Positions 1 through 64,000 of a DNA stretch of 64,000 nt are shown here, piece after piece. Each line of letters opens with the position of its first letter. The stretch's first letter is position 1. The notes beneath the pieces are model-generated. The model was not told the DNA's origin. It made no database searches and saw only the letters and a list, made by a program, of their open reading frames with translations. Made by a program: the position numbers and the translations under genes. The stretch is from Basidiobolus meristosporus CBS 931.73. Lineage: Eukaryota > Fungi > Basidiobolomycota. The stretch spans positions 1 to 64,000 of the forward strand of contig MCFE01000280.1 of NCBI GenBank assembly GCA_002104905.1, read 5' to 3'.

Positions 1-1115
1 GCAGTACCTGTAGCAACGGTATCACTTCCAGTAGTCTCAGAGGATATATCGATTCCAGTACTTTCAGTAGGCTGGGCAATGCTAGGGGTCTCTGTTGCTG
101 TATGAGTTCCGGTAAGCGTGATGTTGGTACTCACCGTAGAGGTTGTAATGCTTTGAGTAGGATTGACTGCATCTGTTTCATCATTAGTAGCTGTTGTTTC
201 GGAATTTTGGGTGGATGAAGTGGCATCTGTACTCTCTGTTGTCGTTTCCACCACTGTACTATCATTTGAGTGCGTATGGTCTGTTGTCAATGCACTTGTT
301 ATAGTATCACTACTCTTAGTTGGCTGAGCTATACCCGTGGTGCCGGAGGTGGTAATACTAACGGTGCTTTCACTGCCGATGTCCACTTCCGAGCTTTCAC
401 TAGGCTGTCCATTTTCTGTAGTTTCTGTGGGTGTACGGCTCTCAGTACTTATTAAAGGCTGTGTGCTGTCGTTTCCCACGGAACTTGGGGTGGAATGGGC
501 GCTATCCATTGTTCCAGTGGCAGAGCTCACTTCTGTAGTGTGGTCATTATCTGTAGCTACGGTGGTGAACGCTGAAGTTAAATCGGAGGTTTGAGTATTT
601 GTGATGATTTCATTTCCCAGAGTAGACGTAGTAGAGATTGTTGGGACAGGAATCCCGTTATCAATCGAAGGTCCCCCAGTCTGAGTATTTTCCGCAGGAG
701 TAGAGGAGTATGTATGAGTACTGGTCGACGAAGCAACCGCGGCGGTAGTAGTAGCCTGATCCACAGTTGTAGTGGTTGCCTGCTCTGTTGTGGTTGAAGC
801 ATTGTCGGGATTTTCAACCAAGTTGCAAATTAACGGCCTCATCATTATGAACTCCATCATTGCAGCGGGGTTACAATTTGCTATTAAGCAATTTGTTATT
901 TCTTGATTGAGCTGCAGATTTTCGGGGTTATTCTTGTCACAAAAATAAGACTGGCTTTCTTCGTACGCTGGATCTCCTGGAGTCAAAGAGAAGCCGGGAA
1001 CGTATTTGTCCCCTACGGTGCTGATGCACGAGTTGACGCATTTCTCGCCGTTAGACGCGGCTACAGTAACACTAGCGGCAGCAAGACCAACCAAAACTTT
1101 GGCAATTGTATGCAT
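1..1115 (-). CDS. Secreted Cys-rich/Thr-rich mucin-like protein (3' end runs off the window)
   Basis: Manual translation from ATG at 1115: MHTIAKVLVGLAAASVTVAA (signal-peptide-like), then a 6-Cys domain (CVNSC...YVPGFSLTPGDPAY...YFC...CLIANC...IC), then Thr/Ser-rich low complexity. The frame is open to the window edge, which is why it is missing from the ORF track. Confidence 0.85.
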   Translation of the reverse strand, partial: MHTIAKVLVGLAAASVTVAASNGEKCVNSCISTVGDKYVPGFSLTPGDPAYEESQSYFCDKNNPENLQLNQEITNCLIANCNPAAMMEFIMMRPLICNLVENPDNASTTTEQATTTTVDQATTTAAVASSTSTHTYSSTPAENTQTGGPSIDNGIPVPTISTTSTLGNEIITNTQTSDLTSAFTTVATDNDHTTEVSSATGTMDSAHSTPSSVGNDSTQPLISTESRTPTETTENGQPSESSEVDIGSESTVSITTSGTTGIAQPTKSSDTITSALTTDHTHSNDSTVVETTTESTDATSSTQNSETTATNDETDAVNPTQSITTSTVSTNITLTGTHTATETPSIAQPTESTGIDISSETTGSDTVATGT

Positions 1116-2177
1116 TATGGGAGCCCTCATTCTCCGAACCCCCATATATAACTGTGTCCCGGCTATCCCGCTCAAGTTATTTTTCCTATTTCGTCTCTCG
1201 AAATCTCCATATAGAATGGTCGAAAACGCATTTGGAGTGATGGCCCAAACAGGAAAAGTTGAATTTATCTATTCTTCTGGCGATCGGCTTATTAACCCGG
1301 GCAGATATGTTGGTTTTCAACATGGTCACCGGAAGGAATTAGGAAATACGGGCTTCGACATCATAGAAACATAAGATATGCTCAATGGATCACTACAACA
1401 CTGGTTCTATGCATATAGTATCAGGATGTGGCAATTCAACTGTACGGTAGATGGAGATCACCAATCTAACCGGTTTAATCTAGCGCGATATGGAATCGTT
1501 CATCCATTGGCTAAGGTCAATTGGTGGCTACTGACCACTTCTATCAGGTTAATGAATTTTGATTCACATCACTGAGCGCGCTGCTAAATCATACAAGAGT
1601 GGACAAGAAAATAGAACTTTTCAGCATTGGAACACTCCCAATATCAATATAGCCATAATTGCATCATGTGGTGTATCAACGGTCAGCTACACCCAGAGCC
1701 AGTGCGTTTCCTTTCTAGTTTTATGTGATATTTCCACTACGTCACGAAGAACTTCGATTTACCGGGAGGGTGCGAAAGTAGGACAAATGGCATCAGAAAC
1801 GAGCCAAACGTTGCCTTTATACAGGAGTATTCGAAGGATGCTTGTAATACTAGGTATTTTAGTTCAAGCTAATGGTGTTTGGGGTTTGATTAAGTCGATG
1901 AGCATTGTGTGGTCGCGAAATGCTCCACCATTTGATATACAAAACCGTATCCTGTATTCTCCAAATCATTCCTAAAAAGGGAACTCGCTTGGAGAGATCC
2001 CTGGATTACTAGAAGTACAACTTAAAACCCACCTCATGCATTCCACATGGACTAATGCAACTATGATCGATCGATAATCGATCTGGTTCCGGGAAATACA
2101 TATCACTTGATAATATAGATTGAATTATTATTGAGCATTGATTATCGAGAGTCACAAAAGTAGGCGTGATTCATGAA

Positions 2178-4953
2178 TTATGCCCAATCACAGATGATTG
2201 AGTCTTGAGATGTTCTGCAGACTGTGCCCTCAGCACAATTCTCGTGTGAGCATATTGTGAATTCCCCAGTCTCTTCAGGGTTGACACACTTGTAGACTCC
2301 ATGCCTACATGTGGCCTCGGTGGATTCGGGGAGGGACTCGGTGGTGACGGTTACAGTGGAGATCGAGGTGGCAGTGATTGTAACTGTTGGACGCTTACAT
2401 GTGGTAGGCCTAAACCCTTCACACACTACACTTGTGATCTGACCAATACACTCGGTAGTGCTTATATTTTCGGTGCATCTTCCCTCATCAGCAGTGGTAC
2501 GAGTCCCAGAGATAAAAGTTTCGGTAGGCTTACAACCTACGGTGGACTTTTCGCATTCCACGGTCTGGCTGCTGTATATCGTCTTGGAGGACTCCGTCGG
2601 ATCCACACATCTGGTCGTTGTGACCTCGGTTGTCTGATCATTGGTGATCGCAGTGGTTGTGTATGTACATGTAGCGGCAGTAGTAGTTGTAGGCTTCACG
2701 ATAACTGTATCTGTCGGTTTTCAGAATCAGCAGTTATTGCGGGTTTCAAAGTACATATGGCAGCTGTTGTAGCAGCAGACTGGGAAGTGCATCCGGTAGC
2801 TTCGAGCGTGCTTGATATAGATTCTGTAGTACCAGTAGTGGTTGTTGCATCTGATGGCATCGTGGCTAAAGTGATGTCTGCAGTCTGTGTGCATTTTGAA
2901 CTCTCACTAGCTTCAGTGCTATCGGCGCGCTGTTCAGTATCTACGGTAGTACCCATTGCCTCTGATATGGTATCAGCTTTGGTAGATTCTATAGGTGTCA
3001 GAGTACCTCTGGTCTCAGTTGATGTCGAAGTGCTTATAGCGTCTGTAGTTAACGGAGATTGAGTGGTTGCGAATGTGGATACACGTGTAGTCTCTGTTGA
3101 CTCAGTTGGTGTGACGAGCCCCGTACACTGCGTCGACACCGCAGTATCTATAGTTAATGAAACTTAAGTACTTTCAGAATCGGCTATTGATCCCGATGTG
3201 GTACTAGTTGTCATTGACTCTGTGGGTGGGATAGTATCGACAGTTTCTGTTGACACTGGGATATCAGTAGTGCCTGAGGTACAAGGAGGTTGCGCAGTTC
3301 CTGAATCAATAGATGTTTCTGGTGAGGTAGTAATATTCGTAGATTCACCTGGTATACTCGTCTCCATGGCGTTCGGTGATGTGGGTGCATCAGTACTATC
3401 CGTTGTTGGCACTGGTACGGTACCCGTCTCTGTTAGTGCCAGCGATTTCTGAATCGGTAGATAACATTGGTGAGGCAATAGTTTCTGGTGACTCAGTAGA
3501 TGCGAGAGTACTTGTTCCCATTGCTGTGGGGGTGGCTGCCTCAGATGTGTTCTTAGTGTCAGTTGATAATTTGGTGGAAGTACCCATAGTGTTAGCAGTT
3601 GACGGAATTGGTGTATCTTCCGTGGACCCAGAAATAGTGGCCGTATCTGAAGTTTCGGTCGATGTTAAAGTGCAATTCAAAGCACTCGATGTAGCAGCGG
3701 TCTCCGTTAACTCGGTCGTCGTGACAGTCCCCGTAGTATCTGACCATGCCGAGGTTCTTTTAGTGACTGTTGTAGGCGATAGTTGGGTGGTTTCTGCATC
3801 GGTTGTTAGTACTGATGTGGTAGCAGCCTCTGTTGACTCTATGGGCACAACAGTTTCTGTAATTTCTTTAGATATTGTCGTAACGGTAGGGTCAGAGGTG
3901 GAAAGAGTTTGAGTGGTTTCTGAATCAGTAGATGCCACTGGAGAGGTAGTTTCCATAGACTCAGTTGGTGTGAAATACTCCGTAGCTATCGTTGATGTGG
4001 AAGAGTCCAAAGTATCTGTGGTTGGTGCCGGGGCGGTGGCCGTTTCACTTGGTTCTGTTGGTATCACAGCGTCTGTAATCACAGTTGATAACGTGGTTGG
4101 AGTATTGGTAGTGCCAGTGATTGACGGAGTTCTAGTTTCTGAATCAGTAGTTGACTCTGGTAATGTAGAATTTTCGGTAGATTCTGTGCACATTGATGTT
4201 AAAGTATCTGTTGTGTCTGTAGGTGTGAGGTACGTAGTTTTGGAACCAGTGGTTGGCACTGGTGAAGTAGTAGTAGTCTCCATGGACTCTGTTGGGGTAA
4301 TAGTGTCCGTAGTTTTATTATTGTTGGTGCTGCAGTAGTGTCTGTTGGAGGCGGAGTTGGAATAGTTTCAGAATCAGTGGACTAGACAGTTTCTGTGATT
4401 TCCGTGGACTCTGTTAAAGTGGCAGACTTCGTGGTTTCGGTTGATGTAGAAGAGTCTGAAGTGCTTATGGTCGGCACCGGGTTGATGACAGTCTCACTTG
4501 GCTCCGTAGGTGCAGCAGTGTCTGTGGGCTCAGTTGATGTAGGAGTATGGATAGTGTCGGTAGACGACTGAGTAGAAATTTCCGAATCAGTTGTGGGCTC
4601 TAGCGAGGAAGTAGTAGCCATAGAGTCAGTGAGAGTACCAGTCTCTGTTGTTTCTGTTGGCATGGGTGTGTCCGTAGTGTCCGTGGTTGGCACCGGGGTG
4701 GTAACTGTTTCATTTGACTCTGTGGGTGTGGCGCTGTCTGTGTTTTCTGCCAATGTCGAGGTTGGCGTATTACTTATGCTGGTGGCTGACTGAGTTGTAG
4801 TTTCCATGCAGATGTACTACTACCCTGCTCCAATGAAAAGCCGGGAACATATTCGTCCCCAACCTTGCTAATACACTGTTTGATGCAACCATCAGTAATC
4901 GTATAGGCGGCTACAACCCCAGCAACGGTAACTCCTTTGATTACAAAATGCAT
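2178..4953 (-). pseudogene. Disrupted paralog: signal peptide, partial Cys domain, long Thr-rich repeat stalk, C-terminal CBM19-like chitin-binding module
   Basis: ATG at 4953 gives MHFVIKGVTVAGVVAAYTITDGCIKQCISKVGDEYVPGFSL, homologous to the 1..1115 gene. In-frame stops at 4382-4384 and 3164-3166, and frameshifts near 4810, 4320, 3445 and 2710. It ends CRHGVYKCVNPEETGEFTICS...CAEGTVC...IICDWA. Confidence 0.8.
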
Positions 4954-6042
4954 TACCAGTTGACGCTGTCCTGACCAGCACTACAGTGTATTTGAATATC
5001 ACTTTCACTGCCGAGTCTAAATATCCAGCTTCGGTGACACCAACCGCAAAACGAATAGTTACGCTGATATTATTATCGGTTAGAAGCCACTACTGCTCCA
5101 TATCTTCTCTGAACAATTGAACTTCATGCGCTCTAGGCGCGAATAAAGATAGGACACCCTATCGTGTAACTGTGCCTTTAGTCTTATCAGTCATCATAAT
5201 TAAAATTGCTATTTTGCACTAGGAGTAGCGAAAGAACTCATTAGTAATTCATGTACTGAAATCATTTCCTGTCGAAATTTGTGTAGAAAGTATTTACCGC
5301 TTTGAACGACATCATACCACAAACCCATGTTGTAAAAAATCGTGTCACAAGTAGTAACGATTAGGCAGGATTCTAGTTTTTGATTACACTATAGCCGAAA
5401 ATAGAGGGATTTCCATCATAGGTATTTCTTGGCGTTGCCTATATCTGGGCGATTGTGAAGGAAAAGAAAATACTGTTAATTCAAGAATATTGAGCTATTT
5501 AATCTGGTGATTTCATAACAACTGGAACTGCCTTGTGTTTGGTATATTTGTTGAGGCCACGATGGGCATATCAACTAATGGAGGTACGGTGGCGGTTTTT
5601 GTTGGGTTCAGGCTTCTAAGAAAGAATTGGATGTTCTCGATTTTCGGAGATTTTGTGGCTGTGTCTCCCAACAAGGATAAAATAATCATCAGTGTGATCA
5701 GTGATCGCAGAGCACGCGAGATCACAGATCCATTAAACCATTGATCCATCCATGCAAAATACTACAATAGCCGAAGTATTAATATAGTAATACCAATGCG
5801 CATATTCAGCCGCTCGCACTACGTCATAGGGATTTAAGAGCTGTGTGATACAGCAAGCATTGACGCTGGACTAACTTTGCGATCTAGAGCATGGAAATTT
5901 TTAATACCAACATATAATGTCATTTTATACGCCTCACTTGTCAAGAACATCCAAATAACATCCTCAACGCTATTTTTGTTACTTGAACAATATTCCACCG
6001 CAGTTAAATTTACGTAAACTACACTAATACTTTACTTATTGT

Positions 6043-6800
6043 TTAAGGCCAATTACAGATGATTGAGTGTTGTGATGGCTTACAAACAGTACCAGGGGCA
6101 CAATTCTGTGCATGGAGTCTGCCGTTAGAACAGACAGTAAATTCACCGGTTTTTCCTGGGCTAACGCATTGATAGGCTCCATTCCTGCAAGGACTTTCGG
6201 TAGGTCTAGATGAAAATCCATGGGTAACTGTTACCGTAGCGATATAGGTCATTGCCACAATTGTTGAGGCATATTCTGTAGGTTTATAGTAGTCGCATCC
6301 AGTTTCTACTGCCGTAGCTTGTTGGGTTTTGAAGACTTGTAAGTCTCAGTACAGTCTAAAACTTTGCTAATGGTCGTTTTGAGAAACTCTGTAGGTCCAT
6401 ATGTTTGGCCAAGGCCCCCACAAGGGGTAATTGTAGACGGTTGCATCTCCCGGGTATCAATAGATCTCTTAGTATCAACAGTGCTGTGAGATGAAGAAGG
6501 CTTGGAGTCATAGAGCTATCCGTATAGCTTAGTGTATCGGTGACTTTAGGGATATATGTAGTTGCTTCGTCTATCCAAGGTTCAGTCGTAGTAACAGATC
6601 TCTTAGTATCCAATCTACTATTCGCTGTATTGCCGTAAATCCTGATCGCGGTCAAATTCATTATTTGACTCTCTTTCTTTATTGCAATATACTATGGTGC
6701 TTGCTGTGTATTTACTACTTCATGGAACCAACGAAAACTCAGGAACATACTTATTTCCCGCAGTGCTAACGCGCTCGTCCCACTGGCTATCTTCATTCAT
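6043..6800 (-). pseudogene. Third, more decayed paralog of the Cys-domain/Thr-rich/CBM19 family
   Basis: Near 6690-6780 the minus strand reads VSTAGNKYVPEFSLVP*SSKYTASTIVYCNK, a homolog of the Cys domain. 6043-6190 reads CRNGAYQCVSPGKTGEFTVCSNGRLHAQNCAPGTVCKPSQHSIICNWP, a complete CBM19-like module. Confidence 0.75.
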
Positions 6801-8137
6801 TGCTTGAATACGATATTTACGGGCTAAACTTCGAAAGCTTGTTTGATTCTACACTCTCAATTAGCAAAAGATATCGCAATGTTGCAACCGAATGGTGTTG
6901 AATGAATTCTACAAATTTCTGATGTAGTCGTTAGTGGTACAAGCATTCTGGAACCCAAAACGCGCGGATATGTATGTGTAACCGAAACCCGGCTATGTAT
7001 AGATAAGGAATCTAATCTGTTTGACTCGGCTGATTTTGGGGAATTTACCTCAAATAACCAAATATTGGATCAACACACCTTATAGATTCGGAGGCACTTG
7101 CAACCGGGTTGAAAAACCCTCATCCATTCTTTCTTGATTGCCATAACTGTATTCACACTATACTTATGAGACAACTAGTTGAACTGGCTTGGATCACTTG
7201 GAATTCGTCTCTAGAACGTGGCAATGTTCAGCCAGTCAATAAATCGGTGTTCCAGAATGCTTTAATATTAAACTGGGTATCCCGGAAATCACACCCCAGT
7301 TGATGCTGTGAGCCGGCGAGTATCGCAAAGGAACATCTCCTCATCTTTAGGAGAAGAAGGATTCAAAATACCAGCATTCAAGCAGCTAAATTATATGTTA
7401 ACATCCTGTACAATACAGGCTCTATCAACCAATTTTGAATTCACAAGCCACTGATTGTTGAACACTCGCCAGATTCTGGAATTTCCTCGGAGTTTATCCC
7501 CTTCCGCACAATTTCATAACTCGATACAGAACTAGATGAATTTACCAATATTGTCCCGCCACCCTGAGTACATATTCACATGTTGGATACATTTATTTTG
7601 TGTCGAGTAACGTGCTTAACTTGAAATTTGGAGATAATTCCAGGACTTGGGCTACAATATACGTGACACCTACTACTCCATGTACATTTGTTTATTAGTT
7701 TGAGATCCATCGGGCAATCCTTGATACATCCACAATAGAAAGCAATTGATATAGTTCCGAAATCCTGAACCCGAGCCCAGGTCCGCCAACACATAACTCT
7801 GCGGTTGATTTTCTGTAGTTCTATCACGAAAACGTGCTATCTGTCTCTGATGGTCCTTATTACCCGGCGAAATTGCAGTTCTCGTGCCAACTGGATAAGC
7901 GATACCTGATTGGCTAATCACGTTTGCACGCAACAATAGAATGTGTGTCTAGAGTTTTCAAATAGCGCAATTTATTATCATGGAGATACATACAATACGA
8001 TGATAAAAACCGTGATATCAGGTCCTATTAGCAAAAATAAGAACAGTGGATTCAAGTGTGCAAGAGGAAATTAGCCACCAATACAGTATAATTTTGGCAT
8101 AAGTTTATCATACTTCGATATTAATTTCTCATTCAAA

Positions 8138-8196
8138 ATCTGATAAGTACTGATTTCGTAGAATCAGATAAGACAGCAATGAGTAGGATCTGATAA
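8138..8196 (+). promoter_or_regulatory. Three ATCWGATAA boxes (SreA/Fep1/Urbs1-type iron-responsive GATA elements) upstream of COMT-like gene 1
   Basis: ATCTGATAA at 8138, ATCAGATAA at 8163, ATCTGATAA at 8188: an exact 25-bp period, about 290-350 bp upstream of the ATG. Confidence 0.7.
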
Positions 8197-8484
8197 AACC
8201 ATTACTGTAATTGGATGGAATGTATGACACATCTAGCTTCATTACTATTAGCCAAATTTTACTATTCCACAAGCTGCCTTCGATATATATTCTAAACTGC
8301 ATATTATGTAAAGAATACAACGCCAAGTCATTACTTCAACCAAGCACTATAGTGATTGTGTGTGTGAGCATCTTGGTAATCCGCAGTTGATTAGAAACTT
8401 GGCTGGAGTCATTCCGTAGCTTACTGGCCGCCTATATATATACCTAGACAAATAGATACTGCATAGCCAGACTACAAGAGAGTA

Positions 8485-9156
8485 ATGACTCCAACCATCT
8501 ACAAACCAGATACTAAAGGATACCTGGACTTTGTCTTGTCCAACTCCACCCCTGGTGATGCCAAGTCTGTTCTCGCCGCAATGGACCGCTATGCCGAAAC
8601 AAACGCTTTGATGCATATTGGTGACAAGAAAGGAGAGTATATAGACGGCTTGATTGGCAAAAACAATGTTAAAATTATGGTGGAGCTCGGTGGATACCTT
8701 GGGTACAGCGCCCTTCGATTCTCCAATCTCCTCCCTGCCAATGGACACTACTACTCCTTCGAGATGAATCCCGAGTTTGCCAGTGTTGCGCAAAAGGTGA
8801 TTGATCATGCTGGACTCTCATCCAAGGTCACAATCATTGTTGGTGAGTTTAAGGTTACCAGTAATGATTTCCAAAGGGTCTGTGGTGTTGAGAAGGTGGA
8901 CATGGTGTTCATTGACCATTGGATGGAGCTATATGTCCAGGATCTCAAGATCATTGAGGCGGCCCAATGGCTCCGACCTGGGTCAACTATCGTTGCTGAC
9001 AACATCCTTATTCCAGATGCTCCAGAGTACGAAGCTTACATTGAAAACGCATCTGCCAAATACTCATCACAGCTGGTTGAGATCGAATTGACTCATCCAT
9101 CAAGACCCACGGAAACACTTGTGGATGGGATATTGATTGCAGAGGTGAAGGTTTAA
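8485..9156 (+). CDS. Catechol O-methyltransferase-like (Mg2+/SAM-dependent class I OMT), intact copy 1
   Basis: 223-aa intronless ORF with LMHIGDKKG, VELGGYLGYSA (SAM motif I), FEMNPE, VFIDHW and VADNI (metal ligands D, D, N). Confidence 0.9.
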   Translation: MTPTIYKPDTKGYLDFVLSNSTPGDAKSVLAAMDRYAETNALMHIGDKKGEYIDGLIGKNNVKIMVELGGYLGYSALRFSNLLPANGHYYSFEMNPEFASVAQKVIDHAGLSSKVTIIVGEFKVTSNDFQRVCGVEKVDMVFIDHWMELYVQDLKIIEAAQWLRPGSTIVADNILIPDAPEYEAYIENASAKYSSQLVEIELTHPSRPTETLVDGILIAEVKV

Positions 9157-9252
9157 CCAAGTTCATATGTATAATTCATCAATAAATACTTGTTTATCTG
9201 GACCTCGTTGAAGAGACTAACCATCAATGAGCCTACGAAGTATTTTTCCATC

Positions 9253-9261
9253 ATCAGATAA
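9253..9261 (+). promoter_or_regulatory. Single ATCAGATAA box between COMT-like genes 1 and 2
   Basis: Exact match to the same consensus. It is isolated, so it may be chance. Confidence 0.3.
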
Positions 9262-10118
9262 TACTACATGAGTGTACAAAAACATTTACATTTACTAACC
9301 TAAACGGAAATTCCATCACAGTGAATAGATGAAACGTGCATATATGAATTTCACTGAATGAAGATGGGAGGCATCGATAGCCAATCATGGGTGGCAATAA
9401 ACATGTGGATTGCACTCAATAATCATCATTAGGCATCAGTCCCAGGAAACTATTCTTTCAGTGCTACCAAAACAATCAGATATCATGATCTTTGTTTTAC
9501 ATTCGACTCCAACCTATAGAATATGCATATGATTACACTAACCCTATGCCTCTCTTGGTTGAACGATCCAGGATAAATTGTAAGCGAATGTTCTAGAATC
9601 AACCCATTGTTCCCTCAAAAATTACCTGTCATGCTGGTTAGCGTGTATTCTTATCTCTTTTGCTGTAAAGTATACGTATGCTTAGGTTGTTCGTGTAATA
9701 TGCTCATGCGAACCCACACATCTCAAATGTTGGTTATAGAGGTAACCCTGCCCACATCTCTACGCTGAGCGGCAGCCATCAGAATAATCATATAGCCAGT
9801 TTGGTGGGCAAGGCTAGTATCTACATTGAGCAACGAGATCAGCCCCACGCCTACTATTCTCATCACGAAAGTAAGGATGATCTAATATAACAATGGGATG
9901 CAATAGATCAAACTAAAGAACTTTGGATCTGACAATATAATAGAGATGTCGGTAGTCGTCAGTGCATAATCAATAAGTAAATAGCATCAGTCGGAAAATG
10001 GAAGATGTGCCAATTGCAGGGTAGCCCCTCTTTTTTCTCTGAATATGTCAAGGTATTATGGTTTACTCAGAATACACCAAGCGCCCTTGATATTGTAGAC
10101 GCTGATTTTTCATTCAGG

Positions 10119-10152
10119 ATCTGATAAGCAATTATGAAGGAGGATCTGATAA
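10119..10152 (+). promoter_or_regulatory. Two ATCTGATAA boxes upstream of COMT-like gene 2
   Basis: Matches at 10119 and 10144, again 25 bp apart, in a promoter that is otherwise clearly diverged from the gene 1 promoter. Confidence 0.7.
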
Positions 10153-10404
10153 GATCATTACTATAAATGGGCGAAATGTCTAACAATGAACAGGTTGATC
10201 ATTAAACACTGCTTTCCCACATGCTCGCTTCAGCACATATTCTCAAGAGTATACTCCAACTGAGTGTTATAGCGACCACAAATTTCTTGGCAATCCGCAA
10301 TCGAATATAGTCTCAATTCTAGACATTCCGTAGTTTACTGCTTGTATATATAGGGGTTCGCACCTAGGTTTATGGATACTATATAGCCAGATAACAAGAG
10401 AAAA

Positions 10405-11076
10405 ATGACTGCTACCATCTACAAGCCAGATACTAAAGGATACCTGGACTTTGTCCTGTCCAACTCCACCCCTGGTGATGCCGAGTCTGTTCTCGCCGCA
10501 ATGGACCGCTATGCCGAAACAAACGCTCTGATGCATATTGGTGACAAGAAGGGAGAGTACATGGATGACTTGATTCGCAAGCACAACACTAACGTTATGG
10601 TGGAGCTCGGCGGATATCTTGGGTACAGCGCCCTCTGATTCTCCAATCTCCTCCCAGCCAATGGACACTACTACTCCTTCGAGATGAATCCCGAGTTTGC
10701 CAGTGTTGCGCAAAAGGTGATTGATCATGCCGGACTCTCATCCAAGGTCACCATCATCGTTGGCGAGTTCAAGGTTAGTAGTAATGAGTTCTTGAGCACC
10801 TACGGCGTCAAGAAGGTGGACCTTGTGTTCATTGACCATTGGATGGAGGTGTATGTTCAGGATCTCAAGATCATTGAGGAGGCTCAATGGCTCCGACCTG
10901 GGTCAATTGTTGTTGCTGACAACGTTCTATTCCCTGGTGCTCCGGAGTACCAAGCATATATTGAAAAAAATTCAGCCAAGTTCTCATCGCGTCTGATCAA
11001 GATTCAGACGCCACATCCAATGAAGCCGAAGGAGACTATTTTGGACGGCCTGTTGGTTGCTGAATTAAAAGTGTAA
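10405..11076 (+). pseudogene. COMT-like copy 2 with one nonsense mutation
   Basis: Co-linear with copy 1. The CGA (Arg) of GYSALR is TGA at 10636-10638, and the same frame then continues to the normal stop at 11076. Confidence 0.85.
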
Positions 11077-12339
11077 ATTCCCCAAAACCCCTCAGTAGCC
11101 CTCTCACTTGAGAAATAAACGTGTTAAAACGAGATCTTCAGCGAATGCTGGCGTTTTCCGATGCATGCCATCAAAGCTTCCTTTCAAGCTGGAGCAACGG
11201 GTTTTTGAGTATGCAGGAGATTGTGTGAATGTACTTGTGATATATTGCTGCAATAATGATAATTAAAAGAGATTGAATGCAAACATCAACAGTTATATCA
11301 TTGCTAGGGGATAGTAGAAGTTGCCCAAGTGAGTTTTGATTTACCTAGTCTCAACGTTAGTGCTTTGTGAGCTTCTTAAGTTCCAATAACGTCAAGTGGA
11401 AACTGCGGATTGCGGAATACAGACCGCCAAAAAATGCATACAGTTGAGCTGGTGCATTTGATGAATCAATCAATGGTATCCATACTATAATTGTTCAATC
11501 AGCATTACCAAAACTTAGACTCAAGAGAGGCGAAATTTATCCCCGCAATACTGCAGTTTAGGATATTGATTGAAACTTCCATCATTCTTGGGTACGCTTT
11601 GTGGCTGGCCTTATGGCTGCCACAATGATATGAAAGGTGCACTTCTCTAGCATTTTTGCCTATGCCTTTGAACCAATCGACGATCTACTCTTGAAATATT
11701 TATTTGCAAATACATAAGATTTGCCCCAATGTTGAAGACTACTAGCATTGTACATTCCACAAGAATTTGGGAATCTTACTCAATGAGTTGCAGCATTATG
11801 CTCAGCATGAAAGTTGCTCATGAATTGATACTTGAATCATCTTTGGATATGAATAAAACTCGAAGTAAAATTACAATCAACTTGATAAAAATTCCATGAG
11901 CATGTGGTCTTTTGGATAACCGAGAAATATCATATCCTGGGTAGCTGTCTCTTGATGAAAGTAATTAAAGTAAATGCCGACAGAGAATTGTGCCAGGAAA
12001 TAATAAGGCTCTTAGATCAAGTCAATGTGAATATGAGATATATCACATTTTGATCCAGTAGCTTGCAATTGCTTTTATGCATGCTCTCAATCATGAGTAG
12101 ACCCTTAATATTAGTATATATTAGTATACTAAAAATCACAATTGTAAATCGATCGAAATATCTGAATGAAAGGCATCAAGCCAACACTACATATATTCGG
12201 TATGACTAATACATCAAGACTTGAAAGAAAGTAGTGAGAAATATACTTACTACAGCTTACCTCTTTTTGTACCCAGCCTTGCTTACGTCAAACACCGTCG
12301 AAAAATAAATAGCGAATGGTGACAATAACATTTTCACAT

Positions 12340-12754
12340 GCAGCAAACAACTTATCAAAGGTCAATAGAGGGGTGCAGTACAGTAACATTCAGCATTCAA
12401 TGTATGCTATTGAAGGAGAAAGAGAGGTCCAGCAAATGGTTAGTAAAGCACTGGCTATAGAAAGACTTCCCAGACATCATGATGAATATGCCATTTCCGT
12501 GATTGGCTTTGGTGATTTCGTGGTTCTGGTATTTCGATTCAGTATTATTTAGGCATTACGGCACCCTCCAAATCATTGGTCGGAAAATCATGATGGTATA
12601 CCTGAACAGACACCTCGTAGTGACTTGAGCTACCACCATAGCTGTACCCGAAATCCCCGGTGGGAAAGGTGGATACAATAGACCGTTGATATACAAGCTT
12701 ACAAGTGTAGTAAAAGTAAGGACCATTTATTTCTGTAGAGATATTGTCGACCAT
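12340..12754 (-). pseudogene. SABATH methyltransferase relic
   Basis: STFPTGDFGYSYGG and VQVYHHDFPTNDL motifs. DNA at 12430-12530 matches the intact gene (ccagaaccacgaaatcaccaaagccaat...gggaagtc.ttctatagccagtgcttt). Internal deletions and frameshifts. Confidence 0.8.
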
Positions 12755-13068
12755 TGACTAGAATAATGTGTGTACGGTAAAGAGAAATTCAAAAGAAGGG
12801 AAGTAAGAATATATAAAGATGCTCGACCACCAAGTACTATTAGTGGATTTCATTTTCTCGACTATCCCGAACAAAAACCATCGATAAATGCTTATCCAAG
12901 CACATTAACAACTAACAAATTCTTTGTTGGATAGAAAACTACTCCCGAAAGGGCATCTAGCAATCAAGAACAAGCCACGAACTGAATCTAATGAAGAATG
13001 TTTAATACTATACTACAAGAATTAGGGTATTCAGGGAAAGCAACTAGAAGTAGAACTGGGATAGCAGA

Positions 13069-14917
13069 TCATTTGGTCTTCGGGATCTTGGTGTACTTCA
13101 CGCCCAAGGAAAATAGGAATGCCGCCCCAGCAATGAAAATGGAGATTGTGAAAATGGTTCGAAGAGCATGGACATATACATTCACCACCAATGCTCGATC
13201 ACTCGGTGACAAGGAGTCCAAGAATTGGAGCCCTTTCGTGACGTCCTTTACAGGTATGTTGAGGTTCAGCTCTGCCAACCCTGCGGCCAGTCTGTTGTCA
13301 AAAATGGCACCAAACATGGAAATCCCAATCACTCCTCCGATCGATCGGCAAAAATTGGTTATGGAAGTGACTATGCTGACATCTTTACGCTCAACGGCAG
13401 CCTGACCAGTTAATACTAGAGCCTGAGGACAGCCTCCAGCCCCAGCCCCCAGAACAATCATAAAGCCAATCTGGTGGGCACGACTAGTATTTATATTGAA
13501 TGTCGAGACCAGTCCCGCCCCTACTGTCATCACCGCAGAGCCTATCCAGCACCAGATGATGATAATGCCAGTCCTCGAGATCAACTGACCAGCAGTAATA
13601 CTTATCAAGGAGACCGAAAGCACCATGGGCAGCATGTGAAGCCCAGACGAGATAGCCGATTCACTGAGAACAATCTGATAATACAACGGGATGTAATAAA
13701 TCAACCCGAAGAACATCATTCCGTAAAAAAACATTGCGATGAATGAAAACAGCGGTGAGCGCATCCCGAACAATCGGCAGGGAATGATTGGTTCGGCCGC
13801 CACCTTATACTCCACCACTACAAATGCTATCAAGAGCACACCCGACACACAGAATAGCGCGATGATGATGGGGGAGTTCCAGGCGTACTCATTCCCTCCC
13901 CATTGGGTGGGTAGCAGGAGCGTGATGATAAATCCAAGCAGCAACACAGTGCCGATGAAATCAATACGCTTGATCTTCTCCCAAAGTGAACTTTTTGTCG
14001 AAGGGAGGTGAAGAAACAGCACTACAATGACGATGGCGATCACCCCGATCGGGAGATTGATGTAGAAGGCCCATCTATGTAGCAATGTTACTTATTGTCC
14101 GCATTGTATAGTTTACAAATGAACACGTACCTCCAGGAAGCTTCGTCTGTAAAAACACCTCCTAAAAGCGGACCAAGCACTGCAGAAAGTGCCACCTGGA
14201 AAGAAATGTAAGAATCAGAGACCATCATTGTGCCCATAGCCTTCTGCAACACTTACCGTTCCGCTAATGAAACCTTGATACTTGCCACGTTCTCTGATTG
14301 GAATGATCTTGCTCATGATAATGTAGATCATGCCCTGGACTATAGAAAGGTTAGTGCTGGAAATGAAAGGCAGAAGAGGGCGTCGTACCACACTTGAAAA
14401 TGCTTACTTCCTCCTCCACCGATACCACCGATTGCTCTAGCAACGATCAGCATGATCATGTTCTGGGAGGCTCCTGATAACGCACTACCAATCTCAAATA
14501 TGATGATGGCGACTAAAAAAGTGGCTTTGCATCCGAAAATATCGGAAAACTAAGTGGGATTAGAGAATGGACTAGTTCAACACATCACTGAAATGGACAA
14601 ACCTTGCCGTAGAGTGGCTGACAAGCAGTGGCGGTCAGCATATAGGCTGTAGCCACCCACGTGATCTGATCGAATGCATCAAAATCAGTGGCGATCCTGG
14701 GTAAGGCGGTGGATACAATAGTTCGATCGAGCACGGCGAGCAACACAGCCAATGCAAGACCCAGGATGATCAGGAGAAGTTGTGAGAGGGTTCGCTTTTC
14801 TGGGTTGTGGGAATCATCAACCAGAGCTGGTTTAGAGGGGGTCTTTTCTAGATCCTCCAGTTTCATGCATTCACTGGAAGGGTCAGTAGGGGTAGTGACT
14901 GGTTCGTTTTTTGGCAT
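13069..14917 (-). CDS. MFS drug:H+ antiporter, DHA2/EmrB-QacA (14-TMS) type, copy 1; exons 14917-14603, 14549-14408, 14339-14257, 14195-14131, 14074-13069
   Basis: Four GT-AG introns spliced manually give an open frame with LDRTIVSTALPRI, WVATAYMLT, LYGKFSDIFG, VLGPLLGGVFT, WRWAFYINLPIG and LPTQWGGNEYAW. Confidence 0.9.
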
Positions 14918-15013
14918 CACAGACGGGAACGTTAGGGAAGCACCAGCCCAGCCCTCGTTTATATACACTACTGTTGCGGACCGTACGGGGATTCCTTCAT
15001 GAATTTCTCCGTG

Positions 15014-15043
15014 GGACGTTCTATCTAGATTATCTAGTCCTAT
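15014..15043 (-). promoter_or_regulatory. 30-bp element with two GATA cores upstream of MFS copy 1
   Basis: ggacgttctatctagattatctagtcctat is identical to 22930-22959. The minus strand contains AGATAA and AGATAG. Confidence 0.5.
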
Positions 15044-16346
15044 GAAAGTATCCCGAAATTCGGGGTTAACCAAAACAGTAACCATCCAAAACTCCCATCC
15101 CGATCATTTCATCAAGTGCTTACCAGGTTTCAAAGTAATCTACTCCCAAAAAAGGCTAACTACAGTCCAACCGATCCGCACTCTACTCTCTCGTCCAACT
15201 TGACCCAACTCGAATCTAATAAGCGGCTGGTCTGCTGCGACGAAAAAACCATCAATTCCGCTATTCGCATAGGGTTACCCATCGGCATACAAGCATACCT
15301 TCCGAGCCTCCCACCTATTAGGAAATGAGACGATTGAATATAGGTTCCGTAGAGCGTATCTTTCCTAAATCTATTCCCCAGCATCGCTCTTTATTCGAGT
15401 TTGCCTTGACCTTCCGATGAGTGAAAGCGTAGGTGTGTTGGGCTCAATCCACAATAAGCAATATCCAGGTATAGACGGAAGTAGACGGGAATAGACGGGA
15501 ATAAACGGAATGTAAGTGGTGGAAAAAATTCCTTCCTGTAGAACTAGTAAGTAAAAATTTCTCATCTTTACCTGATTAGGATTGTTATCATCAACCTTCA
15601 ATCTCGACTCGGAAAACCCAGATCGCCAGTCGTAATCGAAACCAAGCCAATCTAGGTACCCCTCTATCAGACGATATCCCGTAAACTTAAGGTTTAATTT
15701 GAGTTTCCTTGATTAAATTCCCAGATTGGTAGGCATTTGCATATGATGCATTACAGTAATCACTTGAAGGCGTAAATAACGGATGTTAATGAGCAACCCT
15801 AGAAATATTGAAAATATCCTAAAGCGACGCATTCTGTGAAATTCAATGATATTTACGAACGAACACTCTGTTGCAGACTGTAGTGGTAGACTTGGAATAC
15901 ACGGAAGATTCTGTGTAGTTCAATACCGAATTTATGACGGTTGCGAGCTATTGAATGCAAGCATGACGCTTTCTGGATGAGTTCACATGTTAGGCTATTG
16001 CTAACAGGCTGAGTGTTTGAGTCTTTATAGTGAATTCTGATATATCTGGCCTTTGCATTGGTAACTTCCAGACCAGTAGAAAGCAGTAAGATATTCCTCA
16101 AAATTCACACCAACACTGGAGCTTCAAAGACACCCCACTTCACACAATTCTGTCCACTATGTTATTACCATCGTCAGGGCGTCACCAAGTCTATACAAAG
16201 TGCGATCCCGTGACAAACTCCCAAAAGCAATCATGCAGCATTATTGGATTAAGAGGGAAACACTAGGTAGGCCTCTTGGTTGTTTGCCTCCTCCATGCGG
16301 TTGAAGTGTACAAGGATTTATTGATGAATTCTGCAAATAGACTCAG

Positions 16347-16973
16347 CTAAACCTTCACCTCTGCGATCAATAACCCATCTACTACTGTCTCACTGGGTTT
16401 CAAAGAATGGGCCATCTCGACCTCAACAGGTTGTGATGAGTATCTGGCGGATGAATTTTCAATGTAAGCTTTGTACTCTGGAGCACCAGGGAGAATGATG
16501 TTGTCAGCAACAACAGTTGACCCAGATCGGAGCCATTGAGCCTCCTCAATGATCTTGAGATCCTGAGCATACGCCTCCATCCAATGGTCAATGAACACAA
16601 GGACCACCTTCTTGACGCCGTAGGTGCTCAAGAACTCATTACTACTAACCTTGAACTCGCCAACAATGATGGTGACCTTGAATGAGAGTCCAGCATGATC
16701 AATCACCTTTTGCGCAACACTGGCAAACTCGGGATTCATCTCGAAGGAGTAGTAGTGTTCATTGGCTGGGAGCAGATTGGAGAATCGGAGGGCGCTGTAC
16801 CCAAGATATCCGCCGAGCTCCACCATAACGTTAGTGTTGTGCTTGCGGATCAAGTCATCCATGTACTCCCCTTTCTTGTCACTAATATGCATCAGAGCGT
16901 CACCAGGGGTGGAGTTGGACAGGACGAAGTCCAGGCATCCTTTAGTATCTGACTTGTAAATGGTTGCGATCAT
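16347..16973 (-). pseudogene. COMT-like copy 3, inverted; open frame with a 15-codon deletion, probably non-functional
   Basis: 208-aa ORF. PGDAKSVLAAMDRYAETNALMHIG is collapsed to PGDALMHIS, and there is a D-to-V change in KKVVLVFIDHW. I found no ATCWGATAA box upstream. Confidence 0.7.
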
Positions 16974-17896
16974 TACTCCTTTTCTTCTGGGAAAATGTAC
17001 ACCTGAATATCTTCAGGTGGGAGCTGCGGATTGCGGAATACAGGTCGCCAAGGAATTCACACAAAATTGAGCGCATGGGATATTTGCCATTTGGATATAT
17101 ATTGTGTCGCATTGAAATAAGTAATGGAACGCTCAACATAATGAAGATTTTCAGGGCTAGTCATCGGTGTCCAACAAATATCATTAAGCTGAACCCATCA
17201 CATGAATAGTGTATCTCGAGTCATTTAACAAACATCCTTATATTTGATCCAGAAAACTGGCTGACAAGAATTACTGATTTGATAGAATCATCATTGCTAA
17301 GCCACCCAAGAGAGGTCAGATTAGACCGTGTAGCGATCCGATTTGTCGGTTATCATCTATATTATAGCTGCTCCACAATTTAGTAATGGTATTTACTAAA
17401 ATGCTTACGTGCTCAGGCTGTTGTTTTATATGCTACTACAATTCACAATGCTGTGGGGAGTACCACACACAAATCTATTCTAACAGGGCTACTAGAATAT
17501 TCTTTACATATTTATGATAGCACTCTAGAGCTAGTATCCTCAATGTCATTATATCCTTTTCAAATTTAAACATCTAGATGTACAACACACAACTGCAGAA
17601 ATGGTTACAGTCATTTAGTTTGGCTCCCAATTCACATATTATAGTTTCATAATATATTGGGAGCGTAGCTAAAAAATGCTTGTGGTAATATGTGGATGTC
17701 GTTAATATCCTTGTGGTTGGTTAGAGATATCTGAGCGCAAGGTGTTGAGCCAACAATGCAGATATCAAGTTCCACCGCCACCCCAAGATGCGCTAACCCC
17801 AATTGATCAACAAAATGTGGTGAGCAATACGTTTACTACTACTGTCCTATTTCTATCCGCAGTTTACTTACATCTGATATTGAAATGTGACAGGAC

Positions 17897-18968
17897 TTAG
17901 TCAGCAACTTTCTCGATAGCTACATAACGAATGGTAGCGGCTACATTTTCACTTGCAGTATACAATGTCGAAAGCTTCGAGAAAAACTCATCCAAGAATT
18001 TTGTTAGTTTAGCTTCATCATCAAATACGGCTCCCTTGACTAGTCCGGTATAGAGCTGAGGCCAGAAAATTGCTTTGAGATGATCGCTATTACGGCCCCT
18101 GACGTTTTCGAACATGTTATCTATGTAGTGAATTAACTCTAAGGATGGAACCTCATGAATTGCTTGAACGACATTCTCCTTGGTCCGAGCGATTAGTGGT
18201 ATGAGCGTGTAGCCCAACAATGAAGGATCGATGTTGTACTCGTTTATATGTTGTTGCCATATATCATCAATACCGCCAAGATTTCCGAAATCACCTAGTA
18301 GCGAGATTACTAACTTTCCTCCTTTACGTAGCTCCTTGGCACGGCAACTTAAAAACGTCACGAATTGCTTTTGAGCCACGTCCTGAATCAGCGACAGTTG
18401 CTCCTCGCTGACATGCTTGGAGTAAACCATCAACGGTCGGTAGAGGGTTACACCAATATCCGGCATCCAATGTATGCTGTTGAAGGAGAAGGAGAGGTCC
18501 AGTAAAGCGTTGGGAAAGCACTGGCTATAGAAGGATTTCCCAGACATCATGCTGAATATGCGATTTCCGGGATTGGCTTTGGTGATTTCGTGGTTCTGGT
18601 ATGTCAATTCGGGATCATTCAGGCATTTGAACACTTCCCGAAAATCATTGATCGGAAGGTCATTGTGATACACCTGGATGGACAGTGGTCCATCATTCCT
18701 CCTTGTTTCTTGCATGGCATCTAGGATGGCATTGATCGATATCATTGAGTTACCGCCATGGCTGCACCCAAAATCCCCAATGGAAAAGGTGGATGTGATA
18801 TTGGGAGCAAGGTGCTGCACTACGATATTGGAAGAGCATTAGTGACGGCTTCTGGGATACTCTACAAAGAGATATAGTGTTACCTATCTTGCGAAGAATT
18901 ACAATCCCATCCTCGTTGATATGAGCCTGCATTGTTGAATTCTCGTTGTAATCCATCATCGGCTGCAT
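17897..18968 (-). CDS. SABATH-family SAM-dependent carboxyl methyltransferase; exons 18968-18884 and 18819-17897 (~335 aa)
   Basis: 64-nt GTAAC...CTAAT...TAG intron. Motifs DYNENSTMQ, IGDFGCSHGGNS, QVYHNDLPINDF, MSGKSFYSQCFP, SFNSIHW and FLSCRAKELRKGG. Confidence 0.9.
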
Positions 18969-20439
18969 GATCGAGTTACTCGACGTTTCTAGAGATGTGC
19001 ATCAGTGCATCGACTAGTAGCGTGACTGTGACGCTGAAATTTACCTGCCAGTTGGTGGGGTTGATTGACCTGTGCGGATTGAATGATCTTCTTCATGGCT
19101 AGCGAGCTTGATGTGAATTTCAATTACTAGCCAGTATTTATAGACGCTCGAACGCCTCCAGACACATGCTGTGGATTTGATTGATGTGAACTTGCACATC
19201 TCACCAAATGATCTACAAACTACTGCAAGCAATAGGAGATGAGTAAGGGCGAAAGATGTGACTTGAACCAATCGGCAAGGGTCCCGAAAAGCGCATTCAT
19301 CACTGTTGTTCCTATGAGTGGTGCGAGCACCCAGATTAACGGAGATTGACGGAAGATGTTGTCCGTTGATACGTATGACCAAAATTCGAGTGAGTGTGTG
19401 GTGAGAAAGATTTTTTTAACTGATCGCCATGTCATTTCCACTATGCTTGGTTCTCTCGAAAAAGTCGAATCAGCCTAGATAAAACTCTGGATCAAAGCTG
19501 AATCAGATACATCCTATATGTTCGTCTGACATACCCAAACCGTTTTTGCAGACATTTGTACCAAAGGGATAGCTAATACACTGGAAAGCCAACAATGACA
19601 AAACAACCACGTACATTATATTCAGAAAGGTCCCAAGAGTATGTGTGCAAATTTTGGGGGCTTTAGGACAGCTCACAATATTTCCGTGTTCTGGGTACCT
19701 GACTACATTTAACTATTTACATGAACTTAGTCATGAACACCATGTTGATATAAATATTTAGGTGTTTCCATAATTTGAAGTGACTGGTAGAATATCAGCT
19801 ATTGATTTCAAGTGAATTAGATATGGAGCGCATACTTGGGTACCATTTCTGAATTTGAAGAGGGGTATTTATTTGCACTCTATTAAGAACTTAAGAACGG
19901 ATGGTATATCAGGTATTTTACCTTTGCTCAGTCAGGCAATTCTTAGAAGCTTCATTTCCCCAGTCTCTGTCAATTACTTCTGAATTCCTAGTTTTGTATG
20001 CCTTAATATCAGCATTGCTCACAATATCCTCCATACATACATACTGGCTCACATTCAGTGCGACAGAATCATCAAAGCAACAAAATTGTCATTGAATGAT
20101 CTGCTCCATTATATGAACAACTAAGAGCTATGGGCATTTGTACTTTATTTTTGCTTTTCAAAGCATGGAATTTTTTGCTTGAGCAGTTCTCGATTGTTCA
20201 TGTATCAATGTTGCCGTTTTTATGATAAGAGTAGATCCTCAACATGATTATAGCCAAATGTTGATGTGCTAAAAATGGATGGATCTAAATATCTGAATGC
20301 AAGGTATCAACTCAACATGACATATATTAGGTAGGACTGACACACCAAGATGTGCTAACCCCAATTGCTTGCAACAAAGTGGTGAGTAGTACATTTACTA
20401 TAGCTCGCCTCTTTCCATCCGCAGTTTGCTTACATCCGA

Positions 20440-20530
20440 TATCGAAATTCAGGCACTTTTTCGAGAGATACATAGACCACGATGGCAACCACATTTTCAC
20501 TTGCAGCATAGCCAGTATTTATAGGCACTC
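20440..20530 (-). pseudogene. SABATH deletion scar: last codons fused to promoter
   Basis: acattttcacttgcag (3' end of the gene) is joined directly to tagccagtatttatag (TATA region of the gene). About 1.17 kb is missing relative to 17957-19128. Confidence 0.7.
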
Positions 20531-21024
20531 GAACACCTACAGACGCATGCTGTGGATTTGATTAATGCAAACCAGCACACCTCACCAAACGATCTACATA
20601 GTAATGCTCAGCGAAAGGAGATGAGTAAGGGCCAAAGATGCGATTTGAACCAATCAGGAGACATTCTTCACCCCTGTTTCCAAGAGTGGAGCGATTTCCC
20701 GGAGTAACCACGATTGACGGAAAATATAATTGTCCGTAGAAAAGAGTTGTGTGAGTGTATGGCAATTAAGAATCATTATTTTCTGCTCGCGAAAACGACG
20801 ACCTGGCGGGGGTAAAATCATTGATAAACGCCTATTCAAGTGCATCATACGTATTTGCAAATTCTTAGTTGGATAGAAAACTACCCCTGAAAGGCCGTCT
20901 AGCAATCATGGAAATGCTTGAAATTGAAGCTGATTAAGAATGTTTAATGGTATACTACAAGAATTAGGGTATTGGAGGGAAGCTATTAGTAGTAGGGTTA
21001 TGATGGTGGATGCGGTAAACATAA

Positions 21025-22854
21025 TCATTTGGTCTTCGGAATCTTGGTGTGCTTCACACCCAAGGAGAATAGAAATGTTGCGCCAGCAAAGAAAATGGTG
21101 ACCGTGAAAATGGTTTGAAGAACGTGAACGTATACATTTACCACCGATGCCCGCTCACTCGATGACAAGGAGTCCAAGAATTGGAGCCCTTTCGTGGCGT
21201 CCTTTACAGGTATGTTGAGGTTCAGCTTTGCCAAGCCTGCAGCTAGTCTGTTATCGAAAATGGCGCCAAACATAGATACCCCTAGTACTCCTCCGATCGA
21301 TCGAGAGAAGTTACTTAAGGAAGTGACTATGCTCACATCCTTACGCTCAACGGCAGCCTGGCCAGCCAAGATCAGAGTCTGAGGGCAGCCTCCAGCCCCA
21401 GCCCCCAAAATAAGTAAATAAACAATCTGTTGGGCACGACTAGTATCTACGTCGAACATCGTGATGAGCCCCACCCCTACCGTCATCACCGCAGAGCCTA
21501 TCCAGCACCAGACGATGACGATACCGGTCCATGAGGTCAACTGGCCAGCAGTAATACTAAGGATGGAGACTGAAAGCACCATGGGCAGCATTTGAAGCCC
21601 AGACGAGATAGCCGATTCCCCGAGGACAATCTGATAATACAACGGGATGTAATAGATCACCCCGAAGAACACCACTCCGTAAAAAAACATTGCGATGAAT
21701 GAAAACAGCGGTGAGCGCATCCCGAACAATCGGCAGGGAATGATTGGTTCGGCCGCCACCTTATACTCCACCACTACAAATGCTATCAAGAGCACACCCG
21801 ACACACAGAATAGCGCAATGATGATGGGGGAGTTCCAGGCGTACTCATTCCCTCCCCATTGGGTGGGTAGCAGGAGCGTGATGATAAATCCAAGCAGCAG
21901 CAGAGTCCCGATGAAATCAATTCGGTTAACCTTCTCCCAAAACGAACCATGTGTCGAAGGGAGATGAAGAAACAGCACTACAATGACGATGGCGATCACC
22001 CCGATCGGGAGATTGATGTAGAAGGCCCATCTATGTAGCAATATTACTTATTGTCCGCATTGTATAGTTTACAAATGAATACGTACCTCCATGTGGCTTC
22101 GTCTGTAAAGACTCCTCCCAAAAGGGGTCCAAGCACCGAAGAAAGCGCCACCTAAAAGAGTGTTAGAAACCACGGTCGTGTCGGAAGTCTGCCGTAGTAC
22201 TTACCGTCGCACTAATGAAGCTTTGATACTTGCCACGCTCTCGGATGGGAATGACCTTACTCATGATAATGTATACCATGCCCTGAACTGTAGATAGGTT
22301 AATGCTGGAAGTGTGGGGCGGGAGAGGGCGTCATACCAAGCTTGAAAATGCTTACTTCCTCCTCCGCCAACGCCACTGATTGCTCTAGCAATGATCAGCA
22401 TGATCATGGTCTGTGAGGCTCCTGATAACGCACTACCAATCTCAAATATGAGAATGGCCATCAAAAAAGTGACTTTGCATCCGAAGATATCAGACAACTA
22501 GGTGGAGGTTAGAGAATGGACTAGTTCAACACATCACTGAAATGGACAAACCTTGCCGTAGAGTGGCTGACAAGCAGTGGCGGTCAGCATATAGGCTGTA
22601 GCCACCCACGTGCTCTGATCGAATGCATTAAAATCAGTGGCGATCTTGGGTAAAGCTGTTGCTACGATGGTTCGATCGAGAGCAGCCAGTAGCATTGACA
22701 TCGCAAGGCCCATCATGATCAGGAGAAGTTGTGAGAGGGTACGTTTTTCTGGACTGAGGGGATCAGATGCAACGTGGTTTTTTTCTAGATCCCCTAGCTT
22801 CGCGCACTCAGAGGGTAGATCATTGTGCGTGGGAACTGGGTTGCTCTTTGGCAT
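21025..22854 (-). CDS. MFS drug:H+ antiporter, DHA2 type, copy 2; exons 22854-22552, 22497-22356, 22287-22205, 22151-22087, 22030-21025
   Basis: Same exon phases and internal exon lengths (142, 83, 65 nt) as copy 1; open frame after splicing. Confidence 0.9.
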
Positions 22855-22929
22855 TATGGAAAGGAACAATAACATAGCATCGGACGCAGCCCTTGCTTAT
22901 ATATGCTACTCATGATGAGCTACTGAATA

Positions 22930-22959
22930 GGACGTTCTATCTAGATTATCTAGTCCTAT
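22930..22959 (-). promoter_or_regulatory. 30-bp double-GATA element upstream of MFS copy 2
   Basis: Identical to 15014-15043 while the neighbouring sequence diverges. Confidence 0.5.
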
Positions 22960-23982
22960 AAAGGCATCCCGTCAAGTCTTATAAGAATCAATATGTTCTC
23001 ATCTGGATTATTTCATCAAGTGTTTACTAGGCTTCAAAGAGATCCACACCCGAAAAGGTTAATAACAGTCCAACCAAATCACATATAACTCTGGTATCTA
23101 ACATACTTGACCTCCCGCTGCCGAATCAATCCAAACCTCACCAAAGTATCTAACTCATGAATCCAAGCCAACTAAATCGAGAATTAAGCGATGGTCCTGA
23201 TTGCTCCACTGCGGTGAACAATGAAGCATTCGCCATTCATATGGGGTTACCATAACAATTATATATATATGTAAATCGAACGATGCCTATCGTTTCCATC
23301 GAACATATCTAACCCAATTCTATTCCCCAGCATAGCTCTTGATTCGAATTTACCTTGGACTTTGGATGCGAGCGAAGGTGTCGGTGTCTTGGCCCAATCC
23401 GTAATAAGCGATGTTCAGGAATAAATGGGATATAAGTGGTGGAAAAAATTTCCTTCCAGTGAGTAATGATTTCTTACAGCTGCCTGATTGGCTACCTGAT
23501 TGGAAAGAGTTTTCATCTGCCTCAACATGAACTCGGAAATCCCAGATCGTAAGCCGAATTTCGACACTAGACCGACAAGTAGACAACCCTCAATTAGACA
23601 AGATCCCGAAATGAAGTTTAATTTGGGTTTACATAAAGTCGATAATCAAGCAACCCCAAGTTAGCCATGATCGCGTGGAATTCCGGTTTAATTGGGCGTT
23701 TCTTGATTAAATTCTCTCGCTTGGCGGGTATTCGCGTATTATTACCTAGATTGGCTCATCGCGTAACATTAGGGGATACTTTCTGTTTGGGTGATTCTTT
23801 ATTAAGTATAGGATCCTACCATAGAATTGACTGATTGGCCACTTTTTGTTTACCAAATAACAGTTTGCTTGGGATACACCACGGGTAGGGGTGACATTTG
23901 GGATATTTATGACAACAACCTTGATATATAACAATAGCCGCTCGAAACTGGATGTCCGGTTACATCTATCCACCCATCGCCT

Positions 23983-24009
23983 TACTAACCTTGTTCGTGT
24001 TGCTTTTAG
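23983..24009 (+). other. Probable branch point (TACTAAC) and 3' splice site of an intron upstream of the kinesin ATG
   Basis: TACTAAC at 23983-23989, then a pyrimidine tract and TAG at 24007-24009. The donor site was not determined. Confidence 0.45.
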
Positions 24010-24103
24010 ATTCCCTTCCCTTTCTCTCCCCCCGATAGATTACCTGATCTCCCGATCAAACCAACCCTACCACCCGTTTTCCCCTCTTACTGCTTATTTA
24101 ACG

Positions 24104-26971
24104 ATGGAGATACAATCACTTCCTAGTATGACCCCAATGACACAGACCCCCGGGCTGATGAAAAAATTTCGCATCCAGAGCCCGGTTGGAAATGTGCGCA
24201 AGAGTCTATTCAAAGGCGTCGTTTCGCCTGGCGCCCCTACCGGTGGCAAAACACCCTACCTCAGCAGGCTCGAAAGAAAATTCAACAGCTACGATCCCGA
24301 CAGAGAGCCAGTGAAGACTTTCCTCCGTATACGACCAGGCCCGAACCGCAACCTGCTTTCCAGCCTACCAAATAACTATCTGGAGCTGATCAATGATACC
24401 GAGGTGTTGATGTCCCCGCCGGCCGATTCGAACGCTTACAAGGCTAGGTCGGGTATCCAAGAGAGATTCAAGTTCACCAAAGTGTTCAACGAGGAGACCA
24501 CACAAAACGACTTCTTCCTCGAGACCGCCCGTCCCCTTATCTCCCAAGTGATGAATGGTGAGAATGCATTGATATTTGCATACGGCGTATCCAATTCCGG
24601 TAAAACCTACACGATTCAAGGTTCCCGGGAGAACCCCGGTTTGCTGCCCAGAACTTTGGAGCTGATGCTAAACAGTATTCACGGCCACCAGAGCTCCGAT
24701 CTGCTCAAACCCACCAGATACTGTGAAGTGGAGGCTTACCGATCAAGTGATGACCTCAATTTGACCACCGACGAGCTAGCGGATGCTCATTCCAAGCTTG
24801 ATGAAGCGTTCGACAAGGTCGACTGTGATCCAGACTACGAGTACGCCGTTTGGGTATCGTATGCTGAGATTTACAACGAGAAGGTGTACGATCTTCTCGA
24901 CCCTGGAATGATCAATGACTCCAAACGGAACTTCCTCACTTTGAAGAAGGATCGCAAGACCGGGTACAAGTACATCGGGGGATTACGCGAGATGAAAGTG
25001 AACTCGGTGGAGGACGGTTACCGCATCCTCAGCCAAGGCCAAAACAATCGTACCGTTTTCTCCACTTTGCTCAACGCTGTGTCTAGTCGTAGTCACAGTA
25101 TATTTACCATCAAACTCATCAGGGTCCCCAAAGATGCCATGACGGTGGATTTAAAAGTAAAATACTCCACCGTGAGTCGCATTTCGTTAGTAGACTTGGC
25201 CGGTGCCGAACGTAGCAAGCTTACCCAGAATACCGGTGAGCGACTAAAGGAGGCCAACAACATCAATAAGTCACTTATGGTTCTGGGCCAATGCTTGGAG
25301 AGCCTGCGACACAATCAGACTCGCGAGCACAAGGAGGTTGTACCATTCCGTCAATCGAAATTAACCGAGATCTTCCAAAGTTCATTCGTCGGCGAAGCGA
25401 AAGCGGTGATGCTGGTGAATGTGAACCCCTACGAGACCAGTTTTGCCGAGACAAGCCACGTCCTCAAGTTCGCTGCCGTAGCCATGGATATCACAACCGT
25501 CAAGCGTACGGTGCAAAAAGTCAAGATACCCAAGTTCCACGAGATCGAGTCAGACTTGGACACTCCCACTAAACCCTCCAAGCGAGCCAGCTTTGATTCG
25601 GACTTCGTATCCGAAGAAGACGAAGGCGTTGAATCAGAGGAAGAGGATGTCTATGTCGCGGACATGGTCAGCAAGTATGAGCATGTGCTCTTCGAGATAC
25701 GCGACAAGTGGTTAGATGCCGAATCTCGATGCGCAAACATGGAAGCAGAAATCCGCGAGGAACTGACCAACGAGTTTGCCGAGAGAATGAAGAGCTTGGA
25801 GGCTATGTATATCTCTCGTTTGACCAGTGAAAATGAGATGAACGAATTCAAGACCGAGAAGAAAATTGACATCTTGAGTCGCAATCAAACGCACATGGAA
25901 TTGATGGCTGCTGAGAACGATCTTGATTACGATGAGAAGGTGCTTAGACTCTGCCATGAAGTGGACGAACAAAAGGCCATCATCAACCTTCAAGAGAACA
26001 CCATTCGAGAGCTTGAGTTTGACCTCGCCACCTCCCACGGACTGGTTGCCGCCGAGAAGTCACAGAAGATGTCCTTGTACGACAAACTTCAGGAACTGGA
26101 AGACTCGGTTCCTGCCGAAGTCGAACAAGCTGTCCAAGAAGCGCTGGCAAAACAGGCTGAAGAACACGCAGCAAAGTATGCCCAACTCCAAGCATCGTTT
26201 GATACTCTCAAAGCGGAGTACGCCGAGCTGGAGAAACATCTCAAAGAGACCGCCAGTGAGAACCAGGAGATGAAGAAAGAATTCACCAAGGACAAAGCAT
26301 ATCTGGAACACAAGAACACCCAACTCCTTGAAATCGCCTCCATGTACCAAAAAGAAGGATCTATGGAGGAAGAGCGCCCTCAACAAACCACACCAACCAA
26401 GCCTAAGCCAAATGCCTATATGCATGCTACTCCTGACTCCCAAGCCAAGACATCAACCCCCAGCTCCACTGCGCAACCCAAGGATGTTGTCAAATCCGGG
26501 TTTTTGAAGAAATACCTCTGGGGCAAGAAGAAGCTAGCCTACGACTCGTACGAGGCAGTGTCCGTTGATCCGGCGACTGACTACACCACCGTAGTCAAGG
26601 GGCCAGTCATGAAGTCCCCCACTGGGGGTGTCCAGGTCGTTTTCACCGATATCGAGACCTATAATGGGGATGAGCCAGAATCGTCCACCACCCCGGCTGT
26701 GCAAGCGCTGCGGGCCCAGGAGAAGCCCTCGCTCAGTCCATTCATTCATAAGGCACGTGGTCTATTCCGCAAAACACCCTCGAAAGCCTCCGGTAGCCAG
26801 GATGACATTTTCGGGGACGATCAGCCAAAAAAGAAGACCAGAAAGCTTAGAAACAAGAAGATCTTCACGGAGCAGGAGATCAACAACAACATCCAGTCCA
26901 TTGAAGAGGACAGCCGGACCCCGATGAAGTCCAGACTGCGCCAACGGAATGCGATCAAGTTCGACTACTAA
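24104..26971 (+). CDS. Kinesin-6 (KIF23/MKLP1-like) motor protein, 955 aa from ATG 24104
   Basis: P-loop AYGVSNSGKTYT, kinesin-6 loop-6 insertion, switch I NAVSSRSHSIF, switch II LVDLAGAER, VPFRQSKLT, coiled coil, and tail motif KGPVMKSPTGGVQVVFTDIETY. Confidence 0.92.
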   Translation: MEIQSLPSMTPMTQTPGLMKKFRIQSPVGNVRKSLFKGVVSPGAPTGGKTPYLSRLERKFNSYDPDREPVKTFLRIRPGPNRNLLSSLPNNYLELINDTEVLMSPPADSNAYKARSGIQERFKFTKVFNEETTQNDFFLETARPLISQVMNGENALIFAYGVSNSGKTYTIQGSRENPGLLPRTLELMLNSIHGHQSSDLLKPTRYCEVEAYRSSDDLNLTTDELADAHSKLDEAFDKVDCDPDYEYAVWVSYAEIYNEKVYDLLDPGMINDSKRNFLTLKKDRKTGYKYIGGLREMKVNSVEDGYRILSQGQNNRTVFSTLLNAVSSRSHSIFTIKLIRVPKDAMTVDLKVKYSTVSRISLVDLAGAERSKLTQNTGERLKEANNINKSLMVLGQCLESLRHNQTREHKEVVPFRQSKLTEIFQSSFVGEAKAVMLVNVNPYETSFAETSHVLKFAAVAMDITTVKRTVQKVKIPKFHEIESDLDTPTKPSKRASFDSDFVSEEDEGVESEEEDVYVADMVSKYEHVLFEIRDKWLDAESRCANMEAEIREELTNEFAERMKSLEAMYISRLTSENEMNEFKTEKKIDILSRNQTHMELMAAENDLDYDEKVLRLCHEVDEQKAIINLQENTIRELEFDLATSHGLVAAEKSQKMSLYDKLQELEDSVPAEVEQAVQEALAKQAEEHAAKYAQLQASFDTLKAEYAELEKHLKETASENQEMKKEFTKDKAYLEHKNTQLLEIASMYQKEGSMEEERPQQTTPTKPKPNAYMHATPDSQAKTSTPSSTAQPKDVVKSGFLKKYLWGKKKLAYDSYEAVSVDPATDYTTVVKGPVMKSPTGGVQVVFTDIETYNGDEPESSTTPAVQALRAQEKPSLSPFIHKARGLFRKTPSKASGSQDDIFGDDQPKKKTRKLRNKKIFTEQEINNNIQSIEEDSRTPMKSRLRQRNAIKFDY

Positions 26972-27833
26972 TCCGAACTGTTTTATATTATTGTAAATTT
27001 CTATTGTATTTGTTATATATTTGTTCTATATCAGGCATATACACATAAATGTTCGGAAAACTCCATCTTTGCTCATCAATGAACTGAACAATGTGAGAGT
27101 CGCATTGATGCCATGTGAAGGAGAGGCCATGACATCCATGGTCTCCCCTAGAGACCACAACAATGGTTGCATAATTGACGTCATCTGTTGTTTGATCTTT
27201 CTGAAGATAGGACCCCGACCAGAACGATCTCTATATGCGGCACGCTTCGTATAATTATCACATCATTCATGCGGTAACGGCCCAATGGTCAAGCGGATCA
27301 GGGAACCAGTGTGCGGTCCCTTCACTCGACCATCACAGTTGAAGGGTGGGATTTAGCATGGCACATGACCTAATTGGGTGGAGGGTAAGATCCTGGATGA
27401 TAGTGAACCTTAATTGACATCATGAACAGAGTTCAGAGGTGCGTTCGGACGGTCGTTCGTTCGCCCGCCCAGGTTGGTTTTGATCCATGGATTGTGGAAT
27501 TCAATGGATCCCCTGAAATTGGGGCCTGATCTCGACGACCAGTAGCAGTCATGGATACGTTGTATATTGTTACATTCGCATTCTTTAGGTGGGCCGATGG
27601 GCAAATAGTACCTTGGCTTGATCAAACGTATGACATCATACGGATTTGATAAGATAACACGAGGGTATGGCTTATGCTTTCCATTCCATCTAAACCAAAT
27701 CATAATAAATTGCTTAAGTCACAGTAACTGGATGTTGGTATCCGGGGAGTTGACCTTCCCCTATATAAAGCCTAAGCTTTTCGACCATGAATCCATATCC
27801 ATTCAATTCTAATTCAATCAACAACACTCCAAC

Positions 27834-28733
27834 ATGTCTTCAATCAACCAAGAACGTATTGCTTTTATCGGCGGTGGTAACATGGCCGAGGCTATCATAG
27901 GTGGCCTTATCGCTAACAAATACGCTCCGCAATGCATCACTGTGTTCGATCCCAGTGAAGAGAGGCAAGTGGAGCTCCACAAGAAGTATGGCATTACCGT
28001 TGCCCCTGATGGCAACTCTGCTATTTATGGCGTGGAGGAGAACGGGGATCACAGTGCCGAGATTGTTGTTCTCGCTGTCAAGCCTCAGGTATTGAAGCAA
28101 GTGGCATTTGGCCTGTCCAAAGCCATCCGCACTGTACAACCATTGGTGGTGAGCATCGCCGCTGGCATCAGGACGCAGTCCATGGAGCGCTGGTTGCTGA
28201 CTGGCAATGAGGATGGCAACCTCTCTGACTCGGATGATGAGGCGAAGATTTCGATTGTCAGATGCATGCCCAACACACCCGCGCTTGTGTTATGCGGAGC
28301 CAGTGGAATGTACGCCAACCGCAACGTGAGCGCATCCCAGAAGGAGTCGGCGGACAAGGTGATGAGTGCCGTGTCAAAGACCGAGTGGGTCGAGAAGGAA
28401 GATCTGCTGGATGCAGTGACTGCTGTGAGCGGCAGTGGGCCAGCATACTTTTTCCTTGTGCTTGAAGCCATGGAGAAGGCTGGTGTGGAAGCAGGACTTA
28501 GCGCAGAGACCGCATCGGCACTCGCGATCCAAACGTGTTTAGGTGCAGCAAAGATGGCTGCAGATAGTGACGATTCGGTAGCTGAGCTACGACGCAAGGT
28601 TACCTCACCGAACGGAACTACTGATGCGGCGATTAAGACCATGATCAAGGGAGATGTCCCGAAGTGGGTGAGCAATGGTGTAATTGCTGCAGATAAGAAG
28701 TCCAAAGAACTTGCCAAGGAACTTGGAAATTAA
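27834..28733 (+). CDS. proC: Pyrroline-5-carboxylate reductase copy 1
   Basis: IAFIGGGNMA (Rossmann), VVLAVKPQ, SIAAG, RCMPNTP, AVTAVSGSGPAYFF and VTSPNGTT; intronless, 299 aa. Confidence 0.95.
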   Translation: MSSINQERIAFIGGGNMAEAIIGGLIANKYAPQCITVFDPSEERQVELHKKYGITVAPDGNSAIYGVEENGDHSAEIVVLAVKPQVLKQVAFGLSKAIRTVQPLVVSIAAGIRTQSMERWLLTGNEDGNLSDSDDEAKISIVRCMPNTPALVLCGASGMYANRNVSASQKESADKVMSAVSKTEWVEKEDLLDAVTAVSGSGPAYFFLVLEAMEKAGVEAGLSAETASALAIQTCLGAAKMAADSDDSVAELRRKVTSPNGTTDAAIKTMIKGDVPKWVSNGVIAADKKSKELAKELGN

Positions 28734-29412
28734 TTTCACATTGCCGTGTACTATACAATTCCTTGTAACACCATCAATTGTACATTATGAAGCGTTCATT
28801 ACTCAACCTTTACTCACGGAACGTACACTATTCAATAAACAAACATTGCTAGGCATATTTCTAAGATCAACATTCCGGTCCCAACGTGGGCAGTTTGCTC
28901 AAATTAGCCGACCAATGTGTACGCCGTCCAAATTATCAAGGGACAGTTGATGTTATAAACTTGGGTTTCTAAAAATGGAAAGCGGCCCGCTTCCACGCGA
29001 CCCATTTTGCCAACCAACATGCATTCTGTTCCTTCGGACCAATGGATCTCACTGATTTGACAAATTAAGGAAATCGTGATTGATTGGGCACTGTTGATGT
29101 GGGTATCTAGACTACCCCAGGCAGATCGTTCCACTAATCTACGTGACATCATTTTGGAAGGAACATAGAACCATTGCAGATCGGTATATACTGAATGGTG
29201 GTGGTTTGCACATGTAGGACCACACCGGAATCGTACCCCTTGTTATGGAAATCCGTGCATTTTACCTCCAATCTATTCGTGGATGCCTGGCTTTATAGAA
29301 AATCATCCCTTGAGCGAACAGTATAAAAATCCCGGACCATCCTCGTGTAATTTCATCATTCTCAGTCAATTCAAAACATTACTTCCCATTGATTTTTTTT
29401 ACCAGCAACATC

Positions 29413-30312
29413 ATGGCTTCTAGAATTTGTCAACGCATCTCCTTTATTGGCGGTGGTAACATGGCCGAAGCTATCATCGGTGGTCTTATCGCTAACAAAT
29501 ATTCCCCTCAATGTGTTACTGTGTTCGACCCATGTGAAGAAAGACAAGTGGAACTCCGCAAGAAGTACGGTGTTACCATTGCCCCTGATGGCAACTCTGC
29601 TATTTATGGCGTGGAGGAGAACGGGGATCACAGTGCCGAGATTGTTGTTCTCGCTGTCAAGCCTCAGGTATTGAAGCAAGTGGCATTTGGCCTGTCCAAA
29701 GCCATCCGCACTGTACAACCATTGGTGGTGAGCATTGCCGCTGGCATCAGGACGCAGTCCATGGAGCGCTGGTTGCTGACTGGCAATGAGGATGGCAGTC
29801 TCTCCGACTCGGATGATGAGGCGAAGATTTCGATTGTCAGATGCATGCCCAACACACCCGCACTTGTGTTATGCGGAGCCAGTGGAATGTACGCCAACCG
29901 CAACGTGAGCGCATCCCAGAAGGAGTCGGCGGACAAGGTGATGAGTGCCGTGTCAAAGACCGAGTGGGTCGAGAAGGAAGATCTGCTGGATGCAGTGACT
30001 GCTGTGAGCGGCAGTGGGCCAGCATACTTTTTCCTTGTGCTTGAAGCCATGGAGAAGGCTGGTGTGGAAGCAGGACTTAGCGCAGAGACCGCATCGGCAC
30101 TCGCGATCCAAACGTGTTTAGGTGCCGCCAAAATGGCAGCCAGCAGCAACGACTCTGTCACTGAGCTACGACGCAAGGTTACCTCACCCAACGGAACTAC
30201 TGATGCGGCGATCAAGACTATGATCAAGGGAGACGTGCCCAAGTGGATTGCTAATGGTGTGCTGGCAGCCGACCAGAAATCCAAGGAACTTGCCCAACAG
30301 CTCGGCAATTAA
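29413..30312 (+). CDS. proC: Pyrroline-5-carboxylate reductase copy 2
   Basis: Tandem paralog, 299 aa from ATG 29413, with the same motifs. Confidence 0.95.
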   Translation: MASRICQRISFIGGGNMAEAIIGGLIANKYSPQCVTVFDPCEERQVELRKKYGVTIAPDGNSAIYGVEENGDHSAEIVVLAVKPQVLKQVAFGLSKAIRTVQPLVVSIAAGIRTQSMERWLLTGNEDGSLSDSDDEAKISIVRCMPNTPALVLCGASGMYANRNVSASQKESADKVMSAVSKTEWVEKEDLLDAVTAVSGSGPAYFFLVLEAMEKAGVEAGLSAETASALAIQTCLGAAKMAASSNDSVTELRRKVTSPNGTTDAAIKTMIKGDVPKWIANGVLAADQKSKELAQQLGN

Positions 30313-31446
30313 ATAGATTGTATTATATAGATTAAGCCTCAATACCACTATCCCTATTATGATATACTACACCTCTGTATAATAAATGATTTCAGTTACA
30401 GGAAGCTTGATTCTACTATTTGTGATTCGTGTAGTAAACAACATAGCTTTTAGCCTATCAGTCAAGGTAAACATAGTGGGACCTATGCACCAAGTGGAAA
30501 TCTAGATAAAATAAAATCAATTCCAATGTATGCCTAGACCAATTCCTGATGCAACTTGTATGGGCAAACTGATGGTCCCATTGGACAAATGGTTGCCAAG
30601 TGTGATGTTTGGTGCATTCCTCCAGAACCAGATATAAATATCCATGATTACACTTGTCAAAAATACTCAGAAGCCACGCAGCCATAACAAGTATTTTAAG
30701 CTCAGTGCAATTTAGCGATGTCGTTCGGCTCGGCTTATTTCGGCTCGATTTCGACTTAACATGTAGCCGAGATGAAAGCTATTAAAGATGCGGATATGAG
30801 CCGCAGCATCAAATAGGGGTGATATAGCCACCTTGCCACCTAATCCAACCTGACCTTAAGGAGAATAAGTTTTTGTCAGGATGCGAGTCAGCTGAGCTGG
30901 TAAGATATGTGTATGGAGCAACTGAGAATATGATGAATCGAAGAGGAATAATCTCGGATTAAACCAACAGACGTGGTGTGTCGTTTTATCCCTATCACCA
31001 ACAAAGCATCACATGATAATGGCAACCGAACCTGACCGATGACCCAAAGGCAAAAGAAACAGGATTCAGCCTGTGATTTTGCTCACCGGGTAAAAAGTCA
31101 ATACTACTTATTACAGAAGGATTGTATATTGTGAAGTGGCCGAAAACCTGAATTAGATTCATCGGTTAAGCAGCATCTCAAACCTAGATTATCTTTGACT
31201 CAACAAGATCTCGAGCAATTGAAATTCAGTTCGAAATAAGGGTCAACGAAAACCAGTTATTTAGTGACACTCACACGGTTTGATACGAGTTTCGAGCTTA
31301 AATTTAATGAGCAACTTGGTTGTCATGAGAAATATTGGGTTAGGAATCAATAAATAGACCCGATCAATGAACCAGAAGAACATCATTCACGTTCACATTC
31401 ACTTCTACTGCCACTTCTCTATTCCACATTTGTGCTCATAAAAAGT

Positions 31447-33183
31447 ATGAAGAAAGAAGAGGTTATTTCTGGGGTTGATGATAAGGACTTTATCACCACC
31501 GAACCGACTGCCTATTCGCAACCTGACGAGAGTAACTTGAAGTGGTATATGCGCAACCTATGCACGAGACAGGGTTGGATTGGTGATTACGACTTCGGCT
31601 TCTTGTGCCTGCCCAACCTACCTGGCCTCACTAAGCAAGCGCCAGCCAAGTTCATCGGAATCAAAGACCGGCTGCCCCTTGCCGTGGCAATCATCATGGG
31701 TTTCCAGCATTGTCTGGCCATGCTTGCCGGCGTGGTCACCCCACCACTCATTCTCTCGGGGCCCGGGCCGCAACACATGAACCTCGACACCGAGTACCGC
31801 TCCTACCTCATCTCCGCCTCCCTCATCACCTGTGGATTGCTCTCCATGATCCAGATGACCCGGTGGAGGATCCCGGGAACTCGCTACTACATGGGAACAG
31901 GACTCATCACCGTGGTCGGGACCTCATTCACCATCATGCCAGTGGCGGAGTCCTCCTTTGCCTACATGTACCAGTCCGGGTTCTGTCCGAGTGTGAAGAA
32001 TGCCGCCGGAGAGATCACCACCTACCTGCCATGCCCAGATGCATATGGCTCATTGCTCGGGACCACGATGGTGTGCTCGGTGCTGATGATCCTGATCTCG
32101 TTTGTCCCAGCCAAGATGCTTCACAAGCTCTTCCCCCCGCTCGTCACCGGGATCACCGTCACCTTGATCGGGGCTCATTTGGTTGGGTCAGGACTGAAGA
32201 ACTGGGGTGGTGGCAGCGGGCCATGCATCACCCACCCAACAAGCGGGAACTTCACGGTGTGTCCGAATGTCGGAGCCCCCAACGCACTCCCATGGGGGCA
32301 CATCAAGTACATGGGACTCGGCTTCCTGGTGTTCATCTCGATCATTCTCTTTGACATCTTTGGCTCGCACTTCATGCGCTCTGCCGAGGTGGTGCTCGGA
32401 CTGATCGTTGGGTTGATCGTGTCCTGGTCTACCGGGTATGTGAACACTCAGGTGATCAACGATGCGCCGGTCGCGACCTTTGTGTGGGTGAAGACGTTCA
32501 AGCTGGGGATCTACACGCCAGCGATCATCCCAATGCTGGTGATTTACATGTTGATCGCGGTCGAGTCCATCGGAACGATCACGGCTTGCTGTGATGTGTC
32601 AGGAGTGGAGGTGTCCGGGCCAGTGTTCGAGACCCGTATCCAGGGGGGAGTGCTCGCCGACGGGCTGAACAGCCTCCTGGCCGGTCTCCTCACCAACCCG
32701 CCCATGTCCACATTTGCGCAGAACAACGGAATCGTGGCGTTGACGAGATGCGCGAACCTGACCACCGGGTACGCATGCTGTCTGTTCCTCGTCATCCTGG
32801 GGGTGTTCTCCAAGCTGGCCTCCGTTTTCCTGGCCATCCCGGAGTCGGTGCTCGGAGGGATGACGACATTCCTCTTTGCGAACGTCCTTGTCTCGGGCAT
32901 CCGCATCCTCAGCTACCTGAAGTGGACCCGTCGGGATCGATTCATCGCCTCCGCGGCCATGACCCTTGGCATGGGCACCACCATCAAGGATGACTGGTTC
33001 TCGTATGCACTGTCGTCATACAAAGGGACCAACACCACGGTGAATGGGCTGATCATCTCGGCGGAGATGATTGTGAACTCTGGCTTCACCATTGCCGCGT
33101 TGATTGCCATCATTCTCAACCTCGTGATGCCCAAGGAGGAGGAGGACCTCGAGCATGAGGAGAACGATCAGCATCCGGTCTGA
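31447..33183 (+). CDS. uapA: NCS2/NAT xanthine-uric acid permease (UapA/UapC-like) copy 1
   Basis: QH motif (GFQHCLAMLAG), NAT signature FAQNNGIVALTRCAN, QGGVLADG and TRRDRF; intronless, ATG 31447. Confidence 0.93.
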   Translation: MKKEEVISGVDDKDFITTEPTAYSQPDESNLKWYMRNLCTRQGWIGDYDFGFLCLPNLPGLTKQAPAKFIGIKDRLPLAVAIIMGFQHCLAMLAGVVTPPLILSGPGPQHMNLDTEYRSYLISASLITCGLLSMIQMTRWRIPGTRYYMGTGLITVVGTSFTIMPVAESSFAYMYQSGFCPSVKNAAGEITTYLPCPDAYGSLLGTTMVCSVLMILISFVPAKMLHKLFPPLVTGITVTLIGAHLVGSGLKNWGGGSGPCITHPTSGNFTVCPNVGAPNALPWGHIKYMGLGFLVFISIILFDIFGSHFMRSAEVVLGLIVGLIVSWSTGYVNTQVINDAPVATFVWVKTFKLGIYTPAIIPMLVIYMLIAVESIGTITACCDVSGVEVSGPVFETRIQGGVLADGLNSLLAGLLTNPPMSTFAQNNGIVALTRCANLTTGYACCLFLVILGVFSKLASVFLAIPESVLGGMTTFLFANVLVSGIRILSYLKWTRRDRFIASAAMTLGMGTTIKDDWFSYALSSYKGTNTTVNGLIISAEMIVNSGFTIAALIAIILNLVMPKEEEDLEHEENDQHPV

Positions 33184-33623
33184 GGGACTTCATTCATTTG
33201 CTTGGCAAATGATGACTGATGTAAATGCCCAACGTAAATAGTCAACTGTAACCGCTGGTGTGCAGTTCGCCAAAACTTAATTTTATAAATAGTCGGGAAA
33301 CTCACACCACCATTTTCAAATTTTGGAGTAATAAACCAGAAATTCCAGCCATTTGAAGTAAATAATTTGCCAAATAATCATCGCATTTGTTCCAACCCCA
33401 TCCATTCTCTCCAGGACCGGATCGAGATTTCCCAAGGGACTACTAATAAAATCCACCTGGCCTGCACTTCCATAGGTATTAAATAGCTTCTCACATTACG
33501 AAGGAGATTAACATAAAATCCCGAATAATCCGGATCAAATTCGTGGCTCGGTCAAATTTTATAAGAGCACCCACCCGGCAAGGAATTCACAGTGATTCAG
33601 CAACACCCAAACCGTTACTAATC

Positions 33624-34858
33624 ATGGCAAACCGCACCGCGGTCGATGCGTTGTCTGTCCACGGTACTAATCCGCAATTCCTGATCGAGAAGATCATCCG
33701 TACCCGTATCTTCGAGTCCTTGTATTGGAAGGAGGAATGCTTTGCGCTCACAGGTACCCAAATCGGTTTTCCCTTCCCCCCGAAGTGCCACGCGTTAACA
33801 ACGAGTTCATTTCACAGCCGAGAGCCTGATCGACAAAGCGGTTGCGTTGGATTGCATCGGTGGTGTATACGGCAACCAAAAACCCACCGCGTTTCTATGT
33901 TTGACCTTGAAGTTACTCCAGCTGCAGCCGGAGACGGAGATCGTGGCGGAGCTGATCAAAAACGAAGATTTCAAGTAAGTTTCTTTCGATACTCCAGAAG
34001 AGTGCTCGGTGCTTTCGAATACCACTGAGGCTAACTATTGGCCCTTTCCCTGTGACAACCATTTCCGAAACTTCTCGCGAACCACCTAGGTATCTTCGTA
34101 GTTTGGCTGCGTTCTATTTTCGGTTGGTCGGCTCCTCCAAAGAGATCTACCAATATTTGGAACCATTGCTTACGGATTATCGAAAGTTGCGTTACCGTAC
34201 CACCAGTAAGTTGGCTCGTTTTCCCCGATTTTCCTGAAGCGTTATTGATGTAAGGGGTTTGGGTGGATTTTGTTATTGTTATTAAGGCGGGAGTGGCGAA
34301 CTCGTGTATATGGACCAATTCATCGACCAACTATTACATGAGGATAGAGTTTGTGACATCATCCTGCCGCGACTTTTAAAAAGGGAGGTGCTCGAGACCA
34401 ATGGAGATTTGGAGCCTAGAATAAGCCCGTTAGAAGATCTATTGAAGGAGCAGATACTTGAGGAAGAGAGTAAAGCGGAAGCAGCACCCGAGCTTGCACA
34501 GGATGGAAGCCCCGATGTGGCTCAGAATGGTGACCCCGAAAAAGCCCAAGATCGACGAAGGGACTCGAGCGAGGATAGGCATAGAGAAAGACGTAGAAAC
34601 AGAAGCCGTGATCGACATAGGGGAAGAAGCCGAAGCAGCAGTTATGATCGAGACAGGAGAAGAAGCCGGAGCAGCAGTTACGATCGAGAGAGGAGAAGAA
34701 GTCGAAGCAGAAGTTATGATCGGGAGAGGAGAAGACGGAGGGATTCAAGTAGAGATCGGGACAGAGACAGACATGGGCGTCGACACAGAAGGGATAGAAG
34801 CAAAGATAGGGACAGATACAGAGATAGAGATCGAAGCAAAAGTAGGGATAGGAGATAA
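33624..34858 (+). CDS. PRP38: Pre-mRNA splicing factor Prp38 with RS-rich tail; exons 33624-33753, 33818-33974, 34090-34205, 34287-34858
   Basis: MANRTAVDALSVHGTNPQFLIEKIIRTRIFESLYWKEECF, FLCLTLKLLQLQP, KYLRSLAAFYFRL, YLEPLLTDYRKLR and MDQFIDQLL. Three GT-AG introns restore the frame. Confidence 0.95.
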
Positions 34859-35183
34859 TTTCCCAATCCCACGCTTGTACTCCGCCAAACTACCTCCCCC
34901 CCAAAGCTAATCTATATGTGTATTAAAGTGACTTTTTAGAGACCCGTACCGTTACGCATCATCACCTTTGTTCTTACACCACAGCGCCGATTCTGAATTC
35001 AATTCAACAACCATGTAATAAACCAGAATTGTGCCATGTATTTGTAGTATCAATGGTAGGGAGAATCATTTATTTACGTAGATATGGCAGAGTTCGAATT
35101 GTAAACATTAATGTTGGCATCACCGATAAAAGGTTTCTCGCTGTTGGTTGTCAAGAAGGTTGGTTACTTTTGGGTTTAATAAT

Positions 35184-36926
35184 TCAGACTGGGTGTTGGT
35201 CGTTCTCCTCATGCTCGAGGTCCTCCTCCTCCTTGGGCATCACGAGGTTGAGAATGATGGCAATCAACGCGGCAATGGTGAAGCCAGAGTTCACAATCAT
35301 CTCCGCCGAGATGATCAGCCCATTCACCGTGGTGTTGGTCCCTTTGTATGACGACAGTGCATACGAGAACCAGTCATCCTTGATGGTGGTGCCCATGCCA
35401 AGGGTCATGGCCGCGGAGGCGATGAATCGATCCCGACGGGTCCACTTCAGGTAGCTGAGGATGCGGATGCCCGAGACAAGGACGTTCGCAAAGAGGAATG
35501 TCGTCATCCCTCCGAGCACCGACTCCGGGATGGCCAGGAAAACGGAGGCCAGCTTGGAGAACACCCCCAGGATGACGAGGAACAGACAGCATGCGTACCC
35601 GGTGGTCAGGTTCGCGCATCTCGTCAACGCCACGATTCCGTTGTTCTGCGCAAATGTGGACATGGGCGGGTTGGTGAGGAGACCGGCCAGGAGACTGTTC
35701 AGCCCGTCGGCGAGCACTCCCCCCTGGATACGGGTCTCGAACACTGGCCCGGACACCTCCACTCCTGACACATCACAGCAAGCCGTGATCGTTCCGATGG
35801 ACTCGACCGCGATCAACATGTAAATCACCAGCATTGGGATGATCGCTGGCGTGTAGATCCCCAGCCTGAACGTCTTCACCCACACAAAGGTCGCGACCGG
35901 CGCATCGTTGATCACCTGAGTGTTCACATACCCGGTAGACCAGGACACGATCAACCCAACGATCAGTCCGAGCACCACCTCGGCAGAGCGCATGAAGTGC
36001 GAGCCAAAGATGTCAAAGAGAATGATCGAGATGAACACCAGGAAGCCGAGTCCCATGTACTTGATGTGCCCCCATGGGAGTGCGTTGGGGGCTCCGACAT
36101 TCGGACACACCGTGAAGTTCCCGCTTGTTGGGTGGGTGATGCATGGCCCGCTGCCACCGCCCCAGTTCTTCAGTCCTGACCCAACCAAATGAGCCCCGAT
36201 CAAGGTGACGGTGATCCCGGTGACGAGCGGGGGGAAGAGCTTGTGAAGCATCTTGGCTGGGACAAACGAGATCAGGATCATCAGCACCGAGCACACCATC
36301 GTGGTCCCGAGCAATGAGCCATATGCATCTGGGCATGGCAGGTAGGTGGTGATCTCTCCGGCGGCATTCTTCACACTCGGACAGAACCCGGACTGGTACA
36401 TGTAGGCAAAGGAGGACTCCGCCACTGGCATGATGGTGAACGAGGTCCCGACCACGGTGATGAGTCCTGTTCCCATGTAGTAGCGAGTTCCCGGGATCCT
36501 CCACCGGGTCATCTGGATCATGGAGAGCAATCCACAGGTGATGAGGGAGGCGGAGATGAGGTAGGAGCGGTACTCGGTGTCGAGGTTCATGTGTTGCGGC
36601 CCGGGCCCCGAGAGAATGAGTGGTGGGGTGACCACGCCGGCAAGCATGGCCAGACAATGCTGGAAACCCATGATGATTGCCACGGCAAGGGGCAGCCGGT
36701 CTTTGATTCCGATGAACTTGGCTGGCGCTTGCTTAGTGAGGCCAGGTAGGTTGGGCAGGCACAAGAAGCCGAAGTCGTAATCACCAATCCAACCCTGTCT
36801 CGTGCATAGGTTGCGCATATACCACTTCAAGTTACTCTCATCAATCGATGGGTAAGCTTCACGCTCAGCGGATATGTACTTATCCTCATAAGCAGAAACC
36901 GAGAATTCATTTTTTGCTTCCGACAT
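35184..36926 (-). CDS. uapA: UapA-like permease copy 2 (inverted)
   Basis: 580-aa ORF; near-identical to copy 1 after a distinct ~30-aa N-terminus. Confidence 0.93.
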   Translation of the reverse strand: MSEAKNEFSVSAYEDKYISAEREAYPSIDESNLKWYMRNLCTRQGWIGDYDFGFLCLPNLPGLTKQAPAKFIGIKDRLPLAVAIIMGFQHCLAMLAGVVTPPLILSGPGPQHMNLDTEYRSYLISASLITCGLLSMIQMTRWRIPGTRYYMGTGLITVVGTSFTIMPVAESSFAYMYQSGFCPSVKNAAGEITTYLPCPDAYGSLLGTTMVCSVLMILISFVPAKMLHKLFPPLVTGITVTLIGAHLVGSGLKNWGGGSGPCITHPTSGNFTVCPNVGAPNALPWGHIKYMGLGFLVFISIILFDIFGSHFMRSAEVVLGLIVGLIVSWSTGYVNTQVINDAPVATFVWVKTFRLGIYTPAIIPMLVIYMLIAVESIGTITACCDVSGVEVSGPVFETRIQGGVLADGLNSLLAGLLTNPPMSTFAQNNGIVALTRCANLTTGYACCLFLVILGVFSKLASVFLAIPESVLGGMTTFLFANVLVSGIRILSYLKWTRRDRFIASAAMTLGMGTTIKDDWFSYALSSYKGTNTTVNGLIISAEMIVNSGFTIAALIAIILNLVMPKEEEDLEHEENDQHPV

Positions 36927-38600
36927 CTCTCAATAAAGCTTGAAATGTGGGTGTGTATTGAGCTATAGCCTCATCCTTCAGGTTTATATAACACACGAAC
37001 CCAACATCGGGATGCTAGAACCCAGTGATCTTTTCTGGCTAATAGTCGACTCATGAACCGATAGTCTCACCCGTTTCTCCACATCTACTCTCTAAATACT
37101 CGGAGTCCAATTAGGCTTGAGACTGCGCAGTGGTGGCGGCAATTCTGAGATTGGGTTTAGATCTATGCGTAATAGAGATTTTCTAATCCTACTTTCCGCG
37201 ACTGTTTCATGAGATCACGATTCTCTTGGTGAGCTTAAACTATGGCTGCAGCATTGTCTTAAGGGGCTTGGTGACTCTTAAATGATGGGCTCTGTAGAGG
37301 GTACACAGTTCCAACGTAAAAATTTCCATAGTTTGTGGGACGAATTCTCTGGTCGTGGAGAAATCAAGGGGTTGAAAGTGGGCCAGAACCTAAGGTTGAA
37401 CCGAAGTGGTGAAACCCGATGCCTTAGGCACCAAAGAGGAAACAACCTACACGGGCCTCGTGGATGTCATCCTGGCAACCATGGAATGATGCTAGCAGCT
37501 GGAGTTTCCGTTAATTTGGCCCCCTTGAAAACCAGTTGTGTGATTGGGAAAGCAGGGGACATACTACAGATACCAAAAATTCGCGTATTACACATCCACT
37601 CTTCTCCATCGCTTTGCAGTGAATTCTCCCATGCCTCAATGAACATGCTGTTATTGCTTCACCAGAGTACAACCGTTACCGCTCGGAGCAATGCTAAACC
37701 TGTGGATGCGCGATTCCGTACGATACAACCCGAACATCAAGCCAACCCGAACGTAGGCGATGATCTTGAATACGATGGTTCCTAACTGGATGGAACCTGG
37801 AAAGGTGGCGAGGTAATGATCGTAAGGATGGCTGTGGATAGCGTGGTAGTAACCCATTCACTACTCTTGTAGTGGGGTGGAAATCCCTATTGGTTGGGCT
37901 TCCTTTCATTTTGTGATGAATGTTTCACACCATTAATTAGCTACTTCTCGCACAGAATGACCCGTTTCTGATCACTTCATATACAGGTCGTGCCTTGGCG
38001 AGTCGATTCGGATTAGCCATCATAGGCCCAGAACAGAACAGGCAACCATTTCATAGACACGACCCGTTCAATACTAGATTCCGCTTAATGCGGTGTGATT
38101 ATCTCCTGGGATTAAACCAAGGAATTGGATTATCTCGTGGCCTCGGGAGTTCACCCGAACAACAGGTGGTGGTGGGTAATCGACCAGGAGCCGGTTTATT
38201 CCCTGTTCCCATTCATTCAGTTGTCTCATTCAATTTCAGGCAACTCATTGACTTTGACGTTGTAACCGAAGTGCGAATAGTTCTTAACTTGAACCGCAGA
38301 TCATGTGCCATTTCCTACACGAGCCAATCCGGCCAATGGTCGACTGGTATCCACCTGATTTCAGCGAGTCTCTTTCACACGCTGTGGAATTGAATGGATT
38401 TGAGTCATACGAGCATGTATTAGCCGTGGTTTTTTGCCGATATCGTTGGCGGAAGGTAATCCGGTGACTGGATTGACTCGAGGGATTAGTAGACAAGGAT
38501 CAGAAAATTTCCCTCATAGCTAGTCCATTGCGCGGACCAGCCAATAGGAGAGCGGCATTCCGACGGGTGTGGAGAAACACTATGGTTTTCAATATCCAGT

Positions 38601-38616
38601 CACTGATAAGATAACC
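38601..38616 (+). promoter_or_regulatory. Overlapping GATAA pair (TGATAAGATAA) ~190 bp upstream of permease copy 3
   Basis: cactgataagataacc. HGATAR sites are the AreA-type nitrogen-regulation motif and fit a purine transporter, but they are short. Confidence 0.35.
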
Positions 38617-38799
38617 AAAGTTTGAAGTTTAACACAGACAAGATTTATTCGGAAATGGGTCATTTAGGGGGGGTACAGGTGTTCCCATCGTATCTGTCAA
38701 CCGTATCCAACGAAATTTCCCCGCACCTGATATAAAAGTTTCCCAGCCTCCGACTTGGACAGATCATTATACCTACCCCCTCCTCATTGAATAGTCGCT

Positions 38800-40538
38800 A
38801 TGAAAAAAGAGGACGTGATCGATGTTGGCGTGGAAGAGAAGGATTTCATCTCGACCGAACCAAGGGCATATCCACCAGTCGATGAGAGTAACTTGAAGTG
38901 GTATATGCGCAACCTATGCACGAGACAGGGTTGGATTGGTGATTACGACTTCGGCTTCTTGTGCCTGCCCAACCTACCTGGCCTCACTAAGCAAGCGCCA
39001 GCCAAGTTCATCGGTATCAAAGACCGGCTGCCCCTTGCCGTGGCAATCATCATGGGTTTCCAGCATTGTCTGGCCATGCTTGCCGGCGTGGTCACCCCAC
39101 CACTCATTCTCTCGGGGCCCGGGCCGCAACACATGAACCTCGACACCGAGTACCGCTCCTACCTCATCTCCGCCTCCCTCATCACCTGTGGATTGCTCTC
39201 CATGATCCAGATGACCCGGTGGAGGATCCGGGAACTCGCTACTACATGGGAACAGGACTCATCACCGTGGTCGGGACCTCGTTCACCATCATGCCAGTGG
39301 CGGAGTCCTCCTTTGCCTACATGTACCAGTCCGGGTTCTGTCCGAGTGTGAAGAATGCCGCCGGAGAGATCACCACCTACCTGCCATGCCCAGATGCATA
39401 TGGCTCATTGCTCGGGACCACGATGGTGTGCTCGGTGCTGATGATCCTGATCTCGTTTGTCCCAGCCAAGATGCTTCACAAGCTCTTCCCCCCGCTCGTC
39501 ACCGGGATCACCGTCACCTTGATCGGGGCTCATTTGGTTGGGTCAGGACTGAAGAACTGGGGTGGTGGCAGCGGGCCATGCATCACCCACCCAACAAGCG
39601 GGAACTTCACGGTGTGTCCGAATGTCGGAGCCCCCAACGCACTCCCATGGGGGCACATCAAGTACATGGGACTCGGCTTCCTGGTGTTCATCTCGATCAT
39701 TCTCTTTGACATCTTTGGCTCGCACTTCATGCGCTCTGCCGAGGTGGTGCTCGGACTGATCGTTGGGTTGATCGTGTCCTGGTCTACCGGGTATGTGAAC
39801 ACTCAGGTGATCAACGATGCGCCGGTCGCGACCTTCGTGTGGGTGAAGACGTTCAAGCTGGGGATCTACACGCCAGCGATCATCCCAATGCTGGTGATTT
39901 ACATGTTGATCGCGGTCGAGTCCATCGGAACGATCACGGCTTGCTGTGATGTGTCAGGAGTGGAGGTGTCCGGGCCAGTGTTCGAGACCCGTATCCAGGG
40001 GGGAGTGCTCGCCGACGGGCTGAACAGCCTCCTGGCCGGTCTCCTCACCAACCCGCCCATGTCCACATTTGCGCAGAACAACGGAATCGTGGCGTTGACG
40101 AGATGCGCGAACCTGACCACCGGGTACGCATGCTGCCTGTTCCTCGTCATCCTGGGGGTGTTCTCCAAGCTGGCCTCCGTTTTCCTGGCCATCCCGGAGT
40201 CGGTGCTCGGAGGGATGACGACATTCCTCTTTGCGAACGTCCTTGTCTCGGGCATCCGCATCCTCAGCTACCTCAAGTGGACCCGTCGGGATCGATTCAT
40301 CGCCTCCGCGGCCATGACCCTTGGCATGGGCACCACCATCAAGGATGACTGGTTCTCGTATGCACTGTCGTCATACAAAGGGACCAACACCACGGTGAAT
40401 GGGCTGATCATCTCGGCGGAGATGATTGTGAACTCTGGCTTCACCATTGCCGCGTTGATTGCCATCATTCTCAACCTCGTGATGCCCAAGGAGGAGGAGG
40501 ACCTCGAGCATGAGGAGAACGACCAACATGCGGTCTGA
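38800..40538 (+). pseudogene. uapA: UapA-like permease copy 3 with a 1-bp frameshift (real, or a homopolymer sequencing error)
   Basis: ggatcccgggaac in copies 1 and 2 versus ggatccgggaac at ~39224-39235; the rest is near-identical and open. Confidence 0.8.
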
Positions 40539-42400
40539 ATTCCATCCTTGCTCGCCAGATGCTGACGAGGATTTCCTATGGCCCATCCTATTCCCCATCC
40601 ACCCTTTCTGAGCGGATGAATAATATTGTAATATAACGTATATCATTAAAGTTGGATTTTTTAACTACGACCCAACTGTTGTACCTCAAACCATGGCCAT
40701 TGTCTTTCCATCGGTGACCATGTGTAATCACTCAATCGGCGTTGATTGGTCCCAGGGACGCGCGGTCGACGGATCCGAGCATATAGAATGGGTGGAGCTA
40801 TACAAGGTGTCAAGACTCTGGGGGTGGGACCCTTCGACACCCTCGTTTCATTGGTGTACCACCTCGACCGAATCCCAGATCCCACTTAAATCAATTTAGC
40901 AAAGGATATATTTGGGAATTCAACCAACATGCCTGATTCATGTACCTCATCAATGCCGTAGCGCATTTCTTGGGGAATATAGAGCGCTGTGTCGTGAAGT
41001 TGGCTTCGAACAAGTCGTCCATAGGCGGAAGCCAACTCAGCCGGTCAGATTGGCGGTCGTTTCCGTTCGTGGAATCCGGTTGACGCTACGCTCTGCGCCG
41101 GTTCAACCAAGGTTCCAAGTTAATTTAGATGATTAAGCATCGAGCCTAATCATCCCGTGGTTTATTGGCGACTTTCTTGCCGAGTCATCTGATCCTATCG
41201 AGGTCGGATCGATCTTATCTTAGGATAAGCCCTCGGCGTTGTCACCAAGGACAGGTCCCAACCGCTTCTCCAACCGATCAACGGTCCGGTTCACTAATTG
41301 GTCAAGGAATACTCTAACCGTTGAATGCCACCCGGCAGGTTCATGGTTGATGGGTGGTTCTAGGAACCCGGAATTTCGCCAACTTGACTACTGCTTTCCC
41401 CGCACCATGGATATACTGGATTATCATCCGAAATCATTGGTCGCTTGTCTATTCTTATGCCGGTGAGTTTATTAGAGGATTTCAGGTGTTAGTACCGTCA
41501 CCCGGATATTCCAGTACAGGGTAGACTGGCTGCAGCTTTCCCTTACCATAAGGATGTCTCAACTAGGTTCAGCGGGTCGTAAGGACGATTGAAGGCTATC
41601 TGAGAAGGCCTCGACCGAAGATGGCAGCCACTGATTGGATGCATACTAACCACCGAGCAAAATATTGGATGACTTGGTGGCGCCGAATTCCACTTCAGCT
41701 ATGTTGCATTGCAGGAGACTTGGGCCAGTGACGTAAATCGAATGAATCTGCTTATACTTGTCGCTCAGCGGAGACCCACGGGGCCAATCTTCTTCCTACT
41801 ATGCCCCCAACAATCCCTTCATTGAGTCAATCTGTAAATAGTCCCAATGTTTGCGGATTTCCGTGTAGTGTTCTTATGTAGGGTATAGTTTCAGACCCCA
41901 AGAATCTGTATGCGAAGGTCCTAACCTTTTGAGCAATACGGAGTAATATCCTTAGTAATTCTCAACACTGTATTTGGCCAAAGAATGTCAGCGGTTGTAG
42001 TACAGGATCTAAGAGACCGCATTCATTTAGCTATTTAGATGCAAATGCAAAATTTGCAATGGTTGTTGCTTACTTGTTTATTCACTAATATATATAGATA
42101 TTTATCCACCTTTTCAAAGGTCCTGGTGAAGTAGGAATACTACAAAGCTCAAGAAGGTCCTAGGAGCAAGTATGCAGATGCTGAGGGGCTTACGAGTAAC
42201 TCCGACTACCACCTTATTTGGTTTATATTGCTACAAATGGATAACTATATTGTGGCTGGCAAAATTTGACATGGTGAATATATACCAATAATACTCTTTC
42301 CAAAGAAGCTCACAAAGTCCAATATGTACTTGGATGCTACAAATACAATGCTCCCTATCAATCAACCACAGGTATATCTGATATATCTCATGACAAACAT

Positions 42401-42747
42401 TGTTGCAAGAGTTTTGGAGATATTGGAGGTGATTGGAAGAACAAGTGGATTATGTGATTTTCACTCAATGATATAATGAACATAAAAGTAGTATATATGC
42501 TTCTGCATGGATTGGCCAGAAAAACACATAAAATTTGTTTAGGAAGCTCCTAAAAACATGTGTGCAGAGCTTAGGGTGATTTGGACAGCTTTGAGAAATG
42601 TTATGCTCTTGGTGCCTTATAGTTTGGTGAAAATATTCCTTGTAAGGCCTGAGAAGGAATTTGGTCTGAATTCTCCAAGATTAGTAGGCAATGATCCAAG
42701 TGACTAAGTCAAGAGAATATCTAGGTGTGATGAAAAAACCTACATCA
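42401..42747 (-). mobile_element. Degenerate copia LTR with a PPT-like stub
   Basis: Starts tgttgcaagag, ends tacatca followed by ctccac; similar to 43887-44232 and 51390-51738. Confidence 0.75.
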
Positions 42748-42769
42748 CTCCACACAACTAAATATTTAC

Positions 42770-43886
42770 ATGAACCAGTCCCAATTGTGATCTGGGATAC
42801 TGTCAATCCTCAATGTCATTTGATATGTAAGGTTTAATATATAAAGCAAAGTATTGCCTTTTATTGCTTTGAAAGGTTGCTCTGTGGGTCTTATCTTTGG
42901 GCACAGCTGTAGTGCTTCAAAGACTGTACAGTGCTCCTTTGCTGTTACATTAGGAAATGGCTCTATCCTGGTCCCCAAGAAAAATAACATGGTCCAACAG
43001 GTGAAGCCAATTTGAATCAGTTATCAGGATCCTGCAGTGAGGCCATTATAGTGCCTGCAGCTTGGAATTCTTAACCCTTTTTACCCTCTTTTGGCAGAAT
43101 TGTGACCATGTTTGCTGATTTTACTGCAAAATAATGTAATAAACTTGGCAGCATTTTGACAGTCTTTTTGCAGAGCTTACATGGTATTCAGGCAGTCTTA
43201 ATGCAGTCTACATTAATCTGAACAGACCTAACCAGTCAATACATTTAACTGCCTTCTATGGTCAAAAACATGATATTGCTTAGACAGCCTTGATGTGCAT
43301 CTCTTTTGACATTATAACAGCTTTATAATTGCCTACAGCTAGTCCTGCATATTGCTGTCATACCAATTTACCAGTAAGTATTTCATTTTCTACCTCCACT
43401 GGTGCCTTTGATATATTCCACTGTGGAATCACACCTCTTTATTTGCTTGCCCACTACTATCATGGGTATTCCACACAGAGATTGAATTAAACAAAACTAT
43501 GGCCTCCTGCTTACTAACCTCTTTATATGCACACAGCTGCAGGAACTGAAACACTTCTATCACCCCTACTTTATGGCTTTTCAGTGTGATACTTGAAAAG
43601 CTGCCATAGACCTTCCCTATGAAAAATAACTTGGTCCTGCAGGTGGATCCCATCTGTATCAGCCATCATGATCCCATCAGGAGACCACTATAATACCAGC
43701 AGCTTGGAATTAATGACCATCTACATAATCTTATGACAGGATCACCACAGTGTTTGGCTAATTTTACAGCCAAATATAGTTGAAAAACATAATAGTATTT
43801 GTACAGTGTTTTGCCAAGGGTAGGATGGTATTGTGGCAGTCTTAGTGCATTCTACAACTACTTCAGTGGATCTAACTGGCCAGTAC
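42770..43886 (-). mobile_element. CACTA/EnSpm-like transposase relic
   Basis: DNA similarity to 51950-52900 (aaaata...tggtc..gcaggtggatcc, gcagcttgga). The empty-site paralog at 52530-52550 shows that the copia LTR inserted here. Confidence 0.55.
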
Positions 43887-46800
43887 AGTTGTAAGAGTCT
43901 TGGAGATATTGGAAGTGATTGGGAGGACATGTAGATTATGTAGTTTTCACTTAATGGTTTGTTGAATGTAAAAGTAGTATTTATATTTTTACATGGTTTT
44001 GACATAAAAGACATGTAGAATAGGTTAAGGAGGATTCAAGAGCATGTGTGCAAAGTTTTGGGCTGTTTGGACAACTTCAAGAATTTTATGTTCTGGATAC
44101 CTGGTATTTTGGTGAAAATATTCTACATAAATCTTGAGAAGAAATTTAGTCAGTATTCTCTAGGATTTGAAGGTAATGATCTAGTGACTAAGTGAGGTGA
44201 ATATTTAGGTGGAATTCCAAATTTTTACAACACTCCCACTCAGCTATATGCTCATACTGACTAGTCCTAATTTTGACCTAAGATATGCAAGCTTGTCTCT
44301 AGCTAATGGTTTAGTAGATATGTCTGCAATCATTTCATCTGAAGGACAGTAAACTAAGCTAACTAAGTTATTATCTATAGCTTTGCATATGTAATGATGT
44401 CTAATATATATGTGCTTAGTTCTAGCATGAAAAGTTGGATTTCTACCTAATTGTATACATCCTTGATTATCTTGAAATAAAGTATTAGGCATTTTCTGAC
44501 ATAGGCCTAAATCTGTAAAAAGCTTTCTTAGCCACTTTACTTCTTTTGTAGCTTTGCAGGCTGCCATATACTCTGCCTCTGTGGTAGAAAGTACTATGGT
44601 TGGTTGCTTTCTGGAATTTCATGAAATTGCTCCTTTACAGTACAGAAAGGTGTATCCTGTGGTGGAACTTCTGCCTTCCAAATTTTGTCCCCAATCAGCA
44701 TCAGAATATCCCACAAGATCTTTTTCTGAATTCTTATAAGTGTATCTTAAGCAGATATCAGCAGTTCTTTTTAGGTTTCCAAAAATCCGCTTAACTGCTG
44801 AAATATGATCAGATCCATAGTTCTGATTATATTGGCTGACTACTCCCACTGAGTATGAGATATCTTGACATGTTCCAAGCATGATATACATCAGACTGCC
44901 AACCATAGACTGATAAGGAAAGTCAGGGCTTTCAGATGGCACCAAGCTCTCTTGATTTGGTTGAGTTTTGACCAAGTTAAGGTTTGTCTCCATTGGGGTA
45001 GTTGCAAGTAAGCAGTCTTCCATTTGATACTCCTTTAGCATATCTTGAATATACTTGGATTGGCTTAGGGTGATGGTCTGGGTACTTCTGTCTATGGAGA
45101 ACTTTATCTGTAAGTAGTAACTGAGTCCTTGTAGATCAGATATCTTGAACTCTCTAGATAGGCTGGATTCAGTCTCCTCCAATGTTGCTAGATTTTTGGT
45201 GGCTATAATAAGATCATCCACATATAGAGCTAATACAACTGAATTTGCTCTATCTGGCTTATGGTATTTACTCTAGTCAGCATTACTCCTTTTGAAACTC
45301 ACAGATATCAAACAAGAATCTCTCTTGCAATTCCAGGCTCTTGGTGATTGTTTGAGACCATATAGAGACTGTTAAAGCTTGCAGACCAAATGGGGGTTAT
45401 CTTAGTCAGCAAACCCATCAGGCTGGTCCATATGCATGTCCTCAGCAAGTTCTCCAATCAAAAATCCAGCTGTGACATCCATCTGATGAGTAAAAAACTT
45501 ATATTTGGCTGCAATAGCCAATATTAATCTGATGGAATTGAACTTGGCTACCAGTGCAAAGGTCTCAGTATAGTCAAGTCCTTTTGTTTGAGAGTATCCT
45601 TTGGCCACAAGTCTTGCTTTGTATCTTTCAGTTGTACCATCAGCCTTGTATTTTGTCTTGAATACCCACCTGTATCCAATTGATACTTGGTAGATTGGTA
45701 ATTTGACCAAGTCCCAAGTATGATTTTCTGTCATGGCCTGATATTCCGCAGCCATTGCAGATCTCCAAAACTTTGTCTGAGGGCTATCTAGGGCCTCATT
45801 CACAGTCTGGGGCACATCAATATGGACTGAATAGGCATAGGCTAAGTTTGTACCCTCATTGATACAGTAATTTGGGTTATGTCTTGTCTGATTGAATCTC
45901 TGGGCATTTGATACTGGAATGATTGCTTCTGGGATATTCCTGGGCACTGATTCAGGCTGAATCACAGTTGTTGAGTCCTCTGGAGTGAAAAAATTTTCAT
46001 TGCTTTGCTCTGTATCAATCCTGACCATTGGTGGACTTGAGATCAGATTTTTGTCATCATCGGATGTCATTTTTTGTGAAAATTTTGAATTTCATAAAAC
46101 AACACATCCCTGAACTTGATCAGCTTCTTTGCTTTGGTATTGTAGAGTCTAAGACTCTTACAACATAAAAGGCTTTCTTAACTGCATTGCTTCTTTTGTA
46201 GCTTCACAGGCTCCCATATACTCTGCCTCTGTGGTAGAGAGTGCTACAGTTGGTGGCTTTCTTGAATTCCATGAAACTGCTCCTTCACAGCAAAGAAAGG
46301 TGTATTCTGTGGTGTATCTTCTGTCTTCCAAGTATTGTCCCCAATCAGCATCAGAATATCCCACAAGATCATGTTCTGAATCAATTTAAGTATATCTTAG
46401 GCAGATATCAGCCGCTCCTATTAGGTATCTAAAAATCTGCTCAACTGCTGCAACATGATAAGATCCATATTTCTGAATATGTTGGCTAACAGCTCCAACT
46501 GAATATGAGATATCTGGACATGTTCCAGCATGATATACATCAGACTGCTAGCCATATATTGATCAGGAAAGTCAGGGCTTTCAGATGGCACCAAGCACTC
46601 TTGACTTGATTGAGTTTGGACCAAGTTAAGGTTAGTAAAGCTGGATTTGCTTTATCTGGCTTATAGTATATACTATAGTCAGGATTACTACTTTTGAAAC
46701 TCAAGAATTCCAAACAAGAATCTCTCTTGTAATTCCAGGATCTTTGTGGTTGTCTGAGACCATAGAGAGATTTTTAAGCTTGCAGACCAAACAGGGGTTA

Positions 46801-47552
46801 TCTTGGTCAACAAACCCATCTGGCTGGTCCATATAAACATCCTCATCAAGTTGTCCACTCAGATATGCAGTTTTTACATCCATTTAGTGTATAAAAAACT
46901 TATATTGGGCCACAATAGCCAATTTCAATCTAATGGAATTAAACTTGGCTACCGGGGCAAAGGTCTCAGTATAGTCAAATCCTTTTGCTTAAGAGTATCC
47001 TTTGGCCACAAGTCTTGCTTTGTATCTTTCAATTGTACCAGCAGCCTTGTATTTTGTCTTGAAGATCCATCTGCATCCAGTTGATTTTTGGTTGATTGGT
47101 TATTTGACTAAGTCCCAAGTTTGCCTTTGCATTAGGGCCTGATATTCCTCAGTCATTGCAGATCTCCACAACTTTGTCTGAAGGCTATTGAGGGCCTCAT
47201 TCACAGTCTGGGGCTCATCAATATGGACTGAATAGGCATAGGCTACGTTTGTACCCTCCTTGATAGGGTAATGTGGACTTTTTATTGTCTGGTTAGATCT
47301 CCTGGCATGTGACTCTGGAATGCTCACTTCTAGTATATTCCTAGGCACTAATTCAGGCTGAGCCACAACTATAGAGTCCTCTGAAGTGAAAAAATTTCAT
47401 TGTTTTGCTCTGATTAAATTCTACTATTAGTGGACTTGGGATCAGGTTTTTGTCATCATCTAAAGTCATTTCTTGTGAAAATTTTGAATTTTCATAAAAC
47501 TGCACATCCCTGGACTTGATTAGCTTCTTTGCTTTGGTATTGTAGAGTCCAT

Positions 47553-48623
47553 TGTGGTGGTGTATAAGTCCAAGGGAGAGATACGTCCAACACTTCTCAA
47601 GTGTTTTGTGTGTGGGGTGTTCACTGGGTGCAATAACCTCTGGCAAAAGCTTGCTAGGAATACTTGGGTTCTGTCTCTAATCTAATGTGAAGGGGAATAA
47701 AGCCACAAGCTTGTCAAGGGAAAACTATTGAGCTACAATCCCCAACTTAGTTGGCGTCTTAACAAAAGTATGTGCTGGGTTCAGCGTCCTTTGAGATGAC
47801 AATGTACTAAAGCTTCCAAAGTCAAAACAACTGTAAACTCCACCAGCAGGGACTTGATAAGAATGCAGCTTTGGTCAATAGTTACAAAGACAGAAAAGTA
47901 TCTTTGCCTGTACAAGAACAAACTTGGGAAAGAATCAAATATAATAAAAGATACCTACTCTGAGTATTCCTCACAAGTAGTGCCTCCAAGGTCAGTTGGC
48001 TTTCAGTGCAGTTTCCTGGGAGTGTCCTGTGGTCTAGGGTTGGAAGTTCAGGTAGTAGCAGGTAGCAGTGATCACACTAATCAACAAGTCGGTATATTGA
48101 TAAAAGGGATGATGATTTATTGTTGAGGGATAGCCTCCCTTATATACTTTTCTCACTGGCTAAGTGATTACTAATCATGGTGTTCCAGAAGGTTCCGGAG
48201 ATCAATAGAAATCTTAATGACATCAGAATGACCTAAGAATGTTCCAAGTAGGTGCCGGAAGGTTCTAAGAGGCACAACACATCCAACCAATCAGGAATCA
48301 GTATTCTGAAACCTGTGTAACATGGGGATACCATATATGGTATGGAAATGGTAGGGATGGTGACACGGGCTGATCAAGTGTCACGGGTACTGGCGCGGGT
48401 ACTTGCCTAATATAGAAGTACTTATAGCTAGTAATCTTACATAAAGTGAGAGGTAACTTATGCAATAAGGTAAGCAGGTGTGATAGTCAACCGGCTTATG
48501 GGATAGTACTGATTGGGTAAGACAAATGGGATAAAACTAAAATAAGTGTAGTAGAGATATAGTGAAGTAGAAAATAAGGGAATGAGCACATCTGTCAGTG
48601 GGTGTCACTGTCACCCCACTACA
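47553..48623. mobile_element. Solo LTR (1071 bp) inserted in copia integrase; 4-bp TSD
   Basis: Ends TGTGGTGG and CCACTACA, flanked by CCAT/CCAT. Removing it restores the in-frame GCA TAT GGA CTC codons. Confidence 0.8.
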
Positions 48624-50159
48624 CCATATGCTTGATTCTCTTGGCAGTAGCTCAAAAATATGCATTTACACTTCTTAGCTCAAGTTTTGATTGATTCCCA
48701 GGGGGTTTCTTGGCATAGGCTGTACACCCAAATATTGTTAGATGTTCTGCACTTGGTGTGTACTCATACCATGCTTCAAATGGAGTAGAACCACATGGTA
48801 TTTTGCTATAACTCCTATTTTAAGGTGTACGGCTGTGGCAACTGATTCCACCCAAAAATCTTAGAATATTTTTGATCATGGATCATAGATCTTGCCATAT
48901 TAGTTATTGATCTGTTTGCACAATCTGCTGCTCCATTTTGCTGTGTGGAGTATGGTACAGTAGTCTCTTGCTTTAACCCCTGTATTTGCAGAAATGGATG
49001 AAGAGTTTTGAGGTATACTCTCCACCATTGTCAGAGCATATTTTCTTGCTTTTTTCACCAGTTTCTCTCTCCACCATGGCTTTAAACTCCCTGAGCTCAG
49101 ACAGAGCCTCTTCCTTTCTCTCCACAAAGTATACCCATGTGTATCTTGTATAATTATCAATCAAAGTGATTGAATACTCCATCCCACCTAAGGATAAATT
49201 TTGCATAGGTTCACCCAAATGTGTGTGAATTAACTCTAATTTGTTCTTAGTTCTGATTAACCTGGAGATGTTGAACAGTGGTCTGGTTTGTTTCCCATAT
49301 ATGCAGGCTTTACAGTACTCCAAACTAGCTGGAGGATCAACTTTTACTCCAGAAATTAGCTGATCTTTGATCATTTTGCATAAGTAATCACAATTGATGT
49401 GCCCAAATCTCCTGTGCCAAAGCATTGGTATTTCTTCATTTGAGTTACTTATACTGGTTTCCAAATATGATGGAATATAGGTCAACCTGTATAGATTCTG
49501 ATCTCTGATACCCAAAGCAATACAGGAACCATTTTGATCAGTGATCCTGAATCCAGAAATGTCAAAGATGAAACTGAGTCCTTCTGCTGTGGCCTTGCTT
49601 ACAGATAGCAGGTTCCTGGCTACTTCTTGTGCATAGAGTACTTCTCTAAAAGTCAGTGTATGGCTTCCTTCACTGCTTCTAAGGTTTACTTATATAGTTC
49701 CTTCCCCTACTGCATCAAGTGTTGTATTTTCACCCATGAGAACCTTCTTAATTGGAATTTCTTGGTACTGGGTAAAAGTTCTTTTTGGTGTGTAAAGTGC
49801 TGAGATGCTCCAGGATCAATAAACCATGTCTGAGAATCCTGGTTTGTGGTCAACTTTAGTGCAGAGATGAATAGTCTATCTTCAGTTGTTGTAGCATTTG
49901 CATATTCAGGTTTTTTCTGATAACTATCTCTCTTTTCAAAGCACCAGTCTGATGCATGTCCTTTCCTTTTGCAGTAGTTACAAAACAGATTGCAATAGCC
50001 TTTTAATGGTCTTGGGTATCTCCTTTATTGGTTATCATTGCTTATTAAGGCATTTTCTTCTTCTTTCTTATTGGCGCTTTATTTCCTTAATTTTCATCCA
50101 TGGGCCTTCTATATATGTAATCTAAGGTCAAATCTTCAGATCTGGACACTAGGGCTGAT

Positions 50160-50857
50160 TGTTGTGCATCAACATTTAAAACTTAGCCAATTTTACTCCG
50201 TTTGAAAATCTAGTACCCTAACTGATTTTCCCTAACCCAAACATAACAAATCCCAGTTACAGTTTATTTTATCCCACCTCTGAATCTATTTTTAGCTATC
50301 ACACCTGATCTATTTTCAAATGGTCATTACGTTATCAACCTATTTGCCAAGCCTTCCCAGGTGATTAGTCATCTGAGATCTATCCAACCACTGTGCAGTT
50401 GCCAAGACATCAGTTGATTAATGATGTAATTTTCATTTATCTTATGCACCTATGAACACCCAAATTGATTTCAATCAATCCAGTCCCTTGGCGCTTTCTA
50501 ATTCAACTTGATCAGAAAAGTATAAATAAAGTTTACTGAACCTTTTGGTTTAGTGTGTGTCTCAACAAAATTAAGATTCTGTCTCAGCAAAAATTAGAAT
50601 CCAACAATTCTGTTCTAGTTTCTATCCAAGCCTAGTATATCTAGCACTCCAAAGAACACCAAGCCTAGCCTGCCTAGCAAACAAAATATCATTGTCTTTA
50701 TAGCCAACCCAGTTATATCCAAGACCAATATTAGATCAGAATCTTTCTGCTAATATTTCTGCCATTCTCTGACAATTCTAAGATTCTGCACTTAATTGTC
50801 CCTTTGGTTCAGTTAAACCATTCAAGAGTTTTATTACACTTTCTCTTTGATACAACA
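50160..50857. mobile_element. Solo LTR (698 bp) inserted in copia gag; 5-bp TSD
   Basis: Ends TGTTG and CAACA, flanked by CTGAT/CTGAT; absent from the paralogous gag at ~56240. Confidence 0.85.
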
Positions 50858-51377
50858 CTGATACAAGGCCCCAAAACTTGTCTGTCAGGCTATTCAGGAT
50901 GGTAACTATCACATCCTCATCAGTAGTTGGTATGCCCACAGATTCCATTTCATTTACCAGCAGGATAATTCTGTAAATTAGATTTTTCATTTCTTCTCCT
51001 GGCTGCATCTTTGTAGTAAGATATTTTTGTCTCAGATACATTTTCTTAGCAGCTGAACATGACTGGCAGATGTCTTCTAATGCCTTCCAGGTATTTTTTA
51101 TTGTTTTTGCTATCAAGCATTGAATAAGCAGTGTATTTCTAACCATAAGATAATTACAGTCAATGGCACTTTGTTGTTTCTTCTGCTACCTTAAGGCGTC
51201 CTCTCCCATGTTTTTAGGAGGGCACTCTTCTCCCATGACAATATCCCAAAGGCCTCTTTGTTGTAGCAGCATCTTCATCTTCACCTTCCTCACTTGGTAG
51301 TTGGATCCATCCAACTTTTCAGCAGAGGGAAAATTTCAATAATAACAGTGGTAGACATTGCAGAGAGTGACAGCTTG

Positions 51378-51389
51378 GGGCTCATAACC
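51378..51389 (-). other. Primer-binding site GGTTATGAGCCC (half-tRNAiMet type); second copy at 56798-56809
   Basis: Immediately follows the LTR-terminal CA on the minus strand in both elements. Confidence 0.8.
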
Positions 51390-51759
51390 TGCGGTAAGAG
51401 TCTTGGAGATATTTGAAGCAATTTGAGAGGACAAGTAGATTATGTGTTTTTCACCCAATGAAATATTGAATGTACAGGTAGCGTTTATACTTTTACATGG
51501 TCATGGCATTACAAACATGTAAAATAGGTTGAAAAAGGTCTCAAGAGCATGTGTGCAAGTCTGGGGCTGTTTGGACAACTTTGAAAATTTTCATGTTATG
51601 GGTGCCTGGTATTTTAATCAGAATATACTAAGTAAATCCCAACCAGGAGTTTGGTTAGTATACTCTAGGATCTAAAGGTAATGATCTAAGAGACTAAGTT
51701 ACATGAACTTTTAGGTGTAATTACAAATTTTTACAACATAGGTGTCTCCATGCACATAT

Positions 51760-53095
51760 CTGCTCTCAGTATTTGCTAACTCTCCCTGGCTGTCCCTCAT
51801 GTGTCAACTCATCACATCCATCATGGACTTGAATGTTATACTCTTAATGAGATTGGGATATGGCAGTACATGCAACTTGACCTGTCTTCCTATCTTGCCA
51901 CACATATGCTCCATAGGAAACTCCTAAAAGGTGAAGTAAGGTCCAATATTTTCATCATACCAAGCAGGATGGAGTAGAAAATGGATACAGTAGCAGCAGA
52001 GATCTATATGCTCAGCTTTATGTTTGTAGTATAAATGCTCAATGCCGGTCACAAACTCTTTGCACAAAAGCTGTAAATGAGCAGGTTAGTATTGGTGATC
52101 CACTTCTGGATAAATATTCCTACAATGTCCATATTTGACTCCCAATGCTTCCAATGTACTCTTGGCAGAAATGGCTTCAATAGGCCACTTGAATAAATAT
52201 AAATCCAGTTCATCAAGTCCTTGCACTTGTATTGTTTCATATGTATATCAGTGTTGACTGGAGCTTGTGACCCTATGCAAAATAGTTTGGTCATGCAGGT
52301 GGATCCAATCCAGATCCACCATCAAGATCCCATCAGAAGACTGCTATAATACAAGCAGCTTGGAGTTAATGGCCATCTGCAGAATCTGGTAATAGTAGCA
52401 CAACAGTGTTTTGCTAATTTTATAGCCAAATAAAGTCAATAAAATGGAATGGTGTTTGTACAGTGTTTTGCCAAGGGTAGAATGGTATTGTAGCAGTCTT
52501 AGTGCATTCTACAGCTATTTGAGTGGATTTAACTGGCCAGTACATCCAATTGTCTTATAAGGCAAAACACTTGATGGTGTTTTGACAGCCTCATTACAAG
52601 CTATTGATGGCATTATATGGGCAGTATGGTGGCCTACAGCTAGTTTTGTATAATGCTACTGTACCAATTTACCAAATGGTATTTCCTTTTTCTACATCCC
52701 CATGCACATTTGTATTTTCACTGTAGAATAACCGCACTTTTTTTGCTTACCCACTACTACCTTGGGTATTCCACATATAGTTCAGATCAAAGAATACTAT
52801 GGCCTACTGCTTATTAGCCTCTACAAACACACACACCTGCCACAATTAACATACTTATATTACCTCTACTAGCAAATGGATAGTGTAACAGCAGAAATCT
52901 ATGTGTTCAGCTTTATGTTTGTAGTATTGCCACTCAAATTCTGTGACAAGATCTTTGTACAAAAGCTGTAAATGCGCCAAGTTGGCTTTGGTGATTCACT
53001 TCTGGATAAATATTCCTACAATGTCCATGTTTGATTCCCAATGCTTCCAATGTACTCTTGGCAGAAATGGCTTCCAAAGGCCACTTGAATAAATA
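51760..53095 (-). mobile_element. CACTA/EnSpm transposase relics (two partial tandem copies)
   Basis: WIYIYSSGLLKPFLPRVHWKHW; EFVTGIEHLYY...IHFLLHPA...IGPYFTF*EFPMEHMCGKIGRQVK...PYPNL, matching the CACTA C-terminal GP..W.FPMER.CG pattern. Confidence 0.75.
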
Positions 53096-53823
53096 GACTT
53101 GTTCTGTTGGATAGTGCCACATTGAGCCAGGAGTGCCAATTGATGCCATAGCATGCCAGGGAGGCCAAGCAAGCCTATACTAGGCCACAGAGTATGAAAC
53201 ATAGCTCAGCATCTTCATGCAAAGCAGCCCCTGTGCTTCACCCATTTTGTTGGAGAAAATCCATTTTTTGACCTTTTTTGGATCAATGTTGTGCAGAATG
53301 TGTAAGAGTACAGAAGGACTGAAGACATGCATCTGGTACTCAATACCCATGGCACTCTGAATCTATCTTCTGTAGCTAGTATCATGTCACAAAAATGAAT
53401 GACACTATCTTTGTCCACTGGTACTATCAGGCACTATATGTAACTATTAGCCCTAGAGTAAGACCTATACAAAGCACATACAGTTCCTGATAGTACCAGT
53501 GGACCAAGATAGTGCCATTCATTTTTGTGACATGATACTAGCTACAGGAGATAGATTCAGAGTGCCATGGGTATTGAGTACCAGATGAATGTCTTCAGTC
53601 CTTTGTGCTCTTACACATCCTGCACAACATTGATGCAGAAAAAAAGGTCAAAAAATGGATTTTTTCCAACACAATGGGTGAAACACAGGGGCTGCTTTGC
53701 ATGAGCATGCAGAGCTATGTTTCACACTCTGTGGCCAAGTATAGGCTAGCTTGGCCTCCCTGGCACACTATGACATCATTTGGCACTCATGGCTCAATGT
53801 GGCACTATCCAACAGAACAACTC
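53096..53823. mobile_element. Foldback (MULE-like non-autonomous) element: ~335-bp inverted arms around a 54-bp spacer
   Basis: Arms 53096-53431 and 53486-53823 are high-identity reverse complements. Termini GAC/GAG; the flanking 9-mers gaataaata and taatatata match at 7 of 9 positions. Confidence 0.75.
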
Positions 53824-53899
53824 TAATATATATCCAGCTCATCCAGCCCCTGCACTTGTAATGTTGCCTCTGCACATGAATGTTAATTGGAGCCTGTGA

Positions 53900-56890
53900 G
53901 AAGTACTTAGGGTGGCACATACTCCAAGATATCTGGCCAATTCTTTCAAATTTTACTGGTATCTCAAAGGGCTCATTCAGCTAGAAATGCCTCATGTACA
54001 ACTTCATCCCATCAGCCTGGCTCATATACACATCCTCATAAAGTTCTCCATACAAAAATGCAGTTTTTGCATCCATTTGATGAATAAAAAACTTATTTTT
54101 GGCTGCAATAGCCAAAATTAATCTGATGGAATTAAACTTGGCTACCAGTGCAAAGGTCTCAGTATAGTTAAGTCCTTTGCTTGAGAGTATCCTTTGGCAA
54201 CAAGTCTTGCTTTGTATCTTTCAACTGTACCATCAGCCTTGTATTTTGTCTTGAAGACCCATCTGCATCCAATTGGTTTTTGGTTGATTGGTAATTTGAC
54301 AAAGTCCCAAGTTTGATATTCCATTGGGACCTGATATTCCTCAGTCAATGCAGATCTCCAAAACTTTGTCTGAGGGTTATTTAGGGCCTCTTTTACAGTC
54401 TGGGGCTCATCAACATGGACTGAATAGGCATAGGCCAAGTTTGTACCCTCATTGATATAGTAATTTGGGCTATTTCTTGTCCAATTGGATCTCCTGGCAT
54501 TTGACACCGGAATGATCAATTCTGGGATACTCTTGGGCACTGATTCTGGCTGAACCACAGTTGTAGAATCCTCTGGAGTGAATAAATTTCATTGTTTTGC
54601 TCTGATTCAAGGCTGACAATTGGTGGATTTGAGATCAGATTTTTGTCATCATCTGATGTCATTTTTTGTGAAAATTTTGAATTTTCATCAAACAACATAT
54701 CCCTGGACTTAATTATCTTCTTTGCTTTGTTACTTTAGAGTCTCTATGCCTTACTCTCATTGCAGTGGCCCAAAAATATGCATTTTACACTTTTTGGCTC
54801 AAATTTTGACTGATTTCCAGGCAGTTTCTTGGCATATGCTGTACACTCAAATATTCTTAGATGTTGTGCACTTGGTCTGTATCCATACCATGCTTCAAAT
54901 GGAGTAGAATCATAAAGTATTCTGTAATAACTCCTATTTTTAAGATTAACAATAGCGGCAACTGATTTTGCCCAAAAATCATAGGAAAATTTTTGATCAT
55001 GGATCATAGATCTTGCCATATCATTTATTGATCTGTTAGCGCATTTTGCTACTTCATTTTGCTGTGGGGAGTATGGCACAGTAGTCTCTTGCTTTATCCC
55101 ATGAATTTTGCAGAACCGGATGAAGAATTTTGAGGTATTTTCTCCACCATTGTCAGAGCATATTTTCTTGATTTTTCACCAGTTTCTCTCTCCACCATGG
55201 CATTAAACTCCTTGAACTTAGAAAGAGCTTCTTCCTTTTGCTCCATTAAGTAGACCCATGTGTATCTTGTATAATCATCAATAAAAGCAATCAAATACTT
55301 CATCCTGCCTAAAGATAAATTTTGCATAAGTTCACACATATCTGAGTGAATTAAATCTAATTTTTTCTTAGTTTTGATTAACCCAGAGCTCTTGAACAGT
55401 TGTCTGGCTAGTTTCCCATATATGTAGACTTCATAGTGCTCCAATTTAGCTGGGGGATCAATTATTACTCCGGAAATTAGCTGATCTTTGATCATTTTGC
55501 GCAAATAATCAAAATTGATGTGCCCAAATCTCCTGTGCCAAAGCATTGGTGTTTCTTCATTTAAGTTACGTATATTAGCTTCCAAATATGATGGAATATA
55601 AGTCAACTTGTATAGGTTCTAATCTCTGATGCCCAAAGCAATATGGGCACCATTTTGATCAGTGATCTTGCATCTAGAATTGTCAAAGCTGAATCTGAGT
55701 CCTTCTGCAGTGGCCTTGCTTACAGATAGTAGGTTCTTGGCTATTTCTGGTACATAGAGTACTTCTTTGAAAGTCAGTGTAGGGCTTCCTTCACTGCTTC
55801 TTAGGTTGACTTCGATAGTGCCTTCTCCCTCTGCATCAAGTGTTCTATTGTCACCCATGAAAACCTTCTTAATTGGAATTTCTTGATATTGCGTAAAAAG
55901 TTCTTTTTGGTGTGTAAAGTGCTAAGATGCTCCAGAGTCAATATACCACGTCTGAGAATCCCTGTTTGTGGTCATATTTAGTGCAGATATGAATAGTCTA
56001 TCTTCAGTTGTTACAGCATTTCCATATTCAGGCTTCTTTTGCTGATTATCTTTCTTTTTGAGTCACCGGTCTGATGTGTGCCCTTTGCTTTTGCAGTAGT
56101 TACAAAGCAGGTTGCTGTTGCATTTGTAGGGTTTTGGGTACCTCCTTTGTTGGTTATCATTGCTTATTAAAGCATTTTCTTCCTCCTTCTAATTTGCACT
56201 TGATTTTCTTAATTATTCATCCAGGAGCCTTCCATATACATAATTTAAGGTCAAGTCTTCAGCTCTGGACTCTAGGGCTGATACAAGGCCCAAAAACCTC
56301 TCTGTCAGGCTATTCAGGATGGTAACTATCTCATCCTCATCAGTAGTTGGTACACCCACAGATTCCATCCCATCTACCAGCAGGGTAATTCTGTTAATTA
56401 GATTTTTCATTTCTTCTCCTGGCTGCATCTTTGTATTGAAGAGTTTTTGTCTCAGATACATTTTCTTAGCAGCTGAACATGAATGGTAGGTGTCTTCTAA
56501 TGCCTTCCAGGCATTCTTTGTGGTTTTTGCTCTTGAGCATTGAATTAGCAATTTGTCTTTAACATTAAGGCAAATGCAGTTGAAGACACTTCATTCTTTC
56601 TTTGGGTACTTCAAGGCTTCCTCTCCCATGTATTTAGGAGGGCATTCTTCTCCCATGACAATATCCCAAAGGCCTCTTTCTTGCAGCAGCATCTTCATCT
56701 TCACCTTCCACACTTGGTAGTTGGATCCATCCAACTTTTCAGCAGAGGGAAAATTCCAGTAATAGCAGTAGTAGACATTGCAGAGAGTGAGAGCTTGGGG
56801 CTCATAACCTGTTGTAAGAGTCTTGGAGAAATTGGAAGTGATTAGCAGAACAAGTAGATTATGTGGTTTTCACTTAATGATTTATTCAAT
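53900..56890 (-). mobile_element. Third decayed Ty1/copia copy (gag to partial RT) with truncated 5' LTR from 56810
   Basis: LWHRRFGH, DLIHSDMC, FIDDYTRYTW, PYSPQQN.VA, TPFEAWYG.RPS.QHLRIF and KARLVAKGYSQ; PBS plus LTR start tgttgtaagag. Confidence 0.93.
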
Positions 56891-57089
56891 GGCCCACCTT
56901 AATGTGGGGGGCTGGCGTGGGGGGGATGGGGTTCACATGATGGGAGACCACCCTACCCTTCCCAACCTGGGTTGGGAGGGGGGGTCTTAGGGGCCCCTTT
57001 GATGGTCTCTCTTCTGCTTGTTTGTAACAATGCGTTTGGGATACTACCCCATCTCTTTAAAGCAGATTACATCCTTGTAATCATCACTT

Positions 57090-58400
57090 TCATTTATTTG
57101 GCAAACAGGACAGCAACTCAGGAAGTCTGTGTCCTGGTGTTTCTTGCCAGTATGGTGGATTATTTCAAAGTTGTATCCCTGTAGTCAGAAGGCCCAATAT
57201 GCTAGTTGGCTGGTCAAGTCTTTAGTTCTTATCAGCCAGACCAATGTGTTGTGGTCCATTACTATTGTGAATTGGCAACCATTTATGTAGGTATGGAATT
57301 GCTAAATTGAATAAACAACAGCCAGACATTCTATCTTGTTAACAGGGTAGTTATGTTTGTGTTTGTTCAGCAGACAGCTCACATAACCAATTGGGTGGAA
57401 TTTGCCAGGTTGGTGGTATTGTCCCAATACAGACACTGTAGAGTGTCTGTAGGGGTAAGGCTTCCATCACAGTTGATAAAAGTTGCACATCCCAGTTGGA
57501 AAAATGTAACACTGGGGGTGACATCAGGAGGTGTCTCAGCTGATCAAATGCTTCCTTTTGGGGCTCCAGCTACATAAACTACTGGCCTTTCTGTGTTGAT
57601 TTGTACAAGGGGGCTGCTATTGTCTTGAACCATTGGACAAAGTGGCAATTGTAGCTGGCTTATGCTAGGAGCCCAGGCACTGCATTGATATCCTTTGGTG
57701 TGGGTGTATCCATTATACCAAGTTCTTGTGGCTCAGGAGCAACAATTTTGTATTCAAGAAGTGACACTTCTAGGATATAATTTGAGCTGGTGCTTGAGCA
57801 GGGCTGTCAGGATACATTGCAAATCCTGTATATGTTCCTCTACATCAGAGGCATATATAAGATGTTGTCAAGATACATAAGTGTTCATTTCCATTGTAAA
57901 TTCTCTGGTACCTTATTGATCATCCTTTGAAACATAGCAGGGGCATTGCACAAGCCAAAGGGCAGTTGTTCCTATTGGTACTATATAAACAATGTAATGA
58001 AAGCAGTGTTGGGTTAGTCTTCTGGAGCTACTTCTATTTGCCGATACACAGAGATTAATTCAAGGGAGCCAAAATATATAGCTCAAACTACTCTGTCAAA
58101 GATATTGTCTGTTTGTGGTAGTAGATGCATGTCCTTCCTGATGATGGAGTTCAGTTTTTAGTAGTCAATGCAAAAATGTTACTTTCTATCCTTCTATGGG
58201 GCTATCACTACAGGGGAGGCCCACCAACAGTGCCTCTGTGCAATGATATTGTCCTTTAACAAGATTTCATTAGTCTATTTGATATATTCTGAGTCAATTC
58301 TTCAGTTCCTATAGGCTTTTTGCTTGATGAGGTATTTGTTGACAAGGTAGATTTGGTGATATACCCCAGGTATATGGCCAATTGCCTGGTCCTTAGAAAA
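57090..58400 (-). mobile_element. Decayed Ty3/gypsy RT-RNase H
   Basis: WASPVVIAP, FCIDY*KLNSI.RKD, TAFIT, LPFGLCNAPAMFQRM, YLDNIL, HPIGYVS, NYPVNKIECLAVV, FTIVMDHNTLVWL and FEIIHHTGK. Confidence 0.9.
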
Positions 58401-58689
58401 TACTCAAGCAAGAGAGTGCATTCTTTCTAGTAACTTGTCTCATAGTGTAGGTGGTAGACCAGAGTCCACATCCAGCTTGGAGAGCTCCTCTTCTGGTTCC
58501 TTGCTTTCAATGTGTTATAAAATAGGGGTGTGAACACCTTCCTGTTATGGTAAGCATTCTTATTAGGTAAGCACAGGAATAGGAGGAACAATGTATGAGG
58601 GACTCATAGGGAGGATACTGGGGATACTTTGGTCAGGACTCAGGGGGAACTCTTGGCCAAAGAGTGAGCGTTACACTTAGTACCCACAC

Positions 58690-59290
58690 AATGGAGATAA
58701 AATACACACTTTGACATGATGGCCATTGACTGTTATCCTGCTGGCAAGCATACAATATTCATGCAGAAATGAATACAGGTAGCTATCCAGGTTGGATAGT
58801 CATTGAGGTGCAGATATCTGGGAGAATACCGTCAGATTTTGGCTCTGGTATCTTAAGATAGATGGCAGTTTCAAGTTGATGAGAATTGATCACCAGCAGA
58901 ACTTTTAGGTAAAGTACTTATTTAACAAGTGTCAATCAAGTGGCAAGGCAAAGGCATGATCATACATATCTTCAAAGTAGCCGTTGCTTCTAAGCTGTCT
59001 ATAATGCTTGCCATCAAATGTATGGGATATGTTTGTGCTTGATTGATATTGAGTGCAGTACTTCATAACTTTGCAATATTTGTTGGACTGCCCAATATTC
59101 TTTAAACTGATAATACTGGAATATATCTGGAGCATGAAAAGTGCTTAGCCCAATGGTGGTTGATACCTGACAAATGGAACTCCTTGCTATGGTAGCATTT
59201 CCTGATGTTAATGTCATGCAACTGTTAATACATGCGGTTATCAAGACAGTCTCTGGGTCATATGTTGTCAGCTGCATGACAGTTATCCAT
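58690..59290 (-). mobile_element. CACTA Tnp2 (Transposase_21-like) N-terminal relic
   Basis: SHTFDGKHYRQLRSNGYFEDMYDHAFAL, ILINLKLPSILRYQSQN and NLDSYLYSFLHE. Confidence 0.75.
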
Positions 59291-61209
59291 TTATACTATG
59301 TACATGTTAAGTTACATCCCAGGATGATATTGGCAAGAACTAGTAGTAAATCAGCAAAGCCCCCATTACTGATATTAGTAGAACAACACCACTTCTCTAG
59401 CCATAACAGCACATTATTCACAAGTATATGGATTACTGGGCTCACTTGACTCAATAAAGAACCTTCAACATTCTTTTACATGAGTGTTGTCTCATTGCAT
59501 ATTCAGATTTTGCCAGGCACATGCAGAGTACTGCTGTCAGTGGAGATAGGCTCACAAACTATCAGTAAGCCTGCTTCTTCAGAGCTATTACTCTGCATAG
59601 CATATTCAGAAGGCTGGGGTGAGCCTATAGATGTCATAAACTGACCTAACTCAGTTTGCCTAAGGTGACAAGTACAGCAAGGTGCTGTTACAGAGGTATC
59701 AACTGACTGGCACAATATTGCTGGTACAGTAGTGACCAAAGAATGATCTAATGAGACTTTTGTGACAAAACACTGCTGTAACTCTTGTAACACATCCTAT
59801 GCTGTCTACATGCTTCATGGATGAGAGGCTTGCTACAATAGCCACAATTGTCATTTCTCTCTTCTCTTAAAGTATTGAGTGAAAGAAGTCTGTGGTAATC
59901 AAATACTTTCCATTACCACAATATCTCAAAACCAATATGGCGCTCATTTCTTTGTTTTGCTTTTGCTATTGTAACACACAAGTGAAAGATCAAGAAATGC
60001 CTACTTTGAAGGACAAAGCTCAAGACCCTGACAAGATATCCACCCAAAACATTATGTCATGCTGAACACTCCATAGCCAACACATGTTTCAAATTAAAGC
60101 TCATCTGAAGCAGCAATTAAGAAGTTATGATCAAAAGAGTCCAATTACAAAGTATATTAGGCCTCTATTGCTTGAATTACTATGGTGCCTTTGATCACAT
60201 GTAGCAACTGAGCCAGCCAATCATATCACGTGATACTCTAGGGGAGCTCAGAATTACAATATTAGAAAATGTTTTCTCTGCAAGGAAAGTGACTTCCAAA
60301 TAAGAAAAAGTTACTACAACAGTAAATAAGCCCAATAGCCAACAGAAGGTCAGAAAACTGCTGCACAAGTGAGAAACACTGCCTACAGTATATTTTGTGC
60401 CTAAGACTGAGGTTATTAGTGAAAGTTATATCTTCTATCAATATATCAACCTCCTAATAAACTAGTTCAGTACTAGCATACTGAAAGTTGTTGTATAATG
60501 TTGGTCAGCATCTGCATTATAGAACAAGCCCCAAACTAATTATGATACAACACAACAAGTCTTGTCCACGGGGCAAACAGCTTAACACTCAACACTGTAA
60601 CTCCATTATATGATTTTCTTGTTGATACTCATGTGAACTTAAGAAAGTCCTGTATTTGAGACAATGCATTTACATGAGTGAAAGATTCAATGATGACCTG
60701 CCATAGTTCACATTACAAATAAAGCTGTGGCACCACATACACATGTATATGTATCACCGTTTCCCCTTTGGTCTAACTCACTTGTATATTTGTGCTGCCA
60801 AAAATAAAGCAAAGTCATCTTGTTCCCAATAAAACACCACTACTGACAGCAGCAGAAAAATGGTTTGACAACAGCTTGCTTTGACATTCAGTGCAACAGG
60901 TGAGGGTAAAGCCAAAAAAGGCCTGGTGAACAGTATGCCTGCTGCAAGTAGTAATGCAGACACCTCAGGCTCTCCATCAAGTAGGCAATTGAGAATCTCT
61001 GTTGAGCTGCAAGCTGACCACAATGCTCAGGCAGATGAGAATATAGCAAAAGCAATACCTTCAGTTGAAAACCATTAAATGGTTGTTGTAACATCACCAC
61101 CCACATTAGCAGGTAGTTTGTCAGCTCATACTAAAGCATTATCAAGGCAATTAGGTGCAGTGGCTGATAGGATATATGCAACAGCCTAGAGAAATCAGAA
61201 TATAGTCCA

Positions 61210-61877
61210 GGGGAAGTATTTAGATTCAGGAATGCATAGTTCATCAGGGTAGATGGTATTTTCAGATTTGGCCATAGAAACTAAAAGGATAGTAGAGACA
61301 GTATTAACGTGAGATCTGTTGGCAACAAGTAGGGCAAGGATCTTGTAAATTTTACCAAAGTTGAAACCGTATTATTTATGACCCAATAAACAGAAAGACA
61401 TTTGAGGTCATTAAGATCTTTGTGGGAGGAGGAGACATCAAGATAGAGATTGACAGAATTTTTGACACAGACATGTAAAGGAAGGATGGAACCTCTGAGG
61501 TGAGTTTTGGGAGAGACAAGATTATCAGCAACAGCAACGTAAGGGATGAAGATGTTGCGTAATTCTTAAATAAGAGGGATGTGTTTGATGCCACCAATGA
61601 TGTAATAACCTTTGTTGTTGATGAGGGGAGTTTTGCAGACAAGTTTGCTGTTATGGTGGATGTAATGTCCTTTGTAAGTAAGTCTTTGAATGATAGCATC
61701 ATCAGAAGATATTTTTGGGGGGATGAATTTTATGTCAAAACCAAATTTATCATTAAGTTTGAATTCAAGTTTTTGTAAGACCTAAGTATAGGAGTGGGAT
61801 ATGTTAGCATCAAAACCATATTCAAAGAAGAATCTTTGTAAAAGGTTGGAACAAAGATTCAAGAGGGAGGGAGGCAT
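61210..61877 (-). pseudogene. Putative multi-subunit RNA polymerase beta/Rpb2 N-terminal fragment, compact viral or linear-plasmid type
   Basis: Manual translation from ATG 61877: ...DIKFIPPKISSDDAIIQRLTYKGHYIHHNSKLVCKTPLINNKGYYIIGGIKHIPLI*ELRN. Stops at 61782-61784 and 61566-61568, a frameshift near 61370, and a G-poor coding strand. Confidence 0.5.
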
Positions 61878-62405
61878 AATAGGGTGCTATATATTAGTGG
61901 TAGAGCAAGGAGGAAGAGCTGCAAAATAATTCAAAGTAATAAGTTTAAATGTAATGAGTCAGAACAAATAAATTTAAACTGGGACTAATTGTGGTTTTGT
62001 AAATTGAAGGCAAACTCCCATGTTACCAAAGATACAATCTATCAATTGGGTTAAGTCAGAATTGTTTGAAGAATTAAAGGTATTTTTGTTGGAGCCAGTA
62101 GTGACAGGAGGGCCATACATGAGAAGATTGGTAATGTATACATACAATGGGCAGACAGATCCAAAGGATTTGTGCATCAAACAGTAAGAAATCCAGAAGG
62201 GTTAATATTTTGTAAGGGAGTAGCAAAGGAGAAGTTTGCCCAGGGAGATAAAAAGGTAGAGACAAACTATACTACGGCAATGTTTACCTTGAAGGGCAAT
62301 AATAGACTTGTTCCATTGTACCATGCCAGGGTGTGCGGCACAATCCACAGTTGTAAAGAACAATCAGGCACAATATTATAGCTACCAGAAGGAAGGATTG
62401 TTCTT

Positions 62406-62465
62406 GGACAATTTTGCACTATGCGGGACAATCTCGCACACTATGGCGCAATCTGACACAATGAG
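62406..62465. repeat. Three degenerate 20-bp tandem units (ggacaat/gcgcaat cores)
   Basis: Units start at 62406, 62426 and 62446; further cacaat/acaatc motifs from 62338. Confidence 0.45.
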
Positions 62466-63046
62466 GTTGGCATGGATGATTGCGCCAACTTGTAATGTTT
62501 GCATCACATGCGCAATTGGATACTGTTATTATGGCAGGTAAAATCCAGTATTTGGATATGTTTCTTTAATGTAAATGGAAATGAATGTGTATCATACTAT
62601 AAACTACACAGATACTTACCATTTTGATTACCCTCACTCTAATTGGATGGTATCTCAGTGGTTAATTGGTCCAAAAGTATCCTGAAGCTGGCAGCCCCCA
62701 ATTGGCTCATTGACTACTAGAAAAGCTACCTGATTTGCCATCAAATATCCCATTTTGCTCATTGAGCAAGTAAATCCCTGATTGTAGTGATTGGCCAAGG
62801 TGTCATAGCCAGCACGCAAGCAATTGTGTAGGTGCAAAACAGATCCAATAGCTGCACTAGTATTACAGATGACATATATATATGCAGGGTGTTTATTTAT
62901 AGGGGTTCTGTCTCAAATGTGAGATGACCTAGATATTACTTATATCAAGAATTTGATGATCACTGATTTGCAATGGCTTGATTTGGATTGCAAAAAAAAT
63001 GGGTTGTCAGGATCATTACAAATTTGAGCAATTCCAAGCAATTGCA

Positions 63047-63760
63047 TTATCTTCTCCTGGGTTTTTTTCTCACAGGGATTACTACTGAAGCATCTGGTAG
63101 TGACTCACTTTGCACACCTATACTACTTCCTGGCTGACTATCATCTTGGCTACTTGTGCATTTGTAGTCAGTATTTTGCCTCCTAGTTGATGAGTGTGAT
63201 GCTACAGCTTGGCCACACTGAATTGCTCCAACTGAACCAACTGAACCGGCCTGTAGGGCCACACGCTGACGTGTTCTTTTACTTGCCAAGGGCTCTGGTG
63301 GTTGAGGCACTTCATGTTGGTCATCATCAGTCAGTTCACCAGAAGTAACTTGCTGATGGTCAGGCAAAACGGCACGTGCAGGCGCGCCTTGATGCATTGA
63401 GATGGCCCTTGGCTGAGTTCAATGTGATGCTGCAAGTTGATGCAACTTGGTCCGCTCCAATGGACTGGTGTCTAAATTAGCAGTTTGGCGAGTTCTTGTA
63501 GTTTTGCTCTGAAGCGCGCATGTTGACCCAACGCGTGTTGACTCAATGCGGGGCGTTCTGGTAAAGGGTGTTGGCGTACTCTGGACTGACGTGCACTGGT
63601 GCGCTGTGGTTGCAAGAGATGGTAGGGAATCCAGCAAGGCATGCTGGCGTGATCTGGACAATGTTGCTTGCAGTCTGTATTCTTCCTCCTGAAGCTCACC
63701 ATCTGATTCCTCAAGGTATTCACTTACCCTCTGTCTGATACTTTGGAGCTGTTGCCTGGA
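63047..63760 (-). pseudogene. Decayed low-complexity ORF, probably a transposon accessory gene
   Basis: One frame from ...QQLQSIRQRVSEYLEESDGELQEEE to ...PVRKKPRRR*, broken by stops explicable as C-to-T changes. No family recognised. Confidence 0.35.
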
Positions 63761-64000
63761 TGAGTCCTATGTATATTGCTCTTAGAAGCCACTGCGCTCT
63801 ACTAATATATCACATAGTACATTAGTCATTTGAGGCAAAAACTCATTCAAAATCTCTTTGGTTCCCAAAGTTGAGGCACAAACGGACGCGTCCGGCCCAT
63901 ACTGTGCAAATTGCGCGCAAAATTGCTCCCGTGCGGCTTCTTTGTCAAATCCCCTCACTCTCAGCTGATTCTTGATTTCAATACTTGTCTTGTTATATAT

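Follow-up and report, generated by a model that had tools for sequence, protein, structure and literature searches.

The window examined here comprises positions 1–64000 (64,000 nucleotides) of contig MCFE01000280.1 from Basidiobolus meristosporus CBS 931.73, a gut fungus found in the amphibian gut. Within ~15 kb near its left end lies an array of three gene families, COMT-fold O-methyltransferases, SABATH carboxyl methyltransferases and DHA2-type MFS pumps, each present in three copies (Table 1). COMT1 is intact, COMT2 carries an in-frame TGA and COMT3 a 15-residue deletion; one SABATH gene is intact alongside two relics, and two MFS genes are intact alongside one relic, so that five of the nine copies are broken or altered. 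A preliminary description of this DNA had located the same families here, as Pfam and tblastn searches confirm. It counted three COMT genes, three SABATH copies (one intact, two relics) and two MFS genes; both methyltransferase counts hold, with repeat finding, tblastn and self-blastn recovering the two SABATH relics, while the MFS count falls short by one, the third copy being a relic.

The surroundings of the array are sparse on its left side. Window position 1 is also the start of the contig, which leaves 7.9 kb before the array. This interval holds a single 444-aa gene of no recognised family; ten open reading frames in 1–7900 and at 15853–16101 gave no Pfam matches. That these families are the only recognisable genes is true for positions 1–23000, and no core or anchoring pathway enzyme was found in 1–24000. 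The earlier statement that a core gene is lacking is correct within the window, but the contig end lies so close by that a core biosynthetic gene could sit beyond it. On the right, the array directly adjoins a kinesin gene, two P5CR genes and three NCS2 permease genes. Retrotransposon relics occur farther along the region.

Table 1. Features of the methyltransferase and transporter array, with window positions, strand and supporting evidence
Feature	Position	Strand	Evidence
ATCWGATAA x3	8138..8196	+	motif count, sequence inspection
COMT1	8485..9156	+	Pfam, phmmer, alignment, AlphaFold model
DHA2 MFS relic (third copy)	9726..9854	-	tblastn, blastn
ATCTGATAA words x2, upstream of COMT2	10119..10152	+	motif count
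COMT2	10405..11076	+	tblastn, alignment, public model
SABATH relic A	12148..12682	-	repeat finding, tblastn, self-blastn
MFS-A	13069..14920	-	Pfam, public model, B. ranarum ortholog matches
COMT3	16347..16973	-	tblastn, alignment, COMT1 structure model
Intact SABATH	17897..19096	-	Pfam, JGI model, tblastn, PDB search
SABATH relic B	20276..20740	-	repeat finding, self-blastn
MFS-B	21025..22857	-	Pfam, public model, TIGR00711

COMT-fold methyltransferases and their promoters

Soluble catechol O-methyltransferase (EC 2.1.1.6) includes human and rat S-COMT and the fission yeast enzymes Cmt1 and Cmt2. Pfam PF01596 (Methyltransf_3) matches the open reading frames 8485–9156 (COMT1; E = 3.5e-18, 66.1 bits against a cut-off of 22), 10684–11076 and 16347–16973. 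COMT1 is a single-exon gene for an intact 223-aa protein with the Mg-dependent class I O-methyltransferase fold, homologous over its full length to human COMT (phmmer E 1e-41, 32–34% identity) and similar to the S. pombe Cmt1 structure (PDB 5zy5; E 7e-38). Its AlphaFold model (pLDDT 94) superposes on PDB 1h1d, 3bwm and 1vid with TM scores of 0.90–0.94 and an rmsd of ~2 Å.

A closer look at the active site shows both what is shared with the mammalian and fission yeast enzymes and what is lost. The SAM motif is conserved, and the Mg2+ ligands of COMT, Asp141, Asp169 and Asn170 (PMC3466255), correspond to D144, D172 and N173 of COMT1, of which D144 is invariant and the other two nearly invariant in the alignments. 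Unlike these S-COMTs, all three window copies have methionine (Met147 in COMT1) in place of Lys144, the catalytic base that deprotonates the catechol (PMC3466255), and read HWME versus HWKD in paralogs. The lysine is retained in 36 of 43 homologs from other loci, and the B. ranarum protein P0006 has glutamine at this position. Because the catalytic lysine is absent, the window copies are classed from their sequences as COMT-fold homologs rather than canonical COMTs, and with the residue missing from all three, even catechol methylation is uncertain.

COMT2 is 81% identical to COMT1. Its TGA (10636–10638) stands where COMT1 has the CGA codon of Arg78, inside the SAM-binding region, and the public model splices out 28 residues, the GGYLGYSA motif among them; judged by its reading frame, COMT2 is probably a recent pseudogene, and its stop was read through as X for comparisons. 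The 208-aa reading frame of COMT3 has an in-frame deletion of 15 residues, which takes out helix 26–39 of the COMT1 model. Public gene models are truncated for all three copies. The trio is monophyletic (support 98/97) and nested in a Basidiobolus-only clade beside the paralogs P0009 and P0011, which lie at other loci. A formin neighbour is common to the P0009 locus and B. ranarum P0007, and on this basis the window copies look derived. In the B. meristosporus genome, about six COMT paralogs were encountered. Horizontal transfer from bacteria was considered for the COMT copies and rejected, their kin being fungal and animal COMTs.

A second difference from the S-COMTs concerns the promoters of two of the three copies. 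The word ATCWGATAA, defined as the motif of an iron-responsive GATA repressor (PMC2610380), occurs eight times in the window against 2.2 expected, a number reached in none of 100 shuffles. Three such words stand exactly 25 bp apart, 290–350 bp upstream of COMT1, and two ATCTGATAA words with the same 25 bp spacing precede COMT2 and line up with two of the COMT1 boxes. These arrays are present only upstream of COMT1 and COMT2; the SABATH, MFS and COMT3 promoters have no iron-GATA words, and no promoter word is common to all three families, which share k-mers at chance level. A search of the open literature for work connecting COMT with iron regulation returned nothing relevant.

The SABATH methyltransferase and the DHA2-type pumps

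Like plant SABATH enzymes (Clarkia SAMT, PDB 1m6e) and a mycobacterial fatty-acid O-methyltransferase (PDB 5f2k), the SABATH protein matches Pfam PF03492 (Methyltransf_7; open reading frame 17897–18820, E = 2.1e-34, 119.7 bits against a cut-off of 29.8). The gene had been given as 17897–18968; the JGI model extends it to 19096, with three exons and two introns encoding 359 aa. Matches in the Protein Data Bank include 2efj, 5f2k and 1m6e (E 1e-14 to 1e-17), and identity to the plant enzymes and 5f2k is ~25–30%. In SAMT, Gln25 and Trp151 position the substrate carboxylate (PMC10193983). Both of these carboxylate-holding motifs, Y-x-x-N-S-x-x-Q and H-W in SAMT and 5f2k, are kept: Gln38 aligns with Gln31 of 5f2k in the YxxxSxxQ motif that bears Gln25 in SAMT, while Trp170 aligns with Trp151 of 1m6e. 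Gln38 and Trp170 are conserved across the Basidiobolus and Entomophthora clade.

The protein belongs to a small Entomophthoromycotina clade, with kin in B. ranarum, Entomophthora muscae and Conidiobolus coronatus; beyond this group, the next relatives are from plants, a brachiopod and a slime mould. The kin in Entomophthora and Conidiobolus make the gene look vertically inherited. Basidiobolus secondary-metabolism genes have commonly been acquired from bacteria by horizontal transfer (PMC7466969); for this gene, such an origin was rejected on the same order of relatives. Relic A retains pieces corresponding to residues ~59–181 and to the 3′ end of the intact gene plus its flank, and has internal deletions. 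In relic B, the final ~60 nt of coding sequence with the 3′ flank are fused straight to the 5′ flank, with almost the entire coding sequence deleted (self-blastn: 17714–17962 with 20276–20510, and 19128–19369 with 20509–20740).

DHA2 transporters (EmrB/QacA, TC 2.A.1.3) are 14-spanner drug:H+ antiporters that include fungal toxin pumps of the TRI12/AflT type. The open reading frames 13069–14085 and 21025–22041 match the MFS_1 and TRI12 Pfam models, and the best NCBIfam model for both pumps is TIGR00711 (DHA2), at 225.3 and 220.5 bits, just below the curated cut-off of 230.2; the 225-bit match spans model positions 5–441 of 485. Their homologs are named MDR or EmrB/QacA/DHA2 pumps, and a crude hydropathy count at a strict threshold gave 10–12 peaks against the 14 transmembrane segments of DHA2. 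Siderophore transporters were considered and rejected as an identity, the best models being drug or antibiotic DHA2 exporters. Together with the phmmer and TM scores of COMT1 and the Gln and Trp of SABATH, these matches agree with the enzyme classes first assigned.

MFS-A has about five exons, with every part of its B. ranarum ortholog matched, and the last exon of MFS-B is 85% identical to that of MFS-A; the public MFS-B model (486 aa) takes an internal Met as its start. The third copy corresponds to residues ~396–453 of the B. ranarum ortholog at ~40% identity (tblastn), and its portion 9773–9854 aligns with 21399–21480 (blastn). The family has expanded in Basidiobolus; a search with the last exon found at least eight paralogs in the B. 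meristosporus genome. Spliced proteins were taken from public models (P0001, P0050).

Duplication, selection and linkage

Repeat finding, tblastn and self-blastn also uphold the repeated local duplication noted earlier. The segment 12874–15172 is 82% identical to 20814–23075, COMT pairs are 78–86% identical (repeat finding and self-blastn), and from these alignments, along with those of the SABATH relics, we conclude that the array arose via local segmental duplication. Across all pairs, the array copies show dN/dS of 0.19–0.29 at dS of 0.27–0.57, values that indicate long purifying selection. Unrelated neighbours were likewise duplicated (P5CR pair, dS 0.32; NCS2 trio, dS 0.05–0.11), and five of the six gene families at 8–41 kb are in two or three copies.

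Linkage of the three families was absent at the other COMT, SABATH and MFS loci read in B. meristosporus and B. ranarum and at the SABATH loci of E. muscae and C. coronatus, all on short contigs. The B. ranarum contigs (2.7–27 kb) are too short for excluding a conserved cluster, and the MFS ortholog P0051 lies ~300 bp from a contig end. In both Basidiobolus genomes, COMT paralogs and MFS paralogs are on contigs that differ in length, the window's own contig excepted. The preliminary description had made its proposal depend in part on conserved linkage, which was seen at none of the loci read; this counts in part against the proposal, although the contigs are short. A B. ranarum SABATH paralog adjoins two other small-molecule methyltransferases, and Basidiobolus SABATH genes may thus tend toward pathway contexts.

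Fungal secondary-metabolite clusters combine a core enzyme with tailoring methyltransferases and an MFS exporter. The window resembles them in that tailoring-type methyltransferases adjoin MFS exporters. Unlike them, the array has no core enzyme in the readable DNA, no conserved synteny or shared promoter motif was found for it, and it owes its size to segmental duplication.

Interpretation of the array

On balance, we lean towards the view that this is a young, lineage-specific array of accessory genes for handling small molecules, produced by local segmental duplication and decay. An ancestral neighbourhood with a single gene each for a COMT-fold O-methyltransferase, a SABATH enzyme and a DHA2 proton-antiport pump would have been copied about three times; redundant copies would then have decayed, leaving COMT and SABATH with one sound copy each and the pumps with two. 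Going by homology and active-site residues, the SABATH enzyme is predicted to esterify a small carboxylic acid using SAM, and the COMT-like enzyme to O-methylate a metal-chelated hydroxyl on a substrate whose methylation does not require a lysine base, probably under iron scarcity; the pumps would export small organic molecules. Counter to this reading, at least one sound copy is retained per family. With so few COMT paralogs in the genome, chance is also an unlikely reason for the SABATH gene lying beside one of them. The B. ranarum SABATH paralog beside two other methyltransferases, and the shortness of the contigs in that species, weigh on the same side.

Whether the families act jointly on one substrate is a separate question; it is possible, though we would sooner expect that they do not. 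The preliminary description had proposed that one class of phenolic acids is methylated at its hydroxyl by COMT1 and at its carboxyl by SABATH, and exported by the DHA2 pumps, a claim for which adjacency is the sole support and which is possible but otherwise unsupported. Candidate substrates would be dihydroxybenzoates, salicylate or fragments of gut-bacterial catecholate siderophores, and the neutral product would be exported as detoxification or as a volatile. We regard this module as unlikely, yet the strongest of the alternatives. The three families are adjacent and co-duplicated, SABATH retains the carboxylate-binding Gln38 and Trp170, and the Mg2+ ligands, which bind vicinal oxygens, are still present in the COMT copies. 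The GATA arrays before COMT1 and COMT2 would fit a connection with iron chelators, as would the strong siderophore activity of B. meristosporus and its enlarged set of siderophore NRPS genes (PMC7466969). Against the module, the linkage is unseen in any relative or paralogous locus read, the iron words are missing from the remaining promoters, the families have no promoter motif in common, every COMT copy has lost the catalytic lysine, and duplication copied unrelated neighbours too.

Two further proposals appear improbable to a similar degree. In the first, iron scarcity would induce a lysine-less COMT-like enzyme, which with a SABATH enzyme working as an esterase in reverse and the DHA2 pumps would cap catecholates at both their catechol and their carboxyl groups and expel them; the substrates could be gut-bacterial siderophore fragments or the fungus's own iron-mobilising phenolics. 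In the second, the array would provide tailoring and export for a larger cluster; the core enzyme of that cluster (a PKS, an NRPS or another type) would sit past the left contig end or elsewhere in the genome, and an iron-mobilising methoxylated phenolic is one candidate product. That the contig begins with a lone 444-aa gene before the array, and that iron words precede COMT1 and COMT2, would suit such a cluster; nothing recognisable in 1–7900, the absence of an observed core gene in 1–24000 and the housekeeping-type kinesin, P5CR and NCS2 genes abutting the right side speak against it. Least probable of all, and hardly to be expected, is mostly decaying duplicate DNA of little present function, its surviving frames being copies not yet disabled: the five impaired copies, the duplication-prone region with its retrotransposon relics and the truncated public COMT models point that way, but the low dN/dS at appreciable dS and the complete frames and conserved cofactor motifs of COMT1, SABATH and both pumps do not.

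Under the duplication-and-decay reading that we prefer, the array illustrates how, in this genome, segmental duplication can produce what looks like a cluster. It also documents an entomophthoralean clade of SABATH methyltransferases, spanning Basidiobolus, Entomophthora and Conidiobolus, on which our open-literature search found no earlier report, and a COMT subclade that has lost its catalytic lysine, has stayed under purifying selection by dN/dS and bears iron-repressor words in promoters. If capping and export under iron scarcity were true, it would be a backbone-less, iron-regulated pathway of a kind undescribed in fungi. If the three families do act together, they would form a rare fungal metabolic cluster without a backbone enzyme, which a gut fungus could use to neutralise, or to produce, iron chelators of the catechol type; such a route would bear on the competition for iron between fungus and bacteria in the amphibian gut.

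Gene content and duplication of the array

The array was mapped with Pfam, tblastn (queries COMT1, the public SABATH model and the MFS proteins), self-blastn and a repeat finder, in coordinates identical to those of the MCFE01000280.1 record, whose contig begins at window position 1. A 307-aa ORF of the SABATH gene (17897-18820, minus strand) has 100% identity to a Basidiobolus meristosporus CBS 931.73 protein. Pfam verified all three families, the COMT-fold O-methyltransferases (COMT), the PF03492 carboxyl methyltransferase (SABATH) and the DHA2-type MFS pumps, and the nine mapped features amount to three copies of each. The preliminary description had recognised the same families; its count of three COMT and three SABATH stands, while its two MFS genes are joined by a third copy, a relic. 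COMT2 is 81% identical to COMT1, and its in-frame TGA (10636-10638) is CGA in COMT1. The public model of COMT2 avoids this stop by splicing out 28 residues, among them the GGYLGYSA SAM-binding motif. The residues missing from COMT3 form helix 26-39 in the COMT1 model. In SABATH relic B, self-blastn finds the 5′ flank fused directly to the 3′ flank plus the final ∼60 nt of coding sequence. MFS-A and MFS-B, each of about five exons, match the whole of the Basidiobolus ranarum ortholog P0051 in tblastn. Since the public models are shorter than the open reading frames for all three COMT copies and the kinesin, the deposited annotation under-calls genes here.

Features of the array, its surroundings and related loci (window coordinates unless a contig is named)
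Feature	Coordinates	Strand	State	Public model
Gene left of array	184-2956		444 aa, no assigned identity	
COMT1	8485-9156	+	intact, 223 aa	8554-9045 +, PF01596, short
MFS relic	9726-9854	-	fragment	
COMT2	10405-11076	+	in-frame TGA	10405-11076 +, PF01596, short
SABATH relic A	12148-12682	-	internal deletions	
MFS-A	13069-14920	-	intact	13069-14866 -, MFS
COMT3	16347-16973	-	15-residue deletion	16452-16895 -, PF01596, short
SABATH	17897-19096	-	intact	17897-19096 -, PF03492
Dispersed repeat	19601-19701		∼100 bp	
SABATH relic B	20276-20740	-	nearly all coding sequence deleted	
MFS-B	21025-22857	-	intact	21025-22716 -, MFS
Kinesin	23891-26971	+	unbroken, 1026 aa	24158-25915, 586 aa
P5CR tandem pair	27834-28733, 29389-30312	+		
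NCS2 trio	31432-33183, 35184-36926, 39066-40538	+, -, +		
RVT_2 ORFs	44619-46070	-	two adjoining	
COMT paralog / formin (FH2), L004 (B. ranarum)	1824-2492 / 10535-12492			
COMT paralog / formin (FH2), L006 (B. meristosporus)	10001-10504 / 12712-16890			
SABATH paralog and two methyltransferases, L002 (B. ranarum)	973-4742			
Dispersed repeat, L006	830-928, 5166-5264			
Dispersed repeat, L008 (B. ranarum)	192-250			

The repeated local duplication described earlier is borne out. A unit at 12148-15706, comprising SABATH relic A, MFS-A and the upstream flank, recurs at 20279-23630 with a 2.3-kb core that is 82% identical, while self-blastn and the repeat finder place the COMT copies at 78-86% identity to each other, one of them inverted. 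Across all COMT and MFS pairs, dS lies between 0.27 and 0.57 and dN/dS between 0.19 and 0.29, so the copies did not arise recently and have been under purifying selection through most of their history. To the right of the array lie the kinesin and then the pyrroline-5-carboxylate reductase (P5CR) genes, whose tandem pair shares 93% amino acid identity (dS 0.32), and the three xanthine/uracil permease (NCS2) genes are 91-97% identical (dS 0.05-0.11, dN/dS ∼0.5). The entire region from 8 to 41 kb is a hotspot of duplication, and because these unrelated neighbours were copied by the same process, co-duplication reflects proximity and is no evidence for a common function. Lying between the intact SABATH gene and relic B, the dispersed repeat is possibly a small mobile element; one other B. 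meristosporus contig carries two copies of it and a B. ranarum contig carries one, at 75-80% identity. Further right, the two ORFs with copia-type reverse transcriptase (RVT_2) pieces, set in DNA of low GC (37-40%), are a retrotransposon relic.

A COMT subclade lacking the catalytic lysine

In the COMT tree a single clade holds all Basidiobolus proteins (support 98/99), and COMT1-3 are monophyletic (98/97), adjoining two B. meristosporus paralogs from other contigs, P0009 and P0011. P0009 and the B. ranarum protein P0007 both adjoin a formin gene, with a COMT paralog 2-8 kb upstream of the formin on L004 and L006. This shared arrangement suggests that the COMT-formin pair is where the genus ancestrally carried its COMT, with the window copies appearing derived. 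In sequence searches COMT1 hits soluble COMT of human and rat at E ∼1e-41 and Schizosaccharomyces pombe Cmt1 at E 7e-38. Its AlphaFold model (pLDDT 94.3) fits COMT structures with TM 0.90-0.94, and alignments show that the Mg2+ ligands D144, D172 and N173 are retained. Lys144 of COMT deprotonates the catechol hydroxyl (PMC3466255). At this position COMT1-3 have Met and the B. ranarum protein P0006 has Gln, while 36 of 43 homologs at other loci have Lys. With a defining catalytic residue lost, the window copies are filed as COMT-fold homologs and not as canonical COMTs. To judge from its low dN/dS, the COMT-like enzyme still has some function, and its substrate would carry a hydroxyl acidic enough, once metal-bound, for the base to be unneeded.

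The iron-responsive GATA repressors SreA, Fep1 and Urbs1 have ATCWGATAA as their extended site (PMC2610380). The window contains eight occurrences of this word where 2.2 are expected, all of them inside 8138-21637. Three sites at an exact 25-bp spacing lie upstream of COMT1, two aligned with these lie upstream of COMT2, one lies downstream of COMT1, and two fall within the MFS duplicates, at matching places in their coding sequence. Judged from these sites, the lysine-less COMT subclade is apparently iron-regulated. The word is absent from the COMT3, SABATH and both MFS promoters, even with one mismatch allowed outside the GATA core, and no 8- to 10-mer is common to the promoters of all three families above chance.

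The SABATH enzyme and the pumps

The SABATH protein scores 119.7 bits against PF03492 and aligns with caffeine-pathway N-methyltransferases, a mycobacterial fatty-acid O-methyltransferase and Clarkia SAMT (E 1e-14 to 1e-17). Its Gln38 and Trp170, retained throughout its clade, align with the family residues that position the substrate carboxylate (PMC10193983). An exhaustive search returned only nine proteins at E <1e-30, eight of which come from B. ranarum (one), Entomophthora muscae (two), over-long plant gene models (two) and metagenome/Logan proteins (three). Just missing that threshold is a protein of Conidiobolus coronatus, and remoter relatives occur in a brachiopod, a dictyostelid and further plants. 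The nearest kin point to vertical descent within Entomophthoromycotina, and with B. ranarum, E. muscae and C. coronatus as kin a recent bacterial transfer is disfavoured. No publication dealing with the fungal proteins of this clade turned up in the literature searched.

The top model for the pumps is TIGR00711 (DHA2), whose score of 225 bits is under its cut-off of 230, followed by tetracycline and multidrug exporters. These pumps belong to an expanded family, of which the B. meristosporus genome carries at least eight paralogs; the B. ranarum ortholog P0051 shows 77% identity.

Linkage and a possible common pathway

The genes and their duplications are real, and the methylate-and-export pathway proposed from them is a reasonable hypothesis, neither confirmed nor refuted by the evidence at hand. 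Joint action of COMT, SABATH and pumps on a common substrate gains from the unlikelihood that two rare methyltransferase families are adjacent by chance, from the one sound copy kept per family, and from the SABATH that also lies beside other small-molecule enzymes in B. ranarum. However, the promoter words give no sign of co-regulation, duplication across the region is indiscriminate, the COMT-like enzyme is non-canonical, and no linkage was seen at the other loci examined.

B. ranarum SABATH paralogs adjoin two Methyltransf_23/25 methyltransferases or are the sole gene on their contig, the COMT genes neighbour a lipase, an MIT protein and a formin, or an oxidoreductase, or nothing, and P0051 has an HSP70 gene 5 kb away and a contig end ∼300 bp away. 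Neither tblastn nor blastn revealed concealed copies of the other two families at these loci, and no COMT or MFS lies within 10 kb of the E. muscae and C. coronatus SABATH loci. In both Basidiobolus genomes the contigs with COMT paralogs differ in length from those with MFS paralogs, the window contig excepted. The synteny sought across related fungi thus failed to appear, and within the reach of these data the three-family linkage seems unique to the window locus, although the brevity of the B. ranarum contigs makes for a weak test. Separately, L002 is another methyltransferase-rich neighbourhood, where two tandem methyltransferases of the Methyltransf_23/25 type, on the opposite strand, come after a SABATH paralog (50% identical).

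Taken together, joint action is possible but somewhat doubtful, and a shared substrate that is specifically dihydroxybenzoate or salicylate is improbable. Only one gene lies left of the array, positions 1-7900 hold no recognisable gene and the contig terminates at position 1, so that a biosynthetic core gene beyond the contig end is possible. Two new points lend themselves best to testing: the COMT subclade that lacks the lysine and is apparently iron-regulated, and the SABATH clade of entomophthoralean fungi.

Follow-up and report, generated by a model that had tools for sequence, protein, structure and literature searches.

Analysis of the first 64,000 nucleotides of contig MCFE01000280.1 of Basidiobolus meristosporus CBS 931.73 (the whole 64-kb stretch analysed, called the window below) revealed three genes encoding COMT-like O-methyltransferases, which are referred to here as COMT1, COMT2 and COMT3. 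COMT1 (8485 bp–9156 bp, + strand) was an intact single-exon gene encoding 223 amino acids. COMT2 (10405 bp–11076 bp, + strand) was the tandem paralogue of COMT1 and contained an in-frame TGA codon between 10636 bp and 10638 bp (codon 78), which was CGA in COMT1. The third paralogue, COMT3 (16347 bp–16973 bp, - strand), carried an internal deletion of 15 amino acids. A TATA-like run (TATATATATA, 8433 bp–8442 bp, + strand), putatively a promoter element, was located from -52 to -43 relative to the COMT1 ATG, and a run matching it preceded COMT2 between 10345 bp and 10352 bp. COMT1 scored 66 bits against PF01596 (cut-off 22) and matched human COMT with an E value of 1e-41 (7e-72 in a profile search), which bore out the COMT-like identity proposed in the preliminary description of this DNA: the genes were true COMT homologues. 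Alignment of the COMT1 and COMT2 coding sequences gave a dS of 0.53 and a dN/dS of 0.19, which indicates that COMT2 was under constraint for most of its history. The neighbours of the COMT genes were two DHA2-type MFS genes, one SABATH carboxyl methyltransferase gene and one SABATH relic, all of which were products of segmental duplication.

The promoters of COMT1 and COMT2 contained five exact copies of the motif ATCWGATAA, all on the + strand, at each of the five positions that had been claimed for them. Upstream of COMT1 these were box 1 (ATCTGATAA, 8138 bp–8146 bp, -347 from the ATG), box 2 (ATCAGATAA, 8163 bp–8171 bp, -322) and box 3 (ATCTGATAA, 8188 bp–8196 bp, -297). Upstream of COMT2 they were box 1 (ATCTGATAA, 10119 bp–10127 bp, -286 from the ATG) and box 2 (ATCTGATAA, 10144 bp–10152 bp, -261). 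All five fitted the extended consensus exactly, including its 5′ ATC extension, and they were present in multiple copies in 5′ intergenic DNA with no gene close by on either strand. An isolated box (ATCAGATAA, 9253 bp–9261 bp, + strand) was found 97 bp 3′ of the COMT1 stop codon and 1152 bp 5′ of the COMT2 ATG; it had no partner box, which is consistent with chance expectation. Two further boxes, at 13673 bp and 21629 bp, were located outside the promoter arrays, on the opposite strand within the coding regions of the two paralogous MFS genes. No exact ATCWGATAA box was found in the MFS, SABATH or COMT3 promoters of the cluster. A ‘methylate-and-export’ cluster co-regulated through ATCWGATAA was therefore rejected, as these promoters were boxless and the boxes at 13673 bp and 21629 bp were in paralogous coding sequence.

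The window contained eight exact matches to ATCWGATAA, compared with 2.19 expected from dinucleotide shuffles of the window; none of 100 such shuffles contained at least eight. As the boxes at 9253 bp, 13673 bp and 21629 bp were outside the arrays, the excess over chance was represented by the two promoter arrays. The presence of three boxes in the 650 bp upstream of COMT1 had a Poisson P of ~2e-6 under a first-order model. The chance rate previously given for the motif, approximately one per 65 kb, was about two-fold too low, but the conclusion drawn from it stood.

The two arrays had been presented as separate instances in which both motif and spacing were kept. COMT1 and COMT2 could be aligned from about -350 to the end of the stop codon, showing that they arose by a tandem duplication that included ~350 bp of upstream sequence. 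As the duplicated segment took in this upstream sequence, the second array and its spacing were inherited, and the two paralogous promoters cannot be counted as independent cases. The COMT2 box at 10119 bp aligned with the COMT1 box at 8163 bp, with the sole difference at the degenerate W, and the COMT2 box at 10144 bp aligned with the COMT1 box at 8188 bp with 9/9 nucleotides identical. The counterpart of COMT1 box 1 in COMT2 was degenerate (5/9) and displaced by a 4 bp indel. Across the alignment, identity between COMT1 and COMT2 was 17/18 in the boxes (the one change being at W), 8/16 in the spacer between them and 200/305 over the whole promoter. The boxes were thus better kept after the duplication than the spacer, the whole promoter or the synonymous sites of the two genes (dS 0.53). 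The COMT3 promoter was unrelated to those of COMT1 and COMT2 beyond about -18.

The start-to-start steps in both arrays were exactly 25 bp, which confirmed the period originally reported at the two promoters. The same report took this strict spacing to mean cooperative or phased binding, a suggestion that appears weak. A step of 25 bp corresponds to ~2.4 helical turns, so successive sites would be on different faces of the helix, and other arrays of this motif had steps of 12–37 bp: 37 bp at cmt2 of Schizosaccharomyces pombe, 20 bp at cmt2 of S. octosporus, 26 bp and 22 bp in S. cryophilus and, in S. octosporus, 21 bp at str3 and 28 bp and 12 bp at a ferric reductase gene. Close packing of boxes was therefore common and a fixed period was not; the three sites of COMT1, at an exact 25 bp step, differed in this from the other arrays compared. 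The equality of the two COMT1 steps is the sole independent fact about spacing, and the 25 bp step is best regarded as local to a single array that the gene duplication copied, and not as a rule of the system.

Iron-sensing GATA repressors of fungi, and the sites that they bind, are well established. ATCWGATAA was derived from the Aspergillus fumigatus SreA regulon by Schrettl et al. (PMC2610380), and the in vivo sites of Urbs1 (at sid1) and Fep1 (at str1 and fio1-fip1) also fit it (PMC2610380). The identification of the motif as the extended SreA/Fep1/Urbs1 site thus agrees with the published consensus (PMC2610380). The Basidiobolus boxes resemble the sites of the S. pombe fio1-fip1 and str1 genes, U. 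maydis sid1 and the A. fumigatus SreA regulon in having the identical 9 bp consensus and in being present in several copies a few hundred bp upstream of the start codon. They differ from these systems in that the gene they precede encodes a COMT-like methyltransferase and not an uptake or siderophore protein, and in having a zoopagomycete as host. SreA homologues have been reported in Rhizopus, an early-diverging fungus (PMC12638772), and Basidiobolus is a gut-associated fungus with strong siderophore activity and an unusually rich siderophore metabolism (PMC7466969).

The loci of COMT paralogues and homologues from other genomes were scanned for ATCWGATAA, and a Poisson P was calculated per lineage. 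All three Schizosaccharomyces cmt2 promoters contained box clusters at -370 to -310. S. pombe cmt2 (SPBPB21E7.04c) had exact boxes at -369 and -332 on the + strand (P 5e-4), S. cryophilus cmt2 had exact boxes at -335, -313 and -23 and a near-match at -361 on the - strand (P 3e-6), and S. octosporus cmt2 had an exact box at -328 and a near-match at -348, also on the - strand (P 0.02 for the single box). The S. octosporus locus served as a control, as the 20.8 kb around cmt2 contained eight boxes compared with 0.81 expected. All eight were intergenic; one was upstream of cmt2, three were upstream of str3 (an MFS gene with the database name Str3) and three were upstream of a ferric reductase gene, such that the motif was enriched at the iron genes adjoining cmt2. 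None of the best 120 matches to S. octosporus Str3 was labelled as Basidiobolus.

The Basidiobolus COMT-like genes represented one genus-specific expansion. A B. ranarum paralogue (L005) had exact boxes at -607 and -345 (P 5e-4) and, together with these, four one-mismatch boxes, all between -607 and -325 in its own intergenic region. Another B. meristosporus paralogue (L003) had a single box at about -885, and the other two COMT paralogues of each of B. meristosporus and B. ranarum had no upstream boxes. A set of 80 COMT-like loci from metagenomes (275 kb, mostly of high GC content) contained four boxes in all, three of them in the intergenic DNA upstream of a single gene of an uncultured fungus (L077; P 2e-6) that was arranged head-to-head with a gene for a Zn2Cys6 factor. 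This gene was the sole exception among the ~17 metagenomic loci that were fungus-like, a class assigned solely by GC content and similarity scores; the remaining ~16 had no upstream boxes. No boxes were found upstream of the COMT-family gene in Cryphonectria or in one chytrid. The link between the boxes and COMT-family genes was therefore recurrent but patchy. The strand and position of the boxes differed among lineages (those of S. pombe were on the + strand, those of S. octosporus and S. cryophilus on the - strand), which points to turnover of sites and not to simple inheritance.

The best explanation for the five boxes in the window is that they are functional binding sites of an iron-sensing GATA factor of the SreA/Fep1 type, a reading to which, from the sequence evidence, we assign a probability of roughly 65%. 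If it works like the studied members of this regulator type, the factor, when loaded with iron, would occupy the boxes ~260–350 bp upstream of the start codon and so repress COMT1 as well as COMT2, the latter now interrupted by a stop codon. A shortage of iron would then free both genes from repression. The identity of the binding protein, the direction of control and the dependence on iron are inferred by analogy with the studied repressors. Control by an iron-type GATA factor is likely on comparative grounds, given the significant box clusters at comparable promoter positions of COMT-family genes in S. pombe, S. octosporus, S. cryophilus and B. ranarum and in one uncultured fungus. The recurrence of the sites in such distant fungi and the iron-gene neighbourhood of S. 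octosporus cmt2 strengthen this reading. The literature searched contained no paper that tied COMT to SreA or Fep1 and no description of S. pombe cmt2 as a Fep1 target.

Alkaline pH limits the supply of iron. In S. pombe, induction at pH 8 was strongest for cmt2 according to a review, and the iron uptake genes str1, str3, fio1 and fip1 rose in the same data set (PMC12692688). The preliminary description had considered a COMT-like gene to be unexpected under iron control, and the alkaline induction of cmt2 alongside these four genes softens that view (PMC12692688). The review also cites cmt2 as a response factor for alkaline and salt stress (Tominaga 2019, PMID 31053915, as cited in PMC12692688). 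Against this, cmt2 is missing from the tables of ferrozine-induced genes and of Fep1 targets of Rustici 2007 (PMC1929147 supplement) and is counted among the general (core) stress genes. The boxes may therefore not suffice for iron control, and the absence of cmt2 from the ferrozine-induced list weakens the iron-GATA reading.

S. pombe cmt2 behaves like a gene of the core stress and alkaline/salt responses and is not on the ferrozine list, which would also fit a different regulator: another GATA factor, either of the AreA/Gaf1 nitrogen type or a further member of an expanded family, would bind the boxes and control the genes in response to nitrogen or general stress instead of iron. Every box contains an HGATAR core and, according to the literature, early-diverging fungi have expanded GATA families. 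The core is trivially present within every box, however, and so does not discriminate among GATA factors. All five boxes also had the 5′ ATC extension, which is superfluous for a plain HGATAR site. The nitrogen-type promoters of the window (those of three purine permease and two P5C reductase genes) had GATA cores but no ATC-extended box, whereas the full 9-mer marked the str3 and ferric reductase promoters beside cmt2 in S. octosporus. We consider binding by another GATA factor unlikely on these grounds.

That the array is functionless, being either a chance cluster or an old 25 bp micro-duplication carried along with the gene duplication, is less plausible still. In its favour, the second array was inherited, COMT2 is broken and COMT3 is boxless. 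Units 1 and 2 of the COMT1 array agreed at 7/15 spacer bases and shared a GTAGR flank, which hints weakly at a local duplication, but Tandem Repeats Finder called no repeat in the array region. The probability of three exact 9-mers upstream of COMT1 (~2e-6) argues against a chance cluster, as do the conservation of the boxes at 17/18 compared with ~50–66% around them and the significant clusters, on differing strands, in five further lineages. An inert array is accordingly regarded as improbable.

Basidiobolus is strongly phototropic, and white-collar elements take the form of repeats of GAT-type half-sites. White-collar proteins are of the GATA type, a binding map of WC-2 has been published for Rhizopus and, in three of the five boxes, the sequence GATC-T-GATA presents two GAT-type half-sites in direct repeat, but a role of the boxes as light-response elements of the white-collar GATA complex is very improbable as the full 9-mer is the exact iron-type consensus and its co-occurrence with the str3 and ferric reductase promoters in S. 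octosporus points to iron.

Alignment of the window proteins with animal COMT (PDB 6i3c and 1h1d) showed the same fold family, a similar length, the SAM motif and the Mg2+ ligands. The window copies kept the ligands Asp141, Asp169 and Asn170 (motifs IDH and ADN) and read ELGGYLGYS at the SAM-binding motif ELGxYxGYS. The copies differed from animal COMT at three other positions. Lys144, the catalytic base, was Met in COMT1, COMT2 and COMT3 (IDHWME compared with DHWKD of COMT), while most other Basidiobolus paralogues kept Lys144. Trp38 was Leu in the window copies. Glu199, which holds the catechol hydroxyl, was Leu in all Basidiobolus paralogues; DGIL was opposite DGLE in both MAFFT and profile alignments, although this call is less certain as it depends on the alignment of the C-terminus. 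S. pombe Cmt2 belongs to the same protein family (~45% identity) and, like COMT1, is preceded by exact boxes, two in its case. It differs in having an N-terminal extension and in keeping both Lys144 and Glu199, whereas the window copies are of the 223 amino acid soluble type and have lost both residues. With Lys144, Trp38 and Glu199 replaced, a catechol substrate is not assured for the window copies. Methylation of catecholate siderophores by this Basidiobolus clade lacking Lys144 and Glu199 is, from the sequences, uncertain, and two alternatives, the making of a methoxylated iron reductant or ligand and the detoxification of phenolics, are equally possible.

To our knowledge, the targets of iron-GATA repressors outside Dikarya are not well known, and we know of no settled role for fungal COMT homologues. 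Since the same kind of site was also present upstream of COMT-family genes of distantly related fungi, the family has the appearance of a recurrent but non-universal member of the iron-GATA regulon and, from the sequence comparison, is probably a recurring and overlooked target of fungal iron control. What is new here is a candidate target family for a known type of regulator and not a new kind of system. A broader proposal, possible but with the odds somewhat against it, is that COMT methyltransferases form an old, unrecognised branch of the iron-starvation regulon in zoopagomycetes, fission yeasts and some filamentous fungi, repeatedly lost elsewhere, and that the enzymes act on catechol-type or related iron ligands or iron reductants under iron scarcity, which would also account for cmt2 being the top alkaline-induced gene of S. 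pombe. If the iron-GATA reading is true, the SreA/Fep1 site would be extended to Basidiobolus, there would be a simple explanation for why alkaline pH induces S. pombe cmt2 so strongly and COMT-like enzymes would gain a physiological setting, that of iron shortage.

The catalytic lysine of animal catechol O-methyltransferase, Lys144, was replaced by methionine (IDHWME) in all three COMT-like copies of the window (COMT1, 8485–9156; COMT2, 10405–11076; COMT3, 16347–16973). Glu199 was replaced by leucine in every Basidiobolus COMT paralogue; the Mg2+ ligands were retained. COMT2 contained an in-frame TGA at codon 78 (10636–10638), where the corresponding codon of COMT1 was CGA, and was otherwise full length, with a dN/dS of 0.19 relative to COMT1. 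Either COMT2 became a pseudogene recently, or the TGA is an error in the sequence.

A COMT–SABATH–MFS unit had undergone segmental duplication, with 12354–12612 and 12874–15172 corresponding to 18429–18684 and 20814–23075. The interval that separates COMT2 from the first MFS gene held a 260 bp relic of the SABATH methyltransferase, and the two MFS copies shared 82% identity. Two exact matches to ATCTGATAA (13673–13681 and 21629–21637) were located on the strand opposite to the paralogous MFS coding sequences that contain them, and are probably a single chance match copied by the duplication.

The window also encoded a run of duplicated nitrogen-metabolism genes, in which a tandem pair for pyrroline-5-carboxylate reductase precedes three genes for xanthine/uracil permeases (27834–30312 and 31432–40538). 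The region between 44600 and 55700 was AT-rich and contained broken fragments of Copia-type retroelements (RVT_2, integrase and gag-pre-integrase).

At the Schizosaccharomyces octosporus locus (KE503208.1, 2917142–2937912), the COMT homologue cmt2, an aldo-keto reductase gene, str3 and a ferric reductase gene stood side by side in that order. Eight ATCWGATAA boxes were found here compared to 0.81 expected, and 8/8 were intergenic. The pairing of cmt2 with the aldo-keto reductase was retained in S. cryophilus, where boxes directly followed the pair. In an uncultured fungus (locus L077, metagenome contig Ga0302325_10041820), a membrane-anchored COMT-like gene and a Zn2Cys6 factor were arranged head-to-head, and the 930 bp promoter common to both contained three ATCWGATAA boxes.
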